From positions 4,274 to 68,273 of the forward strand of contig NZ_JACUTS010000005.1 in NCBI RefSeq assembly GCF_014859695.1: a stretch of 64,000 nt of DNA, read 5' to 3'. The notes below the pieces were generated by a model that saw nothing but the letters and a program-made list of their open reading frames with translations, searched no databases and was not told the DNA's origin. Of this stretch, positions 1 to 64,000 are shown piece after piece; position 1 is the first letter of the stretch, and each line of letters starts with the position of its first letter. The position numbers and the translations under genes were made by a program. The DNA comes from Sulfurimonas sp. (GTDB lineage: Bacteria; Campylobacterota; Campylobacteria; Campylobacterales; Sulfurimonadaceae).

Positions 1-1
1 A

Positions 2-946
2 AAATTTAGCGAGGGTGAGCATCTCTGTTTTGCGGGGCATGTAGATGTAGTTCCTGCGGGGAGCGGTTGGAATACAAACCCCTATGAAGCCGTAGAAAAG
101 GACGGTTGCATATACGGACGCGGTACTCAGGATATGAAAAGCGGTGTCGCTGCATTTGTTCAAGCCCTAAAAGAGACAAAAGATTTCAAAGGAACACTCT
201 CTGCACTTTTAACATCTGATGAAGAGGGCGAGGGAACTTACGGAACGATAGAGATCTTAAAATACCTAAAAGAGAACTCTATACTTCCAGATGCCGCAGT
301 CGTAGCTGAGCCTACATGCGAGGTAGAGTTTGGCGACGCTATTAAAGTCGGACGCAGAGGCTCAATAAACGGTTATATAACCATAAAGGGCAAGCAGGGG
401 CACGCTGCTTATCCAGAAAAATCAATAAACCCGATAGACCTTATTGCTTCAAGACTCTCAAATATGGCTGGAGTGGATCTGGATAACGGAGATGAGTTCT
501 TTGCACCGAGCAAATTTGTCATCACAGACATACGTGCGGGTATGCAGGTAACAAACGTGACTCCAAATGAGCTCAAATTGATGTTTAATGTCAGAAATAC
601 TACTCTTACATCGCAAAAAGAGGTAAGAGAGTTTGTGGCTAAAAATCTTGAGGAGTTAGATTATGAGCTAAAACTTACTCAAGGCTCATACCCATTTAAA
701 ACAGATACGGATACAAAGCTTGTTAGAAAGATAGATGGCGCAGTAGAAAAGGTAACTGGCATAAAACCAAAGCACTCCACAGCAGGCGGAACTTCAGATG
801 CAAGGCACATGGCTCCGATGGGAATCAACGTTGTAGAGTTTGGCGTAATAAATGATACAATTCACGCTGTAAATGAGAGAACTACTCCAAAAGAGGTCGA
901 GTCTCTTTATGAAGTTTTTAAAAATTTAATAGATATGTGGGAGTAG
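2..946 (+). CDS. dapE: succinyl-diaminopimelate desuccinylase (M20 peptidase), N-terminus cut by window edge
   Basis: The frame is open from nt 2 ([20 protein letters not shown]...[12 protein letters not shown]) and runs into track ORF 134..946. The HxD and GRGxxDMK motifs are typical of DapE/ArgE-type M20 enzymes. Confidence 0.85.
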
Positions 947-952
947 GATAGT

Positions 953-1342
953 ATGAGATATTTACTTTTAGTAATGCTGTTTGTCTTTAATCTTAGTGCT
1001 TTTGATTGGCCGAGTGATTATGAAGAGGCATTGGCAGAGGCAAAAAAAGAGCAAAAAGACATCTACCTCTTTATAGGTTCAGAGTATTGCAGATATTGCG
1101 AAAAATTTGAAAAAGAGGTGCTCTCTCAAGATGAGGTGATAGAGAGGCTTAAAAAGAGTTACGTGCTAATCTACCTCTCAAGAGATATAGATGATATTCC
1201 CTCCCATCTTGAGAGAACACCTGTTCCAAGACACTACTTTTTAACAAAAGAGGGCAAAGTCATCTTGACAACAATCGGCGGCAGAAGTGTTGAGGGCTTT
1301 TATGAACTTTTGGATGAAGTTAAAGAAGCAAAAGAGTTTTAA
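953..1342 (+). CDS. secreted thioredoxin-fold protein with a single CxxC motif
   Basis: N-terminal hydrophobic signal-like segment (MRYLLLVMLFVFNLSAF). CRYC redox motif sits in a ~110-aa thioredoxin-like context (IGSEYCRYCEKFEKEVL). Confidence 0.55.
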   Translation: MRYLLLVMLFVFNLSAFDWPSDYEEALAEAKKEQKDIYLFIGSEYCRYCEKFEKEVLSQDEVIERLKKSYVLIYLSRDIDDIPSHLERTPVPRHYFLTKEGKVILTTIGGRSVEGFYELLDEVKEAKEF

Positions 1343-1360
1343 AATAAGAGTACTCACTTT

Positions 1361-1430
1361 TAGACTGCCACGTCGTTATGCTCCTCTCAGTGACTATTCT
1401 TCGTCATTGCGAGCGAAGCGTGGCAATCTA
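1361..1430. repeat. imperfect palindromic REP-like intergenic element
   Basis: Outer arms tagactgccacg (1361-1372) and cgtggcaatcta (1419-1430) are reverse complements with 1 mismatch. Inner arms (ctcctctcagtgac / gtcattgcgag) pair partly. Spurious track ORF 1287..1583 reads through it. Confidence 0.5.
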
Positions 1431-1473
1431 GGTTATGAAAGAGATTTATTAAATAAAATTAAGGAGAAACACA

Positions 1474-1848
1474 ATGAAATTTGTACAAACAAACAAGGCG
1501 CCATCGGCAATAGGTCCATACTCTCAGGCGGTAGTAGCAAACGGTATGGTTTTTACATCGGGACAGATTGCGCTTACTCCTGAGGGAGTTATGCTCGAAA
1601 ATGATGTGGTTATTCAGACAAAACAGGTACTAAAAAATCTCCAAGCTGTTTTAGAGGAAGCGGGTGCTTCAATGCAGAGTGTCATTAAAACGACTATATT
1701 TCTAGACTCTATGGACGATTTTGTAACCATCAATGAGATATATGCAGAGGCTTTTGGTTCTCATAAACCTGCGCGCTCAACTGTTGCAGTTAAGACGCTT
1801 CCAAAAAATGCACTTGTAGAGATCGATGCAGTAGCGCTGGTACAATGA
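1474..1848 (+). CDS. ridA: RidA/YjgF family reactive-intermediate (enamine/imine) deaminase
   Basis: 124 aa. N-terminal KAPSAIGPYSQAV and C-terminal ARSTVAVKTLPKNALVEIDAVA match the family signatures. AAGGAG Shine-Dalgarno upstream. Confidence 0.85.
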   Translation: MKFVQTNKAPSAIGPYSQAVVANGMVFTSGQIALTPEGVMLENDVVIQTKQVLKNLQAVLEEAGASMQSVIKTTIFLDSMDDFVTINEIYAEAFGSHKPARSTVAVKTLPKNALVEIDAVALVQ

Positions 1849-3071
1849 TAAAACTTCTCTTTTTGATGCTGCCCTTTCTTGCGGCGGCAGAGAGCTTACA
1901 GTCTATTTTAGAGTATGCTTATCAAAACAATAATAATATAAAATCTTCAAAATATATAAAAGAATCAAGGCTCCAAGAGGTCGAATCAAAAAAGAGCGGC
2001 TATCTTCCAACTCTAGATATTGGTGCCTCCTACACAAACACAAGCGACAGAACTGTTTTTCAGATAAAAGATGTCTATGCGGGGTATGCCAAAGCAGAGT
2101 TTGATATTTATGACGGCGGAGCAAGATCAGCACTAGTGCAAAAAGCAAAAGATGAGTTCTCTTCAAGCTTGCATGATGAAGAGAGCCTAAAACAAGAGCT
2201 CTCTTTGGAGATAGTAAGTGATTTTTATGCCATCTTAACTCTAAAAGCGAGTCTCAGAGCAAAAGAGGACGCTAAAAAATCTCTGCATGAACAGCTTGAG
2301 AGAGTAAAACAGTTTCGAGGCGCGGGACTGGCTACAGAGGATGACGTAGAGAGGCTTAGAGCATCTTATGAGAGAGCTCTTTATGAGATAGAGTCGCTCA
2401 GCTACGAGCTCCTTGAGCGTAAAAGCTCTCTAGAGCTTAAAGTCGGCAAAGAGATAGAGAGTTTTGATGATTCCCACTTTAAAGAGGCGGATATCAGCGA
2501 TATTGAGACCAAAGATGCTATAAAGTCGCTTATCTATAAAGAGAGAGCTCTTAAAAATAGCGCAGATGCTATTGAGAGCATCTACTATCCAAATATAAAA
2601 GCGGAGGATACCTACACGGTTTATGAGTATGGAGATATAGCTGAGGATCACTTTGCAAAGATTGATAGACAAAACGTCTTTATGCTTACTCTCAATATGA
2701 GAATCTTTGACTATGCATCTACGAAAGAGGCGAGAGAGTCTCTTTTGCTAAATGCGAAGGCTCTGAATGAGAAGATAAAATATATGTCAAAAGAGCAGCA
2801 GCTTCGTTATGAACTATCAATTGAGAGAATAAAGAGTGCAAAGGTTAAGATAAAAAGTGCAAAGAGTGCTCTGGTTGCTTCATCAAGCGCATTTAAGACC
2901 ATAAACGAGAAGTACAGTGCGGGCTTGGTTGACTACGTTATCTATCTGGACGCACTAAGTGCTAAAACAGAAGCTGATGCTCTTTATGAGAGTTCATTAA
3001 ATGATCTGCAGGTAGCATATGCCACGTACTACTTCTACAGCGGCAGAAATTTAGAGGAGTTTATACAGTGA
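1845..3071 (+). CDS. TolC-family outer membrane efflux protein
   Basis: Signal peptide and two coiled-coil/beta repeats typical of OEP/TolC proteins. 4-nt overlap with ridA, and overlapped by the downstream adaptor gene. Confidence 0.75.
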   Translation: MIKLLFLMLPFLAAAESLQSILEYAYQNNNNIKSSKYIKESRLQEVESKKSGYLPTLDIGASYTNTSDRTVFQIKDVYAGYAKAEFDIYDGGARSALVQKAKDEFSSSLHDEESLKQELSLEIVSDFYAILTLKASLRAKEDAKKSLHEQLERVKQFRGAGLATEDDVERLRASYERALYEIESLSYELLERKSSLELKVGKEIESFDDSHFKEADISDIETKDAIKSLIYKERALKNSADAIESIYYPNIKAEDTYTVYEYGDIAEDHFAKIDRQNVFMLTLNMRIFDYASTKEARESLLLNAKALNEKIKYMSKEQQLRYELSIERIKSAKVKIKSAKSALVASSSAFKTINEKYSAGLVDYVIYLDALSAKTEADALYESSLNDLQVAYATYYFYSGRNLEEFIQ

Positions 3072-3814
3072 TAAAGATATTATTTGGTGTGCTTTTTAGC
3101 CTCTTAAGCCTCAATGCGCAGGATGTTTATGCAAACTTTTTTGTAGAGCCTCTTAAAGACGCGGCTTTGGCGTTTCATGCAGGCGGAATTGTAAAAGAGG
3201 TGCGTGTAGAGGTCTCTAGCAGCGTAAAAAAGGGAGACCTGCTTGCGACTTTGGCAAACGAGGATATAAAAGCGCTCTTGGATGTTGCAAAAGCAGAGTT
3301 GGCAAATGCAGAGGTTGAGTATAAGTATGCCGCAAGAGATTATGAGAGACAACAAAAAGTCCGCCATCTCATCGATGAAGCAAGGTTTGATATCTATGCC
3401 CTCGCCTATGAGAAGGCAAAAACAGCGTTTGAGCTTGCAAAAGCTAACCTCACATACAGAGAGGCACTCTATAAAAAGAGTATGCTTTACGCTCCGTTTG
3501 AGGGTGTTGTATATGAAAAGAGCGTTGATGTCGGGGATGTCGTAACCGAGATGTCGCCAAAGGTTGTTTTTAAACTGCAAAGCAGGGTGGAGAGAAAGCT
3601 TGTTTTGGAGTTTGACCAGAAATATTGGCAGGATGTAAAGATAGGACAGAGCTTTAGATACAAGGTTGACGGGGATGAAAAAGAGCATAGAGGCGTCATT
3701 ACAAAACTCTACCCGCATGTGGACAAACAGAGCAGAAAACTGCGCGCTGAGGTTGAGGCAAAAGGCTTTACGGCGGGACTATTCGGTGACGGTCAAATTG
3801 AAACCAAAAAGTAG
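3068..3814 (+). CDS. RND efflux periplasmic adaptor (HlyD/MFP family, short form)
   Basis: Signal peptide, lipoyl-like GDLLATL motif, coiled-coil hairpin and beta-barrel segment. Lies between the TolC-like and AcrB-like genes. Confidence 0.7.
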   Translation: MIKILFGVLFSLLSLNAQDVYANFFVEPLKDAALAFHAGGIVKEVRVEVSSSVKKGDLLATLANEDIKALLDVAKAELANAEVEYKYAARDYERQQKVRHLIDEARFDIYALAYEKAKTAFELAKANLTYREALYKKSMLYAPFEGVVYEKSVDVGDVVTEMSPKVVFKLQSRVERKLVLEFDQKYWQDVKIGQSFRYKVDGDEKEHRGVITKLYPHVDKQSRKLRAEVEAKGFTAGLFGDGQIETKK

Positions 3815-3819
3815 AGCAG

Positions 3820-6800
3820 ATGTATAAACTAGCCATAAAAAGACCGATTGCGACTCTTATGTATGTTGTCACGTTGGCAATATTTGGCTTAATGAGCTAT
3901 AAGTCGATGCCCTCGGCTCTCTTTCCCAATGTCGATTTCCCAATAGTTACCATCCAGACAAACTATCCGGGTGCGGAAGCGGGCACAATCGAGTCACAGG
4001 TTACGGATGAGATAGAGGATGCAATATCCAGAATCGGCGGCATCGACAGCATAATTTCAAGCAGCAGTGACGGCGTGAGTGTTGTCACGGTAAAGTTTTT
4101 TTTAGAGCGAGATATTGATGAAGCGACAAATGACGTAAGAGACAAGGTCTCAGCCGTAAAACTTCCAAATGATGCCCAGACTCCGCTTGTCAGCAAACTG
4201 GACATCGGCTCAGCGCCAATAATCAACATATTTTTAACCGCAAAGAGCGATACTCTTCAAAATCTTATGCTCTTTGCAGATGAGAAAGTAAAGCCATCCG
4301 TTCAAAAGATAAACGGTGTGGGTGCGATCAATATCGTCGGCTACAAAGATAGAGAGATAAAGATATTTCCAAACACAAACGAGTTGAACAAATACGCTAT
4401 CACCATCTCAGAGCTAAACTCGGCGGTAGCCAGAGAGAACGTAAAGATAGGCGGTGCAAAGCTTATAACTAAAGAGCAAGAGCTCACACTAAAAACAAAA
4501 GCGGATGCGCTAAGCATTGAAGAGCTAAAAAACATAAAGATAAAAGATAACATTAGATTAAGAGATATCGCCGAAGTTAAAGACTCTCTCAGTGATGCTA
4601 AAAGTTACGCTTCATACAACGGCGTAGAGGGTGTTATGCTTGAGGTTCAAAAGATCTCAGGCACAAATACTCTTGGCATTGTAGAGCATGTAAAAAAGGT
4701 TGTTCCGCAGCTTGAAGCAATGGCAGGAGAGAGGTTTGAGGTAAAGGTTTTAAACGACACTTCGCCATTTATCATCAACTCTTTAAAAGATGTCGAGTTT
4801 GACCTTATCTACGGTGCGATTTTAGCCGCGATTATCGTTTTTGTCTTTTTAAGAAATTTAACAATTACCTTTGTCTCCGCTCTCTCCATACCATCATCTA
4901 TTTTAGGCACTTTTGCGCTTATGAACTACATGGGATTTGATCTCAACAAGATGACTCTTATCGGGCTTACCCTTGCAATCGGTATTATCATAGATGATGC
5001 GATCGTGGTTATTGAGAACATCTACAAAAAGATGGAGGCGGGCATGAGCAAGTTTGAGGCGGCTTATGAGGGTACAAAAGAGATGGCTTTTACCATTTTG
5101 GCTATCTCTGCGATGCTTCTGGCGGTTTTTATTCCTGTTTCGCTTATGAGTGGAATAGTGGGCAAGTTCTTTGAGAGTTTTGCCATGACCGTAGGGTTTG
5201 CAATTATCATCTCTTACACTATCGCTCTTAGTTTTATCCCGAGTTTGAGCGCGAGGGTTTTAAAGGGAGGCGAGAGCAGGTTTTATAACCTAACAGAACC
5301 TCTTTTTAGATTTTTGGAGCGCATCTATGAAGCGATGCTCAAAGTGGTTCTTAGATTTAAAACTATTACTCTGATTTTTGTTTTTATACTCTTTTTCGGT
5401 TCGCTCTCGCTATTTCCCAAAATCGGTATGGATTTTATACCAAAAGAGGATAAGTCGGAGTTTGAGATAAAGATAAAAGCAGATGCAGGGATCTCGCTTG
5501 AAGAGATGGTTAAAAAGTCCAAAAAGGTCGAGGAGTTAGTAAGAGCCAATCCTCATGTGGAGTACACGACCTTAAATGTAGGCTACAACACAAACCAAGA
5601 GAAGCATAAAGCGCTCATCTATGTAAAACTGAGCGCAAAGGACAAAAGAGAGCAAAGCCAAGAGGAGATTATTCAGGATTTTAGGCAGAAGCTTGAGGTT
5701 TTTAAGAAAGATATGTTCATAACCGCCTCGGCGATTCCCGACATAAAAGGTGCAGGCGTATCGGTTCCTTACCAGATAGTATTAAAGTCCGACTCGTTTG
5801 AAGATCTGCAGAGGGCTAAGAAAAATTTGGTTGAGTATCTCTCAAAAAAAGAGGGGTTTGTCGATATTGACACGGATCTCGATGAGCCAAAACCCCAAAT
5901 TGATATAAATATTTTAAGAGAAAATGCATCTAGTTTGGGAGTTTCAGCATCGGATATAGCAGAGGCAATATCTATAGCATTCTCAAGCGATCTGGAGATA
6001 TCCTATTTTGAAGAGGACGGAAAACAGTACAACATCACGCTGAGATTTAGCGATGAAGAGAGAGTCTCTTTGGATGATGTTAAAAAACTTCAAGTCAGAT
6101 CAAAAGATGACGTACTTGTCTATCTTGACGGCTTGGTCACATTTACAAAGAGCCAAACGCTTGCTACGATAAACCACTTTGATAGAGAAAGAGAAGTGAC
6201 CATTTTTGCAGACCTTTTCGGGCTTGACCTCGGCGGTGCTGTCTCCTACACCGAAGAGGGGATTGAAAAACTGCTGCCAAAAGGCGTGACATACAGATTT
6301 ACAGGATTTGCCGAAGAGATGGTAAAGACGGCGGATGCTTTTGCGGCTGCAATAGCTTTGAGTGTTATTTTGATGTTTATTATTTTGGCGATTTTGTATG
6401 AGTCGCTCATCCAGCCCATTATCATAATGGTTGCACTTCCTCTTAGTATAATCGGCGTCATGCTCGCACTCTACATGTCGGGACTTCAATTTAGTCTTTT
6501 TGTTATGATCGGGTTTATGCTTCTGATGGGAATGGTAGGCAAAAATGCGGTGTTGCTTGTTGATTTTGCAAACCATGCCATGCAAAACGGCAAAAGCGCT
6601 GATGACGCGCTTATAGAAGCAGGAGAGAAGAGACTTCGTCCGATACTAATGACTACTATTGCGATGGTCTTTGCCATGCTTCCGCTTGCAATTGGTGGGG
6701 GTCTTGGAAGTGAGACAAAAGCGCCGATGGCGATCTCCATAATCGGAGGGCTTTTAAGCTCAATGGTTCTTACTCTTCTCGTCGTACCGGTTATATACAG

Positions 6801-6864
6801 GGCTATAGCTCCGCTGGATTTGTGGTTAAAGAAGTTTTATGAGAGAAGAATGGAACTTCCATAG
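3820..6864 (+). CDS. RND family efflux permease (AcrB/AcrD/AcrF type)
   Basis: 1014 aa with a 12-TM layout and two large periplasmic loops. N-terminal IKRPIATLM...FPNVDFPIVTI is typical of ACR_tran proteins. Confidence 0.9.
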   Translation: MYKLAIKRPIATLMYVVTLAIFGLMSYKSMPSALFPNVDFPIVTIQTNYPGAEAGTIESQVTDEIEDAISRIGGIDSIISSSSDGVSVVTVKFFLERDIDEATNDVRDKVSAVKLPNDAQTPLVSKLDIGSAPIINIFLTAKSDTLQNLMLFADEKVKPSVQKINGVGAINIVGYKDREIKIFPNTNELNKYAITISELNSAVARENVKIGGAKLITKEQELTLKTKADALSIEELKNIKIKDNIRLRDIAEVKDSLSDAKSYASYNGVEGVMLEVQKISGTNTLGIVEHVKKVVPQLEAMAGERFEVKVLNDTSPFIINSLKDVEFDLIYGAILAAIIVFVFLRNLTITFVSALSIPSSILGTFALMNYMGFDLNKMTLIGLTLAIGIIIDDAIVVIENIYKKMEAGMSKFEAAYEGTKEMAFTILAISAMLLAVFIPVSLMSGIVGKFFESFAMTVGFAIIISYTIALSFIPSLSARVLKGGESRFYNLTEPLFRFLERIYEAMLKVVLRFKTITLIFVFILFFGSLSLFPKIGMDFIPKEDKSEFEIKIKADAGISLEEMVKKSKKVEELVRANPHVEYTTLNVGYNTNQEKHKALIYVKLSAKDKREQSQEEIIQDFRQKLEVFKKDMFITASAIPDIKGAGVSVPYQIVLKSDSFEDLQRAKKNLVEYLSKKEGFVDIDTDLDEPKPQIDINILRENASSLGVSASDIAEAISIAFSSDLEISYFEEDGKQYNITLRFSDEERVSLDDVKKLQVRSKDDVLVYLDGLVTFTKSQTLATINHFDREREVTIFADLFGLDLGGAVSYTEEGIEKLLPKGVTYRFTGFAEEMVKTADAFAAAIALSVILMFIILAILYESLIQPIIIMVALPLSIIGVMLALYMSGLQFSLFVMIGFMLLMGMVGKNAVLLVDFANHAMQNGKSADDALIEAGEKRLRPILMTTIAMVFAMLPLAIGGGLGSETKAPMAISIIGGLLSSMVLTLLVVPVIYRAIAPLDLWLKKFYERRMELP

Positions 6865-6946
6865 ACAAATTCAACTTAGTTTTAAAATAAAGATATAAAA
6901 TAGAGCTAACTATTCTCTTGAGTAGAAAAAAACTAAGGAAAATTTC

Positions 6947-7468
6947 ATGAAGATTTTATTGATGCTTTTATCGTTGTCGGCATTTGCTTTTGGACATACG
7001 ACTTTTCTACAAAATAGCGGATTTAGCAGCGGATTTTTGCATCCAATGAGCGGTTTAGACCATGTTTTGGCTATGGTCGGTGTCGGAATAGTCGCTTTTT
7101 TTGCGCCAATGAGGGGCTATCTTCTTCTGTTTGCTTTTATAGCGGTTATGGTTGTCTCGGCAATACTGGGCTTCATTGGCGTTATGATACCTTTTGTCGA
7201 AGAGGGGATACTTATCTCCATTGCCGTTGTTTTTGCACTTATAGGTTTTGCAAAAAAGATATCTCTGAGCGCTATTGTCTCGGTAGTTGCATTTTTTGGT
7301 CTCTTTCATGGTTTTGCCCACGGAGCTGAATTTCAAAGCGGAAGTTTTGTAGCTTACATGTTGGGGTTTACTCTCTCCACGCTGTTTCTTCATTTAAGCG
7401 GTATCGCTTTGGCTTATGCATATACGAAAACTGTTTTGGTAAAACAAACGCAGAACGTAGAGCGATAA
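6947..7468 (+). CDS. hupE: HupE/UreJ family nickel transport membrane protein
   Basis: Signal peptide followed by the GFLHPMSGLDHVLAMVGVG signature. Polytopic, and sits immediately upstream of hypB. Confidence 0.8.
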   Translation: MKILLMLLSLSAFAFGHTTFLQNSGFSSGFLHPMSGLDHVLAMVGVGIVAFFAPMRGYLLLFAFIAVMVVSAILGFIGVMIPFVEEGILISIAVVFALIGFAKKISLSAIVSVVAFFGLFHGFAHGAEFQSGSFVAYMLGFTLSTLFLHLSGIALAYAYTKTVLVKQTQNVER

Positions 7469-7469
7469 C

Positions 7470-8216
7470 ATGTGCAAAGATTGCGGTTGCAGTGTTGTAG
7501 AACATAGTCATTCTCATAAAGAGAGCCATTCACATGAACATCTGCATGACAATCCACAGTTAAATGACCCTAAAACCATCTCTATAATTACAAAAATATT
7601 AGATAAAAATGACCATGAAGCTGGACATAACAGAGAACATTTTAACGCGCACGGAGTTCTTTGTATAAATCTGATGAGCAGCCCCGGAAGCGGAAAAACG
7701 GCACTTTTGGAGAGTTTGTCAGATTTGGGCGAGTTTAAATTTTGTGTCGTTGAGGGCGATTTGCAAACATGCAAAGATGTAGACAGGCTAAAAGCCAAAG
7801 GGATACAGGCTCATCAGATTCAAACAGGTTCGGCTTGTCATTTGGATGCATTTATGGTTCATAAAGCTCTGCACCACATGGATTTGGACAATATGGACGT
7901 ATGTTTTGTAGAGAATGTCGGAAACCTCGTCTGTCCTGCAAGCTATGATGTCGGAAGCCACTTAAATATAGTGCTTGTAAGTGTTCCAGAGGGCGAAGAC
8001 AAGATAGCAAAATATCCTGTTATGTTTCGTCAAGCCGATTTGATTCTTTTTACGAAAACAGACCTTCTTCCCTACTTTGAGTATGATATGAAAAAAGAGA
8101 AAGAGATGGCAAGAAAATTAAAACCAAACGTTGACATCCTAGAAGTTAGTACAAAAGATGAAGCATCATTAAGAAAAGTTTCTCAGTGGATTAAGTTTAA
8201 AATGGAGATGCGTTAG
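7470..8216 (+). CDS. hypB: hydrogenase nickel incorporation GTPase HypB
   Basis: N-terminal CxxCGC plus His-rich stretch (HSHSHKESHSHEHLH). GSGKT P-loop and ENVGNLVCPA motif. Confidence 0.95.
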   Translation: MCKDCGCSVVEHSHSHKESHSHEHLHDNPQLNDPKTISIITKILDKNDHEAGHNREHFNAHGVLCINLMSSPGSGKTALLESLSDLGEFKFCVVEGDLQTCKDVDRLKAKGIQAHQIQTGSACHLDAFMVHKALHHMDLDNMDVCFVENVGNLVCPASYDVGSHLNIVLVSVPEGEDKIAKYPVMFRQADLILFTKTDLLPYFEYDMKKEKEMARKLKPNVDILEVSTKDEASLRKVSQWIKFKMEMR

Positions 8217-8464
8217 TGTGCCTCTCCATTCCAAGCAAAGTGGTTAAAATAGATAAGCAAAACAGCGTAGCTACAGTCGATACTATGGGTGTTAAAAGAG
8301 AAGCAAGTTTGGCGCTTGTCGGCGAAGAGGATATAAAAATAGGCGATTACGTGCTTTTGCATATCGGTTTTGTAATGAGCAGGATCGATGAAGAAGAGGC
8401 ACTTCTTAGTCTTGAAGCATTTGCGAAAATAGTTGAGCTGATGGATGAGGAAGAACAGCTTTAA
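8216..8464 (+). CDS. hypC: hydrogenase assembly chaperone HypC/HupF
   Basis: 82 aa with the essential N-terminal MCLSIPSKV motif. GTG start abuts the hypB stop. Confidence 0.9.
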   Translation: MCLSIPSKVVKIDKQNSVATVDTMGVKREASLALVGEEDIKIGDYVLLHIGFVMSRIDEEEALLSLEAFAKIVELMDEEEQL

Positions 8465-9609
8465 TGAAGCAGTTAGAGCTTAAAAATCTTTATGATGACT
8501 TTAGAGATGCAGACACCATAAAAGCTTATGCAAGAATCATAAAAGAGGATGCGGCAAAGCTGAAAAATCCTATAAACATTATGGAAGTCTGCGGCGGACA
8601 TACGCATACCATCATGAAGTATGGACTTCTTCAGCTTCTGCCCTCAAATATCAAGTTTATCCACGGTCCGGGCTGTCCGGTTTGCATCATGCCAAAAGAG
8701 AGAATTGATCATGCCTATGTTTTGGCGATGCAGGAAGATGTGATATTGGTTACTCTAGGCGACATGATAAAAGTACCGGGAAGCAGAGGAACCCTTCAAG
8801 ATGCAAGAAGCAAAGGGGCAGATGTTCGTTTTGTCTATTCGCCCTTAGAGTGCCTAAAGATTGCAAAAGAGAATCCGACTAAAAAAGTCATCTTTTTTGC
8901 CATAGGATTTGAGACGACGACGCCGATGACTGCCGCACTTCTTGATGCGGTTATAAAGCAAAATATCAAAAACATCTTCTTTCACATAAACCATGTAACA
9001 GTACCCGAAGTTATGCGTGAGCTGATAGATAGCAGAGATATACATGTAGATAGCTACAACAACAAAATAGACGCATTTTTAGGGCCTTCACATGTAAGCG
9101 TGATAAGCGGAAGTAAAATCTATGAGGAGTTTCCAAGGGATTATAACCGTCCCGTGGTTGTCTCTGGTTTTGAGCCGGTTGATGTCATGCAGGCAATCAG
9201 CATGATAGTAAAACAGTTCATAGAGGGCAGATGCTCTCTTGAAGTGGAGTACAAACGGCTTGTGACTTATGATGGAAACGTCAAAGCACAGGAGCTTGTA
9301 AACAAGTATTTTGAAAAAACAGACCTGTTCAAATGGCGAGGTTTAGGCAATATCCCAAAAAGCGGAATGAAACTAAAACCTGAGTTCAAAGAGTACGATG
9401 CAGAAGTTATCTACAAAGATGTTCTCCCTCTCGGCGAAATAGAAGACCATAAACTCTGCATCTGCGGAGACATTTTAAGAGGTATGGCAAGCCCTCCGGA
9501 GTGTACGATTTTCGGCACTGCATGTAAACCGACTTCACCGATAGGAAGCTGTATGGTAAGCTCAGAGGGCGCGTGTGCGGCGTATTATAAGTATGGGAAT
9601 TTGGTATAA
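8464..9609 (+). CDS. hypD: hydrogenase Fe(CN)2CO scaffold protein HypD
   Basis: CGGHTH and GPGCPVC motifs, plus the C-terminal Cys cluster (CKPTSPIGSCMVSSEGACAAYY). Confidence 0.95.
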   Translation: MKQLELKNLYDDFRDADTIKAYARIIKEDAAKLKNPINIMEVCGGHTHTIMKYGLLQLLPSNIKFIHGPGCPVCIMPKERIDHAYVLAMQEDVILVTLGDMIKVPGSRGTLQDARSKGADVRFVYSPLECLKIAKENPTKKVIFFAIGFETTTPMTAALLDAVIKQNIKNIFFHINHVTVPEVMRELIDSRDIHVDSYNNKIDAFLGPSHVSVISGSKIYEEFPRDYNRPVVVSGFEPVDVMQAISMIVKQFIEGRCSLEVEYKRLVTYDGNVKAQELVNKYFEKTDLFKWRGLGNIPKSGMKLKPEFKEYDAEVIYKDVLPLGEIEDHKLCICGDILRGMASPPECTIFGTACKPTSPIGSCMVSSEGACAAYYKYGNLV

Positions 9610-9622
9610 TACTAAAATACAC

Positions 9623-9649
9623 TTTAACATTTAACTAATTTATGTTAAA
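9623..9649. promoter_or_regulatory. palindrome upstream of the antitoxin gene (possible operator / insertion boundary)
   Basis: tttaacat (9623-9630) and atgttaaa (9642-9649) are exact reverse complements separated by 11 nt. Located ~60 nt upstream of the 9710 start. Confidence 0.3.
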
Positions 9650-9709
9650 CCCTGTTTTATATTTATAAGGGATATGGTAGAGTAGTAAAAACAAGAGAAA
9701 GGTTACAAA

Positions 9710-9979
9710 ATGCAGACAATAAATTTAAAAATAGATGATACTTTTTTTCCACATTTTAAGGCTATTTTAGAGAGTTTTGTAAAAGACAAAAAAGTTGAAA
9801 TTATCCAAGATGATGATTTTGACTTTGAAAACAACTATCCAAAAAATGCGGTTGTAAGCAGTGTAGAAGATGTAAGAAAAAGAGTTTTTGAAGCTGAAAA
9901 AGAGATAGGCTTAAACGAAGATCAATACAACAAGTTGATGGATAAGTTTTTTACCGAAGAACTCGGCATCAAGCGATGA
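9710..9979 (+). CDS. putative type II antitoxin (family not recognised)
   Basis: 89-aa acidic protein whose stop overlaps the start of the ParE/RelE-like toxin gene by 4 nt (ATGA). The call rests on position only. Confidence 0.4.
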   Translation: MQTINLKIDDTFFPHFKAILESFVKDKKVEIIQDDDFDFENNYPKNAVVSSVEDVRKRVFEAEKEIGLNEDQYNKLMDKFFTEELGIKR

Positions 9980-10248
9980 TGATAGAAAAAAAGCCAAAGT
10001 ATATCTATGGCGTGATGAATATTCTCGGTTTTATTAAAAATGACAAGCCCCTCGCTGCAAAGAAATTTGAAAATAAACTAAACAAACGAATTGATAACTT
10101 AATACATTTTCCCCTTAAACATAGAAAATCCATCTATTTTAATGATGAAAATTATAGAGATTTGATTTATCATGGCTATACAGTCATCTATAAAATAGAG
10201 AGTGAAAAAATTTTAATACTTGATATTTTTAAATGGCAAGTGAGATAA
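9976..10248 (+). CDS. ParE/RelE-superfamily type II toxin
   Basis: 90 aa. The pattern ...FIKNDKPLAAKKFENKLNKRIDNLIHFPLKHRK...YRDLIYHGYTVIYKIESEKILILDIFKW matches the ParE-type plasmid-stabilisation toxin layout. Confidence 0.6.
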   Translation: MMIEKKPKYIYGVMNILGFIKNDKPLAAKKFENKLNKRIDNLIHFPLKHRKSIYFNDENYRDLIYHGYTVIYKIESEKILILDIFKWQVR

Positions 10249-10256
10249 AAATTTAA

Positions 10257-11396
10257 ATGAAAAACACAATCTATGAATATAGCGAAGTAGAGGATGAAAA
10301 GCTAAAAAAGTACATTATAGATACTCCTCTGCTTCATAAATATTTTAAACTTGATTGGAATATTTTAAAATCGCAGCAATATTGCGGCATACTAAACTTT
10401 GGAGATGAAGACTACTATCTGCTTCCAAAGATAAGTGAAAATAGTGATGAAAAAAATCTTGATATTTTTATCTACATGTTGATGTACGCTTACGATATAA
10501 AGCTTGAAGCCGAAGATATAGCTTCATGCAAAAATGAAAAACATAACATCTTGGAAGTTTTTATACAGATGTTTGCAAGTAACTTATTTAAAGAGTTTAA
10601 GCGAGGTGTTTATAGAGAGTACATCACAGAACAAGATAACTTGACGACTTTAAGAGGAAAATATCTCATAAATAAAAATCTAAAGTTCAATCATATAAAA
10701 AACAAGATTTACTGCGAATATGATGAGTTTAGCATGGATAATCAACTAAACCAATTCTTTTTATACGCTGTTAAAACATTATTAAAATACACAAAAAATA
10801 AAAAGCTTTTAAAACAGTGTGAGTTGGTACTTGATGAGGCAGAGTATAAAACTTTTGATATAAATAATCTACATGTACATTTTAATAGACTAAACAATAG
10901 GTTTAAAGATAGTTTTGAGTTTGCACTTTTGCTATTAAACAAATCTATTCCGCTCTTTGCAAAAGATAAAAAGAGTTTTGCATTTTTGTTTGACATGAAT
11001 GTGCTTTTTGAGAGATTTGTCGGCAAGATGATAAAAGAGCTTGAAGCCGCAACACTGCTTCAAAGTTGTGATACATACGGAGATTTAATTTTAAAACCTG
11101 ATATTATTGTAAAAGATTTGATAATTGACACCAAATATAAAAAGCTTGGCGCAAAAAATGAGATAAAAAGAGACGACAAGTTTCAGATGTTCGTTTATGG
11201 AAAAAACTATAATATAGCAAATACAATGCTTCTCTATCCGAAACATCTGGAGCATTTTGATTATGATTTGGTTTTAGGGGAAAAGGGCGAGGAAGTAAAA
11301 ATGAAGATAAAGAGTTTGGATTTGTGGTTTGATGGGTGCGGATATGATGAGTTTGTTGAAGAAATTAAAATTAAAGTCAAGGAATTGTCATGTTAG
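10257..11396 (+). CDS. mcrC: McrC-like PD-(D/E)xK endonuclease subunit of a McrBC-type restriction system
   Basis: 379 aa. C-terminal nuclease core LKPDIIVKDLIIDTKYKKL (D...D/ExK). Overlaps the McrB-like GTPase gene by 7 nt. Confidence 0.75.
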   Translation: MKNTIYEYSEVEDEKLKKYIIDTPLLHKYFKLDWNILKSQQYCGILNFGDEDYYLLPKISENSDEKNLDIFIYMLMYAYDIKLEAEDIASCKNEKHNILEVFIQMFASNLFKEFKRGVYREYITEQDNLTTLRGKYLINKNLKFNHIKNKIYCEYDEFSMDNQLNQFFLYAVKTLLKYTKNKKLLKQCELVLDEAEYKTFDINNLHVHFNRLNNRFKDSFEFALLLLNKSIPLFAKDKKSFAFLFDMNVLFERFVGKMIKELEAATLLQSCDTYGDLILKPDIIVKDLIIDTKYKKLGAKNEIKRDDKFQMFVYGKNYNIANTMLLYPKHLEHFDYDLVLGEKGEEVKMKIKSLDLWFDGCGYDEFVEEIKIKVKELSC

Positions 11397-12742
11397 ATTT
11401 AGAAAATTTTAGAAGATATTTAGAAGATATTGGATTTGGTGCTATACAAAATTACATTGCATATTTAAACTCGTTAATTAATATATTAAATCAAATTGAT
11501 GAATATCAAGCATTAAATGACCAAGATAAAGTAGTTAAATTTGCTAATGCAAATAATGAATTCAAAAATGAATTTGATCAACACCATAACTACGCTAATA
11601 ATAGCACATTTAATGATTTTAGAAGTGGCGCTAGAAAATATGTAAAGTTTTTACAATATTTTACAATTATGAATACGATGCAAGAATATGATGAAGATAA
11701 TTCTAGCTTTGATTTAAATGGTGCGTATATGTTTTTTAAAGTATTTGATGATGTGAACTCTTACCCTATAAAAGCTATATGTAAAAAAATCCAAAATAAT
11801 TTAGAGTTAGAAGAAAATTTTACTACAAATGATGCAAAAGGCAAGTTAAGAGATATATTTAATGAACAAAATATTCAATTTTTTGACAATAGAAATGAAA
11901 ATCCAATTGAGCCAGTTCAAAATCTAAAAATCAAAAATATAATCCTCTACGGTGCACCTGGAGTTGGAAAAACTCATAACTATAAAAAAATTGTGGCACT
12001 TATTGAGGGTGGTGATTTTTTAGAAAATAAAATTTTTGATTTTATTATCAATAATAAAGATGATGAAATTGAAGAAGGCAGTATTGATAGATTATTTAAA
12101 CAAGTTAAAGATGAGAAACGAGTCGAGTTTATAGCATTTCATCAAAGCTACTCTTATGAGGATTTTATAGAGGGTTTTAGACCGAGTGTGAGCGGAAATA
12201 TTGAGCTAAAAGATGGAATATTTAAAAAATTATGTAGTGATGCAGAAAAATCTGATAAAAACTTCTACATAGTTATAGACGAAATAAACAGAGGAAATAT
12301 TTCTAAAATCTTTGGAGAACTTATCACACTCATTGAAGAAGATAAAAGAGATGTTTATGAAGTAACGCTTCCGTACTCAAAAGAGAAGTTTAAAGTACCC
12401 TCAAATCTTTATATCATAGCTACTATGAACTCTACTGACAAGTCTATCGCTACTATCGACATAGCTCTAAGACGAAGATTTACATTTTTAAAGATGAAGC
12501 CAAATGAAGATTTGATTTCACATGTAAAGGCGAAGGAGCTGTTTAATAGCCTAAATAAATTTATAAAAGATAATCTAAATGAAGATTACATGTTAGGGCA
12601 TAGCTATTTTATGAATATACAAAACAGTGAAGATTTAAAATTTGTCAAAGAGTATAAAATCAAGCCGCTTTTAGAAGAGTATTTTTATGCAGATGATGAA
12701 AATTATAACAAAGCGGAAGGTATATTAAATAAATATGACTAA
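11390..12742 (+). CDS. mcrB: McrB-like AAA+ GTPase subunit with an unrecognised ~180-aa N-terminal domain
   Basis: Walker A GAPGVGKTH, FHQSYSYEDFIEGFRP, Walker B/signature VIDEINRGNISKIFGELITLIEE, GTP-specificity-like MNSTDKS, and ALRRRF. Confidence 0.85.
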   Translation: MLDLENFRRYLEDIGFGAIQNYIAYLNSLINILNQIDEYQALNDQDKVVKFANANNEFKNEFDQHHNYANNSTFNDFRSGARKYVKFLQYFTIMNTMQEYDEDNSSFDLNGAYMFFKVFDDVNSYPIKAICKKIQNNLELEENFTTNDAKGKLRDIFNEQNIQFFDNRNENPIEPVQNLKIKNIILYGAPGVGKTHNYKKIVALIEGGDFLENKIFDFIINNKDDEIEEGSIDRLFKQVKDEKRVEFIAFHQSYSYEDFIEGFRPSVSGNIELKDGIFKKLCSDAEKSDKNFYIVIDEINRGNISKIFGELITLIEEDKRDVYEVTLPYSKEKFKVPSNLYIIATMNSTDKSIATIDIALRRRFTFLKMKPNEDLISHVKAKELFNSLNKFIKDNLNEDYMLGHSYFMNIQNSEDLKFVKEYKIKPLLEEYFYADDENYNKAEGILNKYD

Positions 12743-13733
12743 AACAATAACATTATCACACGGTAACGGCGGGCAAGAGAACAACGAACTTATCTCTAAG
12801 GTTTTTTATAAGGCTTTTAAAAACGACATCCTCGACAAAAGCGAAGATGCGGCTATTATCCATAACGGGGAGTTGGCGTTTTCTACCGACAGTTTTACGG
12901 TTTCGCCTCTGTTCTTTGCGGGAGCGGACATCGGAAAGCTTGCGGTTTGCGGTACATGTAACGACCTTGCCATGATGGGAGCGAAACCGAAATATTTGAC
13001 ATGTAGCGTGATTATTGAAGAGGGTTTCCAGATGAGAGACTTAGAGAGAATCGTGCGAAGTATGAAAAAAGAGCTTGAGATTAATGGTGCGATTATAGTG
13101 AGCGGAGACACCAAGGTTGTGCCTCGCGGAAGTGTCGATAAGATTTTCATAAACACTACGGGAATCGGCGAAGTTTTGAAAAAGGGCATCAGCTCCAACA
13201 ACATAACAAAAGATGATGTCATCATACTAAACCGTGATATCGGCTGTCACGGTGCGGCTATCTTTGTAGCTCGTGAGGGCATCGAGATGAGCAGTTCTTT
13301 GCAGAGCGATTGTGAATCGCTTTATCCTCAGGTGAAGGCTCTTTTGGACGCAGACATAAAGATAACGGCTATGAGAGATGCGACTAGAGGCGGAGTGAGT
13401 GCAGTGCTAAATGAGTGGTCGAGGCAGTCAGATATCTGTATAGAAGTGCAAGAGGAGAGTATTCCCGTTAGCGATGAGGTAAAGGGTATCTGTGAGATGC
13501 TCGGTTTTGAAGCGACGGCTTTGGCGAATGAGGGTACTTTTGTTTTGGCGGTAAATCATGATGATGCCCAAAAAGCGGTAGAGATTTTAAAAACTTTTGA
13601 GAGTTGCAAAAATGCAGCGATAATCGGCAAAGTAACGGATACGCATCTAAAAAAAGTCATCTTAAAGAGCAGTTGGGGAACTTCAAGATTTTTAGATACG
13701 CCAAGCGGCGAGTTGCTTCCAAGGATTTGCTAA
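12735..13733 (+). CDS. hypE: hydrogenase maturation carbamoyl dehydratase HypE
   Basis: N-terminal ITLSHGNGG, AIR-synthase-like fold motifs and the invariant C-terminal PRIC. Its ATG overlaps the mcrB stop (ATGACTAA). Confidence 0.95.
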   Translation: MTKTITLSHGNGGQENNELISKVFYKAFKNDILDKSEDAAIIHNGELAFSTDSFTVSPLFFAGADIGKLAVCGTCNDLAMMGAKPKYLTCSVIIEEGFQMRDLERIVRSMKKELEINGAIIVSGDTKVVPRGSVDKIFINTTGIGEVLKKGISSNNITKDDVIILNRDIGCHGAAIFVAREGIEMSSSLQSDCESLYPQVKALLDADIKITAMRDATRGGVSAVLNEWSRQSDICIEVQEESIPVSDEVKGICEMLGFEATALANEGTFVLAVNHDDAQKAVEILKTFESCKNAAIIGKVTDTHLKKVILKSSWGTSRFLDTPSGELLPRIC

Positions 13734-13737
13734 AGTT

Positions 13738-15426
13738 ATGAAAATACTTCTTATCGTTTCGGCATTTAACTCTCTTACGCAAAGAGTTTTTTGTGAGCTT
13801 CAAGATATGAATCATGCAGTATCGGTGCAGTATGCCATAAGCAATGAGGCGATGATGCAAAGTGTTGACGCGTTTGCGCCAGATATCATCTTTTGCCCTT
13901 ATCTCAAAAAATACCTCCCATGTGAGATATTTCTAAAAACCCCCACTTTTATTCTCCATCCCGGCATAAGAGGAGACAGAGGACACAACGCGCTCGACCA
14001 TGCCTTGCGGGACAATAAAAAAGAGTGGGGAGTAGTCATTCTAAAAGCAAACGAAGAGTTTGACGGCGGAGATATATACGCCGAAGTCAGGTTTGAGATG
14101 AGAGATGCGACAAAGGCTTCCATATACAGAAACGAAGTCGCAGATGCCGCCTCAAAAGCGTTAAAAGAGCTGCTTAAAAATTTGGACGACAAAGAGTTCA
14201 AACCCACTCCTCAACTCAAAATGCCGATGCATAATTACTTAACGCAAAAAGAGAGAGCCATTAACTGGGAAAAAGAGACTGCTCAAGAGATTATAAAAAA
14301 GATACATGTAAGCGATAGTTTTCCCGGTGTTAAAGATGAGTTTTTGGGAATAGAGTGTTATCTTTTTGGAGCTTGGGAAGAAGATAAACTCAAAGGCAAT
14401 CCAAAAGAGATAATCGCCAAAAGAGACGGTGCTGTTTGCGTCGGCACGATTGACGGGGCAATCTGGATAAGTCACATGTCAGAAGTCGGCAGGTTCAAAC
14501 TTCCCTCAACCTATGTTTTAAAAGATAAAATCAAAGGCGTTAAAGAAGAGCGGCTTCCTCTTATTTTTGACATGAGTTATAAAACATTTTACGAAATCAG
14601 CTCCCATAAAGACGGCGAAGTCGGGTATCTCTATTTTAACTTTCACAACGGTGCTATGCATTCTGAGCAGTGCATCAGGCTAAAGTATGCGTTTGAGTAT
14701 CTGAAAGAGAGTTGCAAGGTTATAGTTTTAATGGGCGGAGCGGATTTTTTTAGCAACGGGATACATCTCAACATACTCGAAGATTCTCAAAAGCAGGGAG
14801 AAGACGGCTGGAGCAACATAAATGCTATGAATGATGTCGTAAAGTCAATCATATTCGCAGATGATGTAATCACGGTTGCATCTCTGCATAAAAATGCCGG
14901 AGCAGGCGGAGTATTTCTAGCTTTGGCATGTGATTATGTTGTTGCACGAAAAGGAGTTGTTTTGAACCCTCACTATAAAACTTTGGGGCTGAGCGGAAGC
15001 GAATATCATACATTTACACTGCCCAAAAGAGTAGGTGCGCACAAGTCAAAAGAGCTGTTGGAGAGCTGTTTGCCGATAAATGCCGCTAAAGCGAAAGAGA
15101 TAAATATGGTGGATGAGGTTTTTGAAAAAGAGAACTATTTTGAGCAATTAAGAAGTTTTGCCAATAAACTGGCAAATGCGCAAGACGAGTATGATGATTT
15201 TATATATGAAAAAGAGGATTATCTGCAAAAAAACAGAGAGTTTATAAATGAGTGCAAAGAGAATGAACTAAAGACGATGCATCCGGAATTTTGGGATAAA
15301 GAGAGTTCGTTTCACAGGCTGAGACATGATTTTGTTTATAAAGTCTGCTCAATTGAAACACCTCAGAGATTGAAATCGTACCGGTACGATGGGCTTCCTG
15401 CCGAAGGAAACTCAGCGTTAGCGTAG
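13738..15426 (+). CDS. hypX: HypX/HoxX-type hydrogenase maturation factor (formyltransferase-like N-domain + crotonase-like C-domain)
   Basis: 562 aa. N-terminal MKILLIVSAFNSLTQRV resembles HoxX/Fmt. The C-terminal half has an enoyl-CoA hydratase-like G-rich oxyanion segment (NAGAGGVFLALACD). Lies between hypE and hypA. Confidence 0.8.
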   Translation: MKILLIVSAFNSLTQRVFCELQDMNHAVSVQYAISNEAMMQSVDAFAPDIIFCPYLKKYLPCEIFLKTPTFILHPGIRGDRGHNALDHALRDNKKEWGVVILKANEEFDGGDIYAEVRFEMRDATKASIYRNEVADAASKALKELLKNLDDKEFKPTPQLKMPMHNYLTQKERAINWEKETAQEIIKKIHVSDSFPGVKDEFLGIECYLFGAWEEDKLKGNPKEIIAKRDGAVCVGTIDGAIWISHMSEVGRFKLPSTYVLKDKIKGVKEERLPLIFDMSYKTFYEISSHKDGEVGYLYFNFHNGAMHSEQCIRLKYAFEYLKESCKVIVLMGGADFFSNGIHLNILEDSQKQGEDGWSNINAMNDVVKSIIFADDVITVASLHKNAGAGGVFLALACDYVVARKGVVLNPHYKTLGLSGSEYHTFTLPKRVGAHKSKELLESCLPINAAKAKEINMVDEVFEKENYFEQLRSFANKLANAQDEYDDFIYEKEDYLQKNREFINECKENELKTMHPEFWDKESSFHRLRHDFVYKVCSIETPQRLKSYRYDGLPAEGNSALA

Positions 15427-15429
15427 GTA
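15391..15429 (+). repeat. 39-nt dispersed repeat, copy A (partner at 40552-40590, inverted)
   Basis: gggcttcctgccgaaggaaactcagcgttagcgtaggta matches the reverse complement of 40552-40590 at 32/39 positions, including an exact 13-mer. It overlaps the last codons of hypX. Confidence 0.65.
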
Positions 15430-15460
15430 GCGGAATTACTTCCGATACCGTTATATAATA

Positions 15461-15480
15461 AATAAAGGGTTCCCTTTATT
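15461..15480 (+). terminator. rho-independent terminator-like hairpin after hypX
   Basis: aataaaggg-tt-ccctttatt forms a perfect 9-bp stem, followed by T-rich ttatg. Confidence 0.45.
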
Positions 15481-15507
15481 TTATGAAATAAAATTAAGGG
15501 AGTATAG

Positions 15508-15849
15508 ATGCATGAGTATAGTATAGTCCAGTCGCTTTTGGATTCATGTGAAGAGAATGCCGTAAAAAACAACGCCACAAAAGTAACTAAAGTCGTAGTA
15601 AAAATCGGCGTTATGAGCGGAGTCGAACCTGAGCTTTTAAAAACCGCATTTGAGACATTTAAAGAGAAGACACTTTGTGAAGAGGCGGAGTTTGTTATAA
15701 ACATCCAGCAAATCGTTATAAAATGCAACAAATGTTTAAACGAATCAGTTTTAGAGAGCATGGAGTACTATTGCCCTAGATGTAAAGATGCGGATATCGA
15801 GATTCTTGATGGTGAAGATATGTACCTGATGCAGTTAGAACTTGAGTAG
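15508..15849 (+). CDS. hypA: hydrogenase nickel insertion metallochaperone HypA
   Basis: N-terminal MHEYSI nickel site and two CxxC zinc motifs (CNKC ... CPRC). 113 aa. Confidence 0.9.
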
Positions 15850-16003
15850 ATGAGTAAAAAAAATGTAGATTAGCGTAAAATAGTTTTTTATTTTTCACAT
15901 ATTTTTTAGCAGAAATAAATATAATATTTATGAATAGTTTAATATTTAAAATTGTACTATGCAGTAAAGTTTATTTTAATTTTGTTGTTTAAAGGGGTGT
16001 TGA

Positions 16004-17557
16004 ATGAGCGAAAGAAAGATTACTATAGACCCGCTTACAAGGATAGAGGGGCATCTTAAATTTGAGACAATAATCAAAGACGGGGTTGTTACGGAGGCGA
16101 AATGTTCCGCAGAGATGTACAGAGGAATTGAGAAGGCGCTTATAGGCTACGATGCCAGAGTTGCACAGCAAGTAGCTCAGAGAGTTTGCGGTGTTTGTCC
16201 TTATGCACACGCCGAAGCTGCCTCTCTTGCGCTTGAAAACGCTATGGGAATAAAGCCAAATCATAACGGACAGCTACTGAGAAATATGATTGTCGGCGCT
16301 TATCAGCTCCAAGACCATCTTTTACATTTTTATGTTTTAAGTGCGCTGGATTTTATCGATATAACCGCGGTGTTAAAATATGAGGGGGATGATGAGAGCG
16401 TCCTTAGTGTAAAAACATGGGTTCAAAACGAGCTCAAAAGCAACAAGATATTTCCTGCAGCCCCTTTTTTGCCACGCTATGAAGCGATGTATGCAAAAGG
16501 AAACAACACCAACTTTACGGCAATCAAAAACTACTTAGAAGCTATTAAGGTTATGGCCGATTTGACAAAAGCCGTTGCAATCTTCGGGGCAAAAGCGCCG
16601 CACTCTGTAACACTTGAAGCAGGCGGCGTGACAACGATTCCCACCGTCGGAAAACTTGCAAAGTACAGATCTTTAGTAACAAGTGCTAAAAATTTTATAA
16701 AAAATAACTACATAAACGACATTATCGCCGTAGCAAAAGAGTTTCCTGAGTACTTTAAAATAGGTGCAGGATACGGAGACTACCTCTCTTACCCATACTT
16801 GCCTGATGAAAACGGGGAAAATCATCTTTTTGTAGGCGGCTCGACGATTGATGGCAAGTATGAAGAGCTTGATTTGAAAAACATCTTTGAGGACCATAAA
16901 TACTCCTACTACAAAAACAAACCCGACTCCAACGTAAGACCTCTTGACTCTAAGGTGCTTACACCCATAGATTATGAAGAGTTTAAAGAGGAGCAGAAAA
17001 AAGAGGACGGAAAATACAGCTGGTCGAGAGCGCCTCGTTACAAAGGCAAAATCATGGAGGTCGGTCCGGTTGCAAGAGTTATAAACACTTATAAAAGCGG
17101 TAAAAACAAAAAACTAAACGCTCTTGTGGATTCTGTAAATAAAAAATTGGGACTTACGTTTAAAGAGTATAACTCTGTTTTGGGAAGGCATCTCTGTAGG
17201 GCTTTTATGGCATTTAGCATCATTGATAAAATCCTAGAAGATACGGAAAAAGTGATTCCCGATGAGCTTGCGTTTGTTGAGAGAGATGTTCCCAAAAATG
17301 CTGTTGGATTTGGACTTACCGAAGCAACAAGAGGAGCTTTGGCGCACTGGATAGAGACTGATGAGAGTGGTTTTATAAAAAACTATGACATGATCGTACC
17401 CACAACTTGGAATATCTCGCCAAAAGATGCAAGCGGAGTTCCCGGAGCTGTAGAGAAGATGCTTATAGGAACGAAAATCAAAGACCCCGACAACCCGATA
17501 GAGTTGGCAAGAATAGTGAGATCTACAGATCCATGTCTTGCATGCTCGGTTCATTAA
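16004..17557 (+). CDS. [NiFe]-hydrogenase large subunit, no C-terminal processing extension
   Basis: RIEGH, RVCGVCP (N-terminal Ni ligands) and DPCLACSVH (C-terminal Ni ligands). The ORF stops immediately after the His. 517 aa. Confidence 0.95.
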   Translation: MSERKITIDPLTRIEGHLKFETIIKDGVVTEAKCSAEMYRGIEKALIGYDARVAQQVAQRVCGVCPYAHAEAASLALENAMGIKPNHNGQLLRNMIVGAYQLQDHLLHFYVLSALDFIDITAVLKYEGDDESVLSVKTWVQNELKSNKIFPAAPFLPRYEAMYAKGNNTNFTAIKNYLEAIKVMADLTKAVAIFGAKAPHSVTLEAGGVTTIPTVGKLAKYRSLVTSAKNFIKNNYINDIIAVAKEFPEYFKIGAGYGDYLSYPYLPDENGENHLFVGGSTIDGKYEELDLKNIFEDHKYSYYKNKPDSNVRPLDSKVLTPIDYEEFKEEQKKEDGKYSWSRAPRYKGKIMEVGPVARVINTYKSGKNKKLNALVDSVNKKLGLTFKEYNSVLGRHLCRAFMAFSIIDKILEDTEKVIPDELAFVERDVPKNAVGFGLTEATRGALAHWIETDESGFIKNYDMIVPTTWNISPKDASGVPGAVEKMLIGTKIKDPDNPIELARIVRSTDPCLACSVH

Positions 17558-17567
17558 GGAGTAGCGG

Positions 17568-18515
17568 ATGGATTTTATAACTAGAAGAGAAGCTATTAAG
17601 CGGATGATGAGGGTGATAGCGGCTGTGGGTGCTGCGAACTTTTTTAGCTATAGCGACTTGCTTGCTATGGAAAACGGAAAAATGATAAAGCCAAATATAA
17701 TTTGGCTGCATGGCTCCTCATGTTCGGGCTGTTCTTGCTCTTTTTTAAACATTGAAGATGTCTCCGTGCTTGATATTCTCACTAGATATACAAATGTAAT
17801 CTATCATCCTGATGTCTCATTGGCAACAGGAAAGCAGGTTGTTGACTTGTTGGATAAAGCTTCAAAAGAGTTAAAAGATAACTACCTTTTTGTAGTGGAA
17901 GGTTCCATTCCCGTGGCAATGCCTCATGCCTGTATGATGGGCGATAGACCTATTATGGAGTGGATGGAGCAGATGAGCAACAGTGCTTCTGCATGTGTTG
18001 CGGCTGGAACATGTGCTGCATTTGGAGGTATTACGGGAATGCAGGGCATGGATGCGGGTGTAATGTCTGTTGGCAAATTTAACAAACATAAAAACATAAA
18101 CAAACCTGTAGTATCTCTGCCAAATTGCCCCATGAAGCCTGAACACTTAATTTATGTCATTTTTCATTATGCAAAATTCAGAACCATTCCTGAGCTTGAT
18201 GCAGAGGGAAGACCGCTTAGATTTTTCTCTCAAACCGTTCATGAGAGGTGTATATACTACTCTGAGTTTCAAGAGAAAAACTATGCAAAAAAAATCGGTC
18301 AAGCAGGCTGTCTGCTTAAGCTCGGTTGTCAAGGACCCGTTACGAAAAATGATTGTATGACGATTGGACACAATAACAACACAAATACATGTATAAAAGC
18401 GGGTCATCCATGTATAGGGTGTGCAAGCGAGCATTTTCCAAGGCAGATTATGCTTCATACTTTCAAGGACGAAAGAGCCATTGAAAAGTTTAAACATTTT
18501 AAGTTTAGGGGATAA
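17568..18515 (+). CDS. [NiFe]-hydrogenase small subunit with Tat-like N-terminal leader, no membrane anchor
   Basis: Leader is MDFITRREAIKRMM..AANFF..LLA. Fe-S ligand motifs: WLHGSSCSGCSCS, GTCAAFGG, LPNCP, HERCIYY, CLLKLGCQGPVTKNDC and HPCIGCASEHF. Confidence 0.9.
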   Translation: MDFITRREAIKRMMRVIAAVGAANFFSYSDLLAMENGKMIKPNIIWLHGSSCSGCSCSFLNIEDVSVLDILTRYTNVIYHPDVSLATGKQVVDLLDKASKELKDNYLFVVEGSIPVAMPHACMMGDRPIMEWMEQMSNSASACVAAGTCAAFGGITGMQGMDAGVMSVGKFNKHKNINKPVVSLPNCPMKPEHLIYVIFHYAKFRTIPELDAEGRPLRFFSQTVHERCIYYSEFQEKNYAKKIGQAGCLLKLGCQGPVTKNDCMTIGHNNNTNTCIKAGHPCIGCASEHFPRQIMLHTFKDERAIEKFKHFKFRG

Positions 18516-18518
18516 ATC

Positions 18519-20318
18519 ATGCAAAGGAGAAACTTTTTTGAAACCATCTTGTTTAAACTCTCTTTCCCTCTAGTTTTTAGTGTTGTAGCTATCTCTATAA
18601 TCTCTATAACACTCAACTACCATCTTCAAAAGCAAAAACTTGAGGAGATGATAGAGGATAAAGGGTCTGCTATTTTACATAACTATATTGTCTCCTCAAG
18701 AGACTCTCTTGCACGAGGTCAGCGCAAGACATTTCAATCCGCCATGGACAATATAGCACTTCTAGAGGGTGTGGAGGATACTGTTTTATATGCATCTTCA
18801 GGACTTATGAACTATAAGTCAAAAGAGGTGACGGTCGGAAAACCGTTTGTTCATAAAGAGGGTAGCTTTTACAATCCAAACAAAGAGATTTATGAACAAA
18901 CAAATGGGATGTATCTGCGAACAGACTGGAGTGATAAACCGCTTGAAGAGTCGGCGGGGTTTCATGGAAGCACTTTAATGGATAAAGAGAAGAAATGCAG
19001 CAGTTGCCACTTTGAAATTGACAGAGATTTGGAGTTTATCGACAACAGAGCCTATAAAATTGATGAAGCAGGCGATACATCTACCTTTTATGAAAAGATT
19101 ATTGCTGAGAAAGGGTGTATCGCATGCCATACAAACTGGAAAGAGGGCGGTGTTTCCGGTTATCTCGGAGTAAGTATCTCAAACAAAAAGATGAGCGATC
19201 AAGTGAAAGACAACATGTGGAACTTTACGCTCACGCTTGTTACGCTTGCATTTATAATAATCGTTATTGCTCTTATCGTCTCTTTAAAGTTTAAAAGAAA
19301 GCTGCAGCTTTTACTAGAGGGAATTAAAAATCTCAATGAAAAAAAGGGTTCACGCATAGAGATTAAAGAGAATGATGAGATTAAAGATATCGCCGGGGAG
19401 TTTAATCGCTATATAAAAAACATGGAAGATGGAGTAGTTCAAGATAATAAACTTATTGCCAATCTCTCCGATGTTGCCTCTGAGACAGCCAAAGGAGACA
19501 TGACAAAAAGAGTTGCAGTAGAAGCAAACAGTGAGTCTCTCAATAGGCTCAAAGAGATTGTCAACTCTATGCTTGATGCCATGAATACAAATATCCAAAA
19601 AGTGCTTGAAGTGCTTAAGAGCTATGAAAATGATAACTTTAAAGCGACAATAGAAGTAGCCGGTACTACAGGAAGAGTCAAAGAACTTTTTGAGAGCACA
19701 AATAGTCTTGGAAGAGCGCTCTCAAACGCAAGCAGACAGGAGTTTGAGGATGGAAACAATCTTGAAGAGCAGTCTCTTAAACTCTCTGAAAACATGACAT
19801 TGCTAACAGCTTCAGCGCAGGATCAGGCACAAAAACTCAAAGATACTTCAGAAATAATGGAGTCTATTACAGTGGCAATAAATGAGATTGTTCATAGAAC
19901 CAATGACGTAGTAAGCCAATCTGAGGATATAAAATCAGCAATAAGTATTATTCGAGATATTGCAGACCAGACCAATCTTTTGGCACTTAACGCAGCCATA
20001 GAGGCAGCGCGGGCAGGAGAGCATGGACGCGGCTTTGCCGTAGTTGCAGGCGAGGTAACAAATCTTGCTGAAAAAACACAAAAAAGTCTTAATGAGATTA
20101 CCGCAACAGTGGGTATCATGACAGGTTCTATCAATGAGGTAAGTTCTACAATGCAGGAGCAGTCCCAAGCAGTCTCAAGTATTAATGATACAATTAGCGC
20201 TCTTGAAGAGACAACACAAAAAAATGCAGATAATGCAAAAGAGGTAAGCGAGATAGTAACGCAAACCAAAGAGATGGCGGAACGCTTTGTTTACAATGCT
20301 AAATCTAAAGAGTTTTAG
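18519..20318 (+). CDS. methyl-accepting chemotaxis protein with a periplasmic sensor domain carrying two CXXCH heme-c motifs
   Basis: TM1 ~aa 13-33, ~200-aa periplasmic region with CSSCH (aa 160-164) and CIACH (aa 200-204), TM2 ~aa 234-257, a HAMP-like linker, and the conserved signalling hairpin [27 protein letters not shown]. Confidence 0.9.
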
Positions 20319-20432
20319 AATTGTAAAAGGCAAGATATAGAATATTTGGGATTTGTGGTTAAAAAAGTTCTATAAGAGTAAAACTATTGAAATATAATTT
20401 TATGATTAAACAATACTTAAAGCTTGTAAGAG

Positions 20433-20438
20433 TATAAT
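20433..20438 (+). promoter_or_regulatory. candidate -10 box (TATAAT) for rplU-rpmA
   Basis: Exact TATAAT ~90 nt upstream of the rplU ATG, in an AT-rich intergenic region. Confidence 0.35.
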
Positions 20439-20526
20439 TCCGAACTTTTTGTAGAAACAAAACCAATGGGAATGTAGATTATGCATCCATAGGGACCCAA
20501 GTATTTAAAGATTTAAGGAATTGTAC

Positions 20527-20835
20527 ATGTACGCAATTATCAAAAACGGTGGCAAGCAGTATAAAGTTCAAGAGGGCGATATTTTATTATTTGATAAAAT
20601 GTCTCTTGAGCCTAAAGCTTCTATCGAGATTAAAGAAGTTCTGGCTGTTAACACAGGCGAACTTAAAGTTGGAGCGCCTTTTGTTGAGGGTGCTGTTGTA
20701 ACTGCTGAGGTTATTAATGAAGGGCGTGATAGAAAAGTTGTTACTTTTAAAAAGCGTCGTCGTAAAGACTCTAAAGTAAAAAGAGGCTTTAGAAGAGATT
20801 ATACGCGTGTTCGTATTATAAAAATAGCGGCATAA
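20527..20835 (+). CDS. rplU: 50S ribosomal protein L21
   Basis: [18 protein letters not shown] is the canonical L21 N-terminus. I prefer ATG 20527 over the track's upstream TTG 20521. Confidence 0.95.
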
Positions 20836-20861
20836 GCTAAAAAAACTCAAGGAGATTTAAG

Positions 20862-21119
20862 ATGGCACATAAGAAAGGTCAAGGTAGTACACAGAATAAT
20901 CGTGACTCGGCTGGTAGAAGACTTGGTGTAAAGAAGTATGGTGGAGAGGCTGTAATAGCTGGAAACATTATCATTCGCCAAAGAGGAACTAAAGTTCACC
21001 CTGGTAAAAATGTAGGCATGGGCAAAGACCATACTATATATGCATTGGTTGACGGTGTTGTATCATTCCATAGAAAAGATAAAAAACGTCAACAAGTTTC
21101 AATCATCCCCGCTGCATAA
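20862..21119 (+). CDS. rpmA: 50S ribosomal protein L27
   Basis: [24 protein letters not shown]...RQRGTK.HPG signature. Confidence 0.95.
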
Positions 21120-21125
21120 TTCTAC

Positions 21126-21151
21126 AATATTTGAGCCTTGGCTCAAATATT
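21126..21151 (+). terminator. rho-independent terminator-like hairpin after rpmA
   Basis: aatatttgagcc-tt-ggctcaaatatt forms a perfect 12-bp inverted repeat starting 7 nt after the rpmA stop. Confidence 0.5.
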
Positions 21152-21259
21152 TCTACTTCAAATATTGGGCCATGCGCCTAAAAAACTTTAAATATTTAAC
21201 AGTTTACTTTTTATTGTTACTAGTAAATTTTTAAGTATTAAACATCAAGGAAAATAAAT

Positions 21260-22366
21260 ATGTTTACAGATAGTGTTGAACTAACGGTCTCTTCGGGAAA
21301 AGGCGGTCAAGGGTGTGTATCATTTCGTCGTGAAAAATTTGTCGTAAATGGCGGACCAAACGGTGGCGATGGCGGCAAAGGCGGAGATATTTGGTTTAAG
21401 TGTGATAATAATACGCACACACTCTCTCATTTCCAAAAGAAGATGCATATAAAAGCAGACAACGGCGCTCCGGGTGAAAGCTCAAATATGGCTGGAAAAT
21501 CTGGCGTAAAAAGAGTTATTATCGTTCCACCGGGTACGCAGATAATCGACATGGATAGCGATGAAGTTGTTTTTGATATGTTGGAAGATGCTCAAGAGGA
21601 GCTTTTTATAACAGGCGGAAGAGGCGGACTTGGAAATACACACTTTAAGTCATCTACAAACCAAAGACCTACCTATGCGCAACCCGGAGAAAAGGGTGAG
21701 ACAAGAAAAATCAAGCTTGATCTTAAACTTATAGCCGATGTCGGTTTGGTCGGCTTTCCAAATGTCGGTAAATCCACTCTTATCTCAACAGTCTCAAATG
21801 CTCGTCCTGAGATCGCAAACTATGAGTTTACAACACTCACACCTAAGCTCGGTCAGGTAAATATAGGTGATTTTGAATCATTTATTATGGCTGATATTCC
21901 CGGTATTATAGGCGGCGCACACGAAGGCAAAGGTCTTGGAATAGAGTTCTTAAGACATATAGAAAGAACTGAGATTCTTCTCTTCATGGTGGATTTGGCA
22001 TCTTATAGAGACTTAAGAGAGCAGATAGAGACGCTTAAGGCAGAAGTAGCAGCATTTTCAGACAAATTAGCGCATAGTAAATATGCTATTGCCCTAACTA
22101 GAGCTGACGCGGTGCCTTCGGATGAGTTGGAAGAGTTAGTTAAGGGCTTTTTAGAGATGCTCGGACTTGAAGCTACTAAAGATAGTGATATCGGTTTTGA
22201 TGAGACAGTGCCTTATTATATTCAAAAAACAGCAGATGAGACTCTGGGCTACAACAGAGAACTGCCATATTTTGTGGTGCCAATCTCTTCGGCTACAAAT
22301 AAAAATATAGAGCCTCTTAAAAAGGCACTCTTTAAATTAGTTCAATCAAAAAGATTAGAGTCCTGA
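21260..22366 (+). CDS. obg: GTPase Obg/CgtA
   Basis: Gly-rich Obg fold (GGNGGDGGKGGDI), G1 GFPNVGKST, and DIPG. Confidence 0.95.
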   Translation: MFTDSVELTVSSGKGGQGCVSFRREKFVVNGGPNGGDGGKGGDIWFKCDNNTHTLSHFQKKMHIKADNGAPGESSNMAGKSGVKRVIIVPPGTQIIDMDSDEVVFDMLEDAQEELFITGGRGGLGNTHFKSSTNQRPTYAQPGEKGETRKIKLDLKLIADVGLVGFPNVGKSTLISTVSNARPEIANYEFTTLTPKLGQVNIGDFESFIMADIPGIIGGAHEGKGLGIEFLRHIERTEILLFMVDLASYRDLREQIETLKAEVAAFSDKLAHSKYAIALTRADAVPSDELEELVKGFLEMLGLEATKDSDIGFDETVPYYIQKTADETLGYNRELPYFVVPISSATNKNIEPLKKALFKLVQSKRLES

Positions 22367-22369
22367 AAA

Positions 22370-23134
22370 ATGAGAAGAGTAGTCGTAAAAGTAGGAAGTG
22401 CCGTTTTAACACAAAATGACTCTATTGCTTTAGAGAGAATGAGGGATCTGGTAGATTTTTTATGCGAGCTTAGAAAAACAAATGAGGTGATTTTAGTCTC
22501 TTCAGGAGCCGTAGCAGCAGGTTATACTACTTTAAAGCTTGACAGAGGCGTACTGCAAAACAAGCAGGCGTTAGCTGCAATCGGGCAGCCGATACTTATG
22601 AGCAAATATAGTAAGAAATTTGGAGCGCATAATGTGTTGAGCGCACAGGTTTTAGTCACCGCTGCAAACCTTCAAAGAGAAGATGAGATACAAAGAATCA
22701 AAGATACCGTCAACACACTTCTCTCAAACGGTGCTATTCCGATTATCAATGAAAATGATGCAACTTCCACAAAAGAGCTTGTTGTTGGAGACAATGACCA
22801 ACTCTCGGCTTACATAACAAAACATACCGATTCGGATCTGCTTATAATTCTCTCGGATATTGATGCATACTATGACAAAGACCCAAGAGAATTTTTAGAT
22901 GCAAAAATATTGAAAGTGGTAAATAGCATAGATGAGGATGAGCTAAAAAAAGAGGCGACTCCTCACGGCGCTTTTGCTACAGGCGGAATTTTGACGAAAC
23001 TAAAAGCGGCAAACTATCTTTTGGGACATGGAATAGACATGGTTCTTACAAGTGGATATGATTTGAGCGACATAAAAAGTCTTATGCTTCAAAACAGACA
23101 TGTAGGCGGAACACTTTTTACTAAGGCTAGGTAA
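22370..23134 (+). CDS. proB: glutamate 5-kinase (short form without PUA domain)
   Basis: RVVVKVGSAVLT N-terminus, amino-acid kinase fold, NENDA and GDND motifs. Confidence 0.9.
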   Translation: MRRVVVKVGSAVLTQNDSIALERMRDLVDFLCELRKTNEVILVSSGAVAAGYTTLKLDRGVLQNKQALAAIGQPILMSKYSKKFGAHNVLSAQVLVTAANLQREDEIQRIKDTVNTLLSNGAIPIINENDATSTKELVVGDNDQLSAYITKHTDSDLLIILSDIDAYYDKDPREFLDAKILKVVNSIDEDELKKEATPHGAFATGGILTKLKAANYLLGHGIDMVLTSGYDLSDIKSLMLQNRHVGGTLFTKAR

Positions 23135-24042
23135 TGAAAATAATTTTTATGGGAACACCTGATTATGCTGCGCAGATTTTAGAAAAAATTATAACCGCAA
23201 AAGATATGGAAGTCGTTGCCGTCTATACCCAGCCAGACAAACCCGTAGGACGAAAAAAAGTCCTGACCCCGCCAGTTGTTAAGACTATAGCACTGCAAAA
23301 CAACATTAGCGTATATCAGCCAAATAGATTAAGAGATGAGAGCGCGATTAAACAGCTTAGAGAAATTGAGTGTGACTATATTGTCGTTGCAGCGTACGGT
23401 CAGATACTTTCGCGTGAGATACTAGAACACGCACCTTGTATAAATCTTCATGCTTCGATATTGCCGCAATATAGAGGAGCAAGCCCAATACAGCAAACTC
23501 TTTTAAACGGAGATAGCAAAACAGGCGTAACTGCCATGCTTATGGATAAGGGGCTTGATACCGGAGATATTATTAAAATCAAAGAGATTGATGTTGGCGA
23601 AGATGAGATGGCTGAGTCGCTCTTTGATAGACTTACGGACGCCGCATGTGAGCTTACTATTGACGTGCTAGAGAACTTTAATAAATACACACCACTAAAA
23701 CAGGATGACGCGCAGTCATCACACTGCATAAAAATCACAAAACAAGATGGTGAAGTCACGTTTGAAGATGCACAGACTCTCTTTAACAAGTATCGTGCAT
23801 TTACGCCTTGGCCGGGTATCTACCTCTCCTCTGGACTCAAGCTTAAGAAGGTAGAGTTGGTTGAAAAAGAGAGTTCGCATGAGAGCGGAAAAATCCTGAA
23901 AATAGAAAAAGAGTCTATCGTACTCGGATGTAAAAAGGGCAGCATTAGAGTCTATAGAGTGCAGCCTGAATCAAAAAATGAGATGGATATTCTCTCTTAT
24001 ATAAACGGAAAAAGGGTAGGGGTTGCAGATACTCTATCTTGA
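23134..24042 (+). CDS. fmt: methionyl-tRNA formyltransferase
   Basis: MKIIFMGTPDYA, HASILPQYRGASPIQ and the C-terminal OB-like domain. Confidence 0.95.
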   Translation: MKIIFMGTPDYAAQILEKIITAKDMEVVAVYTQPDKPVGRKKVLTPPVVKTIALQNNISVYQPNRLRDESAIKQLREIECDYIVVAAYGQILSREILEHAPCINLHASILPQYRGASPIQQTLLNGDSKTGVTAMLMDKGLDTGDIIKIKEIDVGEDEMAESLFDRLTDAACELTIDVLENFNKYTPLKQDDAQSSHCIKITKQDGEVTFEDAQTLFNKYRAFTPWPGIYLSSGLKLKKVELVEKESSHESGKILKIEKESIVLGCKKGSIRVYRVQPESKNEMDILSYINGKRVGVADTLS

Positions 24043-24658
24043 GAGTGTTGACTCAACGCAAAAACATCTCAAAGAGCTGATCCATGAGGGCAAAATTTCT
24101 CTCCCTTATGCCGTAGTCGCAAACTCTCAAACAGCAGGAGTCGGAAGCAGAGAAAACTCTTGGATTGGAGTTAAGGATAATCTCTTTTTATCTTTTGCCA
24201 TTTCACTGGGGCAACTGCCAAAAGATTTGAAACTTGAATCCGCGTCTATATATTTTTCTTATATTTTAAAAGAGACACTTAAAGAGTTTGGTTCAGAAGT
24301 TTGGCTCAAGTGGCCCAATGATTTTTATCTAAAAAATCAAAAAGTCGGCGGAATGATTACAAATCTGCTCAAAGAGAGCTTGGTTTGCGGTGTCGGGTTA
24401 AATATAGCAAAAGCACCGGATAATTTTACAAAGCTAGATGTGGATTTAAACAGAGATGAGCTTATAAAAAGCTATTTTATAAATATTGAAAAAAAGAGTT
24501 CATGGAAGCAAGTTTTTAGTAAATATAAGTTAGAATTTTACAGAAATCAAAACTTTCATACACATAGTAAAAATTTAAGAATTTCTTTAGAAGGTGCGTC
24601 ACTGCAGAGTGATGGGGCAGTTGTAGTCAACGGCGAGAGGATATATAGTCTAAGATGA
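24023..24658 (+). CDS. birA: biotin--[acetyl-CoA-carboxylase] ligase (group I, no HTH domain)
   Basis: LESVDSTQ, TAGVGSRENSW (GRGRxxRxW-like) and KWPND motifs. The predicted start overlaps the fmt 3' end, so the exact start is uncertain. Confidence 0.8.
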   Translation: MQILYLESVDSTQKHLKELIHEGKISLPYAVVANSQTAGVGSRENSWIGVKDNLFLSFAISLGQLPKDLKLESASIYFSYILKETLKEFGSEVWLKWPNDFYLKNQKVGGMITNLLKESLVCGVGLNIAKAPDNFTKLDVDLNRDELIKSYFINIEKKSSWKQVFSKYKLEFYRNQNFHTHSKNLRISLEGASLQSDGAVVVNGERIYSLR

Positions 24659-25440
24659 GTGAAGTAATAGTAATTGCAAATCAAAAGGGCGGTGTTGGCA
24701 AAACAACTACTGCCGTAAACTTAGCTGCCTCACTTGCAGTTGCAGAAAAAAAAGTGCTTTTGATTGACTCAGACCCTCAGGCGAACGCTACCACCTCTTT
24801 GGGATTTCACAGAAACGATTATGAATTCAACTTATATCATGTACTTATCGGAACAAAAAAACTAAAAGATATTATACTAAAATCAGAACTTCCGACTCTT
24901 CATTTGGCACCCTCAAATATCGGGCTTGTCGGAATAGAGAAAGAGTATTATGATGCGCAAAATTCCAAGGGGCGTGAGCTTGTTTTAAAAAAAGCGATAG
25001 CAAATGTCTTAAAAGATTATGACTATATTATCATAGACTCTCCTCCGGCACTTGGACCGATGACCATAAATGCGCTCTCGGCTTCAAGCTCCGTAATCAT
25101 CCCTATTCAGTGTGAGTTTTTTGCACTTGAGGGTTTAGCGCAGCTTTTAAATACTGTGAAACTTGTAAGAAAATCAATAAATCAAAAACTAAGTATTAAA
25201 GGTTTTTTACCTACGATGTTCAGCGCGCAAAACAACCTCTCAAAGCAGGTTTTTGCAGATTTAAAGCAGCATTTTGACAGCAAGCTTTTTAAAGATGAGA
25301 GTGGAGAGATTATAGTGGTTCCGCGAAATGTAAAACTTGCAGAATCGCCATCGTTCGGTAAACCTGCAATACTCTATGATGTAAAATCAGCAGGTTCTAT
25401 TGCATACCAAAATTTAGCACAAGCGATTATGCAGATATGA
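24655..25440 (+). CDS. parA: chromosome partitioning ATPase ParA/Soj
   Basis: Deviant Walker A (NQKGGVGKTTT) and DSPP Walker B region. Overlaps the birA stop and the parB start. Confidence 0.95.
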   Translation: MSEVIVIANQKGGVGKTTTAVNLAASLAVAEKKVLLIDSDPQANATTSLGFHRNDYEFNLYHVLIGTKKLKDIILKSELPTLHLAPSNIGLVGIEKEYYDAQNSKGRELVLKKAIANVLKDYDYIIIDSPPALGPMTINALSASSSVIIPIQCEFFALEGLAQLLNTVKLVRKSINQKLSIKGFLPTMFSAQNNLSKQVFADLKQHFDSKLFKDESGEIIVVPRNVKLAESPSFGKPAILYDVKSAGSIAYQNLAQAIMQI

Positions 25441-26288
25441 AGTCACAAAAATTAGGCAGAGGGCTAGGGGCACTTTTAGGCGAGATAGATGAGGCTTATG
25501 AAAACGAGGTTTCTCAAAAAGATTCGATTGTAGAGATTCCTCTAAAAGATATAAGACCAAATCCGTTTCAACCGAGAAAACATTTTGAAGAGAGTTCTCT
25601 TTATGAGCTTAGCGAATCTATAAAAAATGACGGACTACTACAGCCGATAGTTGTTACAGAAGATGTTGACGGGTATGTTTTAATAGCTGGAGAGAGAAGG
25701 CTTCGTGCATCAAAACTGGCAAAGTTAAAAACAATTCGTGCGATTATTTTAAATAGTGATGAACAGAAGATGAGACAATTTGCACTCATAGAAAATATCC
25801 AAAGAGACGAGCTAAACTCTATCGAACTTGCGCATGCATACGGCGAGCTTATCAAGCTTCATGAAATTACACAAGAAGAGCTCTCTACTAAAATCCACAA
25901 AAGCAGAACACATATTACAAATACTATAAGACTTTTACAGCTTTCACAAAAAACACAAAGAGCACTTATAGAGAAGAAGATAAGCACGGGTCATGCAAAG
26001 GTTTTGGTTGGACTTGATGAGAAGCAGCAGCAGCTGATTGTAAACTCAATAATCGGGCAAAAATTGAGCGTAAGAGAAGTCGAAGTAACTATAAAAAGCA
26101 TGAAAAACCAAAAAACTGACAGTTCTGAGAAAGCAACGACCCCTTCATATAACTTTAAAGAGATCAAAGAGAAACTTTTAGAGCTTGGTTTTAAAAGCAA
26201 AAGTTCAAACAAAAGCCTCACAATAGATTTTGACTCTAAAGAGCAGATAGAGGAGTTTTCGAACTTTCTTATTAATGTTACGCACTAA
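25437..26288 (+). CDS. parB: chromosome partitioning protein ParB/Spo0J
   Basis: LGRGLGALL N-terminus, ParB box GERRLRA and a central HTH. Confidence 0.95.
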   Translation: MKSQKLGRGLGALLGEIDEAYENEVSQKDSIVEIPLKDIRPNPFQPRKHFEESSLYELSESIKNDGLLQPIVVTEDVDGYVLIAGERRLRASKLAKLKTIRAIILNSDEQKMRQFALIENIQRDELNSIELAHAYGELIKLHEITQEELSTKIHKSRTHITNTIRLLQLSQKTQRALIEKKISTGHAKVLVGLDEKQQQLIVNSIIGQKLSVREVEVTIKSMKNQKTDSSEKATTPSYNFKEIKEKLLELGFKSKSSNKSLTIDFDSKEQIEEFSNFLINVTH

Positions 26289-26480
26289 AACGAACACGTC
26301 CGTTATAGTGGCAGGGACTAAAGTCCCTACAACCCCCTAAAGCTATAAAAAACTTTGTTTTTCAAGAATTACAAAGAGTTCCGCCAATTCAAGTCGTCAT
26401 AAATTTAAAATATTTTATAAAAAATATAAAAAAAGTTTAAATTTTTTATTACTTTAACAATTCTTTTAATTTTAACATAG

Positions 26481-26486
26481 TATAAT
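26481..26486 (+). promoter_or_regulatory. candidate -10 box for the atp operon
   Basis: Exact TATAAT 22 nt upstream of the atpF' ATG and 12 nt upstream of its AGGAGG Shine-Dalgarno (26499-26504), at the end of a 220-nt AT-rich spacer. Confidence 0.45.
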
Positions 26487-26508
26487 CACGCAACTTTTAG
26501 GAGGTGCT

Positions 26509-26931
26509 ATGTTAGATATAAATCCGATACTACTCGTAGCTACATTAATCGTGTTTCTTACGCTTATAGCCGTACTAAACAGTTGGCTTTACAATCCATT
26601 ATTCGCTTATATGAGTAAAAGAGATGAAGACATCAAAAAAGATCTTGAAAAGATAGGTTCAAACGATGAGGAAATCAAAGAACTTGAAGCAAAAGCGCAA
26701 TCTATAATTGTAAATGCAAAACTGGAAGCCGCGGCCTTAAGAGAGAAGGTTATTACGGATGCTAAAGAGTTAGCAGAGAGTAAGTTAGAAGCAAAACGTG
26801 CTGAACTAGCTAGTCAGTACTTAGAGTTTGAGCAGTTACTCGCTAAAACTCGCGAACAGTTAAGCAGTGATTTAAAATCACAGATTCCGCTGTTCAAAGA
26901 AGCTGTAAAAGCTAAATTTAGTCAAATATAA
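26509..26931 (+). CDS. atpF': F0F1 ATP synthase subunit b'
   Basis: Single N-terminal TM helix plus a long charged coiled coil. It is the first of two b-type genes preceding atpH, as in Campylobacterota. Confidence 0.8.
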   Translation: MLDINPILLVATLIVFLTLIAVLNSWLYNPLFAYMSKRDEDIKKDLEKIGSNDEEIKELEAKAQSIIVNAKLEAAALREKVITDAKELAESKLEAKRAELASQYLEFEQLLAKTREQLSSDLKSQIPLFKEAVKAKFSQI

Positions 26932-26940
26932 GGATGTAAT

Positions 26941-27459
26941 GTGAGTAGAATTTTAGTATTTATGCTAATGATATCAACCTATGCATTGGCATCCAGTGGC
27001 AGTGCAGAAAACGCAGGAACAGACATAGTACAAAGAACGGTAAACTTTTTACTGTTTGCAGCTCTTATCTGGTATCTTGTTGCTGAACCTGTAAAAAACT
27101 ATTTTTCATCAAGAAGTCAGTCGATTGCCAATGAGATGAAAAAAGTGCAAGATAAGTTAAGAGAGACGGCAGCTCTGAAAAAAGATGCTTTAGCTAAAAT
27201 TACAGCGGCTGAAAAATTCACACAGGATTTGGCAGTTAGTTCAAAAAAAGAGAATAAAATTATCAATGATAATATTATGTCTCAATGTGATGCTGATGTA
27301 GAAAATATGGCGAAGCAACAAGCTATTTTAATAGAGTTTGAGCAAAGAAAAATGGTTCGAAGTGTTGTCGAAGAGACGCTTAAAGAAGTTCTTGCTCAGA
27401 GTGATGAGAGCTTTGATAAAGAAGCGATGGCAAATGTTATCTTAAAGAAGGTGGCATAG
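26941..27459 (+). CDS. atpF: F0F1 ATP synthase subunit b
   Basis: N-terminal hydrophobic segment plus a coiled coil. Lies between the b' and delta genes. Confidence 0.8.
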   Translation: MSRILVFMLMISTYALASSGSAENAGTDIVQRTVNFLLFAALIWYLVAEPVKNYFSSRSQSIANEMKKVQDKLRETAALKKDALAKITAAEKFTQDLAVSSKKENKIINDNIMSQCDADVENMAKQQAILIEFEQRKMVRSVVEETLKEVLAQSDESFDKEAMANVILKKVA

Positions 27460-27460
27460 C

Positions 27461-27994
27461 ATGGAAGAGTTAATTGCAAAAAGATATATAAAAGCTCTTA
27501 AAAAGAGCTCCAGTGCAGAGAAGATGCAAGAGACATCTGCTATATTTTCTATTTTAGCTGAAGCATTTAAAGATGAAAAGTTTATTCAAATCATCAACAA
27601 TCCTGATATTGATAAAAATCAAAAGTCAGCGATTTTATTGGATGCAGTTAAATCTGCAGAATCAAAAGATGTTGAGAATTTAATTAAACTTCTCGCTGAG
27701 CACAATCGAATTGGCATTATTCCTGCAATAGCTGAAGTAATGAGAAAAGATATAGCTGTTACGACAAAAAACTATACTGGAGTTATATATAGTGACAGTG
27801 AGGTTGATGCGAAGGTCATAGAAGACTTAAGCAACGGGTTAAGCAGCAAGTTTGATTCAAAAATATCTTTAAAGTTTGAGAAAAGCAGCTTTAACGGAAT
27901 AAAAGTAGATGTTGAAGATTTAGGTATTGAGATTAGTTTCTCAAAATCAAGAATTAACAGTCAAATTATAGAACATATTGCAAAAGCAATTTAA
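27461..27994 (+). CDS. atpH: F0F1 ATP synthase subunit delta (OSCP)
   Basis: 177 aa. OSCP-like N-terminus (AKRYIKAL), and sits before atpA. Confidence 0.85.
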
Positions 27995-28017
27995 CTTTCA
28001 ACGAGAGGAGACGTGTA

Positions 28018-29535
28018 GTGGTAGCAAAAATTCAGGCTGATGAAATCAGCTCAATAATAAAAGAGCGTATCGATAACTTTGAACTAAGTGTTGATATCAA
28101 TGAGACAGGTAAAATCGTTTCATATGCTGACGGCGTTGCGCAAGTTTACGGACTTAGCAATGTTATGGCTGGTGAGATGGTAGAGTTCGAAGAGGGAACT
28201 AGAGGTTTAGTTATGAACCTTGAGGAGAGCACTGTAGGTGTTGTTATTCTTGGAGGAGGAACAATGTTGAAAGAGGGCATGTCTGTAAAAAGACTAGGTC
28301 GTCTTCTTCGTGTTCCTGTTGGCGACGCGCTTCTTGGGCGTGTTGTTAATGCTCTAGGTGAGCCGATTGATGGAAAAGGTCCAATTGAGACAACTGAAAC
28401 TCGTTTCGTTGAGGAGAAGGCACCTGGTATTATGGACAGAAAATCTGTTCATGAGCCACTAGCAACAGGTATCAAAGCTATTGATGCGCTTGTTCCAATC
28501 GGAAGAGGTCAAAGAGAGCTTATCATCGGTGACCGTCAAACCGGTAAAACAACAATCGCATTAGACGCTATTATCAATCAAAAAGGTAACGGTGTTGTTT
28601 GTATTTATGTTGCTGTTGGTCAAAAAGAGTCAACTGTTGCACAAATCATTCGTCGTTTAGAAGATCATGGTGCACTAGAGTACACTATTATCGTTTCTGC
28701 TACGGCAGCTGAGGCAGCAGCACTTCAATTCTTGGCTCCATATACCGGTGTTACTATGGGTGAATATTTCCGTGACAACGCTAGACATGGTCTGATTGTA
28801 TATGATGATTTAAGTAAACATGCAGTTGCTTACCGTGAGATGTCACTTATTCTTCGTCGCCCTCCAGGTCGTGAAGCATATCCTGGTGACGTTTTCTATA
28901 TCCACTCTCGTCTTTTAGAGAGAGCTGCAAAAGTTTCTGATGAAAGAGGCGCAGGTTCATTAACTGCTCTTCCTATTATTGAGACACAAGCGGGTGACGT
29001 TTCGGCGTATATTCCTACTAACGTTATCTCTATTACTGATGGTCAGATTTTTCTTGAGACTGAACTATTTAACTCGGGTGTTCGTCCGGCGATTAACGTT
29101 GGTCTTTCTGTTTCTCGTGTTGGTGGAGCTGCTCAGATTAAAGCTACAAAGCAGGTTGCCGGTACGTTAAGACTTGACCTTGCTCAGTATCGTGAGTTAC
29201 AAGCATTTGCACAATTTGCATCTGACCTTGATGAGACATCTCGTAAGCAGTTAGAGCGTGGACAGAGAATGGTTGAAGTTCTTAAGCAGCCTCCTTTTTC
29301 TCCACTATCTGTTGAGAAGCAAGTTCTAATTATATTTGCCGGAAATGAAGGTTTCTTGGATGACATGGATTCTTCAAACGTTGTTCGTTTTGAAGCAGAG
29401 TTGTATCCATTTGTTGAAGCATCTTACCCTCAAATATTTGAGAGTGTCAGAAGTACTTCTAATGTAGATGATGACACTAAGGCACTAATGTTGAAAGCAC
29501 TTGAAGAGTTCAAAGCTAACTTCATAGTGGCGTAA
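28018..29535 (+). CDS. atpA: F0F1 ATP synthase subunit alpha
   Basis: GDRQTGKT P-loop, YDDLSKHA and [12 protein letters not shown] motifs. Confidence 0.98.
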
Positions 29536-29545
29536 GGAAAACTTT

Positions 29546-31839
<2,294 letters not shown>

Positions 31840-31855
31840 TTCATAAAGGACTAAC

Positions 31856-32248
31856 ATGAATAAGTTAAAACTTGAAATCCTTACTCCTAATGGCGTCATC
31901 TATGATGGTGAAGCACTTAGCGTAACTCTTCCAGGCGAAGAGGGCGAGTTTGGAGTTCTAGCAGAACACTCTAGTCTGACTACACTGCTTGAAGCAGGTG
32001 TAATTGACATAGAGAAAGAGGATAAATCAGTCGAATCAATTCTTATCAACTGGGGCGTTGTTCAGGTTGATGAAGAGAAAGTTATAGTATTGGTTGAAGG
32101 CGCAGTAGCTATTCGCGGAGAGACTGAAAGTGCTATCTCTAAAGCACTTGAAGACGCTAAGGAACTTATTGAGTCTATTAAGGACAATAACCCTGCGATC
32201 GCTACCGTTACTGCAAGACTCGAGTCAGCAGCACAAAATTTACTCTAG
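31856..32248 (+). CDS. atpC: F0F1 ATP synthase subunit epsilon
   Basis: 130 aa with a beta-sandwich N-domain and helical C-domain. Follows atpD. Confidence 0.9.
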   Translation: MNKLKLEILTPNGVIYDGEALSVTLPGEEGEFGVLAEHSSLTTLLEAGVIDIEKEDKSVESILINWGVVQVDEEKVIVLVEGAVAIRGETESAISKALEDAKELIESIKDNNPAIATVTARLESAAQNLL

Positions 32249-32251
32249 ATT

Positions 32252-32818
32252 ATGATTAACGAAATAATTGATTTTTACATAAAAAGCCACCCTGTAACAC
32301 TAGGGGTTTTGGCAATTTTGGCACTATACTTCATAGTGCTAAATTGGGTTTTTTTCTATCGATACTTTTCTCTTAGTAGTTGGCTTGAGACAGAGAGCAG
32401 ATCTCTTGAGAGTCTTCTTATGGGAGCAACAGCCGTAGACCCGCAATCTTTTTTAAGCAATTTTTTAAAAACAAGTACAAATGCATCAAAAGATATTTTA
32501 GCGCTTGCCGCTTCTGCAGCCACAAAAGATGCAACAAAAGGGCTCTCAGTGCTTTCTGTATTTGCTTCTACAACTCCTTTCATAGGTCTTTTTGGAACTG
32601 TTGTCTCAATATTAGACACTTTCACGCACATTGGACAAAGCAGCGGCGGTATGTCTGTAATAGCGAGTGGAGTCTCTGATGCACTGGTAGCAACTGCTGC
32701 AGGTATTTTCGTTGCAATATTTGCATATACGTATCACCAGATACTAAAGAGAAAATCATTTGAGCTAATCAGCTTTATTGAGATGCAAAGCGACGCAATA
32801 ATAGCTAGAAAAGTGTAA
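32252..32818 (+). CDS. tolQ: MotA/TolQ/ExbB family proton channel (Tol-Pal context)
   Basis: Three-TM layout with a conserved C-terminal segment (GLFGTV..I...F, ALVATAAGI). Heads the tolR-tolB-pal cluster. Confidence 0.8.
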   Translation: MINEIIDFYIKSHPVTLGVLAILALYFIVLNWVFFYRYFSLSSWLETESRSLESLLMGATAVDPQSFLSNFLKTSTNASKDILALAASAATKDATKGLSVLSVFASTTPFIGLFGTVVSILDTFTHIGQSSGGMSVIASGVSDALVATAAGIFVAIFAYTYHQILKRKSFELISFIEMQSDAIIARKV

Positions 32819-32820
32819 AA

Positions 32821-33216
32821 ATGGCTTATGATTGGGATGAGAAACCGGAACTAAACATTACTCCGCTTGTGGACGTAATGCTCGTTCTTCTAGCCATTAT
32901 GATGGTTATAGCACCAAATATGATTTATGAGGAGAAGATAAATCTTCCTCAAAGCTCAAAAACAAAATCACTATCTAAAATACCACCTGTTCATATTACT
33001 ATAGATAAAGATTTGAATCTAAAAGTAAACAAAGATAATTTTGAGTTAGATGCTTCATTTCAAGACAATTTTTTTCTCTATTCAAAAAAGCTTGATTTAA
33101 AAGCGACTGTGCTTATAAGTGCAGATAAAAGTTTGGATTATGGTGTTGTTATGTCTGTTCTGGCTGCTGTTAAACAAGCAGGTTTTACCGAGGTATCATT
33201 AGCTACTAATGGATAA
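32821..33216 (+). CDS. tolR: ExbD/TolR family protein
   Basis: INITPLVDVMLVLLAIMMV, a TM helix with the conserved Asp. 131 aa. Confidence 0.85.
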   Translation: MAYDWDEKPELNITPLVDVMLVLLAIMMVIAPNMIYEEKINLPQSSKTKSLSKIPPVHITIDKDLNLKVNKDNFELDASFQDNFFLYSKKLDLKATVLISADKSLDYGVVMSVLAAVKQAGFTEVSLATNG

Positions 33217-33979
33217 TAAAAACTCCTACTTCTATATTAGCGGTGCTATATCGCTCTCTCTTTTTTTCTTTTTTTCACTGCTTTTTTTAATTTTTATAAC
33301 CTCGTCAAAAGAGATGAAAAGCTTTGCTATGAAAAAAGAGAACTATATATCTATATCTATGGATATCCCAAAAATTCAGACAAGCAGTTCTAAAAAAAGT
33401 ATAGACACTCCCATTAAAAAAGAGGAAGAAATAAAGCCTGTTTTGAAAGAGGATGCAAAACCTGAGACGACAAAAACGGCTGAAAAAAAAGCAAGAAGCG
33501 TTGAAGAGCTATTTAGCGATGTTTGGACGCAAGATATTAAAAAAACGCAAGAGGTTAAAAAGCCAAAAACTGACAAAAGAGTTTTAGACGAAATTCAAAG
33601 AAAGATTCAAAAATCCGACACAAACAGAGCTGAATCAATCTCGCAAAAAATCCAGAGTATGGATGCCCAAAAAACAGAAGATGAGAGTTCAAAGAGCTCC
33701 ACGGCAACAGAGGTTAATGAATATTTAGCTAAAATTCAAGCTTTAGTATATGAGTACTTTTATCCTCCAAAGAACTCACAGGGTAACGGAGTGACGGCTG
33801 TTATTGAGCTTAGTGCAATGGGCAAAGTAATTGATTTTAGAATTCTTGCTTATTCAGACAATGAAGCCTTAAACAGAGAGTGTGAGAAGATAAAAGATAG
33901 GCTCAGCAGTATACTTTTTCCAAAAAGCCCCAGCAACAGTTCTGGGAGATATAAAATAATTCTAATTTCTGAGGAGTAA
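33209..33979 (+). CDS. TolA/TonB-like energy transducer
   Basis: N-terminal TM anchor, Lys/Glu/Pro-rich spacer and a TonB/TolA-type C-terminal domain. Lies between tolR and tolB. Confidence 0.65.
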   Translation: MDNKNSYFYISGAISLSLFFFFSLLFLIFITSSKEMKSFAMKKENYISISMDIPKIQTSSSKKSIDTPIKKEEEIKPVLKEDAKPETTKTAEKKARSVEELFSDVWTQDIKKTQEVKKPKTDKRVLDEIQRKIQKSDTNRAESISQKIQSMDAQKTEDESSKSSTATEVNEYLAKIQALVYEYFYPPKNSQGNGVTAVIELSAMGKVIDFRILAYSDNEALNRECEKIKDRLSSILFPKSPSNSSGRYKIILISEE

Positions 33980-33982
33980 TAT

Positions 33983-35233
33983 TTGAAAATAATAATTTCA
34001 TTTTTAATAACTATAACTTTTATGTTTGCAAGTGACGCGACAATAGAGGTTATTAAAAAAGTTGATTCACTTCCTTCACTGGCGATTGAAGATGCCTCTA
34101 CTAGTTATGATGATACTTTTAGAAATAGATTTTTTAAATCTTTAGTAGCGGATTTAAATGTTCTTTCAATCTTTAATGTAGAGAGAGCTCATCGTAAAGT
34201 TAACTATGATGCAAGCAGCGTATTGGTAGAAAACAAAGATATGAACTATGTTTTAAGATATAAGCTAAGCGAAGATGACTCGCGTGCGTTAAATTTAGAG
34301 CTCAAACTGATAAGCCAAGAGAAGATTATATTTAACAAAAACTATAAAGTTAACAATACGAACGTATATATGTTTGTTTCTCATACCATAGCATACGATA
34401 TAAATAAATTTATGGGCGAGGCGCCTGTTGAGTGGATGAAGAGAAAAGTCATCTTCTCAAGAATGGTTGACCCTCAAAAAAGCGAGTTGGTTATTGCAGA
34501 TTATACTCTGACATATCAACATGTTGTTGTTAAAGGCGGTTTTAACATATTCCCAAAATGGGCAAATAAAGAGCAGACAGCCTTTTACTACAGCTCTTTA
34601 GATGAGAAAGTGCCTACATTAAAGTATGTAGATATTAAAACCGGAAAAAGCAGTGTTATAAAATCTTCAGATGGCATGATGATATGTTCTGATGTTAATG
34701 ATGATGGCAGCAAGCTTCTTTTGACTATGGCACCGCAGGGTCAGCCGGATATCTATCTGTATGATGTTAAAACAAAAAGTACGAAAAAACTGACAACTTT
34801 TGGCGGCATAGATGTAGGCGCGCAGTTTTTAGGCAGTGACAGCATTGTATTTGTCTCTGACCGTTTAGGATATCCAAATATATTTTCTAAAAATTTGAGC
34901 ACAGGAAGTGTTGAACAGATGGTCTATTACGGCAAAAGCAATGCTGCTTGTAGCGTGTTCGGACAGTATATAGTTTATAAAGCAAGAGAGAGTTCTGAGT
35001 CATTCGGAGATAATACATTCAACCTTCATTTAATATCTATGGGGACGGATTTTATAAGAAGATTGACTGCTGTTGGAGTAAATGAGTTTCCTAGATTTTC
35101 TGTAGATGGAGACGCAATAATTTTTATTAAGAACTATAAGTCCCAAAGTTCTATAGGAATAATTAGAGTAAATCATAATAAAAATTATCTATTTCCTTTG
35201 AAGTATGGAAAAGTACAGTCAATGGATTGGTAA
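33983..35233 (+). CDS. tolB: Tol-Pal system beta-propeller protein TolB
   Basis: Signal peptide, N-terminal alpha/beta domain and repeated propeller blades (..PDIYLYD.., FSVDGD..). TTG start. Confidence 0.9.
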   Translation: MKIIISFLITITFMFASDATIEVIKKVDSLPSLAIEDASTSYDDTFRNRFFKSLVADLNVLSIFNVERAHRKVNYDASSVLVENKDMNYVLRYKLSEDDSRALNLELKLISQEKIIFNKNYKVNNTNVYMFVSHTIAYDINKFMGEAPVEWMKRKVIFSRMVDPQKSELVIADYTLTYQHVVVKGGFNIFPKWANKEQTAFYYSSLDEKVPTLKYVDIKTGKSSVIKSSDGMMICSDVNDDGSKLLLTMAPQGQPDIYLYDVKTKSTKKLTTFGGIDVGAQFLGSDSIVFVSDRLGYPNIFSKNLSTGSVEQMVYYGKSNAACSVFGQYIVYKARESSESFGDNTFNLHLISMGTDFIRRLTAVGVNEFPRFSVDGDAIIFIKNYKSQSSIGIIRVNHNKNYLFPLKYGKVQSMDW

Positions 35234-35305
35234 AAGTGTGATTATAAAAATATATTAATTTTATTTTGGTACAATCACAACAACTAAAATTTAAGGTAGA
35301 AGAAG

Positions 35306-35878
35306 ATGAAAAGCATTGTAATTTCGAGTGCAATAGTAGCACTTTTAGTATTAAGCGGATGTGGCGATAAAGACCCAAAAGTTGATGATTCGGGTATTGA
35401 TAGCAGCGTTAGTCAAGAAGTTGTACAAGATCCATCAACTCAAGAAGCAGTACAAACAGAGACAGTATCATCTAGTGAGGCAGAAGTTATGAGTGATGTG
35501 GCTTCACAGGAGACAGAGACTCAAGCAATGATGAGAGTTGAAAAAGAGTTGTTGAGTATATACTTTGATTTTGACAAGTTTAACGTAAGAAGCGACATGC
35601 AGGGAAATCTATCCACTGACGCAGATATTGCAAAGACTAAGGCTAAAGATTTTTCTATTAAGCTAGAAGGCAATTGTGATGAGTGGGGAAGCGATGAGTA
35701 TAACTTTGCTTTAGGACTTAAAAGATCTAACACTGTTAAAATGGCTCTTGTTGCAGAGGGCGTTGATGCTAGCCGTATAACAATGGTAAGTTTTGGTGAG
35801 AGCAACCCTGTGTGTAGTGACAAGACTAGAGAGTGTTGGGCTAAGAATCGTAGAGTTGACTTTAAACTTTTACCATAA
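35306..35878 (+). CDS. pal: peptidoglycan-associated lipoprotein Pal (OmpA-family C-domain)
   Basis: Lipobox LSGC and OmpA_C motifs (IYFDFDKFNVR ... NRRVDF). Confidence 0.9.
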   Translation: MKSIVISSAIVALLVLSGCGDKDPKVDDSGIDSSVSQEVVQDPSTQEAVQTETVSSSEAEVMSDVASQETETQAMMRVEKELLSIYFDFDKFNVRSDMQGNLSTDADIAKTKAKDFSIKLEGNCDEWGSDEYNFALGLKRSNTVKMALVAEGVDASRITMVSFGESNPVCSDKTRECWAKNRRVDFKLLP

Positions 35879-35884
35879 TAGTAT

Positions 35885-36835
35885 ATGAACATGGTTAAAT
35901 CAATTGCTGCTTTAGCAATTATCCTTCCTTGTTATCTCTTGGGTGCCGAACCATCAGCGTTTGGTGCCGGAGATTTAAACAATCCCAATCCATACGGCCT
36001 AACCTCCACAGAGGCTGTTTTGCTGGAGACTAAAAAAAATCTTAATAAAGTTGTCGTAAAAAGTAACAACCAGGCAAATGAAGTTGAATCACTCAGACAA
36101 AGAGTTGACGGGCTACAGACAATTATTGAGAGTATTAGTACATCTTCACATGAAAACAAGTTGAAGATTAAATCTCTACTTGATGAGAGTTCGCTCAAAA
36201 GCCAAAGCAATGTTGAATATGAGAAGAGAGTCTCTAAAACAATAGAAGATAATAGTAACGCTATTGTCGTAAATGCCAAAGAGATAGAGAAAATAAATCT
36301 TTTAATCATCGAGATTTCTAAAATTGTTGATTCTATAAACGAGTCTTACGTTAGCAAAAATGAGTTTAATTCACTCGTACATGATGTTAATAAATTTAAA
36401 GATCTTGTAGCAAAAGAGTTAAAAGCAAAAGAGAAGCAGCCCTTAAAACAGTCCACTTACGAGGGGATGACAAACGGAGAGGTTGAAACAAAAGCTAAAG
36501 AACTCTATGATCAAAAGAGTTATAGTGAATCAATCAAGTATTATAAATATCTCATAGATAAAAACTATAAACCGGCTCGTTCTCACTATATGGCAGGAGA
36601 GATTGAATACTATAAAAAAAATTATGCTGCGGCAATCGCATACTTTAAAAAGAGTGCATCACTCTACTCAAAAGCTGACTATATGCCTACTTTGATGCTT
36701 CATACAGCAATTTCAATGGACGAGACAGGCGATAAAAAAAATGCAGTAAATTTTTATGATGCAGTAATTTCACAGTATCCAAACAGTGATTCTGCAAAAA
36801 TAGCAAAAAACAGGTTAAGTAAAACAAAAGAGTAG
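35885..36835 (+). CDS. cpoB: Tol-Pal associated TPR protein CpoB/YbgF-like
   Basis: Signal peptide, long coiled coil and C-terminal TPR repeats. Sits immediately after pal. Confidence 0.7.
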   Translation: MNMVKSIAALAIILPCYLLGAEPSAFGAGDLNNPNPYGLTSTEAVLLETKKNLNKVVVKSNNQANEVESLRQRVDGLQTIIESISTSSHENKLKIKSLLDESSLKSQSNVEYEKRVSKTIEDNSNAIVVNAKEIEKINLLIIEISKIVDSINESYVSKNEFNSLVHDVNKFKDLVAKELKAKEKQPLKQSTYEGMTNGEVETKAKELYDQKSYSESIKYYKYLIDKNYKPARSHYMAGEIEYYKKNYAAAIAYFKKSASLYSKADYMPTLMLHTAISMDETGDKKNAVNFYDAVISQYPNSDSAKIAKNRLSKTKE

Positions 36836-36900
36836 TATATTAGCAATTACTATAATTATGATAAAATCACAAAAAACAAAAAAATAAAAGGTATATAAAT

Positions 36901-37413
36901 ATGGCAATAGAGGCAAATCAGATTGTATCAATAGAGTATGAAGTCAATGATGGAGAAAAAGTTGTAGATAGTAATATTGGTGGAGAGCCACTGGTATTTA
37001 TGTTTGGAAAAGGGCAGATTATTCCTGGACTTGAAAATGCAATAATAGATATGACAATAGGTCAAAGAGCAGAAGTTACCGTAAAAGCTAAAGATGCATA
37101 CGGTGAGTACGACAGTGAAGCAATTCAAGAGGTTCCAAAAGATCAGTTTTCTGGAATTGACTTAGAAGTTGGGATGCCGCTTTATGGTCAGGGTGAAGAT
37201 GGCGGAACTGTTCAGGTTACGGTTAAAGAGATAGGTGATGAGAGCGTAATAATAGATTTTAATCACCCATTGGCGGGCAAAGATTTGGCTTTTGTGGTAG
37301 TAATAAATAATATTAGAGAAGCATCAGCCGATGAGTTAATGAGTGGTATTCCTGTAGAAAATCAGCATGATGATTGCTGTGGTACAGGTGGCGGCACTGG
37401 CTGTGGATGCTAG
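36901..37413 (+). CDS. slyD: FKBP-type peptidyl-prolyl isomerase SlyD with Cys/His-rich metal-binding tail
   Basis: FKBP core with IF insert (FMFGKGQIIPGLE..., DFNHPLAGKDL). The tail is HDDCCGTGGGTGCGC. Confidence 0.9.
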   Translation: MAIEANQIVSIEYEVNDGEKVVDSNIGGEPLVFMFGKGQIIPGLENAIIDMTIGQRAEVTVKAKDAYGEYDSEAIQEVPKDQFSGIDLEVGMPLYGQGEDGGTVQVTVKEIGDESVIIDFNHPLAGKDLAFVVVINNIREASADELMSGIPVENQHDDCCGTGGGTGCGC

Positions 37414-38152
37414 TTATATAACTGCATGTCCATCATCTGCGCAGGCGTTTAAAACAGCAACTCTTTTAAAAACACTGAATGTAAACGCACTCATAACAGG
37501 AGAGGTTGGAGTGGGCAAGAGAAGTTTGGCTCACTACATACTTCCTGATGCCCCCATCTTTGATGCATCAAATTATGATGAACTTTTAGCAACTCTTGAT
37601 AGTGTTGCTAAAGTAATTATTACAAATATAGAAAACTCACCAAATATAAAAAAAGTACTAGATATCTTAAGCAGCAAGAATATAAGAGTTGTAGCTACTG
37701 CTAAAAATTCATATTATAACAGAGATGCAGATAAATTTTTTAGTGTTAAATTTGAGATACCTTCTCTTAGAGAGAGACCGGAGGATGTTGAAGAGTTGAC
37801 ACAAAAATTTATAAAAGAGGCATCTTTGCTTTTTTGTTCAAAAGATGAGTTTAAAGTCAAAAACTTCAAGCCTGACTTAAGTCAGAACTCAAACTCTTTA
37901 AGAAGACAGATTATGATCAATTATCTTCTGCAGGATATACGAGAAGATGAACTCATGGAGATACTTCAAAACTATCTAACTGAGAAATTGGGTTCCAACA
38001 ATGATTATAAAAAGTTTTTACATCTCTATGAAGTTCCTCTTATTAGGGCAGGGCTTGAGAGATTTAAATCTCAGCTTCAACTCTCAGACAAACTAGGACT
38101 CAATAGAAATACTCTTAGAAAAAAGATGGCTGATAATATTAATTACTTATAA
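37367..38152 (+). CDS. degenerate sigma-54-activator-like protein (AAA+ remnant + Fis-type HTH), no receiver domain
   Basis: Walker-A-like GEVGVGKRSLA, EBP-type IPSLRERPEDVEEL, and C-terminal HTH QLSDKLGLNRNTLRKKM. I saw no GAFTGA or ESELFGH motif. The start is uncertain (ATG 37367 or GTG 37403, both overlapping the slyD 3' end). Confidence 0.6.
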   Translation: MMIAVVQVAALAVDASYITACPSSAQAFKTATLLKTLNVNALITGEVGVGKRSLAHYILPDAPIFDASNYDELLATLDSVAKVIITNIENSPNIKKVLDILSSKNIRVVATAKNSYYNRDADKFFSVKFEIPSLRERPEDVEELTQKFIKEASLLFCSKDEFKVKNFKPDLSQNSNSLRRQIMINYLLQDIREDELMEILQNYLTEKLGSNNDYKKFLHLYEVPLIRAGLERFKSQLQLSDKLGLNRNTLRKKMADNINYL

Positions 38153-38163
38153 AAAGGGAAAAA

Positions 38164-39102
38164 ATGAAAAAAATAGCAATGATTTTTGCGGGGCAGGGTT
38201 CTCAGGCAACAGGAATGGGAAAAGATTTCTACGATAACTCCGATATGGCAAAAGAGATGTTTGAAGAGGCTGGTAAAAGAGCGGGATTGAAGTTTGACGA
38301 GTTGCTTTTTGCGGAACACGACCTGTTAAATCAGACTGCATATACACAGCCTGCAATTCTTTTGGTTCAAATGATAGCTTATCGTCTGTTTAAGGAAAAA
38401 TGTCCGGATGTGAAAGCCGAACTTTTTTTAGGACACTCATTGGGTGAATTTTCTGCTCTTTGCGCAAGCGGTGCGATTGATTATGTTGATGCGGTTGAAC
38501 TTGTTCACAGACGCGGTCAGCTAATGCAAGACGCATGTAGCGATATTGAAGCGAGCATGATGGTTGTTATGGGACTTGACGATGAGAGCGTTGAGAAGAT
38601 TTGTGTTGATGCGCAAAGCCAAGGAAAAAAAGTTTGGCCGGCAAACTACAATCAAGACGGACAGCTTGTTGTTGCGGGCATGAAGAGTGATTTAGCATCT
38701 CTAGAGCAGATATTTAAAGATGCCGGTGCTAAAAGAGCACTTCTTCTCAACATGTCGGTAGCTAGCCATTGTGAGCTTTTGTCTCCTGCACAAATCCCGC
38801 TTAAGAGTTTGATGGAGGGGATGATAGAGGATAGTTTTGAAGCACCGGTCATCTCAAATGTAACTACAACGGGATACACCACTAAGGATGAAGCAGTTGA
38901 GCTTTTAACAGAGCAGCTTGTAAAACCCGTTAAATATAAACAATCAATCTTGGCGATAGCAGATAAAGTCGATATTGCAATAGAGTTTGGAAACGGGGCA
39001 ACTCTAAAAGGTCTAAACAAAAGAATCGCTCCAAATCTTGAGACTTATACTATTTCAGATATGAAATCACTTCAAGAAGTCATAGAGAAAATTTGCAACT
39101 AA
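38164..39102 (+). CDS. fabD: malonyl-CoA:ACP transacylase
   Basis: FAGQGSQ N-terminus and GHSLGEFSAL active-site serine motif. Confidence 0.95.
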   Translation: MKKIAMIFAGQGSQATGMGKDFYDNSDMAKEMFEEAGKRAGLKFDELLFAEHDLLNQTAYTQPAILLVQMIAYRLFKEKCPDVKAELFLGHSLGEFSALCASGAIDYVDAVELVHRRGQLMQDACSDIEASMMVVMGLDDESVEKICVDAQSQGKKVWPANYNQDGQLVVAGMKSDLASLEQIFKDAGAKRALLLNMSVASHCELLSPAQIPLKSLMEGMIEDSFEAPVISNVTTTGYTTKDEAVELLTEQLVKPVKYKQSILAIADKVDIAIEFGNGATLKGLNKRIAPNLETYTISDMKSLQEVIEKICN

Positions 39103-39103
39103 A

Positions 39104-39832
39104 ATGAGAATTACATTAGCTCAGACATCGCCTAGACTTAACCGCTCAAACATAGATGAAGTTGTATCTATAATAGGCTCTTGTAAACATGAGAGTGATT
39201 TAATAGTGTTTGGCGAGCTCTCTTTAAATGGTTATCTGCTTCAAGATAAGCTCTATGAAGATGCATGGGAGATAGATGAGTTGGATATCTTAAAAGAGTT
39301 AAGTCTTGATGTTGATATCGTAGTAGGTGCTGCGATTAGAGATGGTGAGAGCTTTAGAAATGCAGCACTCTATTTCTCTAAAGGGAAACTCCTCTCAAAG
39401 CACTATAAAGTACATCTTCCAAACTACGGAATGTTTGAAGAGGCTAGGTATTTTAAAGCAGGCACTATTTTTGAGAGTTTTGTGACTCAGTTTGGAAAAA
39501 TATCTATGGTTGTGTGTGAAGATCTTTGGCATAAAGATGTTCATGAAAAGCTGATAAAAGAAAATCCAAGCTATATAGTAGCGCTTGTTGCATCACCCGC
39601 AAGAGGTTTTAGTGATAGCGGAATTGACATAGAAGATAAATGGTATGAAATCATAAAAACGGTTGCAGCAGAGTGCAGAGCCAAGCTTGTCTTTGTAAAC
39701 AGGGTTGGTTTTGAAGATGGGCTTGGATTTTGGGGTGGAAGCTGCATAGTCAACGAAGATGCAAAAATAGTGCATAAATTGCCGCGTTATAAAAAAACAG
39801 TAAAAACATTTGAAACAGAGGAAAATTTATGA
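39104..39832 (+). CDS. carbon-nitrogen hydrolase (nitrilase superfamily)
   Basis: Candidate Glu-Lys-Cys triad in FGELS, HYKVHLP and MVVCEDLWH. Confidence 0.75.
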   Translation: MRITLAQTSPRLNRSNIDEVVSIIGSCKHESDLIVFGELSLNGYLLQDKLYEDAWEIDELDILKELSLDVDIVVGAAIRDGESFRNAALYFSKGKLLSKHYKVHLPNYGMFEEARYFKAGTIFESFVTQFGKISMVVCEDLWHKDVHEKLIKENPSYIVALVASPARGFSDSGIDIEDKWYEIIKTVAAECRAKLVFVNRVGFEDGLGFWGGSCIVNEDAKIVHKLPRYKKTVKTFETEENL

Positions 39833-40527
39833 AAATAGCAATAATGGGAGCAATGCCCGAAGAGGTTGCTCCGATTTTAGAAAAAGTCGGCTTATATAAA
39901 ACGGTAGAGTACGCCGGAAATAGATATTATGAAGCAACATACAGAGGTGCCCAGCTTGTGATAGCGTACTCTAAGATAGGAAAAGTATTCTCTACTCTTA
40001 CGGCTACGACTATGATTGAGCATTTTGGAGCTACAAAGCTTCTCTTTTCAGGAGTTGCAGGGGCAATATCTCCTACTCTAAAGGTCGGTGATCTGATAGT
40101 TGCAACAAAACTCTCTCAGCATGATTTGGATATTACTGCATTCGGTCATCCATTTGGTTATGTACCGGAAGGGTCGGTCTTTGTAGAGGCTGATAAAGTA
40201 ATGATAGAGATGAGCAAAGAGGTCGCGGCAAGCATGGGTAAAAGTGTGCAGGAGGGAATCATCGCAACAGGTGATCAGTTTGTGGCAAATGAAGAGAGAA
40301 AGAACTGGATAGGAGCTACGTTTGGTGCAGATGCTCTGGAGATGGAAGGCGGAAGTGTTGCTGTCGTCTGTAATGCACTTGGGGTGCCTTTTTTTATTCT
40401 TCGTGCTATTAGCGATGCGGCAGACATGGATGCAAGTTTTAGTTTTGATGAATTTTTAGAGACAAGTGCTAAAGAAAGTGCCGAGTTTGTTATGAAAATG
40501 GTGGACAAAATTGTCCTCCCATCTTAG
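39829..40527 (+). CDS. mtnN: 5'-methylthioadenosine/S-adenosylhomocysteine nucleosidase (also aminodeoxyfutalosine nucleosidase in Campylobacterota)
   Basis: MKIAIMGAMPEE, GVAGA, and EMEG...RAISD motifs. Confidence 0.9.
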   Translation: MKIAIMGAMPEEVAPILEKVGLYKTVEYAGNRYYEATYRGAQLVIAYSKIGKVFSTLTATTMIEHFGATKLLFSGVAGAISPTLKVGDLIVATKLSQHDLDITAFGHPFGYVPEGSVFVEADKVMIEMSKEVAASMGKSVQEGIIATGDQFVANEERKNWIGATFGADALEMEGGSVAVVCNALGVPFFILRAISDAADMDASFSFDEFLETSAKESAEFVMKMVDKIVLPS

Positions 40528-40530
40528 AAC

Positions 40531-40555
40531 GCTAAATGAACAAAGTCCATTTAGC
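40531..40555 (+). terminator. weak terminator-like hairpin after mtnN
   Basis: gctaaatg-aacaaagtc-catttagc forms an 8-bp AT-rich stem. A T-run (gttttctt) lies only ~15 nt downstream. Confidence 0.3.
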
Positions 40556-40590
40556 TACGCTAACGCTATGTTTTCTTCGACAGAAGGCCC
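40552..40590 (-). repeat. 39-nt dispersed repeat, copy B (inverted relative to 15391-15429)
   Basis: The reverse complement gggccttctgtcgaagaaaacatagcgttagcgtagcta matches copy A at 32/39 positions. Intergenic between mtnN and the ttcA-like gene. Confidence 0.65.
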
Positions 40591-40623
40591 GCGTGCAGAT
40601 AAACCGCACTTAAAGATTTTACA

Positions 40624-41382
40624 ATGGCTATAAAGATTTCTAAAAAAATTATGTCTAAACTCGGAAAAACAAATGCCGAGTTTGAACTTATAGAAGAGGG
40701 CGATAAGATATTGGTAGGTCTTAGCGGCGGAAAAGATTCGCTTACTTTAGTCCATGCGCTCAAAGAGCAACAGCGCCGTGCACCGTTTAAATTTGAGTTT
40801 GTTGCAGTAACTGTCTCATACGGGATGGGTGAAAACTTTGATAATTTGATTGAGCATTGTAAAGAACATGAGATTGCGCATTTCATCCATGATACAAAAA
40901 TCTACGATTTGGCTGCTGAGAAAATTAGAAAAAATTCCTCATTTTGCAGTTTTTTTTCACGCATGAGAAGAGGTTCACTCTATAGTGCAGCAGAAAATCA
41001 TGGCTGTAATAAAGTGGCTCTTGGACATCACATGGATGATGCGGCAGAGAGTTTTTTTATGAATTTTATCTATAACGGACAGATGCGCTCGCTTGCACCA
41101 AAATATAGAGCCGATAACGGTTTGATTGTCATACGTCCTCTTATTCAAATGAGAGAGCGTCAATTGGCAGCATTTGCACTTGATAATGATATTGTGACTA
41201 TTGGGGATGAAGCATGTCCATCTATGAGATTTGACGTTAAAATGCCCCATGCAAGAGCAAATACAAAAGAGATGTTATCTAAGATGGAAAAAGAGTTTCC
41301 TTCGCTGTTTACAAGTTTAAATGCAGCATTTAAAAATATCTCTGTTGAGACTTTTTTTGATAAAGAGAAGTTTAATATTTAG
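40624..41382 (+). CDS. ttcA: PP-loop ATP pyrophosphatase, TtcA-like tRNA thiolation enzyme
   Basis: LSGGKDS PP-loop, GHHMDD, and conserved Cys residues (CSFFSRMRRG). Confidence 0.7.
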   Translation: MAIKISKKIMSKLGKTNAEFELIEEGDKILVGLSGGKDSLTLVHALKEQQRRAPFKFEFVAVTVSYGMGENFDNLIEHCKEHEIAHFIHDTKIYDLAAEKIRKNSSFCSFFSRMRRGSLYSAAENHGCNKVALGHHMDDAAESFFMNFIYNGQMRSLAPKYRADNGLIVIRPLIQMRERQLAAFALDNDIVTIGDEACPSMRFDVKMPHARANTKEMLSKMEKEFPSLFTSLNAAFKNISVETFFDKEKFNI

Positions 41383-41860
41383 ACTCTATCTTCTCTTCAT
41401 CTTTTGCAATTTGTGATCTTCTCTCATGCAGAGTCTCATCTTTTAGGGTTTGTAAAAACTCTATCATATTCTCTTGGTAGGAGATGATATCCCTGTCATG
41501 CGAGAGCAAAAGAAGCTCTCTAAGCGAATCAATATCTATTTTTTTTGCATATCTTGGCATAAGCTTTAGTTCTTTTTGAATATTTAAGACAAGCGTATCA
41601 ATATCCAGACCATTGTTTTCTCTTACTTTTTTAACAAGTTCTTTAGTGTTTAGGAGGAGAAGGTTTGCTCTTTCATCGTCATTATATATATCCATACCAA
41701 TTTTTTTTATAATAGAGAAATCATCCGCTTTTATATTTTCATTTGCGCTAAGGATAAGAGCAAAAAGTTTGGCACGAAACGCCAATGAACTGTGATTGTA
41801 AACAAATAGTTCACGAAATGCATTAAATAAGTAATGTTTGATTTTAGAGAGAAACTTCAT
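41372..41860 (-). CDS. hypothetical helical protein
   Basis: I prefer the start at internal Met (MKFLSKIKHY). It is preceded by AAGGTG and an extended -10 (TGgTATAAT), which lie inside the longer track ORF. No family recognised. Confidence 0.45.
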   Translation of the reverse strand: MKFLSKIKHYLFNAFRELFVYNHSSLAFRAKLFALILSANENIKADDFSIIKKIGMDIYNDDERANLLLLNTKELVKKVRENNGLDIDTLVLNIQKELKLMPRYAKKIDIDSLRELLLLSHDRDIISYQENMIEFLQTLKDETLHERRSQIAKDEEKIESKY

Positions 41861-41888
41861 TGAAACACCTTGTAGAGTCAAGTGCGTA

Positions 41889-41897
41889 ATTATACCA
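41889..41897 (-). promoter_or_regulatory. extended -10 promoter element (TGgTATAAT) for the 41860 gene
   Basis: The reverse complement of 41889-41897 is tggtataat, ending 28 nt upstream of the preferred ATG. Confidence 0.4.
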
Positions 41898-42000
41898 AAT
41901 CCGCTCATGAATACCTACTTTAAACTTCATTTGGGAAAGCAGATTTGGTTATAATACACTTCTAATAATAAAACAGATTACAGTAGATGAGGATACATGC

Positions 42001-42711
42001 ATGGGAAGAGCCTTTGAGTATAGAAAAGCATCAAAGCTAAAAAGATGGGGAGCAATGTCAAAACTGTTTCCTAAACTTGGAAAAATAATTACAATGGCGG
42101 CAAAAGAGGGTGGAACTGACCCTGATATGAATGCTAGATTGCGTACAGCGATTATAAATGCAAAAGCCGAAAATATGCCAAAAGACAACATAGAAGCAGC
42201 TATAAAAAGAGCAACTGCAAAAGATACGGCAAGTATGCTTGAGGTAAGCTTTGAGGGGAAAGTTCCACACGGTGTGCAGCTCTTTATAGAGTGCATGACG
42301 GATAACAATACGAGAACCGTGGCAAATGTGAAAAATATACTTACAAAACATGGCGGTGAGATGCTTACAAAGGGCTCTTTAGAGTTTATGTTTGACAGAA
42401 AAGCGCTGTTTGAATTTCCTCTAAAAGATGGTATGTATTTAGAAGAGCTTGAACTAGAGCTAATAGATGCAGGTTTAGAAGAGATAGAGGAAGAGGATGG
42501 AGTTGTTATTGTGACTGGTAACTATATAAGTTTTGGCGCATTAAACAGTGCCTTAGAAGATATGGGCATCGAGATTACGAAGGCAAATCTAGAGAGAATT
42601 GCAAATTTACCGATAACTATAACGGAGGAGCAGCACTCAGATATAGATAAAATTTTAGACAAACTCGAAGATGATGAGGATGTTCAAAAAGTATTTACAA
42701 ATTTGGCATAA
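42001..42711 (+). CDS. yebC: YebC/PmpR family DNA-binding transcriptional regulator
   Basis: [23 protein letters not shown]...AAKEGG.DP..N.RLR family N-terminus. 236 aa. Confidence 0.9.
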
Positions 42712-42723
42712 TAATGTTTTAGA

Positions 42724-42752
42724 AAAGATATAGGAGAGACTCCTATATCTTT
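42724..42752. terminator. bidirectional terminator hairpin between convergent yebC and ctsF-like genes
   Basis: aaagatataggag-aga-ctcctatatcttt forms a perfect 13-bp stem with a 3-nt loop. It overlaps the stop codon of the minus-strand gene. Confidence 0.6.
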
Positions 42753-43998
42753 ATCCTCTTCCCTGTACGGCATTACCCATATCCCACATCGGCAAGAATA
42801 TACCAAGAGCAAGAAGAAGAACCATTGCCGCGATAATAAAGAGCATAATAGGTTCGATAGCCTCATTAAGCCCGTCAATAATCGCATCAAATCTCATTTT
42901 ATAATACTCTGCTACCTTCTTTATCATGGCATCAAGAGTACCGCTATCCTCACCGGCACTAATCATCTGAATAATCATATTTTCAAAAAGTTTTGTATCC
43001 GCTAGACCTTCGTTTAAAGCCGCACCTTTTTCAACAGAAGTCCTAACCGAAGAGAGTTTTGCTTTTAGCGGCAGGTTGTCAATCATAGAGATGGAAGTGT
43101 CAAGCGCTTCCGCGATAGGAATACCGGCACGGATTAGTTCTGAGAAAACAAGTGTAAAACGGCTGAGCGTTGCATACATTACGATATTTTTTATAAGGTA
43201 TGTCTTTAAGAGAAGCTGGTGCCAGCTAAACCTGATATCTTTATAGTTGTTAATTAGATACTTAAACATTGCAAATGTTATAACTAAAAAGGCGAGTACA
43301 TACAACCCATAGTTGTTAAACAGATGTTCTAGTTTTAATAAAATAATAGTAGGTAACGGCAACTCTGCATTAAGCTCTTCAAAAATAGTTTTAAACTCAG
43401 GAACAACATAAGATATTAGAATCGTGAAAGCGATAGCCATTGCAATCATAACATTTCTTGGATATGCCATTGCTTTTTTAAATTTAATGATGTTCGCACG
43501 TATCTCCTCTAGCATATCGGCAAGAGAGTATAAGGCTTCATCAAGATTACCTGTTTTTTCACCGAGCTGAACCATGGCAATTGCGAGATTTCCAAGCTCA
43601 AAACGGAAATTTTCCATAGATTTCGAGAGAGAATGACCGGAATTTATATCTTCTGCCAGCTTGCTAAAAACTAGTTTTAAACTCTCTTCCTGCGTAGATT
43701 TTGCAATCTCATTTAGTGAATCATAAATTGATATTCCAGCATTTGTCATAACTGCTAGCTGTCTAATGGATGCAATAAGAGAGTCGGGCTTTATCTTTCT
43801 TTTTTTAACATTGCTAAGAAGTGTTGTTTTGAATCTTTTAAACTGAGCTTCAAGCGGTTCTGTCTCTTCTGAAATTTTAATTATAATCCCAGCGTGCTTG
43901 AGTTTTGTAAGCTCATTAGCATGTTTTCTATTTTCTGCATACATCCCAATCTGTTCTTTTTTACCCTTGGAGAGGATAGTTGCTACAAAGTATTTCAT
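42751..43998 (-). CDS. ctsF: GspF/PilC-family inner-membrane platform protein (CtsF/MshG-like)
   Basis: 415 aa with two T2SSF repeats (...IRQLAVMTNAGISIYDSL... / ...FSELIRAGIPIAEAL...) and three TM segments. Confidence 0.85.
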   Translation of the reverse strand: MKYFVATILSKGKKEQIGMYAENRKHANELTKLKHAGIIIKISEETEPLEAQFKRFKTTLLSNVKKRKIKPDSLIASIRQLAVMTNAGISIYDSLNEIAKSTQEESLKLVFSKLAEDINSGHSLSKSMENFRFELGNLAIAMVQLGEKTGNLDEALYSLADMLEEIRANIIKFKKAMAYPRNVMIAMAIAFTILISYVVPEFKTIFEELNAELPLPTIILLKLEHLFNNYGLYVLAFLVITFAMFKYLINNYKDIRFSWHQLLLKTYLIKNIVMYATLSRFTLVFSELIRAGIPIAEALDTSISMIDNLPLKAKLSSVRTSVEKGAALNEGLADTKLFENMIIQMISAGEDSGTLDAMIKKVAEYYKMRFDAIIDGLNEAIEPIMLFIIAAMVLLLALGIFLPMWDMGNAVQGRG

Positions 43999-45731
43999 TA
44001 TTTTGCCACCCTTAAAATTTCTTCTAAACTTGTGACACCTTCAAGAGCCTTGTTTATACCGTTTTCAAACAATCCGACAAATCCGTCTTCAACTGCTTGG
44101 GCATGTAGAGCCTCTAGAGATGCACCTTTTGCAATTAGAGATGACATTTTTTCATTAACAACTAAAACCTCACAAATCATCTCTCTTCCCATGTATCCTG
44201 TTCCGTTACACTCTTTACAGCCGGCTCCTGTATAAAATTTAGCATTTTCAGGAACTAGATGTCTTATCTCCTCTATAGCTGCCGCTGAAATCTTCTCCTC
44301 CGTTTTACAATTTTTACATATTATTCTTACAAGTCTTTGAGCTTGTATAGCAACTAAAGAACCACTGATAAGGTAAGATGGCACACCCATGTCTACCATA
44401 CGCGTAACTGCGCTTATGGAGTCATTTGTATGAAGTGTAGAGATTACCAGGTGTCCCGTTAGTGCAGCTTTAATAGCTATTTCCAAAGTCTCAGAGTCGC
44501 GAATCTCACCAATCATAATCTTATCTGGATCTTGTCTTAAGATAGACCTAAGAGCCGCCGCAAAAGTCAATCCAACTTTGGGGTTTACTTGAACCTGCTG
44601 AATTAGGTTCATTCTATATTCAACCGGATCTTCGACCGTAATTACTTTATCTTCAACATTTCTAAGCTCATTAAGTGCGCCGTAGAGCGTTGTTGTTTTA
44701 CCGCTTCCCGTAGGACCGGTAACAAGAATAATGCCATAAGGCGTCTTTAGAGCTTTTATAAACTTATTGTAACTTTCGGTATCCATACCGGCTTCCTCAA
44801 GTTTAACAAGTGCTTTTTGTTTATCAAGAACCCTCATAACTATTGACTCACCGTAGAGTACTGGAAGTGTTGATATGCGAAAATCATACTCTTTAGCACC
44901 AACCAGCGTAGAGAAGCGACCGTCTTGAGGCTTTCTTTTTTCAGCTATATCAAGATTTGAGAGAAGCTTTAATCTTGAGGCAAGAGGAGGATATATATCT
45001 TTTTCGAAAATAAACACCTCTGTTAGCTTTCCATCTATCCTTGTACGCACAACACAGTTTTTTTCTGTAGGTTCAACATGCACGTCACTCGCACGACTTT
45101 TAATACAAGAGTTTAGGATAACATCAATCAGTAGTAAAATTGAAGAAGCTTCCTGCTGTTCATCCATGGAGTTTATGGAGTTTAACTCATCTCTTATCTT
45201 TTTGACTAATCCTTTTACACTACCTTTTATCTCAACCTTAAAAAGATATGACTGAATCTGTTTTTTTGTTGCAACGGCAATTTTAATAGGTTTTGTAGAA
45301 AAGAGTCTTTGTACTGACTCATGCGCTTCAATGTCCAAGGGATCACAAAAAGCGACCGTAATGCTTAGTTCATCTTCGGATACCGGCAGCGCATTGTATT
45401 TTTTAAGCTGGGCAAGGGAAACTTTTTCAGTAAGCCTGTAATCCATGTCTATCGAGTCTAAATCAAGAAAAATAAGATTTAGTTTTTGGGCAAGTTTAAG
45501 AAGAATATCTTTTTCTTGAATGTAGTCATAATCGTCAATTATAGATAAATCATACTCGCCGCTTTGTATCTTCTCAACGATAAATCGAACAAGCCTATCC
45601 ATCGTCATAAAGCCGGAAATAGTAATATCCCTAAGTATTAAATTACTATCAAGCCCTTTGGCAACAAGTCTGTCTACTTGACTCTTCATGATAGAGCCAT
45701 TAGCTAGTAAATCAGATGTTATTCTATCCAT
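43998..45731 (-). CDS. ctsE: GspE/PilB-family secretion ATPase (CtsE/MshE-like)
   Basis: Walker A GPTGSGKTTT, Asp box, Walker B (IMIGEIRD), His box (LTGHLVISTLHTN) and a tetracysteine motif (CKNC...CKEC). Confidence 0.9.
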   Translation of the reverse strand: MDRITSDLLANGSIMKSQVDRLVAKGLDSNLILRDITISGFMTMDRLVRFIVEKIQSGEYDLSIIDDYDYIQEKDILLKLAQKLNLIFLDLDSIDMDYRLTEKVSLAQLKKYNALPVSEDELSITVAFCDPLDIEAHESVQRLFSTKPIKIAVATKKQIQSYLFKVEIKGSVKGLVKKIRDELNSINSMDEQQEASSILLLIDVILNSCIKSRASDVHVEPTEKNCVVRTRIDGKLTEVFIFEKDIYPPLASRLKLLSNLDIAEKRKPQDGRFSTLVGAKEYDFRISTLPVLYGESIVMRVLDKQKALVKLEEAGMDTESYNKFIKALKTPYGIILVTGPTGSGKTTTLYGALNELRNVEDKVITVEDPVEYRMNLIQQVQVNPKVGLTFAAALRSILRQDPDKIMIGEIRDSETLEIAIKAALTGHLVISTLHTNDSISAVTRMVDMGVPSYLISGSLVAIQAQRLVRIICKNCKTEEKISAAAIEEIRHLVPENAKFYTGAGCKECNGTGYMGREMICEVLVVNEKMSSLIAKGASLEALHAQAVEDGFVGLFENGINKALEGVTSLEEILRVAK

Positions 45732-45741
45732 AATGCCCCCT

Positions 45742-46287
45742 CTACCAATAAATATGTTTTTTAGTACTTATAGAGTTGTAAAACTCTTCAATAACTATTT
45801 TATCTATTTTACCATCTTTTAAAATATAAAGTTTATATTTTAAATTCTTATCATCTTCATCTTCAAATATATAAAACTCCTTTGGTTCATGTTTGCCATA
45901 TTTTGTATAAAAATCAAAGACTTTTGATAGTACATAGTCGGTTGTAGGCAAGTTTAGTGAGGATATGTCATAGTTGTCAAGCAGAGCATGATACAGAAGT
46001 TTTTTTTGCATAAGTATAATTGAGAAATATGCGGCATTTGCGCGTGATTCAGGTGTTAGTTTTAGTACGGTAACGGGAACAGACAATCTATCTACATAAT
46101 CAACATTAAGACAAGAGAATCCATATAAAGAGACATACTCCTCATCCTTTGAGTATTTTGCAAAGTTCTTAAAACCTATGGTGCAAGCCTCTTTATAATC
46201 TTTGTTTTGAAATAGCTCAAGCATTTCACGTTTTACATCGGCATAAAGAGTTATTGCCAAGAGAGTTGTTAGTAGTAGTAATTTCAT
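45742..46287 (-). CDS. secreted hypothetical protein embedded in the pilus/competence cluster
   Basis: Signal peptide MKLLLLTTLLAITLYA. No family recognised. Its start overlaps the upstream gene's stop by 4 nt. Confidence 0.5.
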   Translation of the reverse strand: MKLLLLTTLLAITLYADVKREMLELFQNKDYKEACTIGFKNFAKYSKDEEYVSLYGFSCLNVDYVDRLSVPVTVLKLTPESRANAAYFSIILMQKKLLYHALLDNYDISSLNLPTTDYVLSKVFDFYTKYGKHEPKEFYIFEDEDDKNLKYKLYILKDGKIDKIVIEEFYNSISTKKHIYW

Positions 46288-47174
46288 TTAAATTTCCCTG
46301 ATAAGATCTCATCTAAGAGTTGTCTAGCCTGTGATGAATCTGAGTGGTTTATATATCTCTTTAGTGTTTCAATCGCCATCTCTTTTTTGCCGAGCTTAAC
46401 AAGCGATTTTGAAAAAATAATCCAGCTTGCTTCTATATTATTGTTTAACTCATTCGTTGCCAAAGCATAGTTGTATGCTTGCTCATAATTTTCTAATTGA
46501 TAATATTTTTTTGCAACAAACAGACTTAAAGCAGGGTTGTGATTAACATTAAATCTTTTGATCACATGTTTAATGTCCTCTTCGACATCTCTTCTTTTTA
46601 TATCTATGGTGCTTGTGTTTGTTGCAGGTTCTTCCACTATGGGTTTCTGCACTAGAGCAATAGACTCTTTTACCTCTTCAACTATAGGCAGGGATACTTC
46701 TTCTTTTTTATTCTCTTTTTTTATAGGCTCACTGCTTTTTTCAATAGGTCGTTCAACTTTTTTTTCAATAATGGCAGCAGCTTTAACGCTATCCTCTTTT
46801 TTGTATAGCGGTACCTCAGACTCAATTCTCTTTATAAAGTTTAGAGAAGGGGATAGCTGAACTTTCTCCTCTCTCTCTTGAGTCACCGGTGTTTCTTCTT
46901 TTTCTTTTGGCACAATAACTTTAGAAGCCTCTTGCTCGATGGCTTCATTTTTATTTTCGATTGCTATATCCGCTTTTCTATCTCCATTATACTCTTGTGT
47001 TTTTTGAGCGATAAGCTCTTTTTTTGTCTCTTTTTTTGAATTAAAATCATATAGAAGAAAAAAAGATATCGACAAAATAGCAGCGCTAACGCCTAAAAAA
47101 ATTGCAAAGTATGGAGTATATGATTTTAGTTTATATTTTTTATGTTTGTTTTCAAGTTCGTTAACATTAAGCAT
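46284..47174 (-). CDS. membrane-anchored TPR protein (MshN/CtsX-like position)
   Basis: N-terminal TM helix (FAIFLGVSAAILSISFFLLY), Lys/Glu/Pro-rich spacer and a C-terminal TPR-like segment (YYQLENYEQAYNYALATNEL...). Confidence 0.55.
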   Translation of the reverse strand: MLNVNELENKHKKYKLKSYTPYFAIFLGVSAAILSISFFLLYDFNSKKETKKELIAQKTQEYNGDRKADIAIENKNEAIEQEASKVIVPKEKEETPVTQEREEKVQLSPSLNFIKRIESEVPLYKKEDSVKAAAIIEKKVERPIEKSSEPIKKENKKEEVSLPIVEEVKESIALVQKPIVEEPATNTSTIDIKRRDVEEDIKHVIKRFNVNHNPALSLFVAKKYYQLENYEQAYNYALATNELNNNIEASWIIFSKSLVKLGKKEMAIETLKRYINHSDSSQARQLLDEILSGKFK

Positions 47175-47982
47175 TTATCAATCCTGTATGTATCGCAGCC
47201 ATCTCTATAATTTTCTTTGAAATCTCATTTCCTCTTATTTCTTTTGGATTGTTTTGTGCATAATAGTGGTATATATCAAAGAGCGTGTATACTAATTTAT
47301 TTGTATCTCTATAATTTCCATCCGTCAATTTATGAATAAGATTGATTGATTTCGGTACAAACATGCTTGCTGTATCTACGCAATTTACTTTCATAAGTTT
47401 TTTTTGAATATATATTTTAAGCTCCACCGGAGAAGCGTTTTCGAGCTTTATGCTCTCCCAAATTCTAGTTTGGAAATGCTCTTTTGCAATAATATCCTCT
47501 TTTTCAGTTTTATGAAGGGCGATTACAAATTTTACTTTTCTTGTATCTGATAAAAGTCTGATTTTTTCCATCATAGCCGTAGTATAGAGCTGAGCCTCAT
47601 CAAGCATTATAATGGGAACTATTGCTTCAATAAGTTCTCTGTTTTCTACAACCTTCATAAATTGCGTAAAATTCAGTTCGCTGTCATATTTGATTCCATA
47701 TAGATCTTGAGCAATAGTTTTGAAAAACTCACTCTCATCTAGAATAGGCGTTTTGTAGAGATAAGCTTTTTGCGCAGAAGCAACATCTTCATGTAGCTTT
47801 GATAAAAACATACTCTTACCTGTTCCAGGTTTACCATATAGAAGAACCATTTTTAAGGGCTTTTCTATAGAGTCTCTTAGGGCTTGGTAAATCATAGAGA
47901 TTTTCTCAAGCTGGATGTAATCTTTGACATTAACCGTATCTAAAAAAACATCCCTTGAGTTTTCATAGATACTTGGTTTCAA
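47167..47982 (-). CDS. ctsP: ExeA/MshM-type AAA ATPase (CtsP-like)
   Basis: P-loop LLYGKPGTGKSMF and Walker B IIMLDEAQ. 271 aa. Sits immediately downstream of the secretin, as in C. jejuni ctsD-ctsP and Vibrio mshL-mshM. Confidence 0.75.
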   Translation of the reverse strand: MKPSIYENSRDVFLDTVNVKDYIQLEKISMIYQALRDSIEKPLKMVLLYGKPGTGKSMFLSKLHEDVASAQKAYLYKTPILDESEFFKTIAQDLYGIKYDSELNFTQFMKVVENRELIEAIVPIIMLDEAQLYTTAMMEKIRLLSDTRKVKFVIALHKTEKEDIIAKEHFQTRIWESIKLENASPVELKIYIQKKLMKVNCVDTASMFVPKSINLIHKLTDGNYRDTNKLVYTLFDIYHYYAQNNPKEIRGNEISKKIIEMAAIHTGLINA

Positions 47983-49562
47983 TCTTCCTCTCTTATACTA
48001 TTCGTTGTAACAGAAATCGCTTCTTTTGGGCTAAGCATGATATCCTCTGATAACCCTTCATATCCCAAGTTTGATAAAGATAAACCTTTGTCATTTTTAC
48101 GAATAATATGAGGCTCAATAACGATAACAAGTTCTTGAGTAATCTTTTGTCTGTTTTCATATTTAAACAGGTAGTTCAGCACTGGAATATCGCCTAAGAT
48201 AGGAACTTTATTCATGTAGACATTATTGCTGGTATTGATTAATCCACCTAAGATTATACGACTTCCGTCTTTTATAGTTACAACTGAAGAGAGTTGACGG
48301 CGACGAAGGTCGGGCGGCATAGTTCTATCTGCTGCTTCAACAAGAGATATATCCGAAGCCGTTTCAGATAGAGACGGATTAATCTTTAATGTAATCATAT
48401 TGTCATCAGAAATTTCTGGCGTTATATCGAGTAAAACACCGGCAAAAACAGATTGAAGGTCTTCACTTGTGCTTTGGGTTCCACTTGTAGTACCAGAGAG
48501 AGTCTCCGTACTTATAATTTTATAGAAATACTCTGTTCCGGCTGTTATAAGTGCCGCTTGATTGTTTAGCGTTAAAACTTTTGGGTTTGAAATAGAAGTT
48601 ACATCACCTTGCGTTTTAAGAAACTTAATAACCTCGTTTAAGTTTCCGCTTGCACTTATTTTTATAAGGTGAGAGTTTTCAGCAGCTCCACCACCGGCGA
48701 TTGCTGTGGTAATTTTATTATCCTCAAATTCAGAGACATTTTTGTGAAACAGTTTATCTATACTAAGATCTATATCTTGAAGTTTATAGAGCTGAGACCA
48801 ATCAACACCGGTTGTTTTGCCGTCACTAAGAGTAACTGAAAGAAGCTGAACATCTATCAATACCTGAAGCTGTACTTTGTCTTGCAGTTTCTTAAGATAG
48901 CTTTCAAATCTCTCCATCTGTTTAATTGTAGCAGTGACGGTAATAATGCCTGCATTTTTATTTATGATAGGAAGTTGCGCCGTATATACATCTTGTGGTC
49001 TGTTTAGAACTTCTTGAAACTCCAAATCCAGTTGATGCCAGAATACAACTTCATCAGAGCTGTCAATCATCATTCCCGATTTACCCGCGCTTCCCCCACC
49101 CAACTCTTGATTTTGAGTTGTTCTGGATGTTGATCCTGTTTGAGAAGTCACACCGGCACCCTCAGAAGAGAGTGTGATATTGGTTTTAGATTCACTTTTT
49201 CTCTGTGACAAGATATAGTCAATATTGAACATTTTGGTTTCCAGATATGAAACCCTTAAAATATTGTTCTCAAGAGAGTAAGTGAGGTTATTCTCTTTTA
49301 GTACAAGATCTAAAACTTCATTGATAGTTAAGTTATTTAGATTTGTCTTATTTAAGTTGCTCTCCAAAAACTTCTGTGCATTTGGATCAGTTACTATGAT
49401 ACTAAATTCACATTCATCACTAAGCTGCTCTATAAAGTCAATTATCTTAGTGTTTTTTGTCGAACTAATGCTAAAGAGCTCATACGAACAATCAGCCACA
49501 ACATTAGTTGATAATAGAACCGTTAGAAGAGTTGAGTACATCGTTGTTTTTATAAGTTTCAT
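47979..49562 (-). CDS. ctsD: type II/IV secretin (CtsD/MshL/PilQ-like)
   Basis: Signal peptide and N-domains. C-terminal secretin signature NKVPILGDIPVLNYLFKYENRQKITQELVIVIEPHII. Confidence 0.9.
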   Translation of the reverse strand: MKLIKTTMYSTLLTVLLSTNVVADCSYELFSISSTKNTKIIDFIEQLSDECEFSIIVTDPNAQKFLESNLNKTNLNNLTINEVLDLVLKENNLTYSLENNILRVSYLETKMFNIDYILSQRKSESKTNITLSSEGAGVTSQTGSTSRTTQNQELGGGSAGKSGMMIDSSDEVVFWHQLDLEFQEVLNRPQDVYTAQLPIINKNAGIITVTATIKQMERFESYLKKLQDKVQLQVLIDVQLLSVTLSDGKTTGVDWSQLYKLQDIDLSIDKLFHKNVSEFEDNKITTAIAGGGAAENSHLIKISASGNLNEVIKFLKTQGDVTSISNPKVLTLNNQAALITAGTEYFYKIISTETLSGTTSGTQSTSEDLQSVFAGVLLDITPEISDDNMITLKINPSLSETASDISLVEAADRTMPPDLRRRQLSSVVTIKDGSRIILGGLINTSNNVYMNKVPILGDIPVLNYLFKYENRQKITQELVIVIEPHIIRKNDKGLSLSNLGYEGLSEDIMLSPKEAISVTTNSIREED

Positions 49563-49571
49563 GAATCTGCC

Positions 49572-50051
49572 CTACTTATTTTTGAATTTTAAATTTGGAT
49601 TTTTACTAACAGTTGACAAGACAAGCTCTTTGCCGCCTTGTTTTAGAGTTACAGATGTTTTTGTTATGTCCGTAACCGTATAACTGTTAATCTTATCGTT
49701 CACTTTATACCAGTTTCCATCAATCATAGCTGAGAAGTTTATGATTGTGCTTAATACAAGGGCGCTCTTTTTAGGAGCATCGTCCGTTTTTTCTGCCTGT
49801 GCTAAAGATGCTGTTTTTGAAGAAGCTACTTTTTTAGCTGGAGCAGCTGTCGTTCTAGAACCTTTTTTTGCATCTTTTGTTTCAGGTTTGTTTTTCTCTA
49901 AAAAAACAAACGGACTCCCGAGCGTAGATATATTTACGCCTTTTCTTGGTGGCTTAATCGCCTCTATCTGCTCATCTACCCACTCTAATTCATTAGCATA
50001 CAGAGAGTTGCCTAAAAATATTGCGAGTAATATTATTAATGCTGTTTTCAT
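49572..50051 (-). CDS. PilP/MshK-like periplasmic pilot-associated protein
   Basis: Signal peptide (MKTALIILLAIFLGNSLYA), Lys/Ala-rich linker and a C-terminal ...IDGNWYKVNDKINSYTVTDITKTSVTL beta domain typical of PilP/GspC-HR/MshK. I prefer the Met at 50051 (TAATG overlap with the upstream stop) over track start 50069. Confidence 0.55.
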   Translation of the reverse strand: MKTALIILLAIFLGNSLYANELEWVDEQIEAIKPPRKGVNISTLGSPFVFLEKNKPETKDAKKGSRTTAAPAKKVASSKTASLAQAEKTDDAPKKSALVLSTIINFSAMIDGNWYKVNDKINSYTVTDITKTSVTLKQGGKELVLSTVSKNPNLKFKNK

Positions 50052-50689
50052 TAGTAAGTAATCCCCCAAACTGAGATATCAAGACTTGTGTTCAACGCAT
50101 CTTGAGCTTTTATGCTAAAGTCATGCACATCTACAACAAGTTCGCTTTGCTCTAGAGAGTTCATAAACTTCACTGTATCTAAATAATTACCTTTAACATC
50201 AAGCGCAATATCTAGAACATGACCAAAAGCAGATTCGCTATTTTCTGAGTAGCTGTTTGCAAAGTTAATTATCTTAATGTTGTGTTTCTTTGCATTTATG
50301 GAAATAGAGTTAAGATACTCACCCCAAGCTCTTTCGTCATAAATAAGAGAAGAGATAGCCTCTATTTTCTCTTTTATGTAGCTGTTTCTCTCTTTTTGAG
50401 CTTCAAGCTCAACTTCAAGACCTTTGATTTCTTGAACTAACATAGCAACTTTTGCCTCAGTGTTGACTTTTAAATAGAGCTTGTCTGAGTCAATTTTTGC
50501 AGTTATTTCTTGAACTTTTTTCTTTTGGCTTTCGAACTCACTCATAGACAAATCATAGAATGGATATGCCACAGCGAAAAAAACGACAACAATCATAGCA
50601 TATACTATATAGGTGTCTTTTTGAGATTTTTCCTTAAAAAAACTATCAATTTTTTGTAAGGTCTCTTCTATCATTAATTTAAAATTCAT
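50051..50689 (-). CDS. PilO/MshJ-like bitopic assembly protein
   Basis: Short cytoplasmic N-terminus, one TM helix (YIVYAMIVVVFFAVAYPFY), a coiled coil and a ferredoxin-like C-domain. Position in the cluster also fits. Confidence 0.55.
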   Translation of the reverse strand: MNFKLMIEETLQKIDSFFKEKSQKDTYIVYAMIVVVFFAVAYPFYDLSMSEFESQKKKVQEITAKIDSDKLYLKVNTEAKVAMLVQEIKGLEVELEAQKERNSYIKEKIEAISSLIYDERAWGEYLNSISINAKKHNIKIINFANSYSENSESAFGHVLDIALDVKGNYLDTVKFMNSLEQSELVVDVHDFSIKAQDALNTSLDISVWGITY

Positions 50690-52245
50690 AATAAATTCAC
50701 CTTTAATTCACCAAAATATAATTTTGTTTCCTTCTCATAAGATATTTTATCTATTTCAAAGTGAAACTTTCCTTCGTAAACCATTGTCAAATACTTAATC
50801 AAATCGGTAATCTTTTTATCATTGCTGGAGACAAGTCCAAGTTTAAGCTCTTTGATTTGGCTGCTGCTTTTTTTACTCTCCTGTGCCTCTGAGTAAAGAG
50901 CAGACTCAAGTCTTACGTCGTATCTGTTTAAATCTTTGGTTAACCTATGCAGCAACTCCGCTTTCATAGGGTAATTTACTTTAACGTCATGAATTTTAAC
51001 AAGCGTGTTTTTCTTATCAATATACTCTTGCTGTTGCTCGGCAAGAAGTATTGATACTTTTGCTTTGTCGGCTTCTCTGTTTTTAATTGTCGCTTCTCTT
51101 GTTATTTTAATGTTGTGAACACTTCTGTATTCATCCTCTAAAAGTTTGTACTGCAGTGATTGTGCGTATGTAAGCGTCCAATATGAGGCAGGGTACAAGA
51201 AAGCAAGGACAAGCGAAGCAGCCGCAAGCATAATGGCGCGACCGCTATCTCTCTTTGTAAATTTTGGAGGGCGGTAATACGTTGTGAAGTTACACTCATA
51301 TCTATCTTTTTGAGGTAGCGTGGTGTAGAGATACATAAGTGAGTGCAGATTATCAATATGCGCCTTACCTGTCTCAAGTCCATAGTCAAAGTTAAAGCTG
51401 CTACTTTTAATGCTAAGTTCAACCTCTGCCATTTCGTCAAGTTTAGTTATAGATTTAAGCTGCGTATCTATATATACACACTCAATTTTATCTATATCTA
51501 ATGCCCTTTTTACATAGGTTAAAATATCGTTTATATTTGAAAAGATTTCTTTGTAAAGCTTGATAATATGCGCTTTGTAAGTACTGTCTGTTGTTTTAAG
51601 ATCTTCATTTGAAAGGAAGTTTATAAAGTCTTCATACTCGATTAACTCTCCGTAAATTTCGCAGAATCTCTCATGCATCTGCAAAAATGAGTAGTTTATA
51701 GATTTTGTATATATAAAGTTTTTCTCATTATATATGGTAATAAAGGTGTCATTTTCTTGAAAGTATACAAAACAGTGAACCCCGCCACTCTCTATGAGAT
51801 CTTTTGAGTAGAGTGACTTTAATAGAAGAGGGGAAGGTATAATATAGTCTATATATTTTACTCTCTCTACTACACTTTTAAATACTTCATCAACAACCAT
51901 CGGGTCAATTATAAACACATGGAAATTTCTATTGTCTTCATCTAAGGCATTAAAAGTCTCAATATATTGTATCTGATACATAACGGCTTGATCAAGCCCA
52001 AGTTCATCGTATGCTTTATTGTAGATAGCGTCATATAAATCTTCTTCCGGAATATTTTTACTAACTGCAATATGGCTATTTATAAAACTTTTTGTGTTTA
52101 GATAGGAGATGACATACTGCTCCTTGGAGTATACGGCAGTAGCAGTTTCATTTAAGAAGTTTGAAACGGCACTTACATACGTACCCTTGTAAGGATTGAT
52201 AGAAAGCACGCTGGAGAAAGAGTGTTGTTCTTTTTTACTCATTTT
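50686..52245 (-). CDS. PilM-PilN fusion-like assembly protein (MshI-like)
   Basis: ~330-aa actin-like cytoplasmic part, a TM helix (AIMLAAASLVLAFLYPASYW) and a coiled-coil periplasmic tail. I prefer start MKMSKKEQ (52245 or 52239), which overlaps the stop of the upstream peptidase gene. The track start 52308 would overlap it by 74 nt. Confidence 0.55.
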   Translation of the reverse strand, partial: KMSKKEQHSFSSVLSINPYKGTYVSAVSNFLNETATAVYSKEQYVISYLNTKSFINSHIAVSKNIPEEDLYDAIYNKAYDELGLDQAVMYQIQYIETFNALDEDNRNFHVFIIDPMVVDEVFKSVVERVKYIDYIIPSPLLLKSLYSKDLIESGGVHCFVYFQENDTFITIYNEKNFIYTKSINYSFLQMHERFCEIYGELIEYEDFINFLSNEDLKTTDSTYKAHIIKLYKEIFSNINDILTYVKRALDIDKIECVYIDTQLKSITKLDEMAEVELSIKSSSFNFDYGLETGKAHIDNLHSLMYLYTTLPQKDRYECNFTTYYRPPKFTKRDSGRAIMLAAASLVLAFLYPASYWTLTYAQSLQYKLLEDEYRSVHNIKITREATIKNREADKAKVSILLAEQQQEYIDKKNTLVKIHDVKVNYPMKAELLHRLTKDLNRYDVRLESALYSEAQESKKSSSQIKELKLGLVSSNDKKITDLIKYLTMVYEGKFHFEIDKISYEKETKLYFGELKVNLL

Positions 52246-53551
52246 CATAATCCTGTATGAAATGAACTTTGGACATATGGCAAAATTCATTGTTTTTATA
52301 AAACTCAACCCTGTAAACCCTATTGTCTACATCTATAGAGAATCTTTTATCAAAGTCTTCAAGCTTTACGCTTATACCACTTTCATTAATCAATCCCTCA
52401 GATGTAAAACCAATTACGTTTACACGATAACCACTTTGTTCTATAACGTTAAAATAATCATTTACAATAATATCTGAAGTTTTGTTTAAAGTTACTTTAA
52501 CTCCATCAACAATAACATCAAAAGTATCTGTACATGACTTACCAATTTTGAAATACTGCGGACTTAGAGTTACAACTCTTTTGTTGCCTATATAAGCAAC
52601 AAAGTTGCGCCCCTCTCTTGCGATACTTCCTAGTGGGTTAGAGAACCTAAATACATTACTCTCTGATTTTATCGGAATAAAGCTTAAATATTTTTTTATA
52701 TTAGTTAAATTAATAGAAATATTGTCATTAATATTTAAATTACCGTACTCTTCAAGAAGTTTAGTGATGCTTCTTTCATCCAAGTAAAACTCTCTTGTAA
52801 AGTCAATCTCCATAATATTCATAAACTCTTCGATTGCAAGAAGATGGTAAAAGACTTTTTGTGATAGAGAGGGTAGGTTTTTACTGCTCTCAATTGCAAA
52901 AGCTGGTTTATTGTGTGTAACTGCATAGTAGGTAAGAGATAGCTGCATAGCTTCATCATCAAACTTAGTATTTGTATTTTTTACGTCAAAAGTATGATGC
53001 TCTTCTATAAGTCTTCTGTTTATTCTCTCTTTTACATCTAAAGCTATGGTATTTAAGTTGCCAAAAGGCTGTGTTTGATTTAGATCGCATTGATCAATTA
53101 CACATGTTTGACCCCAAGCGTTGGGGTTAAAGATGTTTCCTTTGTCTGTTTTTCTGTAAAAGCCGTTGCCGTCATGCAGATTAAGAACCAGAGAGACATT
53201 TTTTTGTGTGATAATCTCTTTAATCTCTTCTACAATTTTTTTATCTTTGTCGCTCTCTTTTATTATCGCGAATTTTCTGTTCATATCCCCATTGATGCCT
53301 CTAGAGTTCTTTTGAATGCTTTTTTGATTTAAATCGGGAACAATCCATAAATTTTTTGAGTTTATTTTGTAGTGAGTTGCTAGAATTGATGCAGAGAAGT
53401 ATGCACCTGGTTCATCACCGTGTATCCCCCCAATGACAAGAAGTGTAGTGTTTGAATCGGCATTTTCTTTTTTAATAAGCTGAACATCCGCATCTATAAT
53501 ATTAGTATATAGGCAGAGGACAAAGAGGAGTTTTGCTAAAAGATGTTTCAT
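52235..53551 (-). CDS. pgp1: M14-family peptidoglycan carboxypeptidase (Csd4/Pgp1-like cell-shape determinant)
   Basis: Signal peptide and zinc motif GGIHGDEPGAYF (HxxE) of M14 carboxypeptidases, followed by two extra C-terminal beta domains. The architecture resembles H. pylori Csd4 / C. jejuni Pgp1. Confidence 0.7.
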   Translation of the reverse strand: MKHLLAKLLFVLCLYTNIIDADVQLIKKENADSNTTLLVIGGIHGDEPGAYFSASILATHYKINSKNLWIVPDLNQKSIQKNSRGINGDMNRKFAIIKESDKDKKIVEEIKEIITQKNVSLVLNLHDGNGFYRKTDKGNIFNPNAWGQTCVIDQCDLNQTQPFGNLNTIALDVKERINRRLIEEHHTFDVKNTNTKFDDEAMQLSLTYYAVTHNKPAFAIESSKNLPSLSQKVFYHLLAIEEFMNIMEIDFTREFYLDERSITKLLEEYGNLNINDNISINLTNIKKYLSFIPIKSESNVFRFSNPLGSIAREGRNFVAYIGNKRVVTLSPQYFKIGKSCTDTFDVIVDGVKVTLNKTSDIIVNDYFNVIEQSGYRVNVIGFTSEGLINESGISVKLEDFDKRFSIDVDNRVYRVEFYKNNEFCHMSKVHFIQDYENE

Positions 53552-53563
53552 CTGTTACTTCTT

Positions 53564-54529
53564 CTATTTTTCAGTTAAGATGTTGATTTTATTATCTTTA
53601 GCAACTTCTATAATAAGTGTTTTATCTCCGCTAAATTTGAATGTATCAGATTTATAAAACTCTTTAAAGTTTACTTGATAGATATTTGACGTATTCGGAT
53701 ATGGTACTACATTTATATCATTGAATATAATTGTCTTTCTCTCGACTTTTTTAAAAACTCTGGTTTTGTATTTTTTAAACTCTTCTAAACTCATTCCATC
53801 ACTTCTAACAAACTCTGGAGAGTAAAAACTTAAATATCCGACAATGTCATCATATTTCCAGCTGTATCTCCATGAGTAGAGTTGGGATAAGATAGATGAG
53901 AGCAAATCTTTAGAGATATTTTGTTTTATATTTTCTTCGTCAATAATTAAAATAGTTTTTTCTATATCAATATTTCTGTCTAGACACTCTATACTAGAGT
54001 TATTTATGGCGATACAACCTCTTGTAAACTCATCTCTATCCTGTGATGGAAGACCATGTATCCATATTCCAGAACCATTTTTACCTCTGTAAGAGTCGTA
54101 AATGTTAGGGTATGATGTCACAAATGCCAACGGTCCGTAAAAGGGGTCTAATTCGGTCTCCCTTGAGAGCTTTTTAGTTATCTGGTATATTCCTATAGGA
54201 GTTTTCAGATCTCCCTCTTTTACTTTGTCCCCTTTTAGTTTGCCGGTAAAAGCATCATATGTTTTTCTAAAGCTAAAACTTTGGTTTTCATCAAGCGAAT
54301 AGAGGTGCAGAGTAGATGTGGATTTATCGCATGCAAGAACATTGGAGTATGCTTCAATATAGCCAAAAGTTGTATCTTTATCGCTAAGCACTCTATCCCA
54401 ATACTCTCTTTTTGTTAACTCAATGTCCATCTCTCTTTCGATTTGATCAATACCGTTTACTCTATAACTTGTTAATATATCACTTGCAAAAATGTTTAAA
54501 CTTATAAATATAAGCAGCAGTAACTTCAT
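53564..54529 (-). CDS. pgp2: YkuD-fold L,D-carboxypeptidase/transpeptidase (Csd6/Pgp2-like)
   Basis: Signal peptide, YkuD catalytic motif GIWIHGLPS...TRGCIAINN, and an extra C-terminal NTF2-like region. Confidence 0.7.
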   Translation of the reverse strand: MKLLLLIFISLNIFASDILTSYRVNGIDQIEREMDIELTKREYWDRVLSDKDTTFGYIEAYSNVLACDKSTSTLHLYSLDENQSFSFRKTYDAFTGKLKGDKVKEGDLKTPIGIYQITKKLSRETELDPFYGPLAFVTSYPNIYDSYRGKNGSGIWIHGLPSQDRDEFTRGCIAINNSSIECLDRNIDIEKTILIIDEENIKQNISKDLLSSILSQLYSWRYSWKYDDIVGYLSFYSPEFVRSDGMSLEEFKKYKTRVFKKVERKTIIFNDINVVPYPNTSNIYQVNFKEFYKSDTFKFSGDKTLIIEVAKDNKINILTEK

Positions 54530-55428
54530 GAGCTATAACCTACCTCTTTTAGATATGATTTATCTTTACTCCACCCTTTTTTGACTACAACCTGCAGCTC
54601 AAGATAGGCTTTTTTTCCACTGAGTGATTCTATCTTCTCTCTTGAGTATTTTCCGATTCTCTTAATTGATTCTCCGCCTTTGCCTATAATAATCCCTTTT
54701 TGGGACTCTTTTTCAACAATGATGGTTGCTATGATTTTATCTATGTTTTTTTCTTCAAAAATCTTCTCTATTATAACGTCAGATTCATATGGAATCTCAT
54801 CACTTACATTTTGAAACACGCCCTCTCTTATAAATCCAGCATAAATATCACGAACAAGTTCACTTGTTAAATCTTCTGGGTTAAAAAGAAACGGTGACTC
54901 AGGCAAAAATTTTGATATAGTCTTAAGCAGATCATCATGACCTACTTTTTTGGGTATTGCCATGGGGATAAGCGCTTCAAAATGGTCTGAAAATTGGCTG
55001 TACTGGCTTATTTTTTTAAAGAGTTTGTCTTGCGATACTTGGTCTATTTTGCTTAGAACTATAATGTGCTTTATCTTAGAGTTGTTTAGTTTTAAAAATT
55101 TTTCATAATTCTCTACGTTGTCGGTAACGGGAGCGAGATAGACTATAAGGTCGCAGTCTCCCATGGCTTTTAGAGCCTCATCAAGCATAAACTGGTTTAG
55201 TACTTTTTCTCTCTCATGCAGTCCTGGAGTATCAACAAAGATAATTTGTGTATCTTCATACATAACAATCGCATTTGATCTTTTTCTAGTCGCATTTGCT
55301 TTTTGACTAACCATGGCAATATTTTCGCCTAGTAGCGAATTCATGAGTGTGCTTTTTCCTGCGTTTGGACGACCGATTAATGATACAAAACCCGCACGGG
55401 TTTCTTTAGTAAAACCTGCTTTAGTCAT
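54526..55428 (-). CDS. era: GTPase Era
   Basis: G1 GRPNAGKST, G3 DTPG, G4 SKID and a C-terminal KH domain (VEKESQKGIIIGKGG). Confidence 0.95.
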   Translation of the reverse strand: MTKAGFTKETRAGFVSLIGRPNAGKSTLMNSLLGENIAMVSQKANATRKRSNAIVMYEDTQIIFVDTPGLHEREKVLNQFMLDEALKAMGDCDLIVYLAPVTDNVENYEKFLKLNNSKIKHIIVLSKIDQVSQDKLFKKISQYSQFSDHFEALIPMAIPKKVGHDDLLKTISKFLPESPFLFNPEDLTSELVRDIYAGFIREGVFQNVSDEIPYESDVIIEKIFEEKNIDKIIATIIVEKESQKGIIIGKGGESIKRIGKYSREKIESLSGKKAYLELQVVVKKGWSKDKSYLKEVGYSS

Positions 55429-55436
55429 ATTTTTTC

Positions 55437-56759
55437 CTATAAGATATATCTAGAGAGGTCATTATCTTCAACGACCGTGTCTAATTTTTCATGTACCAAT
55501 TTTTCAGTAACAATAAACTCTTTGTACTCATCCGCATTAAAACTTATATCTTCCAAGACTCTCTCTAAAACCGTATGAAGTCTTCTAGCGCCTATGTCTT
55601 CAGTTATCTCATTTGTGCGATGTGCCAGTTTTGCTATTGCTCTAACTGCCGCATCTTCAAAGATAAGCTTCATTCCCTCCGTGCTTAGCAGTGCTTCGTA
55701 TTGGTAGAGCAGCGAATTTTTGGTTTGGGTAAGAATTTTATAGAGCGTCTCCTCTGTTAAAGATTCAAGTTCAACTCTTAGTGGAAATCTTCCTTGGAGT
55801 TCTGGGATAAGGTCGCTTGGTTTACAGAGATGAAACGCGCCCGCTGCGATAAAAAGAATATGGTCCGTATTTATTACGCCATATTTTGTGCTTACGCTGC
55901 TCCCTTCTACGATTGGAAGCAGGTCTCGCTGGACTCCCTCTTTGCTAGGGTCGTTTCTTCCCTGAGACTTTTCGCTAATTGCAATTTTGTCAATCTCATC
56001 AAGAAAGATAATCCCGCCGTCCTCGGCACGTTTTAGTGCTTCGGCATTGATGCTTGTGGCGTCAAGAAGTTTTGCACTTGCTTCGCTTTTTAAGATAGAC
56101 TTTGCATCTCGCACGCTAACTTCTTTTTTATTATCTTCTCTGTTCATTTGGGAGAAAACTTTTGAGAAGGACTCTTGAACTTTTGCCATCTCTGGAGGAA
56201 GATTTGTGTCGTTAAACTCTATATGCATCTTTTCAATCTCAAGCTCTATGATTTTGTCGTCCATCTCGCCTGAGAGAACTCTTTTTTCCATAACCTCTAA
56301 AAGTCTTTGATAGTCGTCTTTTTTAGATTCACTCGCACCAGATGGAAGAGGGGGGAGAAGTTTTTCGACTATTTTATTTAAAACATAGTTCTCTATTTTT
56401 TCCCTATTTTCTTCCTCTTTTTCGGCTTTTACAATGGAGATAGATGCCACAACCAAATCTCGTATCATAGACTCGACATCGCGTCCCACAAAACCGACCT
56501 CTGTGTATTTGCTAGCTTCTACTTTGATAAAAGGAACTTTCATCATGCCCGCCAAACGTCTTGAAATCTCTGTTTTACCGACACCCGTAGAGCCTATCAT
56601 AAGGATATTTTTCGGCGTTATATCTTTTTGGAGTTCTGGGGAGAGCTGCATTCTTCTGTATCTGGTTCTAAGAGCCAGAGCGATAGTTTTTTTAGCATTG
56701 TGCTGAGAAATAACATATTTATCTAGATACTCGACTATCTCTTTTGGCGTCAAATTCAC
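55437..56759 (-). CDS. hslU: ATP-dependent protease ATPase subunit HslU
   Basis: [18 protein letters not shown]-terminus, P-loop GSTGVGKTE and [10 protein letters not shown] prefer the GTG start that overlaps the hslV TGA (GTGA). The track start 56813 lies inside hslV. Confidence 0.95.
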
Positions 56760-57301
56760 TTTGCTTCTCCCTCTAAGATAAGAGTTTTTATATTGTGATT
56801 TGTGTAGATACATAAATCAGCCGCAATACTAAGGCTCTCTCTTACCAAATCTTCTTCATCCATCTCTGTATGTTTCTTAAGAGCGCGCGCAGCAGATATG
56901 GCAAAGTTTCCGCCGCTCCCAATCGATGCTATTTCGCCATCTTCAGGTTCAACAACATCTCCGTTTCCTGTAAGTATAAAGATATGCTCATTGTTTAAAA
57001 CTATCATCATAGCTTCAAGACGGCGAAGCACTTTATCTTTTCTCCAAGCCTTGGAAAACTCTACGACAGATTTTAGGATATCGCCTTTTTTTGCCTCTAA
57101 AAAATCTTCAAACATGTCAAAGAGATTAAAAGCATCAGCCGTGCTTCCGGCAAAACCTGCTAAGATTTTTCCATTATGAAGTGTGCGGATTTTTGTTGCA
57201 TTTCCCTTTAGAACGCTGTTTCCAAAGGTGACCTGACCGTCACCGCCGATTACCGCTTTATTCTTGCCTTTATAGGCAAGTATGGTAGTAGCGTCAAACA
57301 T
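56756..57301 (-). CDS. hslV: ATP-dependent protease subunit HslV
   Basis: N-terminal catalytic Thr ([12 protein letters not shown]), GGDGQVT and GSGG motifs. Confidence 0.95.
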
Positions 57302-57747
57302 TACTCTCCCTGAACATCGACATGCAGCGTTGCATGGATTGAGTGACCAAGTTTAAGGTCTAAGTCATGTTCGCCGACTGTTTTAATGGCAACTTTATCG
57401 ATAATATGTTTTTTGTCTATCTCGATATTGTGCTGATTTTGAAGCGCGTGCGCTACTTCATCTTTGGTAATTGAGCCAAAAAGATGACCGTTTTGTCCAA
57501 GTTTTTTGGTTATTATAATCTCTAGTTTGTCAAGTTTTTTCGCAAGATCTTTTAAATCAGCAATCTCTTTTGCAAGCTCTTCTGCCGCCAATCTCTCATC
57601 TTCTTTATGCTTAGCCAAAATTTCGGCAGTTGCATGTTTTGCAAAACCTTTTGCTATTAAAAAATTTTGACCGTAGCCATCTTTGACCTCTTTAACTTCG
57701 CCTGCTTTGCCCAAAGTTTTGACATCTTTTATGAGTAGAACTTTCAT
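57301..57747 (-). CDS. rplI: 50S ribosomal protein L9
   Basis: [31 protein letters not shown] is the canonical N-terminus. 148 aa. Confidence 0.95.
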
Positions 57748-57756
57748 TTTTTCCCC

Positions 57757-58494
57757 TTATCTCTCTATCTCGCCGCCGTAAGAGACGATCCCATAAGATA
57801 AATTTCCGATTTTTGTATATCCCATGTCGCCCAGTATTCTTGCACAATGAGCGCTTCTGCTTCCGACGTGGCAGTATAAAATAATATTTTCATCTTTGTT
57901 AAGTTTTGCATCTTCTAGAGCTGCAAAAAAACTGCTTGTAGGAACCAGTTTGTCGGCTCCTTTTATGTGTCCCATCTGCCACTCCATATGTTCGCGCACG
58001 TCCACAAGTTTAAAATCTACCATTCCAAGTTCTCTTGCTTCTATGAGAGAAGTCACTTCATCTCCATCAAGTTCGCTTTGGCTTAGCAAAGTTTGTGCCT
58101 CCTCTTTTGTTAAGCCGCGAGAGTGTGTGTGAACAGCTTCTTCCATGCCCATCTCTGTTGCTTTTTTTGCCGCATGTTCAGGGGTACAGTAGATACCGCA
58201 GTGACAAACACCATCCTCTGGAATCTCTTTCTCGATTGCAGGTTTACAAGGGCAGATTCTATCTTCTACGCTTCTTGGTTTGTCGTTAACCGTCTCAACC
58301 ATAAAGCATGGGCAAAAACGTTTGCCGTACATCATCTTGTTTCTTGCAAGACCCATCTGTACGCCTTCGTTTACTTCTGGGAGTGGATTATAGACCCAAC
58401 CAAACTGCTTATTTACTTTATCTGTAAAGAGAATCGTTTTTTCAAGTTCTGCTTGAAACTCCAGTGAATTCATATCTATTTTTACTATGCTCAT
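57757..58494 (-). CDS. ferredoxin:thioredoxin-reductase catalytic-subunit-like domain fused to a rhodanese domain
   Basis: FTR-type CPC-x16-CPC-x15-CHC cluster motif (CPCFMVETVNDKPRSVEDRICPCKPAIEKEIPEDGVCHC). C-terminal rhodanese active-site loop is CHVGSRS. Confidence 0.75.
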   Translation of the reverse strand: MSIVKIDMNSLEFQAELEKTILFTDKVNKQFGWVYNPLPEVNEGVQMGLARNKMMYGKRFCPCFMVETVNDKPRSVEDRICPCKPAIEKEIPEDGVCHCGIYCTPEHAAKKATEMGMEEAVHTHSRGLTKEEAQTLLSQSELDGDEVTSLIEARELGMVDFKLVDVREHMEWQMGHIKGADKLVPTSSFFAALEDAKLNKDENIILYCHVGSRSAHCARILGDMGYTKIGNLSYGIVSYGGEIER

Positions 58495-58506
58495 GCTTTT
58501 TCCTTA

Positions 58507-59733
58507 TTAAAGAGGGTTCTTGTTTTTTCTAGCTTTGCCTTCAATGATAAAACGGAGAGCATTTAGTTTGATGAAACCTGCCGCATCTTTTTGATCATAA
58601 ACAGCATCCTCTTCAAAAGTACAATACTCAGGATTGAAGAGCGAGCACTCAGATGAGCGTCCAACTACTGTTACATTTCCTTTGTAAAGCTTTACTTTTA
58701 CCGTTCCCTTTACATTCTCCTGCGTCTTGTCAATCGCCGCTTGAAGCATTTCACGCTCAGGAGCAAACCAAAAACCGTTATAGATAAGTTTTGCATATTT
58801 AGGCATTAACTCATCTTTTAGATGCGCCTCTTCACGGTCAAGTGTGATGGATTCGATAGCACGGTGTGCTTTTAGCATAATTGTTCCACCCGGTGTTTCA
58901 TAGCATCCGCGGCTCTTCATACCGACAAATCTGTTCTCAACTATATCTACACGACCTATGCCGTGTTTTCCAGCCAGTTTATTTAGAGTTGCTAGCATTG
59001 TTGCAGGAGACAGTTCTTGTCCGTTCAATGAAATAGGATTACCATTTTTGTATCCAATCTCTATATACTCAGGAGTCTCAGGAGCATCTTCTGGTCTTGT
59101 CGTCCATAGCCACATGCTATCTTCTGGCTCTGCATTTGGGTCTTCCAAAATACCGCCTTCATAAGAGATGTGCAACAAATTTGCATCCGTAGAGTAAGGA
59201 GATTTTTTCCCTTTTTTCTCGATTTGGATACCGTGTGTCTCCGCATAAGTCAAAAGTTTCTCTCTTGAGTTTAAGTCCCACTCTCTCCATGGAGCAATGA
59301 TCGTTAAAGTAGAGTCTTTGCTTAAATAACCCATCTCAAATCTGACTTGGTCGTTCCCTTTGCCAGTAGCTCCATGACTCACGCCATCAGCTCCCGTTAA
59401 ATGAGCTATTTCAACTTGTCTCTTTGCGATAAGCGGTCTTGCTATAGAAGTTCCTAAAAGATACTCTCCTTCATAGATTGCATTTGCTCTAAACATAGGA
59501 AATACATAATCTTTTACAAATTCCTCTTTTAGATCTTCAATAAATATATTTTCAGGTTTAATACCAAGTGAGAGTGCCTTTACACGCGCAGGTTCTACCT
59601 CTTCGCCTTGACCTATGTCGGCAGTAAAAGTTACGACTTCGCACTTGTACTCATCTTGTAACCACTTTAAAATAACACTGGTGTCAAGTCCGCCGGAATA
59701 TGCTAAAACTACTTTTTTAACTTCTCTTTTCAT
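58507..59733 (-). CDS. argG: argininosuccinate synthase
   Basis: [10 protein letters not shown]-type ATP-PPase motif, [13 protein letters not shown] and the C-terminal oligomerisation tail. Confidence 0.97.
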
Positions 59734-59867
59734 TTAAAAACCCTTGCAAGCAAAATAATTATCGCGATTTTACTACAAAAAGTATTAAAGAATGGTTAGT
59801 GGAATTGTATGATTTGATGAGTAGCTGTTGCTGCTTGCTACAAAGTCAGCAAAAAAGAGGGAAAAGT

Positions 59868-59893
59868 CAAAAGGGCGTAAGATTACCCTTTTG
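59868..59893 (-). terminator. terminator-like hairpin overlapping the flaG stop
   Basis: On the minus strand, CAAAAGGG-taatcttacg-CCCTTTTG forms an 8-bp stem, followed by acttttccctctttttt. Confidence 0.4.
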
Positions 59894-60269
59894 AGTCAAA
59901 AAGAATTCCAGAGACTTCTTTCATTTTTGGAAGAAATCCAACTGCTTCTTCGGCAGGAAATCTTCTTATTACTTTGCTTGTTTCAGCTTCAATTACTGAA
60001 ACATAAAAAATATCTTGAAAGTCAACTCCAAATTTTATATTTGTTGTCAAAGGAGCAAGCGCTTTATTTAGCTCGTTGACTAAATCATGCACCTGCTCTC
60101 TCGAGTCCACTTTTTGAGAATTTTCTACATTTTCTCGCTGCATCTCTTTTACAACATTTGCCTGTTTGGGCTGCTCAACTTCTCTTGCTTGAGGTGCTTT
60201 AGCACCTTGGCTCTCTTGCTGACTTATCTGAGACTGCTGCTGTTTTGCAATATTTGCTATGCCATCCAT
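59883..60269 (-). CDS. flaG: flagellar protein FlaG
   Basis: 128 aa with a Gln/Glu-rich N-terminus. C-terminal FlaG pattern: ...LNKALAPLTTNIKFGVDFQDIFYVSVIEAETSKVIRRFPAEE. Confidence 0.8.
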   Translation of the reverse strand: MDGIANIAKQQQSQISQQESQGAKAPQAREVEQPKQANVVKEMQRENVENSQKVDSREQVHDLVNELNKALAPLTTNIKFGVDFQDIFYVSVIEAETSKVIRRFPAEEAVGFLPKMKEVSGILFDSKG

Positions 60270-60311
60270 GACCTACTCCTTTTCTCAAAGTAAACACTAT
60301 TATTGCAAACT

Positions 60312-60338
60312 AAATCGACACAAAAAAAAATAACTTTA
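60312..60338 (-). promoter_or_regulatory. sigma-28 (FliA)-type promoter upstream of flaG
   Basis: The minus strand reads TAAAgttatttttttttgtgtCGATTT. TAAA and CGAT are spaced as in the TAAAGTTT-N11-GCCGATAA consensus, ~40 nt upstream of the flaG AAGGAG/ATG. Confidence 0.55.
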
Positions 60339-60395
60339 GCAAAGTTGATAAAAAAATAACTTTTTTTGTTTTGGATTTATGATAATCTTGCATTT

Positions 60396-61601
60396 ATGAA
60401 TCAATACATCCAATTACTAAAGTCGGAACCCACGCTTAGAAGACTCTCTACCATACAACTCATCGCCTATTTTGGGGCATGGTTTAGCAATGTTGCCATC
60501 TACACGCTTCTTTTGCAGATGAAGGTTTCTCCTGAAGTTGTCGCCTTTACGGCAATGCTGCATTTTCTCTCTGGAATCATACAGGCACCCTTTTCGGGCT
60601 CGATAATTGATAACATGAAGCCAAAAAAACTTATGTTGATTTTAATTACAGTTGAAATATTTGCTACGCTTTTTTTGGTATTTGTAAATGAACTCTCGGA
60701 TTTGTGGCTTCTTTACACGCTCGTGTTTCTTAAGATGGCGGCGGCTAGTTTTTACTTCACAACTGAGATGTCTCTTCTGCCAAAACTCCTAGGAGGAGAG
60801 AAACTTCAAAAGGCAAACGAGCTTCACTCCATTATCTGGTCGCTCTCCTATACTTTAGGTATGGCAATCAGCGGTTTTGTTGTTTTTTTGTTTGGAGTAA
60901 AAATAGCCTTTATTCTCGATGCCTCCATGTTTGTTGTTGCCTTTTTCCTGCTTTACAGGCTCCACATAGAAGTAGAGTTTATTAAGAGCAAAGAGAGCCT
61001 AAAAGAGATGATGCACGATAGTTTCAGATACTTTAAGAGAAACCCGCATGCCGTTCACTTAATGCTGATGCACTCCTTTGTAGGATTAACCGCCTTTGAT
61101 GCGTTGGTAGCACTTATGGTAGACAAATATTACGCCTCCATCATTGCAACATCGCTTGCTCTTGGGCTTTTGCATGCTTCAAGAGCAGTCGGTCTGGTTA
61201 TTGGACCCGTCATTCTTGGAAACTGGGTCAACAATAAAAGGCTGGCAAATATTTTTATCTTTCAAGCATTTGCAATTTGGCTCTGGGCATATTTTATGGA
61301 AGATTTTTATATGTCGTTATTTGCAAGCGTAATCGTGGGGCTTTTCACCACGACTTTGTGGTCCTACACATACACGCTTTTGCAAAAAAATATAGAACAG
61401 AAATATTACGGGCGAATAGTGGCATATAACGATATGCTCTTTCTGACATCGGCAACAATTACATCTTTTATGATAGGATTTTTGGCAACGAAGGGTTTCT
61501 CACTGGAGTTTATAACATTTCTTATTGGCCTTGGGTTTATTGTCGGTGCAGTTTATTTTAGATGGGTACTTGCTACTCAAAATATTAAAGAGATAGGATA
61601 A
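60396..61601 (+). CDS. MFS transporter
   Basis: ~12 predicted TM segments. I prefer ATG 60396 (MNQYIQLLK...) over the track's TTG 60366. Confidence 0.75.
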   Translation: MNQYIQLLKSEPTLRRLSTIQLIAYFGAWFSNVAIYTLLLQMKVSPEVVAFTAMLHFLSGIIQAPFSGSIIDNMKPKKLMLILITVEIFATLFLVFVNELSDLWLLYTLVFLKMAAASFYFTTEMSLLPKLLGGEKLQKANELHSIIWSLSYTLGMAISGFVVFLFGVKIAFILDASMFVVAFFLLYRLHIEVEFIKSKESLKEMMHDSFRYFKRNPHAVHLMLMHSFVGLTAFDALVALMVDKYYASIIATSLALGLLHASRAVGLVIGPVILGNWVNNKRLANIFIFQAFAIWLWAYFMEDFYMSLFASVIVGLFTTTLWSYTYTLLQKNIEQKYYGRIVAYNDMLFLTSATITSFMIGFLATKGFSLEFITFLIGLGFIVGAVYFRWVLATQNIKEIG

Positions 61602-61637
61602 GACGATATTGCGATGCTCGTGCAGAATAAGCAATAG

Positions 61638-61964
61638 TCAGTAAAGCTTAGATTGCAGGTTAAATCTCTTGTAGTAGACATCTATCATTTTCCTTAGCGT
61701 CTCATCGTCAAGAGTGCTCTTGTTTTTTACGCCAAATTTTTTTATGTATTCAGAAGGAAGAATAGATTTTTCGGCTATAGGCTCTTTGAGATACCCAAAT
61801 ATAGCCTCTTTGATCTTTTCTTCACTGCTGTATTTGAGGGTATATTTTTTCATAATAACATGAAATTTAAAATCACCCCCATGACAGTTTAGACAGTTCT
61901 TATCAAACTCTGAAGCGTTTAAAAAAGCAGAGATGAGAATAAAAAGAGCAATTTTTTTTACCAT
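61638..61964 (-). CDS. small periplasmic protein with one CXXCH heme-c motif
   Basis: Signal peptide MVKKIALFILISAFLNA followed by CLNCHG. Its ATG overlaps the histidine kinase stop (ATGGTAA). Confidence 0.6.
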   Translation of the reverse strand: MVKKIALFILISAFLNASEFDKNCLNCHGGDFKFHVIMKKYTLKYSSEEKIKEAIFGYLKEPIAEKSILPSEYIKKFGVKNKSTLDDETLRKMIDVYYKRFNLQSKLY

Positions 61965-63106
61965 GTCAGAGTCACCTTTGTCCCTTTGTTTGGTTTTGAG
62001 TCTATATCTATCTCCATACCATACTCCTCTGTTATCGATTTTACTATGCTGTAACCGATTCCAAATCCTCCTTGGGATTTATCGAACCTCAGGTATCTTG
62101 TAAATATTTTATCCAGCTCCTCTTTGCTCATCCCTTTGCCCCCATCTTCTATGGTTAGGTGTGTCTCATCCAGAGCGATTTTTATTTTGGTCGCTTTGTT
62201 TGTGTATTTGATCGCATTTGAGAGGATATTGTCTATAAGACGCTCCATTTTTTGTTTGTCCGCCGTAAAATGTACACTCTCTTTTATATCTAAGACAAAC
62301 TCTATCTTTTTCATATTTGCCATATTTGCGAAGTACTCCACTCTTTGAAGCACTATCTGGGAGAGATTCAGATCTACATTTTGAAGCGATGTTTTATGAT
62401 TTAAAAGCAGATAGACTAAATCTTCATAGAGATTTGAGATGCTCATGGAGGCAATCTTTATGCGCTCTAGCTTTCTTAATGTTTTTTCGTTGCAGTTTGA
62501 AGAGTCGATGGTCTCTATGTTTGTAAGTATCGCCGTGATGGGAGTGTTTAGCTCATGTGTTGTATCTTTTATGAAGTTATCAAGAAGTTTTATGTTCTCT
62601 CTAATTGGTTTTAAAACCAGATTTACGAGAAAAAACGAGGTAATAATTGTAATAAACATAACGATAATTGCAATATAGATTAGATTACTAAGTATATTTA
62701 TATCTTTAGTCTCTTTTTGCACAACAATATAAGCGGCACCCATGTAGTAGGGAGATAGAGGAGAGATGAGGTAGGATTTTGAATCTTTTATAAAGAAGTT
62801 GTTATCCAACTTTTTGACCTCTTCATCAAGAGTGCTAAAGATAAGATTTTTGTCTATGTCGTAAATGGCGCTTTTAAAATTCTCAAATCTAGGATACTCA
62901 AGTTTTTCGTCGTTCTCCTCGTGCAACAAAGAGAGCCTCTCTTCGACCTGAGTGGCGTATCTCTTTAAAATCTCCTTTTCGTCATGTAACACTTGGTCTT
63001 GTTCATAAAAATAGTAACCTGTAAAAAGAGTAACGATCAGGAGCAGTGTGGAGCTAAGGTAGAGCCCCAAAACATAGATAATACTTCTTCTCTCTCCGCT
63101 ATACAA
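61958..63106 (-). CDS. sensor histidine kinase (HisKA + HATPase_c, two TM helices with periplasmic loop)
   Basis: H-box THELNTPITAI, N-box LIDNILSNAIKY and G-boxes EDGGKGM / GGFGIGYSIV. Confidence 0.9.
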   Translation of the reverse strand: MYSGERRSIIYVLGLYLSSTLLLIVTLFTGYYFYEQDQVLHDEKEILKRYATQVEERLSLLHEENDEKLEYPRFENFKSAIYDIDKNLIFSTLDEEVKKLDNNFFIKDSKSYLISPLSPYYMGAAYIVVQKETKDINILSNLIYIAIIVMFITIITSFFLVNLVLKPIRENIKLLDNFIKDTTHELNTPITAILTNIETIDSSNCNEKTLRKLERIKIASMSISNLYEDLVYLLLNHKTSLQNVDLNLSQIVLQRVEYFANMANMKKIEFVLDIKESVHFTADKQKMERLIDNILSNAIKYTNKATKIKIALDETHLTIEDGGKGMSKEELDKIFTRYLRFDKSQGGFGIGYSIVKSITEEYGMEIDIDSKPNKGTKVTLTW

Positions 63107-63755
63107 GTTTATATCCGAAATTTTTGATGCTTTGTATATGCTCTTTGCCTATATGTTTGCGCAGGTTTTTCACATAGGTTCTTAGACTCATGTAGCTGTG
63201 GCTTTCGTTAAACTGCCAGACGTTTTGGTAGATGTTCTCAAAGCTAACGCACTCATCTTTATGCTTTAAAAGCAGTTTAAGCAAAAGGGACTCTTTGTTG
63301 CCCAGCGTTATTTTTTCTTCCTCTTTTATAAGCTCGTTTGAGTAGAGGTTAAAATCTACGGCATCGTTTATTTTGATGAGTTGTTCATGTGTTTTGTACT
63401 CCCGCTTTAACAGAGCGTTTATTCTAAGAAGAAGCTCTTTTAGTGCAAATGGTTTTTTGATGTAGTCATCCGCACCGCTCTCATAGCCTGAGGATAAATC
63501 GTTCATGCTGTTTAGTGATGTTATAAAAATTGCGGGGGTTGAAATATCTGCACCTCTAAGCTCTTTTAGGAGTTGAAATCCGTTGATTTGGGGGACATTT
63601 ACATCCAGTAAAAAGAGATCAAACCTTGCAGCATAAATAGCCTCTAGCGCCTCATCTCCATCATAAGCGCAAACCACGTCAAACCCCTCATCTTTGAGAA
63701 ACTCTTCAACGGTTTGCGATAGATTAAGGTCATCTTCTAGATATAAAATTTTCAT
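63099..63755 (-). CDS. OmpR/PhoB-family response regulator
   Basis: Receiver motifs (MKILYLEDD, LFLLDVNVP, KP) and a winged-helix C-domain (..RTYVKNLRKHI....I.S.KNFGYKL). Confidence 0.9.
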   Translation of the reverse strand: MKILYLEDDLNLSQTVEEFLKDEGFDVVCAYDGDEALEAIYAARFDLFLLDVNVPQINGFQLLKELRGADISTPAIFITSLNSMNDLSSGYESGADDYIKKPFALKELLLRINALLKREYKTHEQLIKINDAVDFNLYSNELIKEEEKITLGNKESLLLKLLLKHKDECVSFENIYQNVWQFNESHSYMSLRTYVKNLRKHIGKEHIQSIKNFGYKLV

Positions 63756-63772
63756 AAAAAATTATATCCAAA

Positions 63773-63994
63773 TTAAGCATATATCGAAAAGCCTTCACTC
63801 TCTGCTTCGTTTGTGTTTTTGTCGTCCAATATCTCAAGAAGCGTTTTTGTGTAATCTTCAGAACTCATGACAGACGCATCTACCTCTTTCATTTGAGTAA
63901 CTGCCGCCGATCTCTCTTCTTTGCTCATAGAGCTAAGTTGCTCTATCACGCTGTTCTTGTCTTCGGCAGATAAATTTTGCATAATATCTTTCAT
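63773..63994 (-). CDS. small acidic hypothetical protein
   Basis: 73-aa ORF immediately upstream of, and co-directional with, the response regulator. No family recognised. The start lies close to the window edge. Confidence 0.35.
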   Translation of the reverse strand: MKDIMQNLSAEDKNSVIEQLSSMSKEERSAAVTQMKEVDASVMSSEDYTKTLLEILDDKNTNEAESEGFSIYA

Positions 63995-64000
63995 GCCGCC

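Follow-up and report, generated by a model that had tools for sequence, protein, structure and literature searches.

Three co-directional genes in a 64,000-nucleotide stretch of Sulfurimonas sp. DNA, the whole of which is termed the window, encode the large and small subunits of a [NiFe]-hydrogenase and a transmembrane chemoreceptor (MCP), and they probably form a periplasmic H2-sensing module in which H2 oxidation reduces haems on the receptor and the haem redox state controls signalling, with taxis as the output in Sulfurimonas. Judged from its sequences, the trio is most likely an undescribed bacterial way of sensing hydrogen gas, and no published description of such a hydrogenase-dihaem receptor module was found. 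An earlier note on this DNA had proposed the chemoreceptor as the dedicated partner of the hydrogenase in a candidate H2-taxis module, which is supported by conserved adjacency of the genes in both search directions. A mechanism is added here to that idea, with enzyme and sensor sharing the periplasm and the sensor carrying two predicted haem-c sites.

Gene organization and the upstream hyp cluster

Re-calling of open reading frames on the + strand places the large subunit at 16004-17557 (517 amino acids), the small subunit at 17568-18515 (315 amino acids) and the MCP at 18519-20318 (599 amino acids), exactly the coordinates and strand given in the earlier note. Both junctions described there were read directly, the first being a 10-nucleotide spacer with an AAGGAG box overlapping the large-subunit stop codon and the second a 3-nucleotide spacer with AGGGGA ahead of it, and a GGGG Shine-Dalgarno-like box lies just 5' of the large-subunit ATG. 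The spacing of the genes suggests a single transcription unit. The AT-rich gap that precedes them (15850-16003, + strand, 154 nucleotides, G+C ~31%) was also found as described; it is the likely promoter region and contains TATAAT at 15920-15925. The consensus scan called no + strand promoter within the gap, and its promoter and terminator counts were close to those of shuffled controls and uninformative. The distance from the MCP stop codon to rplU is ~200 nucleotides, again as noted before, and a domain search of the three proteins agreed that they contain no cytochrome b, diaphorase, endopeptidase, HoxJ-type kinase or GGDEF/EAL domain.

The self-contained unit described earlier is not an isolated one, its three genes coming last in a hyp maturation cluster. 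The first part of the cluster (6947-9609, + strand, Pfam matches PF04955, PF02492 and PF01924) comprises hupE/ureJ (6947-7468), hypB (7470-8216), hypC (8216-8464, with the N terminus read as MCLSIPSKV) and hypD (8464-9609). The second part (12735-15849, + strand) lies directly 5' of the hydrogenase and is composed of hypE (12735-13733, TIGR02124, 452 bits), a hypX-like formyltransferase/enoyl-CoA-hydratase fusion (13738-15426, PF00551, PF02911 and PF00378) and hypA (15508-15849, PF01155 and TIGR00100). No che genes are present within the window. The upstream hyp genes, the Tat signal, the missing large-subunit tail and the two CxxCH motifs of the MCP are observations beyond the earlier note.

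The hydrogenase and its export

The large subunit (PF00374, 460 bits) has an L1 motif, R13-I-E15-G-H17, that forms an invariant set of columns in the clade alignment, and the Ni ligands C62/C65 and C511/C514 are likewise invariant. The translation shows a cysteine rather than a selenocysteine as the active-site residue, and the L2 motif is STDPCLACSVH. The protein terminates at H517, the last nickel-site histidine, with no C-terminal extension. The extension is absent from all 37 complete large subunits of the clade, which end DPCxAC[SA]VH-stop, and a tail of 15-16 amino acids is present in all 38 of the nearest outgroup enzymes. Lacking an extension, the enzyme would need no endopeptidase, and no endopeptidase gene is conserved across the hydrogenase-sensor loci. 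As the tail is also missing in regulatory hydrogenases, its absence throughout the clade is counted in favor of a sensing role.

The small subunit (PF01058 and PF14720) begins with a Tat signal (residues 1-33, nucleotides 17568-17666, + strand) in which TRREAIK, with the twin arginines R6R7 at nucleotides 17583-17588, precedes a hydrophobic region and an LLA site. All 35 small subunits of the family keep the RR motif, and the Sulfurimonas subunit has no hydrophobic stretch that could serve as a membrane anchor. By this signal the hydrogenase is a Tat-exported, periplasmic enzyme and therefore group 1-like rather than group 2. Alignment to 2wpn_A predicts the ligands of the proximal cluster (C52/C55/C149/C187) and the distal cluster (H225/C228/C248/C254); the predicted medial ligands are C263/C275/C282/C285, four cysteines as in NiFeSe-type enzymes.

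The best PDB matches of the large subunit are group 1a/1b enzymes (~300-310 bits), and the closest solved structures are the periplasmic NiFe(Se) enzymes of Desulfovibrio and Desulfomicrobium (1e3d and 5jsu, E ~1e-91; 2wpn_A, E 1e-47). Mycobacterial Hydrogenase-2 (Huc, 7uus/7utd), which we take to be group 2a, matches at ~183 bits. Sequence kinship thus appears nearest to group 1, a placement based on PDB matches and not a formal HydDB classification. The comparison previously drawn with the cytoplasmic group 2b and 2c sensors is replaced by one with the periplasmic group 1a/1b enzymes, of which this is a Tat-exported relative.

The gas channel of the Ralstonia H2 sensor is narrowed by Ile/Phe, and standard catalytic enzymes have Val/Leu. 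The corresponding residues V64 (CGVC motif) and L112 (HFYVL), placed by motif and numbering offset without a reference alignment, look standard-type, and by these offsets the Ralstonia narrowing appears to be absent. Together with a complete active site and three complete sets of cluster ligands, these residues favor a reading in which the protein chiefly conserves energy as a periplasmic uptake enzyme supplying a soluble cytochrome c pool, the receptor sampling the flux for general energy or redox taxis. The position of the hyp genes, including hypX, directly upstream points the same way, as does the description of an apparently similar enzyme as a soluble periplasmic uptake hydrogenase in the 2009 Nautilia genome paper. 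Relatives without the sensor add to this case. These are Sulfurospirillum sp. 1612, Sulfurospirillum BB15 and Halarcobacter, together a sister sub-branch in which one operon encodes both the hydrogenase and a molybdopterin oxidoreductase that is exported by Tat, indicating that the clade can serve metabolic electron delivery and that the Sulfurimonas enzyme might also be respiratory. Against this stand the loss of the large-subunit tail, which parallels regulatory hydrogenases, and the gene content of the hydrogenase-sensor loci, where conservation is limited to the three genes and does not extend to a cytochrome, a quinone-reducing subunit or any other acceptor. The intact sensor domain, moreover, occurs almost only beside the hydrogenase, a restriction that would be needless for a general redox sensor. 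A mainly respiratory enzyme is considered an unlikely alternative to dedicated H2 sensing.

The dihaem sensor domain and its conserved linkage

The MCP (PF00015 MCPsignal, 114 bits, cut-off 34.6) has only two hydrophobic stretches, at approximately residues 6-36 and 232-262, which are taken as TM1 and TM2; the AF2 model places helices at residues 6-65 and 223-261. A HAMP region (nucleotides 19455-19583, + strand) scores 23.3 bits, under the cut-off of 25, and the signalling domain (nucleotides 19848-20276, + strand) retains an intact hairpin tip, read over 25 residues, so that the receptor looks functional. Between the hydrophobic stretches lies the sensor domain (residues 35-235, nucleotides 18621-19223, + strand), which no Pfam model covers. 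It contains two CxxCH motifs, CSSCH at residues 160-164 (nucleotides 18996-19010, + strand) and CIACH at residues 200-204 (nucleotides 19116-19130, + strand), which are predicted haem-c attachment sites. Neither varies across 34 genome orthologues and 50 further cluster representatives, and both stay invariant among sensors at ~30% identity. Haem attachment at CxxCH takes place in the periplasm; this and the location of the domain between the only two hydrophobic stretches would put it in the same compartment as the Tat-exported hydrogenase. Candidate distal haem ligands are M97, which is nearly invariant, and H149, which is only partly conserved.

The AF2 model of the domain (pLDDT 85.7, pTM 0.79) has a predicted Cache/PAS-like (PDC) fold, with Foldseek matches to the sensor domains of WalK, KinD, PctD, CitA and DctB. 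The Geobacter haem-c sensors 3b42 and 3b47 are weak Foldseek matches (E 0.06-0.3), and neither was returned by a PDB-sequence profile search at E up to 10. The two-haem segment matches cytochrome c3 and Hmc marginally in sequence over residues 149-213, and a match to c7 is equally marginal.

Large subunits of this type form a discrete clade, with identities of at least 53% inside it and no more than 39% to the next relatives. The dihaem sensor gene is adjacent in 36/38 informative species-level genomes that carry the hydrogenase clade. The reverse search, a scan of metagenomes with a profile of the sensor domain, found 48 loci, 42 of which were informative in having upstream DNA present; the large and small subunit genes are immediately 5' of the sensor gene in 39 of the 42, and the three exceptions represent one truncated remnant of 201 amino acids. 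The linkage spans five phyla (Campylobacterota, Gammaproteobacteria, Desulfobacterota, SAR324 and Chrysiogenota). A survey of this kind had been named in the earlier note as a means of refuting its own proposal, which emerges from it intact. Distance matrices of the large subunit, small subunit and sensor correlate (r = 0.83-0.93), and the three are co-inherited.

Chance proximity of an ordinary uptake hydrogenase and an unrelated chemoreceptor gene might be entertained given the number of MCP genes in Campylobacterota, and within the window spacing is the sole evidence for a pairing. The adjacency seen forward and in reverse across five phyla is far beyond chance and contradicts it, and the invariance of two CxxCH motifs in divergent sensors and the retention of the sensor while its output domain is swapped add to the difficulty, making coincidence very improbable.

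The outputs fused to the dihaem sensor domain are MCP; GGDEF; Hpt/HATPase_c (CheA-like) with CheX and CheY; HisKA-HATPase-REC-REC-Hpt; and a SAR324 type. The kinases of other lineages sit in the membrane as fusions to this periplasmic dihaem domain, and in the large-subunit tree a GGDEF version branches within the MCP versions. The identity of the partner requires qualification: it is an MCP in Sulfurimonas, as had been stated, but what is conserved as partner across lineages is the dihaem sensor domain, with an MCP, GGDEF, CheA-like or hybrid histidine kinase output depending on lineage. Interchangeable output domains are typical of sensory input modules, and one input domain with several outputs fits such a module.

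A larger mono-haem sister family shares the CxRCHxxW motif and has MCP or GGDEF-EAL outputs, and the added first haem site is specific to the hydrogenase-linked family. The sister family gives some weight to another explanation, in which an oxidant or a gas ligand (O2, NO, CO or sulphide) is what the haems detect and the hydrogenase is only a reset reductase keeping the haem iron ferrous, with H2 as a cofactor and not the signal. The haem-c PAS chemoreceptors of Geobacter and DcrA of Desulfovibrio, which have been proposed as redox or ligand sensors, are in keeping with it. A dedicated nickel enzyme would, however, be a costly haem reductant, the extra first haem is a better fit to electron entry than to a ligand site, and the output would still depend on H2. 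Ligand sensing is improbable.

For the preferred H2-sensing module, the adjacent Hyp proteins would mature the large and small subunits with no proteolytic step, and the folded dimer would be exported via Tat by means of the signal peptide on the small subunit. H2 would be oxidised by the enzyme in the periplasm and electrons would pass through the three iron-sulphur clusters to the two c-type haems of the Cache-like domain, which would take the role that cytochrome c3 has for Desulfovibrio hydrogenases. The redox (or ligand) state of the haems would depend on how the supply of H2 balances their re-oxidation, for which periplasmic oxidants would be responsible. TM2 and HAMP would relay this state to the signalling tip of the MCP, from which it would reach CheA and give taxis in H2 gradients in Sulfurimonas. 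Other lineages would couple this input module to a hybrid histidine kinase, to c-di-GMP synthesis, or to a CheA-like kinase that is membrane-bound and accompanied by CheX and CheY.

Comparison with known systems

The enzyme combines traits of different hydrogenase groups. The N- and C-terminal CxxC Ni motifs, the Tat signal and the closest relatives are those of group 1, and the C-terminal extension that an endopeptidase removes in group 1 is missing from a protein ending at H517. A large subunit without this extension is a group 2b trait; the conserved Tat signal is at odds with the cytoplasmic location of group 2b, and the adjacent gene encodes the MCP with its periplasmic dihaem domain in place of a HoxJ/HupT-type PAS histidine kinase. 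Group 2c enzymes are cytosolic and have the L2 consensus SFDxCLVCTVH in HydDB (PMC4853749), neither of which applies to this exported enzyme.

HoxBC/HupUV with HoxJ/HupT (group 2b) are similar as enzyme-coupled sensors in which a hydrogenase is dedicated to an adjacently encoded signalling partner, and the large subunit lacks the extension in both. They differ in being cytoplasmic group 2 enzymes without a Tat signal, whereas the present enzyme is exported and groups with 1a/1b; in a partner that is a cytoplasmic PAS kinase and not a periplasmic dihaem domain; in the gas channel, which is probably of the standard Val/Leu type here; and in outputs, which here include chemotaxis.

A c-type cytochrome is the natural acceptor of the periplasmic Desulfovibrio and Desulfomicrobium hydrogenases. 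These [NiFe]/[NiFeSe] enzymes (group 1a/1b) with cytochrome c3 resemble the present system in the Tat signal, the soluble periplasmic heterodimer without a membrane anchor, the four-Cys medial cluster (NiFeSe) and, putatively, a c-type haem acceptor. The clade is only ~35-39% identical to its nearest genomic relatives, and it differs from the Desulfovibrio type in the gene order (large then small subunit), the absence of the C-terminal extension, an active-site cysteine rather than selenocysteine, and acceptor haems that would reside within a signalling receptor and not a soluble electron carrier.

Geobacter GSU0582/GSU0935 (PDB codes 3b47/3b42) and Desulfovibrio DcrA are likewise MCPs with CxxCH in a PAS/PDC-like periplasmic domain. 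Their domains have one haem in ~130 residues compared with two haem sites in ~200 residues here, and we know of no hydrogenase linkage for these receptors. Group 2c [NiFe] and [FeFe] group C2 hydrogenases are, similarly, putative H2 sensors proposed from linkage to c-di-GMP enzymes or MCPs. The putatively chemotactic group C2 consists of [FeFe] enzymes of an unrelated fold, and neither group has the haem-c relay proposed for the Sulfurimonas module.

Organization of the hydrogenase-receptor locus

The three genes of the trio lie on the + strand in the order [NiFe]-hydrogenase large subunit (16004-17557; PF00374, 460 bits), small subunit (17568-18515; PF01058 and PF14720) and methyl-accepting chemotaxis protein (MCP) (18519-20318; PF00015, 114 bits, with HAMP slightly below the cut-off). 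These are exactly the positions proposed in the earlier note, and direct reading of the sequence confirms the 10- and 3-nt spacers and the purine-rich boxes it described, together with the 154-nt gap upstream of the large subunit gene (~31% G+C) and the distance of ~200 nt from the MCP stop to rplU. The upstream gap contains a TATAAT at 15920-15925. A simple scan of the window for promoters and terminators gave counts near those of shuffled controls, and therefore the assignment of the trio to a single transcription unit, which is plausible, is drawn from the spacing only. Rfam returned zero matches across the whole window with the flanking gaps included, and a regulatory RNA in these gaps was rejected on that basis. 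An identical MCP is on deposit under the Sulfurimonas name, and the nearest genomic loci are Sulfurimonas metagenome-assembled genomes.

The trio forms the end of a hyp maturation cluster, overlooked in the earlier note, with the order hupE, hypB, hypC, hypD, then hypE, a hypX-like gene and hypA. The gene between hypE and hypA (13738-15426) encodes a HypX/HoxX-like fusion of N- and C-terminal formyltransferase domains with an enoyl-CoA hydratase. HypX provides the CO ligand under oxic conditions, and its presence here is a hint that oxygen may be available during maturation of the hydrogenase. The hyp cluster is split between hypD and hypE by a small defence islet (9710-12742) composed of two short ORFs of 89 and 90 amino acids (9710-10248), which we guess to be a toxin-antitoxin pair, followed by McrC-like (10257-11396; PF10117) and McrB-like (11390-12742; AAA_5) restriction genes. 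Elsewhere in the window two longer ORFs have no Pfam match at E <= 0.001, one of 416 amino acids (33983-35233, + strand) and one of 540 amino acids (50686-52308, - strand), the latter adjoining a cluster of secretin and type II/IV secretion ATPase genes (42751-50689).

Export, processing and classification of the hydrogenase

Translation of the small subunit gene gives the N terminus MDFITRREAIKRMMRVIAAVGAANFFSYSDLLA, a twin-arginine (Tat) signal that places the enzyme in the periplasm, and a reading of hydrophobic stretches found no C-terminal anchor. The large subunit terminates in ...DPCLACSVH followed directly by the stop codon, so it has no C-terminal extension. Neither terminus had been remarked upon in the earlier note. 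Both features extend throughout the clade, defined as the hydrogenases whose large subunits group with the window copy, with the RR motif kept in every small subunit and every complete large subunit terminating at the histidine. Because a C-terminal tail of 15-16 residues is retained in all 38 of the nearest enzymes outside the clade, loss of the proteolytic maturation step is, as judged from these sequences, a derived trait of the clade; the cytoplasmic regulatory hydrogenases likewise lack this step. In a Tat-exported enzyme that has no such extension, the cleavage normally serving as a checkpoint before the subunits assemble and are exported cannot apply, which presents a maturation puzzle as to how such an enzyme is proof-read.

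The nearest solved structures are the periplasmic [NiFe] and [NiFeSe] enzymes of Desulfovibrio and Desulfomicrobium (E ~1e-91 for the large and ~1e-47 for the small subunit), for which cytochrome c3 is the natural acceptor. The match to Hydrogenase-2/Huc, which we take as group 2a, is far weaker at ~183 bits compared with ~310 bits. A scan using one genome per species recovered 41 loci whose large subunits are 53-96% identical. Beyond these, identity falls to 39% or less, and the hydrogenase forms a discrete clade related to the periplasmic enzymes of group 1. All clade large subunits retain the nickel ligands, the RIEGH motif and a conserved arginine. In the small subunit the ligands of all three clusters are complete, the medial site having four Cys like that of NiFeSe-type enzymes, so that the enzyme seems capable of catalysis. 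Assignment as a NiFeSe enzyme was rejected because cysteine rather than selenocysteine occupies the active site, and the NCBIfam scores for this identity are below their cut-offs. Membership of HydDB group 2c, which is cytosolic with the L2 consensus SFDxCLVCTVH (PMC4853749), is ruled out by the L2 motif and the Tat signal.

The dihaem sensor domain, its linkage and its outputs

Only two stretches of the MCP are hydrophobic (residues 6-36 and 232-262), and the domain of ~200 residues between them contains two CxxCH motifs, CSSCH (160-164) and CIACH (200-204), also overlooked in the earlier note, each of which would attach a haem. An AlphaFold2 model of the sensor built with 21 orthologues from database proteins is confident (pLDDT 85.7, pTM 0.79) and consists of a long helix at the N terminus, a sheet of five strands and a helix that leads back into TM2. 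Foldseek matched this fold to the extracytoplasmic PDC/Cache sensors WalK, KinD, PctD, CitA and DctB and, weakly, to the Geobacter haem-c chemoreceptor domains (PDB codes 3b42 and 3b47). No Pfam model covers the region, which is defined here as a new, putatively haem-c, Cache-type sensor domain. Within the two-haem segment Pfam gives only sub-threshold matches, to the families of cytochrome c3, c7 and MtrC, and a PDB profile search places marginal matches (E ~0.04) there to the high-molecular-weight cytochrome as well as to cytochrome c3. In the window proteins the periplasmic domain is acidic (net charge -6) and the mature small subunit basic (+5), which is compatible with electrostatic docking of the two, although charge is weak evidence.

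A profile search run exhaustively over 1.84 billion representatives yielded only 57 clusters at E <= 1e-30, and all 50 of the full-length ones checked have both CxxCH motifs ~40 residues apart. A larger and more distant set (proteins P0298-P0386), also Cache-like and outside any Pfam model for the domain, has only the second motif (DC[IV]RCHxxW..G..GG.L) with the first-haem insert absent, and carries MCP, MCP-CZB or GGDEF-EAL outputs. The hydrogenase-linked family thus looks like a Cache sensor that had a single haem and acquired another, and this acquired haem, the first in the sequence, may be the point of electron entry. A word-indexed protein search with residues 1-262 alone returned no match despite identical and 90% identical full-length entries in the database; since negatives of this search are untrustworthy for short, divergent domains, the full MCP and the exhaustive profile search were used instead.

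In 36 of the 38 species genomes in which the contig continues, the small subunit gene adjoins a gene whose product has a homologous N-terminal domain, both CxxCH motifs included. The sensor gene is on the opposite strand in two loci (L019 and L022) and in the second of these lies upstream of the large subunit gene. In the reverse direction the sensor-domain profile recovered 48 metagenome loci, and the large and small subunit genes are immediately upstream in 39 of the 42 with upstream DNA. The remaining three (L122, L123 and L126) represent one truncated dihaem copy of 201 amino acids (L122, 4965-5570), probably a decaying remnant, which has neither the first transmembrane helix nor an output and sits among the housekeeping genes dapF, mdh and sucC with no hydrogenase nearby. 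All-against-all clustering shows that only the three trio genes are conserved across loci. Carriers include Sulfurimonas, Arcobacteraceae, Sulfurospirillum and Nautiliaceae (Campylobacterota), Thiocystis, Sedimenticola, Methylococcaceae and Halorhodospira (Gammaproteobacteria), as well as Desulfurivibrionaceae, Geobacteraceae, SAR324 and the Chrysiogenota (Desulfurispira natronophila), with several cultured strains among them, such as Sedimenticola selenatireducens DSM 17993, Thiocystis violacea DSM 208, Thiocystis minor DSM 178 and Desulfurivibrio dismutans AMeS2. The neighbourhood survey of orthologues thus bears out the predicted linkage, and the counts in both directions contradict a chance adjacency of hydrogenase and receptor, which is effectively excluded. 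The proposal that a chemoreceptor is the dedicated partner of the enzyme holds as regards adjacency, but the conserved partner is the dihaem sensor domain and not the MCP.

The domain is fused to MCP signalling domains in some carriers and to a GGDEF diguanylate cyclase in others (L021 by Pfam and seven further metagenome loci by tblastn). Classification by tblastn missed the gammaproteobacterial MCPs and left 19 loci as other or unknown; ten of ten re-tested proteins have MCPsignal and HAMP by Pfam. A hybrid kinase output (HisKA-HATPase-REC-REC-Hpt) also occurs and SAR324 has a distinct output. In the Desulfurivibrionaceae the domain is carried by a membrane-bound CheA-like kinase of ~775 amino acids (Hpt...HATPase_c) followed by CheX and a CheY-like single-domain receiver (L024, 6252-9513; L039, 9509-12773). 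It is unusual for a CheA-type kinase to span the membrane and carry a periplasmic sensor of its own. A role for the dihaem protein as a quinone-reducing membrane anchor was rejected, as it has only two poorly conserved transmembrane helices and the cytoplasmic part is always a signalling domain. A neighbor-joining tree of the large subunits places the GGDEF version within the MCP versions, and the distance matrices for the two subunits and the sensor are correlated (r = 0.83-0.93). These observations therefore point to joint inheritance of the three genes with swapping of the output, the pattern by which sensory input modules are usually recognized.

A candidate H2-sensing module and its relation to known systems

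We consider it probable that the trio constitutes a periplasmic H2-sensing module with a haem-redox relay to the signalling output. The periplasmic hydrogenase would oxidize H2 and pass electrons through its three clusters to the receptor haems, the redox state of which would be set by H2 supply against re-oxidation and passed on through TM2 and HAMP as far as the signalling tip. The consequence in Sulfurimonas would be a bias of CheA and, with it, taxis in H2 gradients. Computational evidence covers the gene anatomy, the compartment, the fold, the conserved linkage and the exchange of outputs, and the attachment of haem, the transfer of electrons between the proteins and the behavior are inferences from it. 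The same arrangement could operate as a reset, in which the haems sense an oxidant or a gas and the hydrogenase merely keeps them reduced, a reading we regard as very unlikely.

A sub-branch of the clade that has no sensor bears on a further alternative, in which the enzyme serves chiefly in respiration and its electron flux is sampled by the receptor. In Sulfurospirillum sp. 1612 (L134, CP140614.1, 2850-10485), Sulfurospirillum BB15 and Halarcobacter the hydrogenase forms the tail of a metabolic operon (L013, 1827-9485; L031, 1824-9475) encoding a DsbB-like membrane protein of 502 amino acids, a Tat molybdopterin oxidoreductase (773 amino acids), a 4Fe-4S subunit (187 amino acids) and a NarJ/TorD-like chaperone. 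The operon has no cytochrome at the three loci, and the pairing may serve to reduce an oxyanion or polysulfide with H2 in the periplasm. A two-component system adjoins the operon. This sub-branch favors a dual use of the enzyme, which we nevertheless judge unlikely.

Vents, sediments, groundwater and the gut are all settings in which H2 serves as a major energy currency. To our knowledge, taxis toward H2 is reported only as a behavior, in a methanogen, and the openly searchable full-text literature yielded no bacterial receptor steering cells toward H2. The sensing module is a specific, testable candidate for such a receptor, with a plausible physical mechanism in the relay of electrons from enzyme to haem. 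The sensory hydrogenases known so far, [NiFe] enzymes of groups 2b/2c and [FeFe] enzymes of group C, are cytoplasmic; if the proposal is true, they extend to the periplasm and to group-1-like enzymes. A wider claim, to which we give an even chance, is that of a new class of gas sensor in which a Tat-exported, protease-independent [NiFe]-hydrogenase delivers electrons directly to the dihaem Cache-like domain of membrane transducers and so converts periplasmic H2 into a redox signal. Spread as a three-gene cassette over at least five phyla, with chemotaxis, c-di-GMP, CheA-like and two-component outputs, the module would give bacterial hydrogen taxis its first molecular receptor and the periplasm its first H2 sensor. 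In environmental genomics the trio hydrogenase genes are probably counted as uptake hydrogenases and may be sensors.

The earlier note knew of no experimental description of a hydrogenase-chemoreceptor sensor, and likewise no description of a hydrogenase paired with a haem chemoreceptor was found in the openly searchable full text. HydDB lists only groups 2b (kinase-linked) and 2c (cyclase-linked) as [NiFe] sensors, besides a putative chemotactic [FeFe] group C2. A 2025 neighbourhood survey names MCPsignal among the neighbours of [NiFe] hydrogenases with no comment, and the 2009 Nautilia genome paper annotates an apparently similar enzyme as a soluble periplasmic uptake hydrogenase.

The pairing resembles the HoxBC-HoxJ H2 sensor in coupling an enzyme to a transducer and in the absence of large-subunit processing, and differs from this group 2b system in having a Tat signal and a group-1-like sequence and in lacking a HoxJ-type kinase. 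When positions are assigned by motif and numbering offset, the gas-channel residues V64 and L112 may be of the standard Val/Leu type and not the narrowed Ile/Phe type. As an enzyme it would, by sequence, belong with the periplasmic group 1a/1b hydrogenases, but these have C-terminal processing and a soluble cytochrome partner, and the window enzyme has neither. The receptor is similar in concept and fold class to the Geobacter haem-c PAS chemoreceptors, though not in sequence or in the number of haems.

Follow-up and report, generated by a model that had tools for sequence, protein, structure and literature searches.

A conserved hydrogenase-chemoreceptor gene module in Sulfurimonas and its probable role in periplasmic H2 sensing

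At vents, in sediments and in guts, molecular hydrogen is a major source of energy. Its established sensors are regulatory hydrogenases of the cytoplasm, which act on transcription. Among these are the group 2b [NiFe]-hydrogenases HoxBC-HoxJ of Cupriavidus necator and HupUV-HupT of Rhodobacter, and loss of the C-terminal extension of the large subunit is common to such regulatory enzymes (HoxC/HupV). The periplasmic [NiFe]- and [NiFeSe]-hydrogenases of Desulfovibrio, on the other hand, reduce cytochrome c3, a c-type cytochrome; haem c is attached covalently at CXXCH sites. We know of no bacterial chemoreceptor for H2, nor of a dedicated hydrogenase partner for the haem-bearing chemoreceptors GSU0582/GSU0935 and DcrA, and to our knowledge the hydrogenases of [NiFe] group 2c and [FeFe] group C2 are cytoplasmic and carry no haem. 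HydDB treats the latter two groups as putative sensory hydrogenases, and the group 1 classes shown in its 2016 class table include no sensory subclass (PMC5037454). Hydrogenases are not mentioned in the description of sCache_heme domains (PMC12889525), and our literature search, within the collection available for searching, found no account that pairs a haem chemoreceptor with a hydrogenase.

We analysed a 64,000-nt stretch of Sulfurimonas sp. DNA (the window; assembly GCF_014859695.1, contig NZ_JACUTS010000005.1, forward-strand positions 4,274 to 68,273) in which a hydrogenase gene pair, hydL and hydS, is directly followed by a gene for a 599-aa protein. By its sequence this protein is a methyl-accepting chemotaxis protein (MCP), with a signalling domain and two predicted transmembrane helices round a periplasmic domain. 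Its main features are as follows.

18519..20318, + strand, MCP gene (599 aa, ORF translation)
18543..18617, + strand, first transmembrane helix (TM1), about aa 9-33 (Kyte-Doolittle scan)
19221..19292, + strand, second transmembrane helix (TM2), about aa 235-258 (Kyte-Doolittle scan)
19848..20276, + strand, signalling domain, aa 444-586 (Pfam MCPsignal, E=8.4e-33)

The MCPsignal score is 114 bits (Pfam cut-off 34.6), and a 15-residue hairpin-tip motif is present at aa 487-501 (nt 19977-20021). After TM2 the Pfam HAMP model scores 23.3 bits, slightly under its cut-off of 25, and the protein from TM2 to its C terminus aligns with a model of the Campylobacter CcaA receptor. Basic residues flank the two helices on their cytoplasmic sides, MQRRN N-terminal to TM1 and KFKRK C-terminal to TM2, so that aa 34-234 are predicted to be periplasmic. 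The start codon of the MCP gene lies 3 nt past the hydS stop codon, and its ribosome-binding site, AGGGGA, lies within the 3' end of hydS.

A sequence-only reading of this DNA had picked out two haem-c attachment motifs in the periplasmic part of the receptor, and had proposed that it senses redox state, with hemes plausibly reduced by the adjacent hydrogenase. Both motifs are exactly where that reading placed them, and hydropathy together with the flanking basic residues bears out their position between TM1 and TM2.

18618..19220, + strand, periplasmic sensor domain, predicted to hold two haems and to have a Cache/PDC-like fold, aa 34-234 (AlphaFold2, Foldseek)
18963..18965, + strand, His149, candidate distal axial ligand of one haem (conserved in 46/55 homologues)
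18996..19010, + strand, CSSCH, predicted first haem-c attachment motif, aa 160-164 (invariant in 55/55 homologues)
19116..19130, + strand, CIACH, predicted second haem-c attachment motif, aa 200-204 (invariant in 55/55 homologues)

Conservation in orthologues had been named as a check on the motifs, and they are kept even in distant homologues: the 55 aligned sequences share 30-93% identity, and in all of them the Cys and His residues of the two CXXCH motifs are unchanged, unlike the residues at XX. The pair is also kept in five Sulfurimonas orthologues, and across the sensor-domain family the spacing of the two motifs is 36-40 residues. All four Cys of the MCP lie inside the motifs, and Trp207, C-terminal to CIACH, is conserved. 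Across all six reading frames, the ORFs of 100 aa or longer in the window (23,098 aa) contain only three CXXCH motifs, two of them in this protein; the chance expectation is about 5e-4 per 200 aa, and two motifs arose in none of 200,000 shuffled versions of aa 34-233. The family-wide invariance, the rarity among ORFs and the shuffling rule out chance motifs, and the domain is predicted to bind two c-type haems covalently. His149 aligns with the His that precedes the CXXCH pairs in MtrC domain IV. Of the other possible distal ligands, Met97 is present in just 41/55 homologues and the Lys66 position is Arg in this MCP, and since there is thus no clear second distal ligand, one haem could be five-coordinate and able to bind a gas. 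No cytochrome c maturation gene was identified among the annotated ORFs, which cover part of the window; Campylobacterota generally use System II (CcsBA) for this maturation.

The fold of the sensor domain was modelled with AlphaFold2. A single-sequence run was unusable (pLDDT 46), and we used the model built with a 42-sequence alignment, which has a pLDDT of 93.2 and a pTM of 0.88. The order of its secondary structure, a long N-terminal helix, a central antiparallel sheet and a C-terminal helix that runs into TM2, fits Cache/PDC domains, and the best Foldseek matches were WalK, CitA, KinD, PctD, Tlp3 and DctB, with matches to Cache/PDC sensors at E=1.4e-3 or worse and target-normalised TM scores of at most 0.60. 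The sCache_4 model gives a weak match in 5/42 family members. The model, itself of high confidence, suggests a Cache/PDC-like fold in which an H...CXXCH...CXXCH fragment resembling that of cytochrome c3 and MtrC is embedded. The Gly-rich segment that had been described after CIACH is indeed there, at aa 205-221, but it does not lie directly before TM2, as a predicted helix of about 13 residues intervenes; in the model the segment forms a beta-strand within the sensor fold and is not a linker.

The family to which this domain belongs comprises 57 clusters (50% identity) at E<1e-10 in an exhaustive HMMER search of representatives. Word-indexed protein searches with the single sequence or with the 42-sequence profile gave no matches, tblastn of plasmids gave none, and phmmer of the domain against the PDB gave none at E<=10. 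The families to which the earlier reading had looked (DUF3365/Tll0287, GSU0582/0935, Cache) did not hold up in the search it had proposed, since the sensor domain matches no Pfam model at threshold. Against PF11845 (DUF3365/Tll0287) the MCP scores 10.7 bits (E=0.71, cut-off 24.1), with weak matches in just 11/42 family members (best E=0.0057); hhalign to a Tll0287-like kinase covers only 38 columns round the second CXXCH at a probability of 46%, and Tll0287 itself (5b82) appears in the profile search at E=0.36. We rejected membership on these scores and on the two invariant CXXCH motifs, as against the single one in sCache_heme. The GSU0582/GSU0935 type was rejected because it gave no phmmer match in the PDB and was absent from the profile search results; in Foldseek the GSU0935 domain (3b42) ranks 16th (E=0.06, TM 0.27/0.43). 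Membership of the c3/c7 families was likewise rejected, with Cytochrom_CIII at 14.8 bits (cut-off 22.9) and Cytochrome_C7 at 17.7 bits (cut-off 24.8), both under their gathering thresholds. Sub-threshold matches of this kind recur across the family (Cytochrome_C7 in 41/42 members, Cytochrom_CIII in 33/42, MtrC domain IV in 38/42), and the likeness to c3/c7/MtrC is confined to the H...CXXCH...CXXCH segment.

The two genes upstream of the receptor gene encode a [NiFe]-hydrogenase, HydLS.

16004..17557, + strand, hydL, large subunit, 517 aa (Pfam NiFeSe_Hases, E=9.4e-138)
16040..16054, + strand, HydL RIEGH (motif location)
16181..16210, + strand, HydL L1 motif, RVCGVCPYAH (motif location)
17528..17554, + strand, HydL L2 motif, DPCLACSVH, followed by the stop codon (motif location)
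17568..18515, + strand, hydS, small subunit, 315 aa (Pfam Oxidored_q6, NiFe_hyd_SSU_C)
17568..17669, + strand, predicted Tat-type signal of HydS, aa 1-34 (TRREAIK at nt 17580-17600)
18240..18251, + strand, HERC motif of the HydS distal cluster (motif location)

The L1 and L2 Ni-binding motifs, the Tat signal and a nearest similarity to group 1 enzymes are group 1 features. HydL lacks the C-terminal extension here and in the 14 other loci compared (15/15), and it ends exactly in DPCxACxVH in 14 of these 15, the final residue being Q in locus L021. HydS scores above the cut-off of TIGR00391 (hydA) and has ligands for three [4Fe-4S] clusters, among them an additional Cys at the medial cluster that recalls [NiFeSe] enzymes; HydLS is nevertheless not itself a [NiFeSe] enzyme, as the L2 motif has Cys and there is no in-frame TGA. 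The HydS signal aligns with the signal peptide of the D. vulgaris [NiFeSe] small subunit, and a Tat motif ([ST]RRx[AFVL][ILV]) with a hydrophobic stretch is present in 15/15 HydS sequences. A lipoprotein anchor like that of the D. vulgaris enzyme was ruled out, since the signal region has no Cys and the first Cys of HydS is aa 52, and the maximum hydropathy of mature HydS, 1.34, predicts no transmembrane segment or membrane anchor. HydL has about 4,300 homologues, and the closest solved relatives of HydLS in the PDB are the Desulfovibrio periplasmic [NiFe]/[NiFeSe] enzymes. These relatives and the conserved Tat motif predict a periplasmic enzyme, in agreement with the earlier suggestion that the adjacent hydrogenase could supply electrons to periplasmic haems; since HydS is predicted to be Tat-exported, the hydrogenase and the receptor haems would share a compartment. 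A cytoplasmic group 2b/2d enzyme, from which electron transfer to periplasmic haems would be impossible, is ruled out by the Tat signal and the group 1 similarity. No gene for a respiratory acceptor (cytochrome b, c3 or Isp) was found beside hydLS, either here or in the annotated sensor-linked loci.

Further hydrogenase-related genes lie upstream of the pair.

6947..7468, + strand, hupE/ureJ nickel permease gene (Pfam HupE_UreJ)
7470..8216, + strand, hypB (NCBIfam hypB)
8216..8464, + strand, hypC (HypC-like N-terminus CLSIP after a GTG start codon)
8464..9609, + strand, hypD (NCBIfam hypD)
12735..13733, + strand, hypE (Pfam AIRS/AIRS_C)
13738..15426, + strand, hypX-like gene (Pfam Formyl_trans and ECH_1)
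15508..15849, + strand, hypA (Pfam HypA)

The maturation genes hypE, hypX-like and hypA lie directly upstream of hydL, an order also found in loci L001, L002 and L004. A promoter and terminator scan of 15300-20900 gave nothing above shuffled expectation and was uninformative on operon boundaries. The link between hydrogenase and receptor that had been read from this one operon recurs across phyla and output domains: the order hydL-hydS-sensor is kept in Campylobacterota, Gammaproteobacteria, SAR324 and other lineages amid unrelated flanking genes, and the pairing spans four output architectures (MCP, hybrid histidine kinase, GGDEF and Hpt-HATPase). Viewed from the hydrogenase, a two-haem sensor is encoded directly downstream in 8/10 non-Sulfurimonas loci with unrelated flanks, and viewed from the sensor, HydLS lies directly upstream in 36/39 informative loci, the metagenome-sampled loci including near-duplicates; the other three all represent a single truncated remnant. 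Spacing of hydS and the sensor gene, compared in 13 loci, lies between -11 and +46 nt and in most is no more than 4 nt. Pairwise divergence of HydL correlates with that of the sensor domain (r=0.58, 0/5000 permutations), as would be expected for any co-inherited gene pair. In two Sulfurospirillum-like loci a hydrogenase of the same clade ends a molybdopterin-oxidoreductase operon and has no sensor, so the clade is not exclusively sensory.

These findings are consistent with the idea, which we consider probable, that hydL, hydS and the MCP gene together encode a module for sensing H2 in the periplasm, the hydrogenase donating electrons to the receptor haems. The interpretation of the protein as a redox-sensing receptor with the hydrogenase as its electron donor is thus supported, and every part of it that could be tested computationally held.

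Three other explanations were weighed. The receptor might be a general periplasmic sensor of redox state or of a gas (NO, O2, CO or sulfide), with the hydrogenase merely a co-expressed neighbour that passes it no electrons; it could, for example, drive taxis away from O2 that would inactivate the hydrogenase. GSU0582/0935 are haem-c PAS-like sensors, the second CXXCH region bears a weak local likeness to the Tll0287 haem site (above), and a coordination site may be open where a second invariant distal ligand is lacking. Moreover, sCache_heme/DUF3365 domains show NO-sensor behaviour when they are fused to signalling modules (PMC12889525). We nonetheless judge this explanation unlikely, as the domain falls under the Tll0287 Pfam threshold, and co-regulation leaves unexplained why HydLS is directly upstream in 36 of 39 sensor loci, why the pairing persists although output domains and neighbouring genes have changed, and why no gene for another acceptor accompanies the hydrogenase.

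It is less probable still that the main task of the two-haem domain is to act, tethered to the membrane, as a docking site and electron relay from an energy-conserving periplasmic hydrogenase to soluble cytochromes or oxidases, with signalling as a side function. The partner of HydLS always has a signal output (MCP, histidine kinase, GGDEF or Hpt-HATPase) and is never a quinone-reactive or multihaem respiratory module, two cofactor-free transmembrane helices cannot reach the quinone pool, and receptors are normally far scarcer than respiratory flux demands. These points outweigh, in our view, the nearness of HydLS to respiratory Desulfovibrio-type enzymes that use cytochrome c3, the resemblance of the haem segment to c3/c7/MtrC, and the two molybdoenzyme operons, which suggest a modular electron donor. 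Finally, that the receptor reads the hydrogenase by conformational protein-protein contact alone, its haems having a structural or other use or its CXXCH motifs binding a metal, can draw on the RH-HoxJ complex, for which no signalling mechanism has been established either (PMC6978683), but is very improbable given that invariant C, C and H with variable XX, a fixed spacing, a periplasmic location and an upstream His are the haem-c signature of multihaem cytochromes, and that the MCP has no further Cys with which to build a metal site.

The periplasmic H2-sensing module that we favour might work as follows. The Tat signal of HydS would carry the cofactor-loaded HydLS heterodimer into the periplasm, where HydLS would stay soluble, as the lack of an anchor helix and of a cytochrome b or c3 gene suggests. 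The Cache/PDC-like domain of the MCP, exposed to the periplasm, would bind one c-type haem at CSSCH and another at CIACH; bis-His coordination is probable for at least one of the two, His149 being its distal ligand. HydLS, docked on this domain, would oxidise H2 and pass the electrons through its three [4Fe-4S] clusters, including the His-ligated distal cluster, to the receptor haems, whose redox state would reflect the balance between H2 supply and re-oxidation by some oxidant. The sensor domain would change conformation with that state, and the change would travel through TM2, the HAMP region and the signalling hairpin to CheA, so that the cell may show taxis to H2, of either sign. In other lineages the output paired with HydLS and the two-haem domain is instead a hybrid histidine kinase, diguanylate cyclase or Hpt-HATPase kinase. 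With somewhat more belief than doubt, we propose that HydLS and the two-haem Cache-like domain constitute an unrecognised class of periplasmic H2 sensor that spans phyla, is mainly devoted to signalling, matures without a protease, and converts H2 level into the redox state of two c-haems with interchangeable chemotaxis, two-component and c-di-GMP outputs.

If this is true, the module would provide a concrete route by which external H2 could govern taxis, biofilm control and gene regulation, the 599-aa MCP would be the first dedicated bacterial H2 chemoreceptor, and its sensor domain would be a second, independent cofactor-bearing Cache domain. The carriers include Sulfurimonas, purple sulfur bacteria and SAR324, which dominate redox interfaces; Sulfurimonas isolates and Thiocystis violacea are carriers that can be cultivated. 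The analysis also defines an unannotated sensor-domain family, the 57 clusters described above, and a distinct hydrogenase clade. Current annotation would label members of this clade ordinary uptake enzymes, and respiratory H2 oxidation would then be overestimated from metagenomes. Biosensor design might also profit from a hydrogenase whose H2 readout is a haem signal.

Known systems each share part of this arrangement. GSU0582/GSU0935 of Geobacter and DcrA of Desulfovibrio are, like the present receptor, MCPs with a periplasmic, covalently bound c-type haem (predicted here) for redox or ligand sensing, but each has a single haem, and GSU0582/GSU0935 form a PAS-like swapped dimer. The sCache_heme (DUF3365/Tll0287) domains share with ours, as modelled, an extracytoplasmic Cache-type fold with a c-haem motif from a cytochrome fragment (PMC12889525), fusions to MCP, histidine kinase or GGDEF outputs, and a weak local similarity at the second CXXCH and the strand that follows it; they have one CXXCH and not two, however, and their model PF11845 is unmatched here. 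[NiFe] group 2c, which is linked to diguanylate cyclases, and the 'chemotactic' [FeFe] group C2 resemble our module in the idea that a hydrogenase would feed an H2 signal into c-di-GMP or chemotaxis. As in the Desulfovibrio [NiFe]/[NiFeSe] enzymes with type I cytochrome c3, a soluble, Tat-exported heterodimer with a His-ligated distal cluster would donate electrons to c-type haems, but the acceptor here would be two haems in a Cache-like sensor domain and not a free tetrahaem cytochrome that feeds respiration, and HydL differs in having no C-terminal extension and in a reversed gene order.

With the group 2b regulatory hydrogenases the module shares a [NiFe]-hydrogenase that is encoded beside a signal-transduction protein (and that would here too be its dedicated, non-energy-conserving H2 input), a large subunit without C-terminal extension, and three Fe-S clusters that are probably all [4Fe-4S]. 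The group 2b enzymes, however, are cytoplasmic and have no signal peptide, whereas the enzyme described here is group-1-like with a Tat motif on its small subunit in all 15 sequences, and the gene for its large subunit precedes that for the small one. Their partner is a soluble histidine kinase, whose PAS domain they bind, in contrast to the transmembrane receptor with a predicted two-haem periplasmic domain found here, and the outputs of the present family extend to chemotaxis, c-di-GMP and phosphorelay.

The sequence-only reading had placed two haem-c attachment motifs, CSSCH and CIACH, in the periplasmic sensor domain of the MCP encoded beside the [NiFe]-hydrogenase genes, and translation bears out both positions:

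16004-17557, hydL, hydrogenase large subunit (motifs RIEGH, L1 RVCGVCPYAH and L2 DPCLACSVH)
17568-18515, hydS, hydrogenase small subunit (N-terminus MDFITRREAIKRMMRVIAAVGAANFFSYSDLLAM)
18519-20318, + strand, MCP open reading frame (599 aa)
18996-19010, + strand, CSSCH (MCP aa 160-164)
19116-19130, + strand, CIACH (MCP aa 200-204)

Hydropathy puts TM1 of the MCP at about aa 9-33 and TM2 at about aa 235-258, and the outer flanks of both carry basic residues; thus the motifs lie between the two segments on the periplasmic side, as had been proposed. The whole protein contains four cysteines, all within the two CXXCH motifs. Chance origin of the pair is excluded, since the open reading frames of the window (23,098 aa) hold just three CXXCH motifs, two of them in this domain, and shuffling the domain 200,000 times never produced two. 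The C-terminal half is an MCP signalling domain (Pfam E=8.4e-33), and from TM2 to its end the protein is similar to the Campylobacter CcaA receptor.

The sensor domain (aa 34-234) is a distinct family without annotation. The Pfam comparison suggested earlier (DUF3365, Cache and cytochrome c families) gave only sub-threshold cytochrome matches for the window protein, over aa 147-208, with no Pfam match to the remainder of the domain, and a sequence search against PDB sequences found no match. Exhaustive HMMER searching of 1.84 billion representatives recovered 57 clusters at E<1e-10 (30-47% identity). A word-indexed protein search returned no match, missing even close Sulfurimonas orthologues present in NCBI MAGs; since the exhaustive search finds what it misses, its blank is not evidence of a rare family. 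The motifs proved to be conserved in homologues: in an alignment of 55 family sequences both CXXCH are invariant and their XX positions freely variable. Residues F72, Y99 and R134 (window protein numbering) are likewise invariant, and S63, K66, G67, Q68, Q73, G107, P109, F110, N119, D136, W137 and W207 are nearly so; His149, 10-15 residues ahead of the first CXXCH, is kept in 46 of the 55 sequences and Met97 in 41. The cytoplasmic output is an MCP domain in most members, and hybrid histidine kinase, GGDEF and Hpt-HATPase outputs also occur.

A confident AlphaFold2 model of the domain, built with a 42-sequence alignment (pLDDT 93.2, pTM 0.88), opens with two helices, the N-terminal one long, followed by a sheet of five to six strands and a C-terminal helix continuing into TM2. 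The first CXXCH lies within a long insertion that follows strand two, and the second lies between the final pair of long strands. Foldseek's top hits in the PDB are without exception extracytoplasmic PDC/Cache sensor domains (WalK/YycG, CitA, KinD, PctD, Tlp3 and DctB), at weak scores (E=1.4e-3 or worse, target-normalised TM no higher than 0.60); GSU0935 ranks only 16th. A profile search of PDB sequences gave marginal matches to MtrC domain IV and Desulfovibrio high-molecular-weight cytochrome c, which share with the domain the pattern H-x(~10)-CXXCH-x(~35)-CXXCH, and Tll0287 scored E=0.36. When all 42 family members were scanned against Pfam, sub-threshold matches were found to Cytochrome_C7 (41 members), MtrC/F (38), Cytochrom_CIII (33), Tll0287-like (11) and sCache_4 (5); neither any match of the window protein nor the best family-wide E-value approached the gathering threshold. 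Alignment by hhalign to a Tll0287-like kinase covers 38 columns around the second haem site (probability 46%). Our reading of the model is that a Cache/PDC-like scaffold may here carry a two-haem c3/MtrC-like fragment.

The hydrogenase beside the MCP is, judged from its sequence, a putative periplasmic enzyme and an unusual one. The HydS N-terminus runs from a twin-arginine motif through a hydrophobic stretch to an A-x-A-like end; its counterpart in the HMMER alignment is the D. vulgaris [NiFeSe] small-subunit signal peptide, and a Tat motif is present in all 15 HydS sequences compared. A scan of the window's mature HydS found no TM-like segment. HydS retains the distal HxxC and GCxxxxGC ligands, together with an extra medial Cys, which in [NiFeSe] enzymes makes the medial cluster [4Fe-4S]. 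For both subunits the nearest solved structures come from periplasmic [NiFe] and [NiFeSe] hydrogenases of Desulfovibrio, enzymes whose physiological acceptor is cytochrome c3; near hydLS in the window we found no gene for cytochrome b, cytochrome c3, an Isp protein or an endopeptidase. Exported [NiFe]-hydrogenases of the standard type pass a checkpoint before assembly and export, the removal of a large-subunit extension. HydL ends at the last His of its L2 motif (17528-17557), so that the predicted exported HydLS (16004-18515) lacks this extension, as do all 15 HydL sequences compared, including those of related loci L007-L022. The large-to-small subunit gene order, opposite to the usual one, is conserved across the same clade. 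In L021, of a divergent branch, the HydL sequence (3523-5055) ends in DPCLACSVQ, an apparent replacement of the usually invariant last His that may be a real variant or a sequencing error.

Upstream of hydLS lie hupE, hypB, hypC, hypD, hypE, a hypX-like gene and hypA, and downstream of hydL-hydS-MCP lie rplU, rpmA and obg. The HypX/HoxX-like gene (13738-15426; formyltransferase and enoyl-CoA hydratase domains) stands between hypE and hypA. HypX provides the active-site CO ligand in aerobic conditions, and this gene is a hint that maturation of the sensor hydrogenase takes place when O2 is present. Between hypD and hypE are a ParD/ParE-like toxin-antitoxin pair (9710-9979 and 9976-10248) and an McrC/McrB restriction system (10257-11396 and 11390-12742). 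In related loci L001 and L004 the 3-4.7 kb ahead of hypE yielded no McrBC and no hypD, so the stretch 9710-12742 varies between loci and resembles an inserted islet of defence genes. Elsewhere in the window, a 108-aa open reading frame (61638-61964, - strand) with a signal-peptide-like N-terminus, a single CLNCH and no Pfam match overlaps the end of a histidine kinase gene (61958-63106) that is paired with a response regulator (63099-63755); the product is possibly a small haem protein of the periplasm tied to that two-component system.

Hydrogenase and sensor are linked across lineages. The hydL-hydS-MCP order is kept in five Sulfurimonas MAG loci, one of which (L003) has a different upstream flank; in the window the MCP follows hydS after 3 nt, with its ribosome-binding site inside hydS. 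The HydL clade is tight (504-517 aa and 46-96% identity among 15 compared loci; at least 60% identity to the window protein among the best 120 database matches) and occurs in Sulfurimonas, Arcobacteraceae, Sulfurospirillum, SAR324, Thiocystis, other Gammaproteobacteria and a 'Deltaproteobacteria TL4' genome. Approached from the hydrogenase, 8 of 10 non-Sulfurimonas loci have an MCP directly downstream, each with two CXXCH at the same positions. Approached from the sensor, four proteins with differing outputs (a hybrid histidine kinase, a GGDEF protein, an MCP of a divergent branch, and an Hpt-HATPase protein followed by CheX and a receiver domain) each lie directly after hydL-hydS. Metagenomes scanned with the sensor domain gave 31 loci, of which 26 have HydS (and HydL where the contig reaches) directly upstream, 2 are uninformative contig ends and 3 carry a single truncated 201-aa remnant. 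Over all sensor-found loci the hydrogenase is directly upstream in 36 of 39 informative cases. In 13 compared loci hydS and the sensor gene are -11 to +46 nt apart, in most of them by no more than 4 nt. HydL and sensor-domain divergences are correlated (r=0.58; 0 of 5000 permutations). The 201-aa copy (L051 5606-6247, L052 4040-4681, L053 1034-1675) lacks TM1 and ends just inside TM2, with no hydrogenase found in the 4-5.6 kb upstream; this sole case of the two-haem domain without HydLS looks like a decaying remnant. Database protein P0060 (243 aa) joins fragments of HydL and the two-haem domain to a GGDEF-like tail in one reading frame, and is probably an assembly or gene-calling chimera of such a locus from a high-GC organism. 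In L022, a histidine kinase with a genuine Tll0287-like (sCache_heme) domain (10966-12423, - strand) lies 2.6 kb downstream of the module; thus both kinds of haem-c sensor domain coexist in one genome.

The Sulfurospirillum-like loci L007 (2850-10485) and L015 (2830-10481) encode a HydL of the same clade (65% identical) and no sensor. There the hydrogenase closes an operon of a DsbB-like membrane protein, a molybdopterin oxidoreductase, a 4Fe-4S protein and a NarJ-like chaperone, an arrangement that suggests a periplasmic H2:molybdoenzyme electron-transfer unit. The clade enzyme can therefore also act as a modular electron donor, which fits electron transfer to a docked partner but speaks against the clade being sensory alone.

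The joining of a constant input (HydLS and the two-haem domain) to outputs that can be exchanged is a classic hallmark of sensory modules. The proposal that the receptor senses redox state, with its haems as acceptors of the hydrogenase, draws support from these comparisons of sequence features, topology, fold class, family-wide conservation and gene linkage, and is the simplest model that fits all the findings. Soluble HydLS would oxidise H2 in the periplasm, dock on the receptor and pass electrons to haems attached at the two motifs, whose redox state would drive the transmembrane signal; a re-oxidant would reset them, and we infer a behavioural output.

In its missing HydL extension and absent respiratory acceptor the system is reminiscent of HoxBC/HupUV, the cytoplasmic regulatory hydrogenases; unlike these, HydLS would be exported and would use haem c. 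The known haem-c receptors GSU0582/0935, DcrA and sCache_heme have one haem where this domain would have two, and we know of no hydrogenase partner for them. The domain is similar in concept to the recently described sCache_heme but is a separate, putatively two-haem family, and the sCache_heme paper gives no hydrogenase partner (PMC12889525). The part of the HydDB table considered here (PMC5037454) lists as sensory only [NiFe] 2b (HK-linked), [NiFe] 2c (DGC-linked, putative) and [FeFe] C1-C3, with C2 as putatively 'chemotactic', and the group 1 classes it shows include no sensory subclass. H2 taxis has been demonstrated in an archaeon, where the receptor was not identified (PMC3817446). We found no description of the hydL-hydS-sensor module in the searchable full-text literature, and against that literature the proposed H2-sensing hydrogenase system would be of a known kind, built with a new sensor domain, in a new compartment and with a haem relay.
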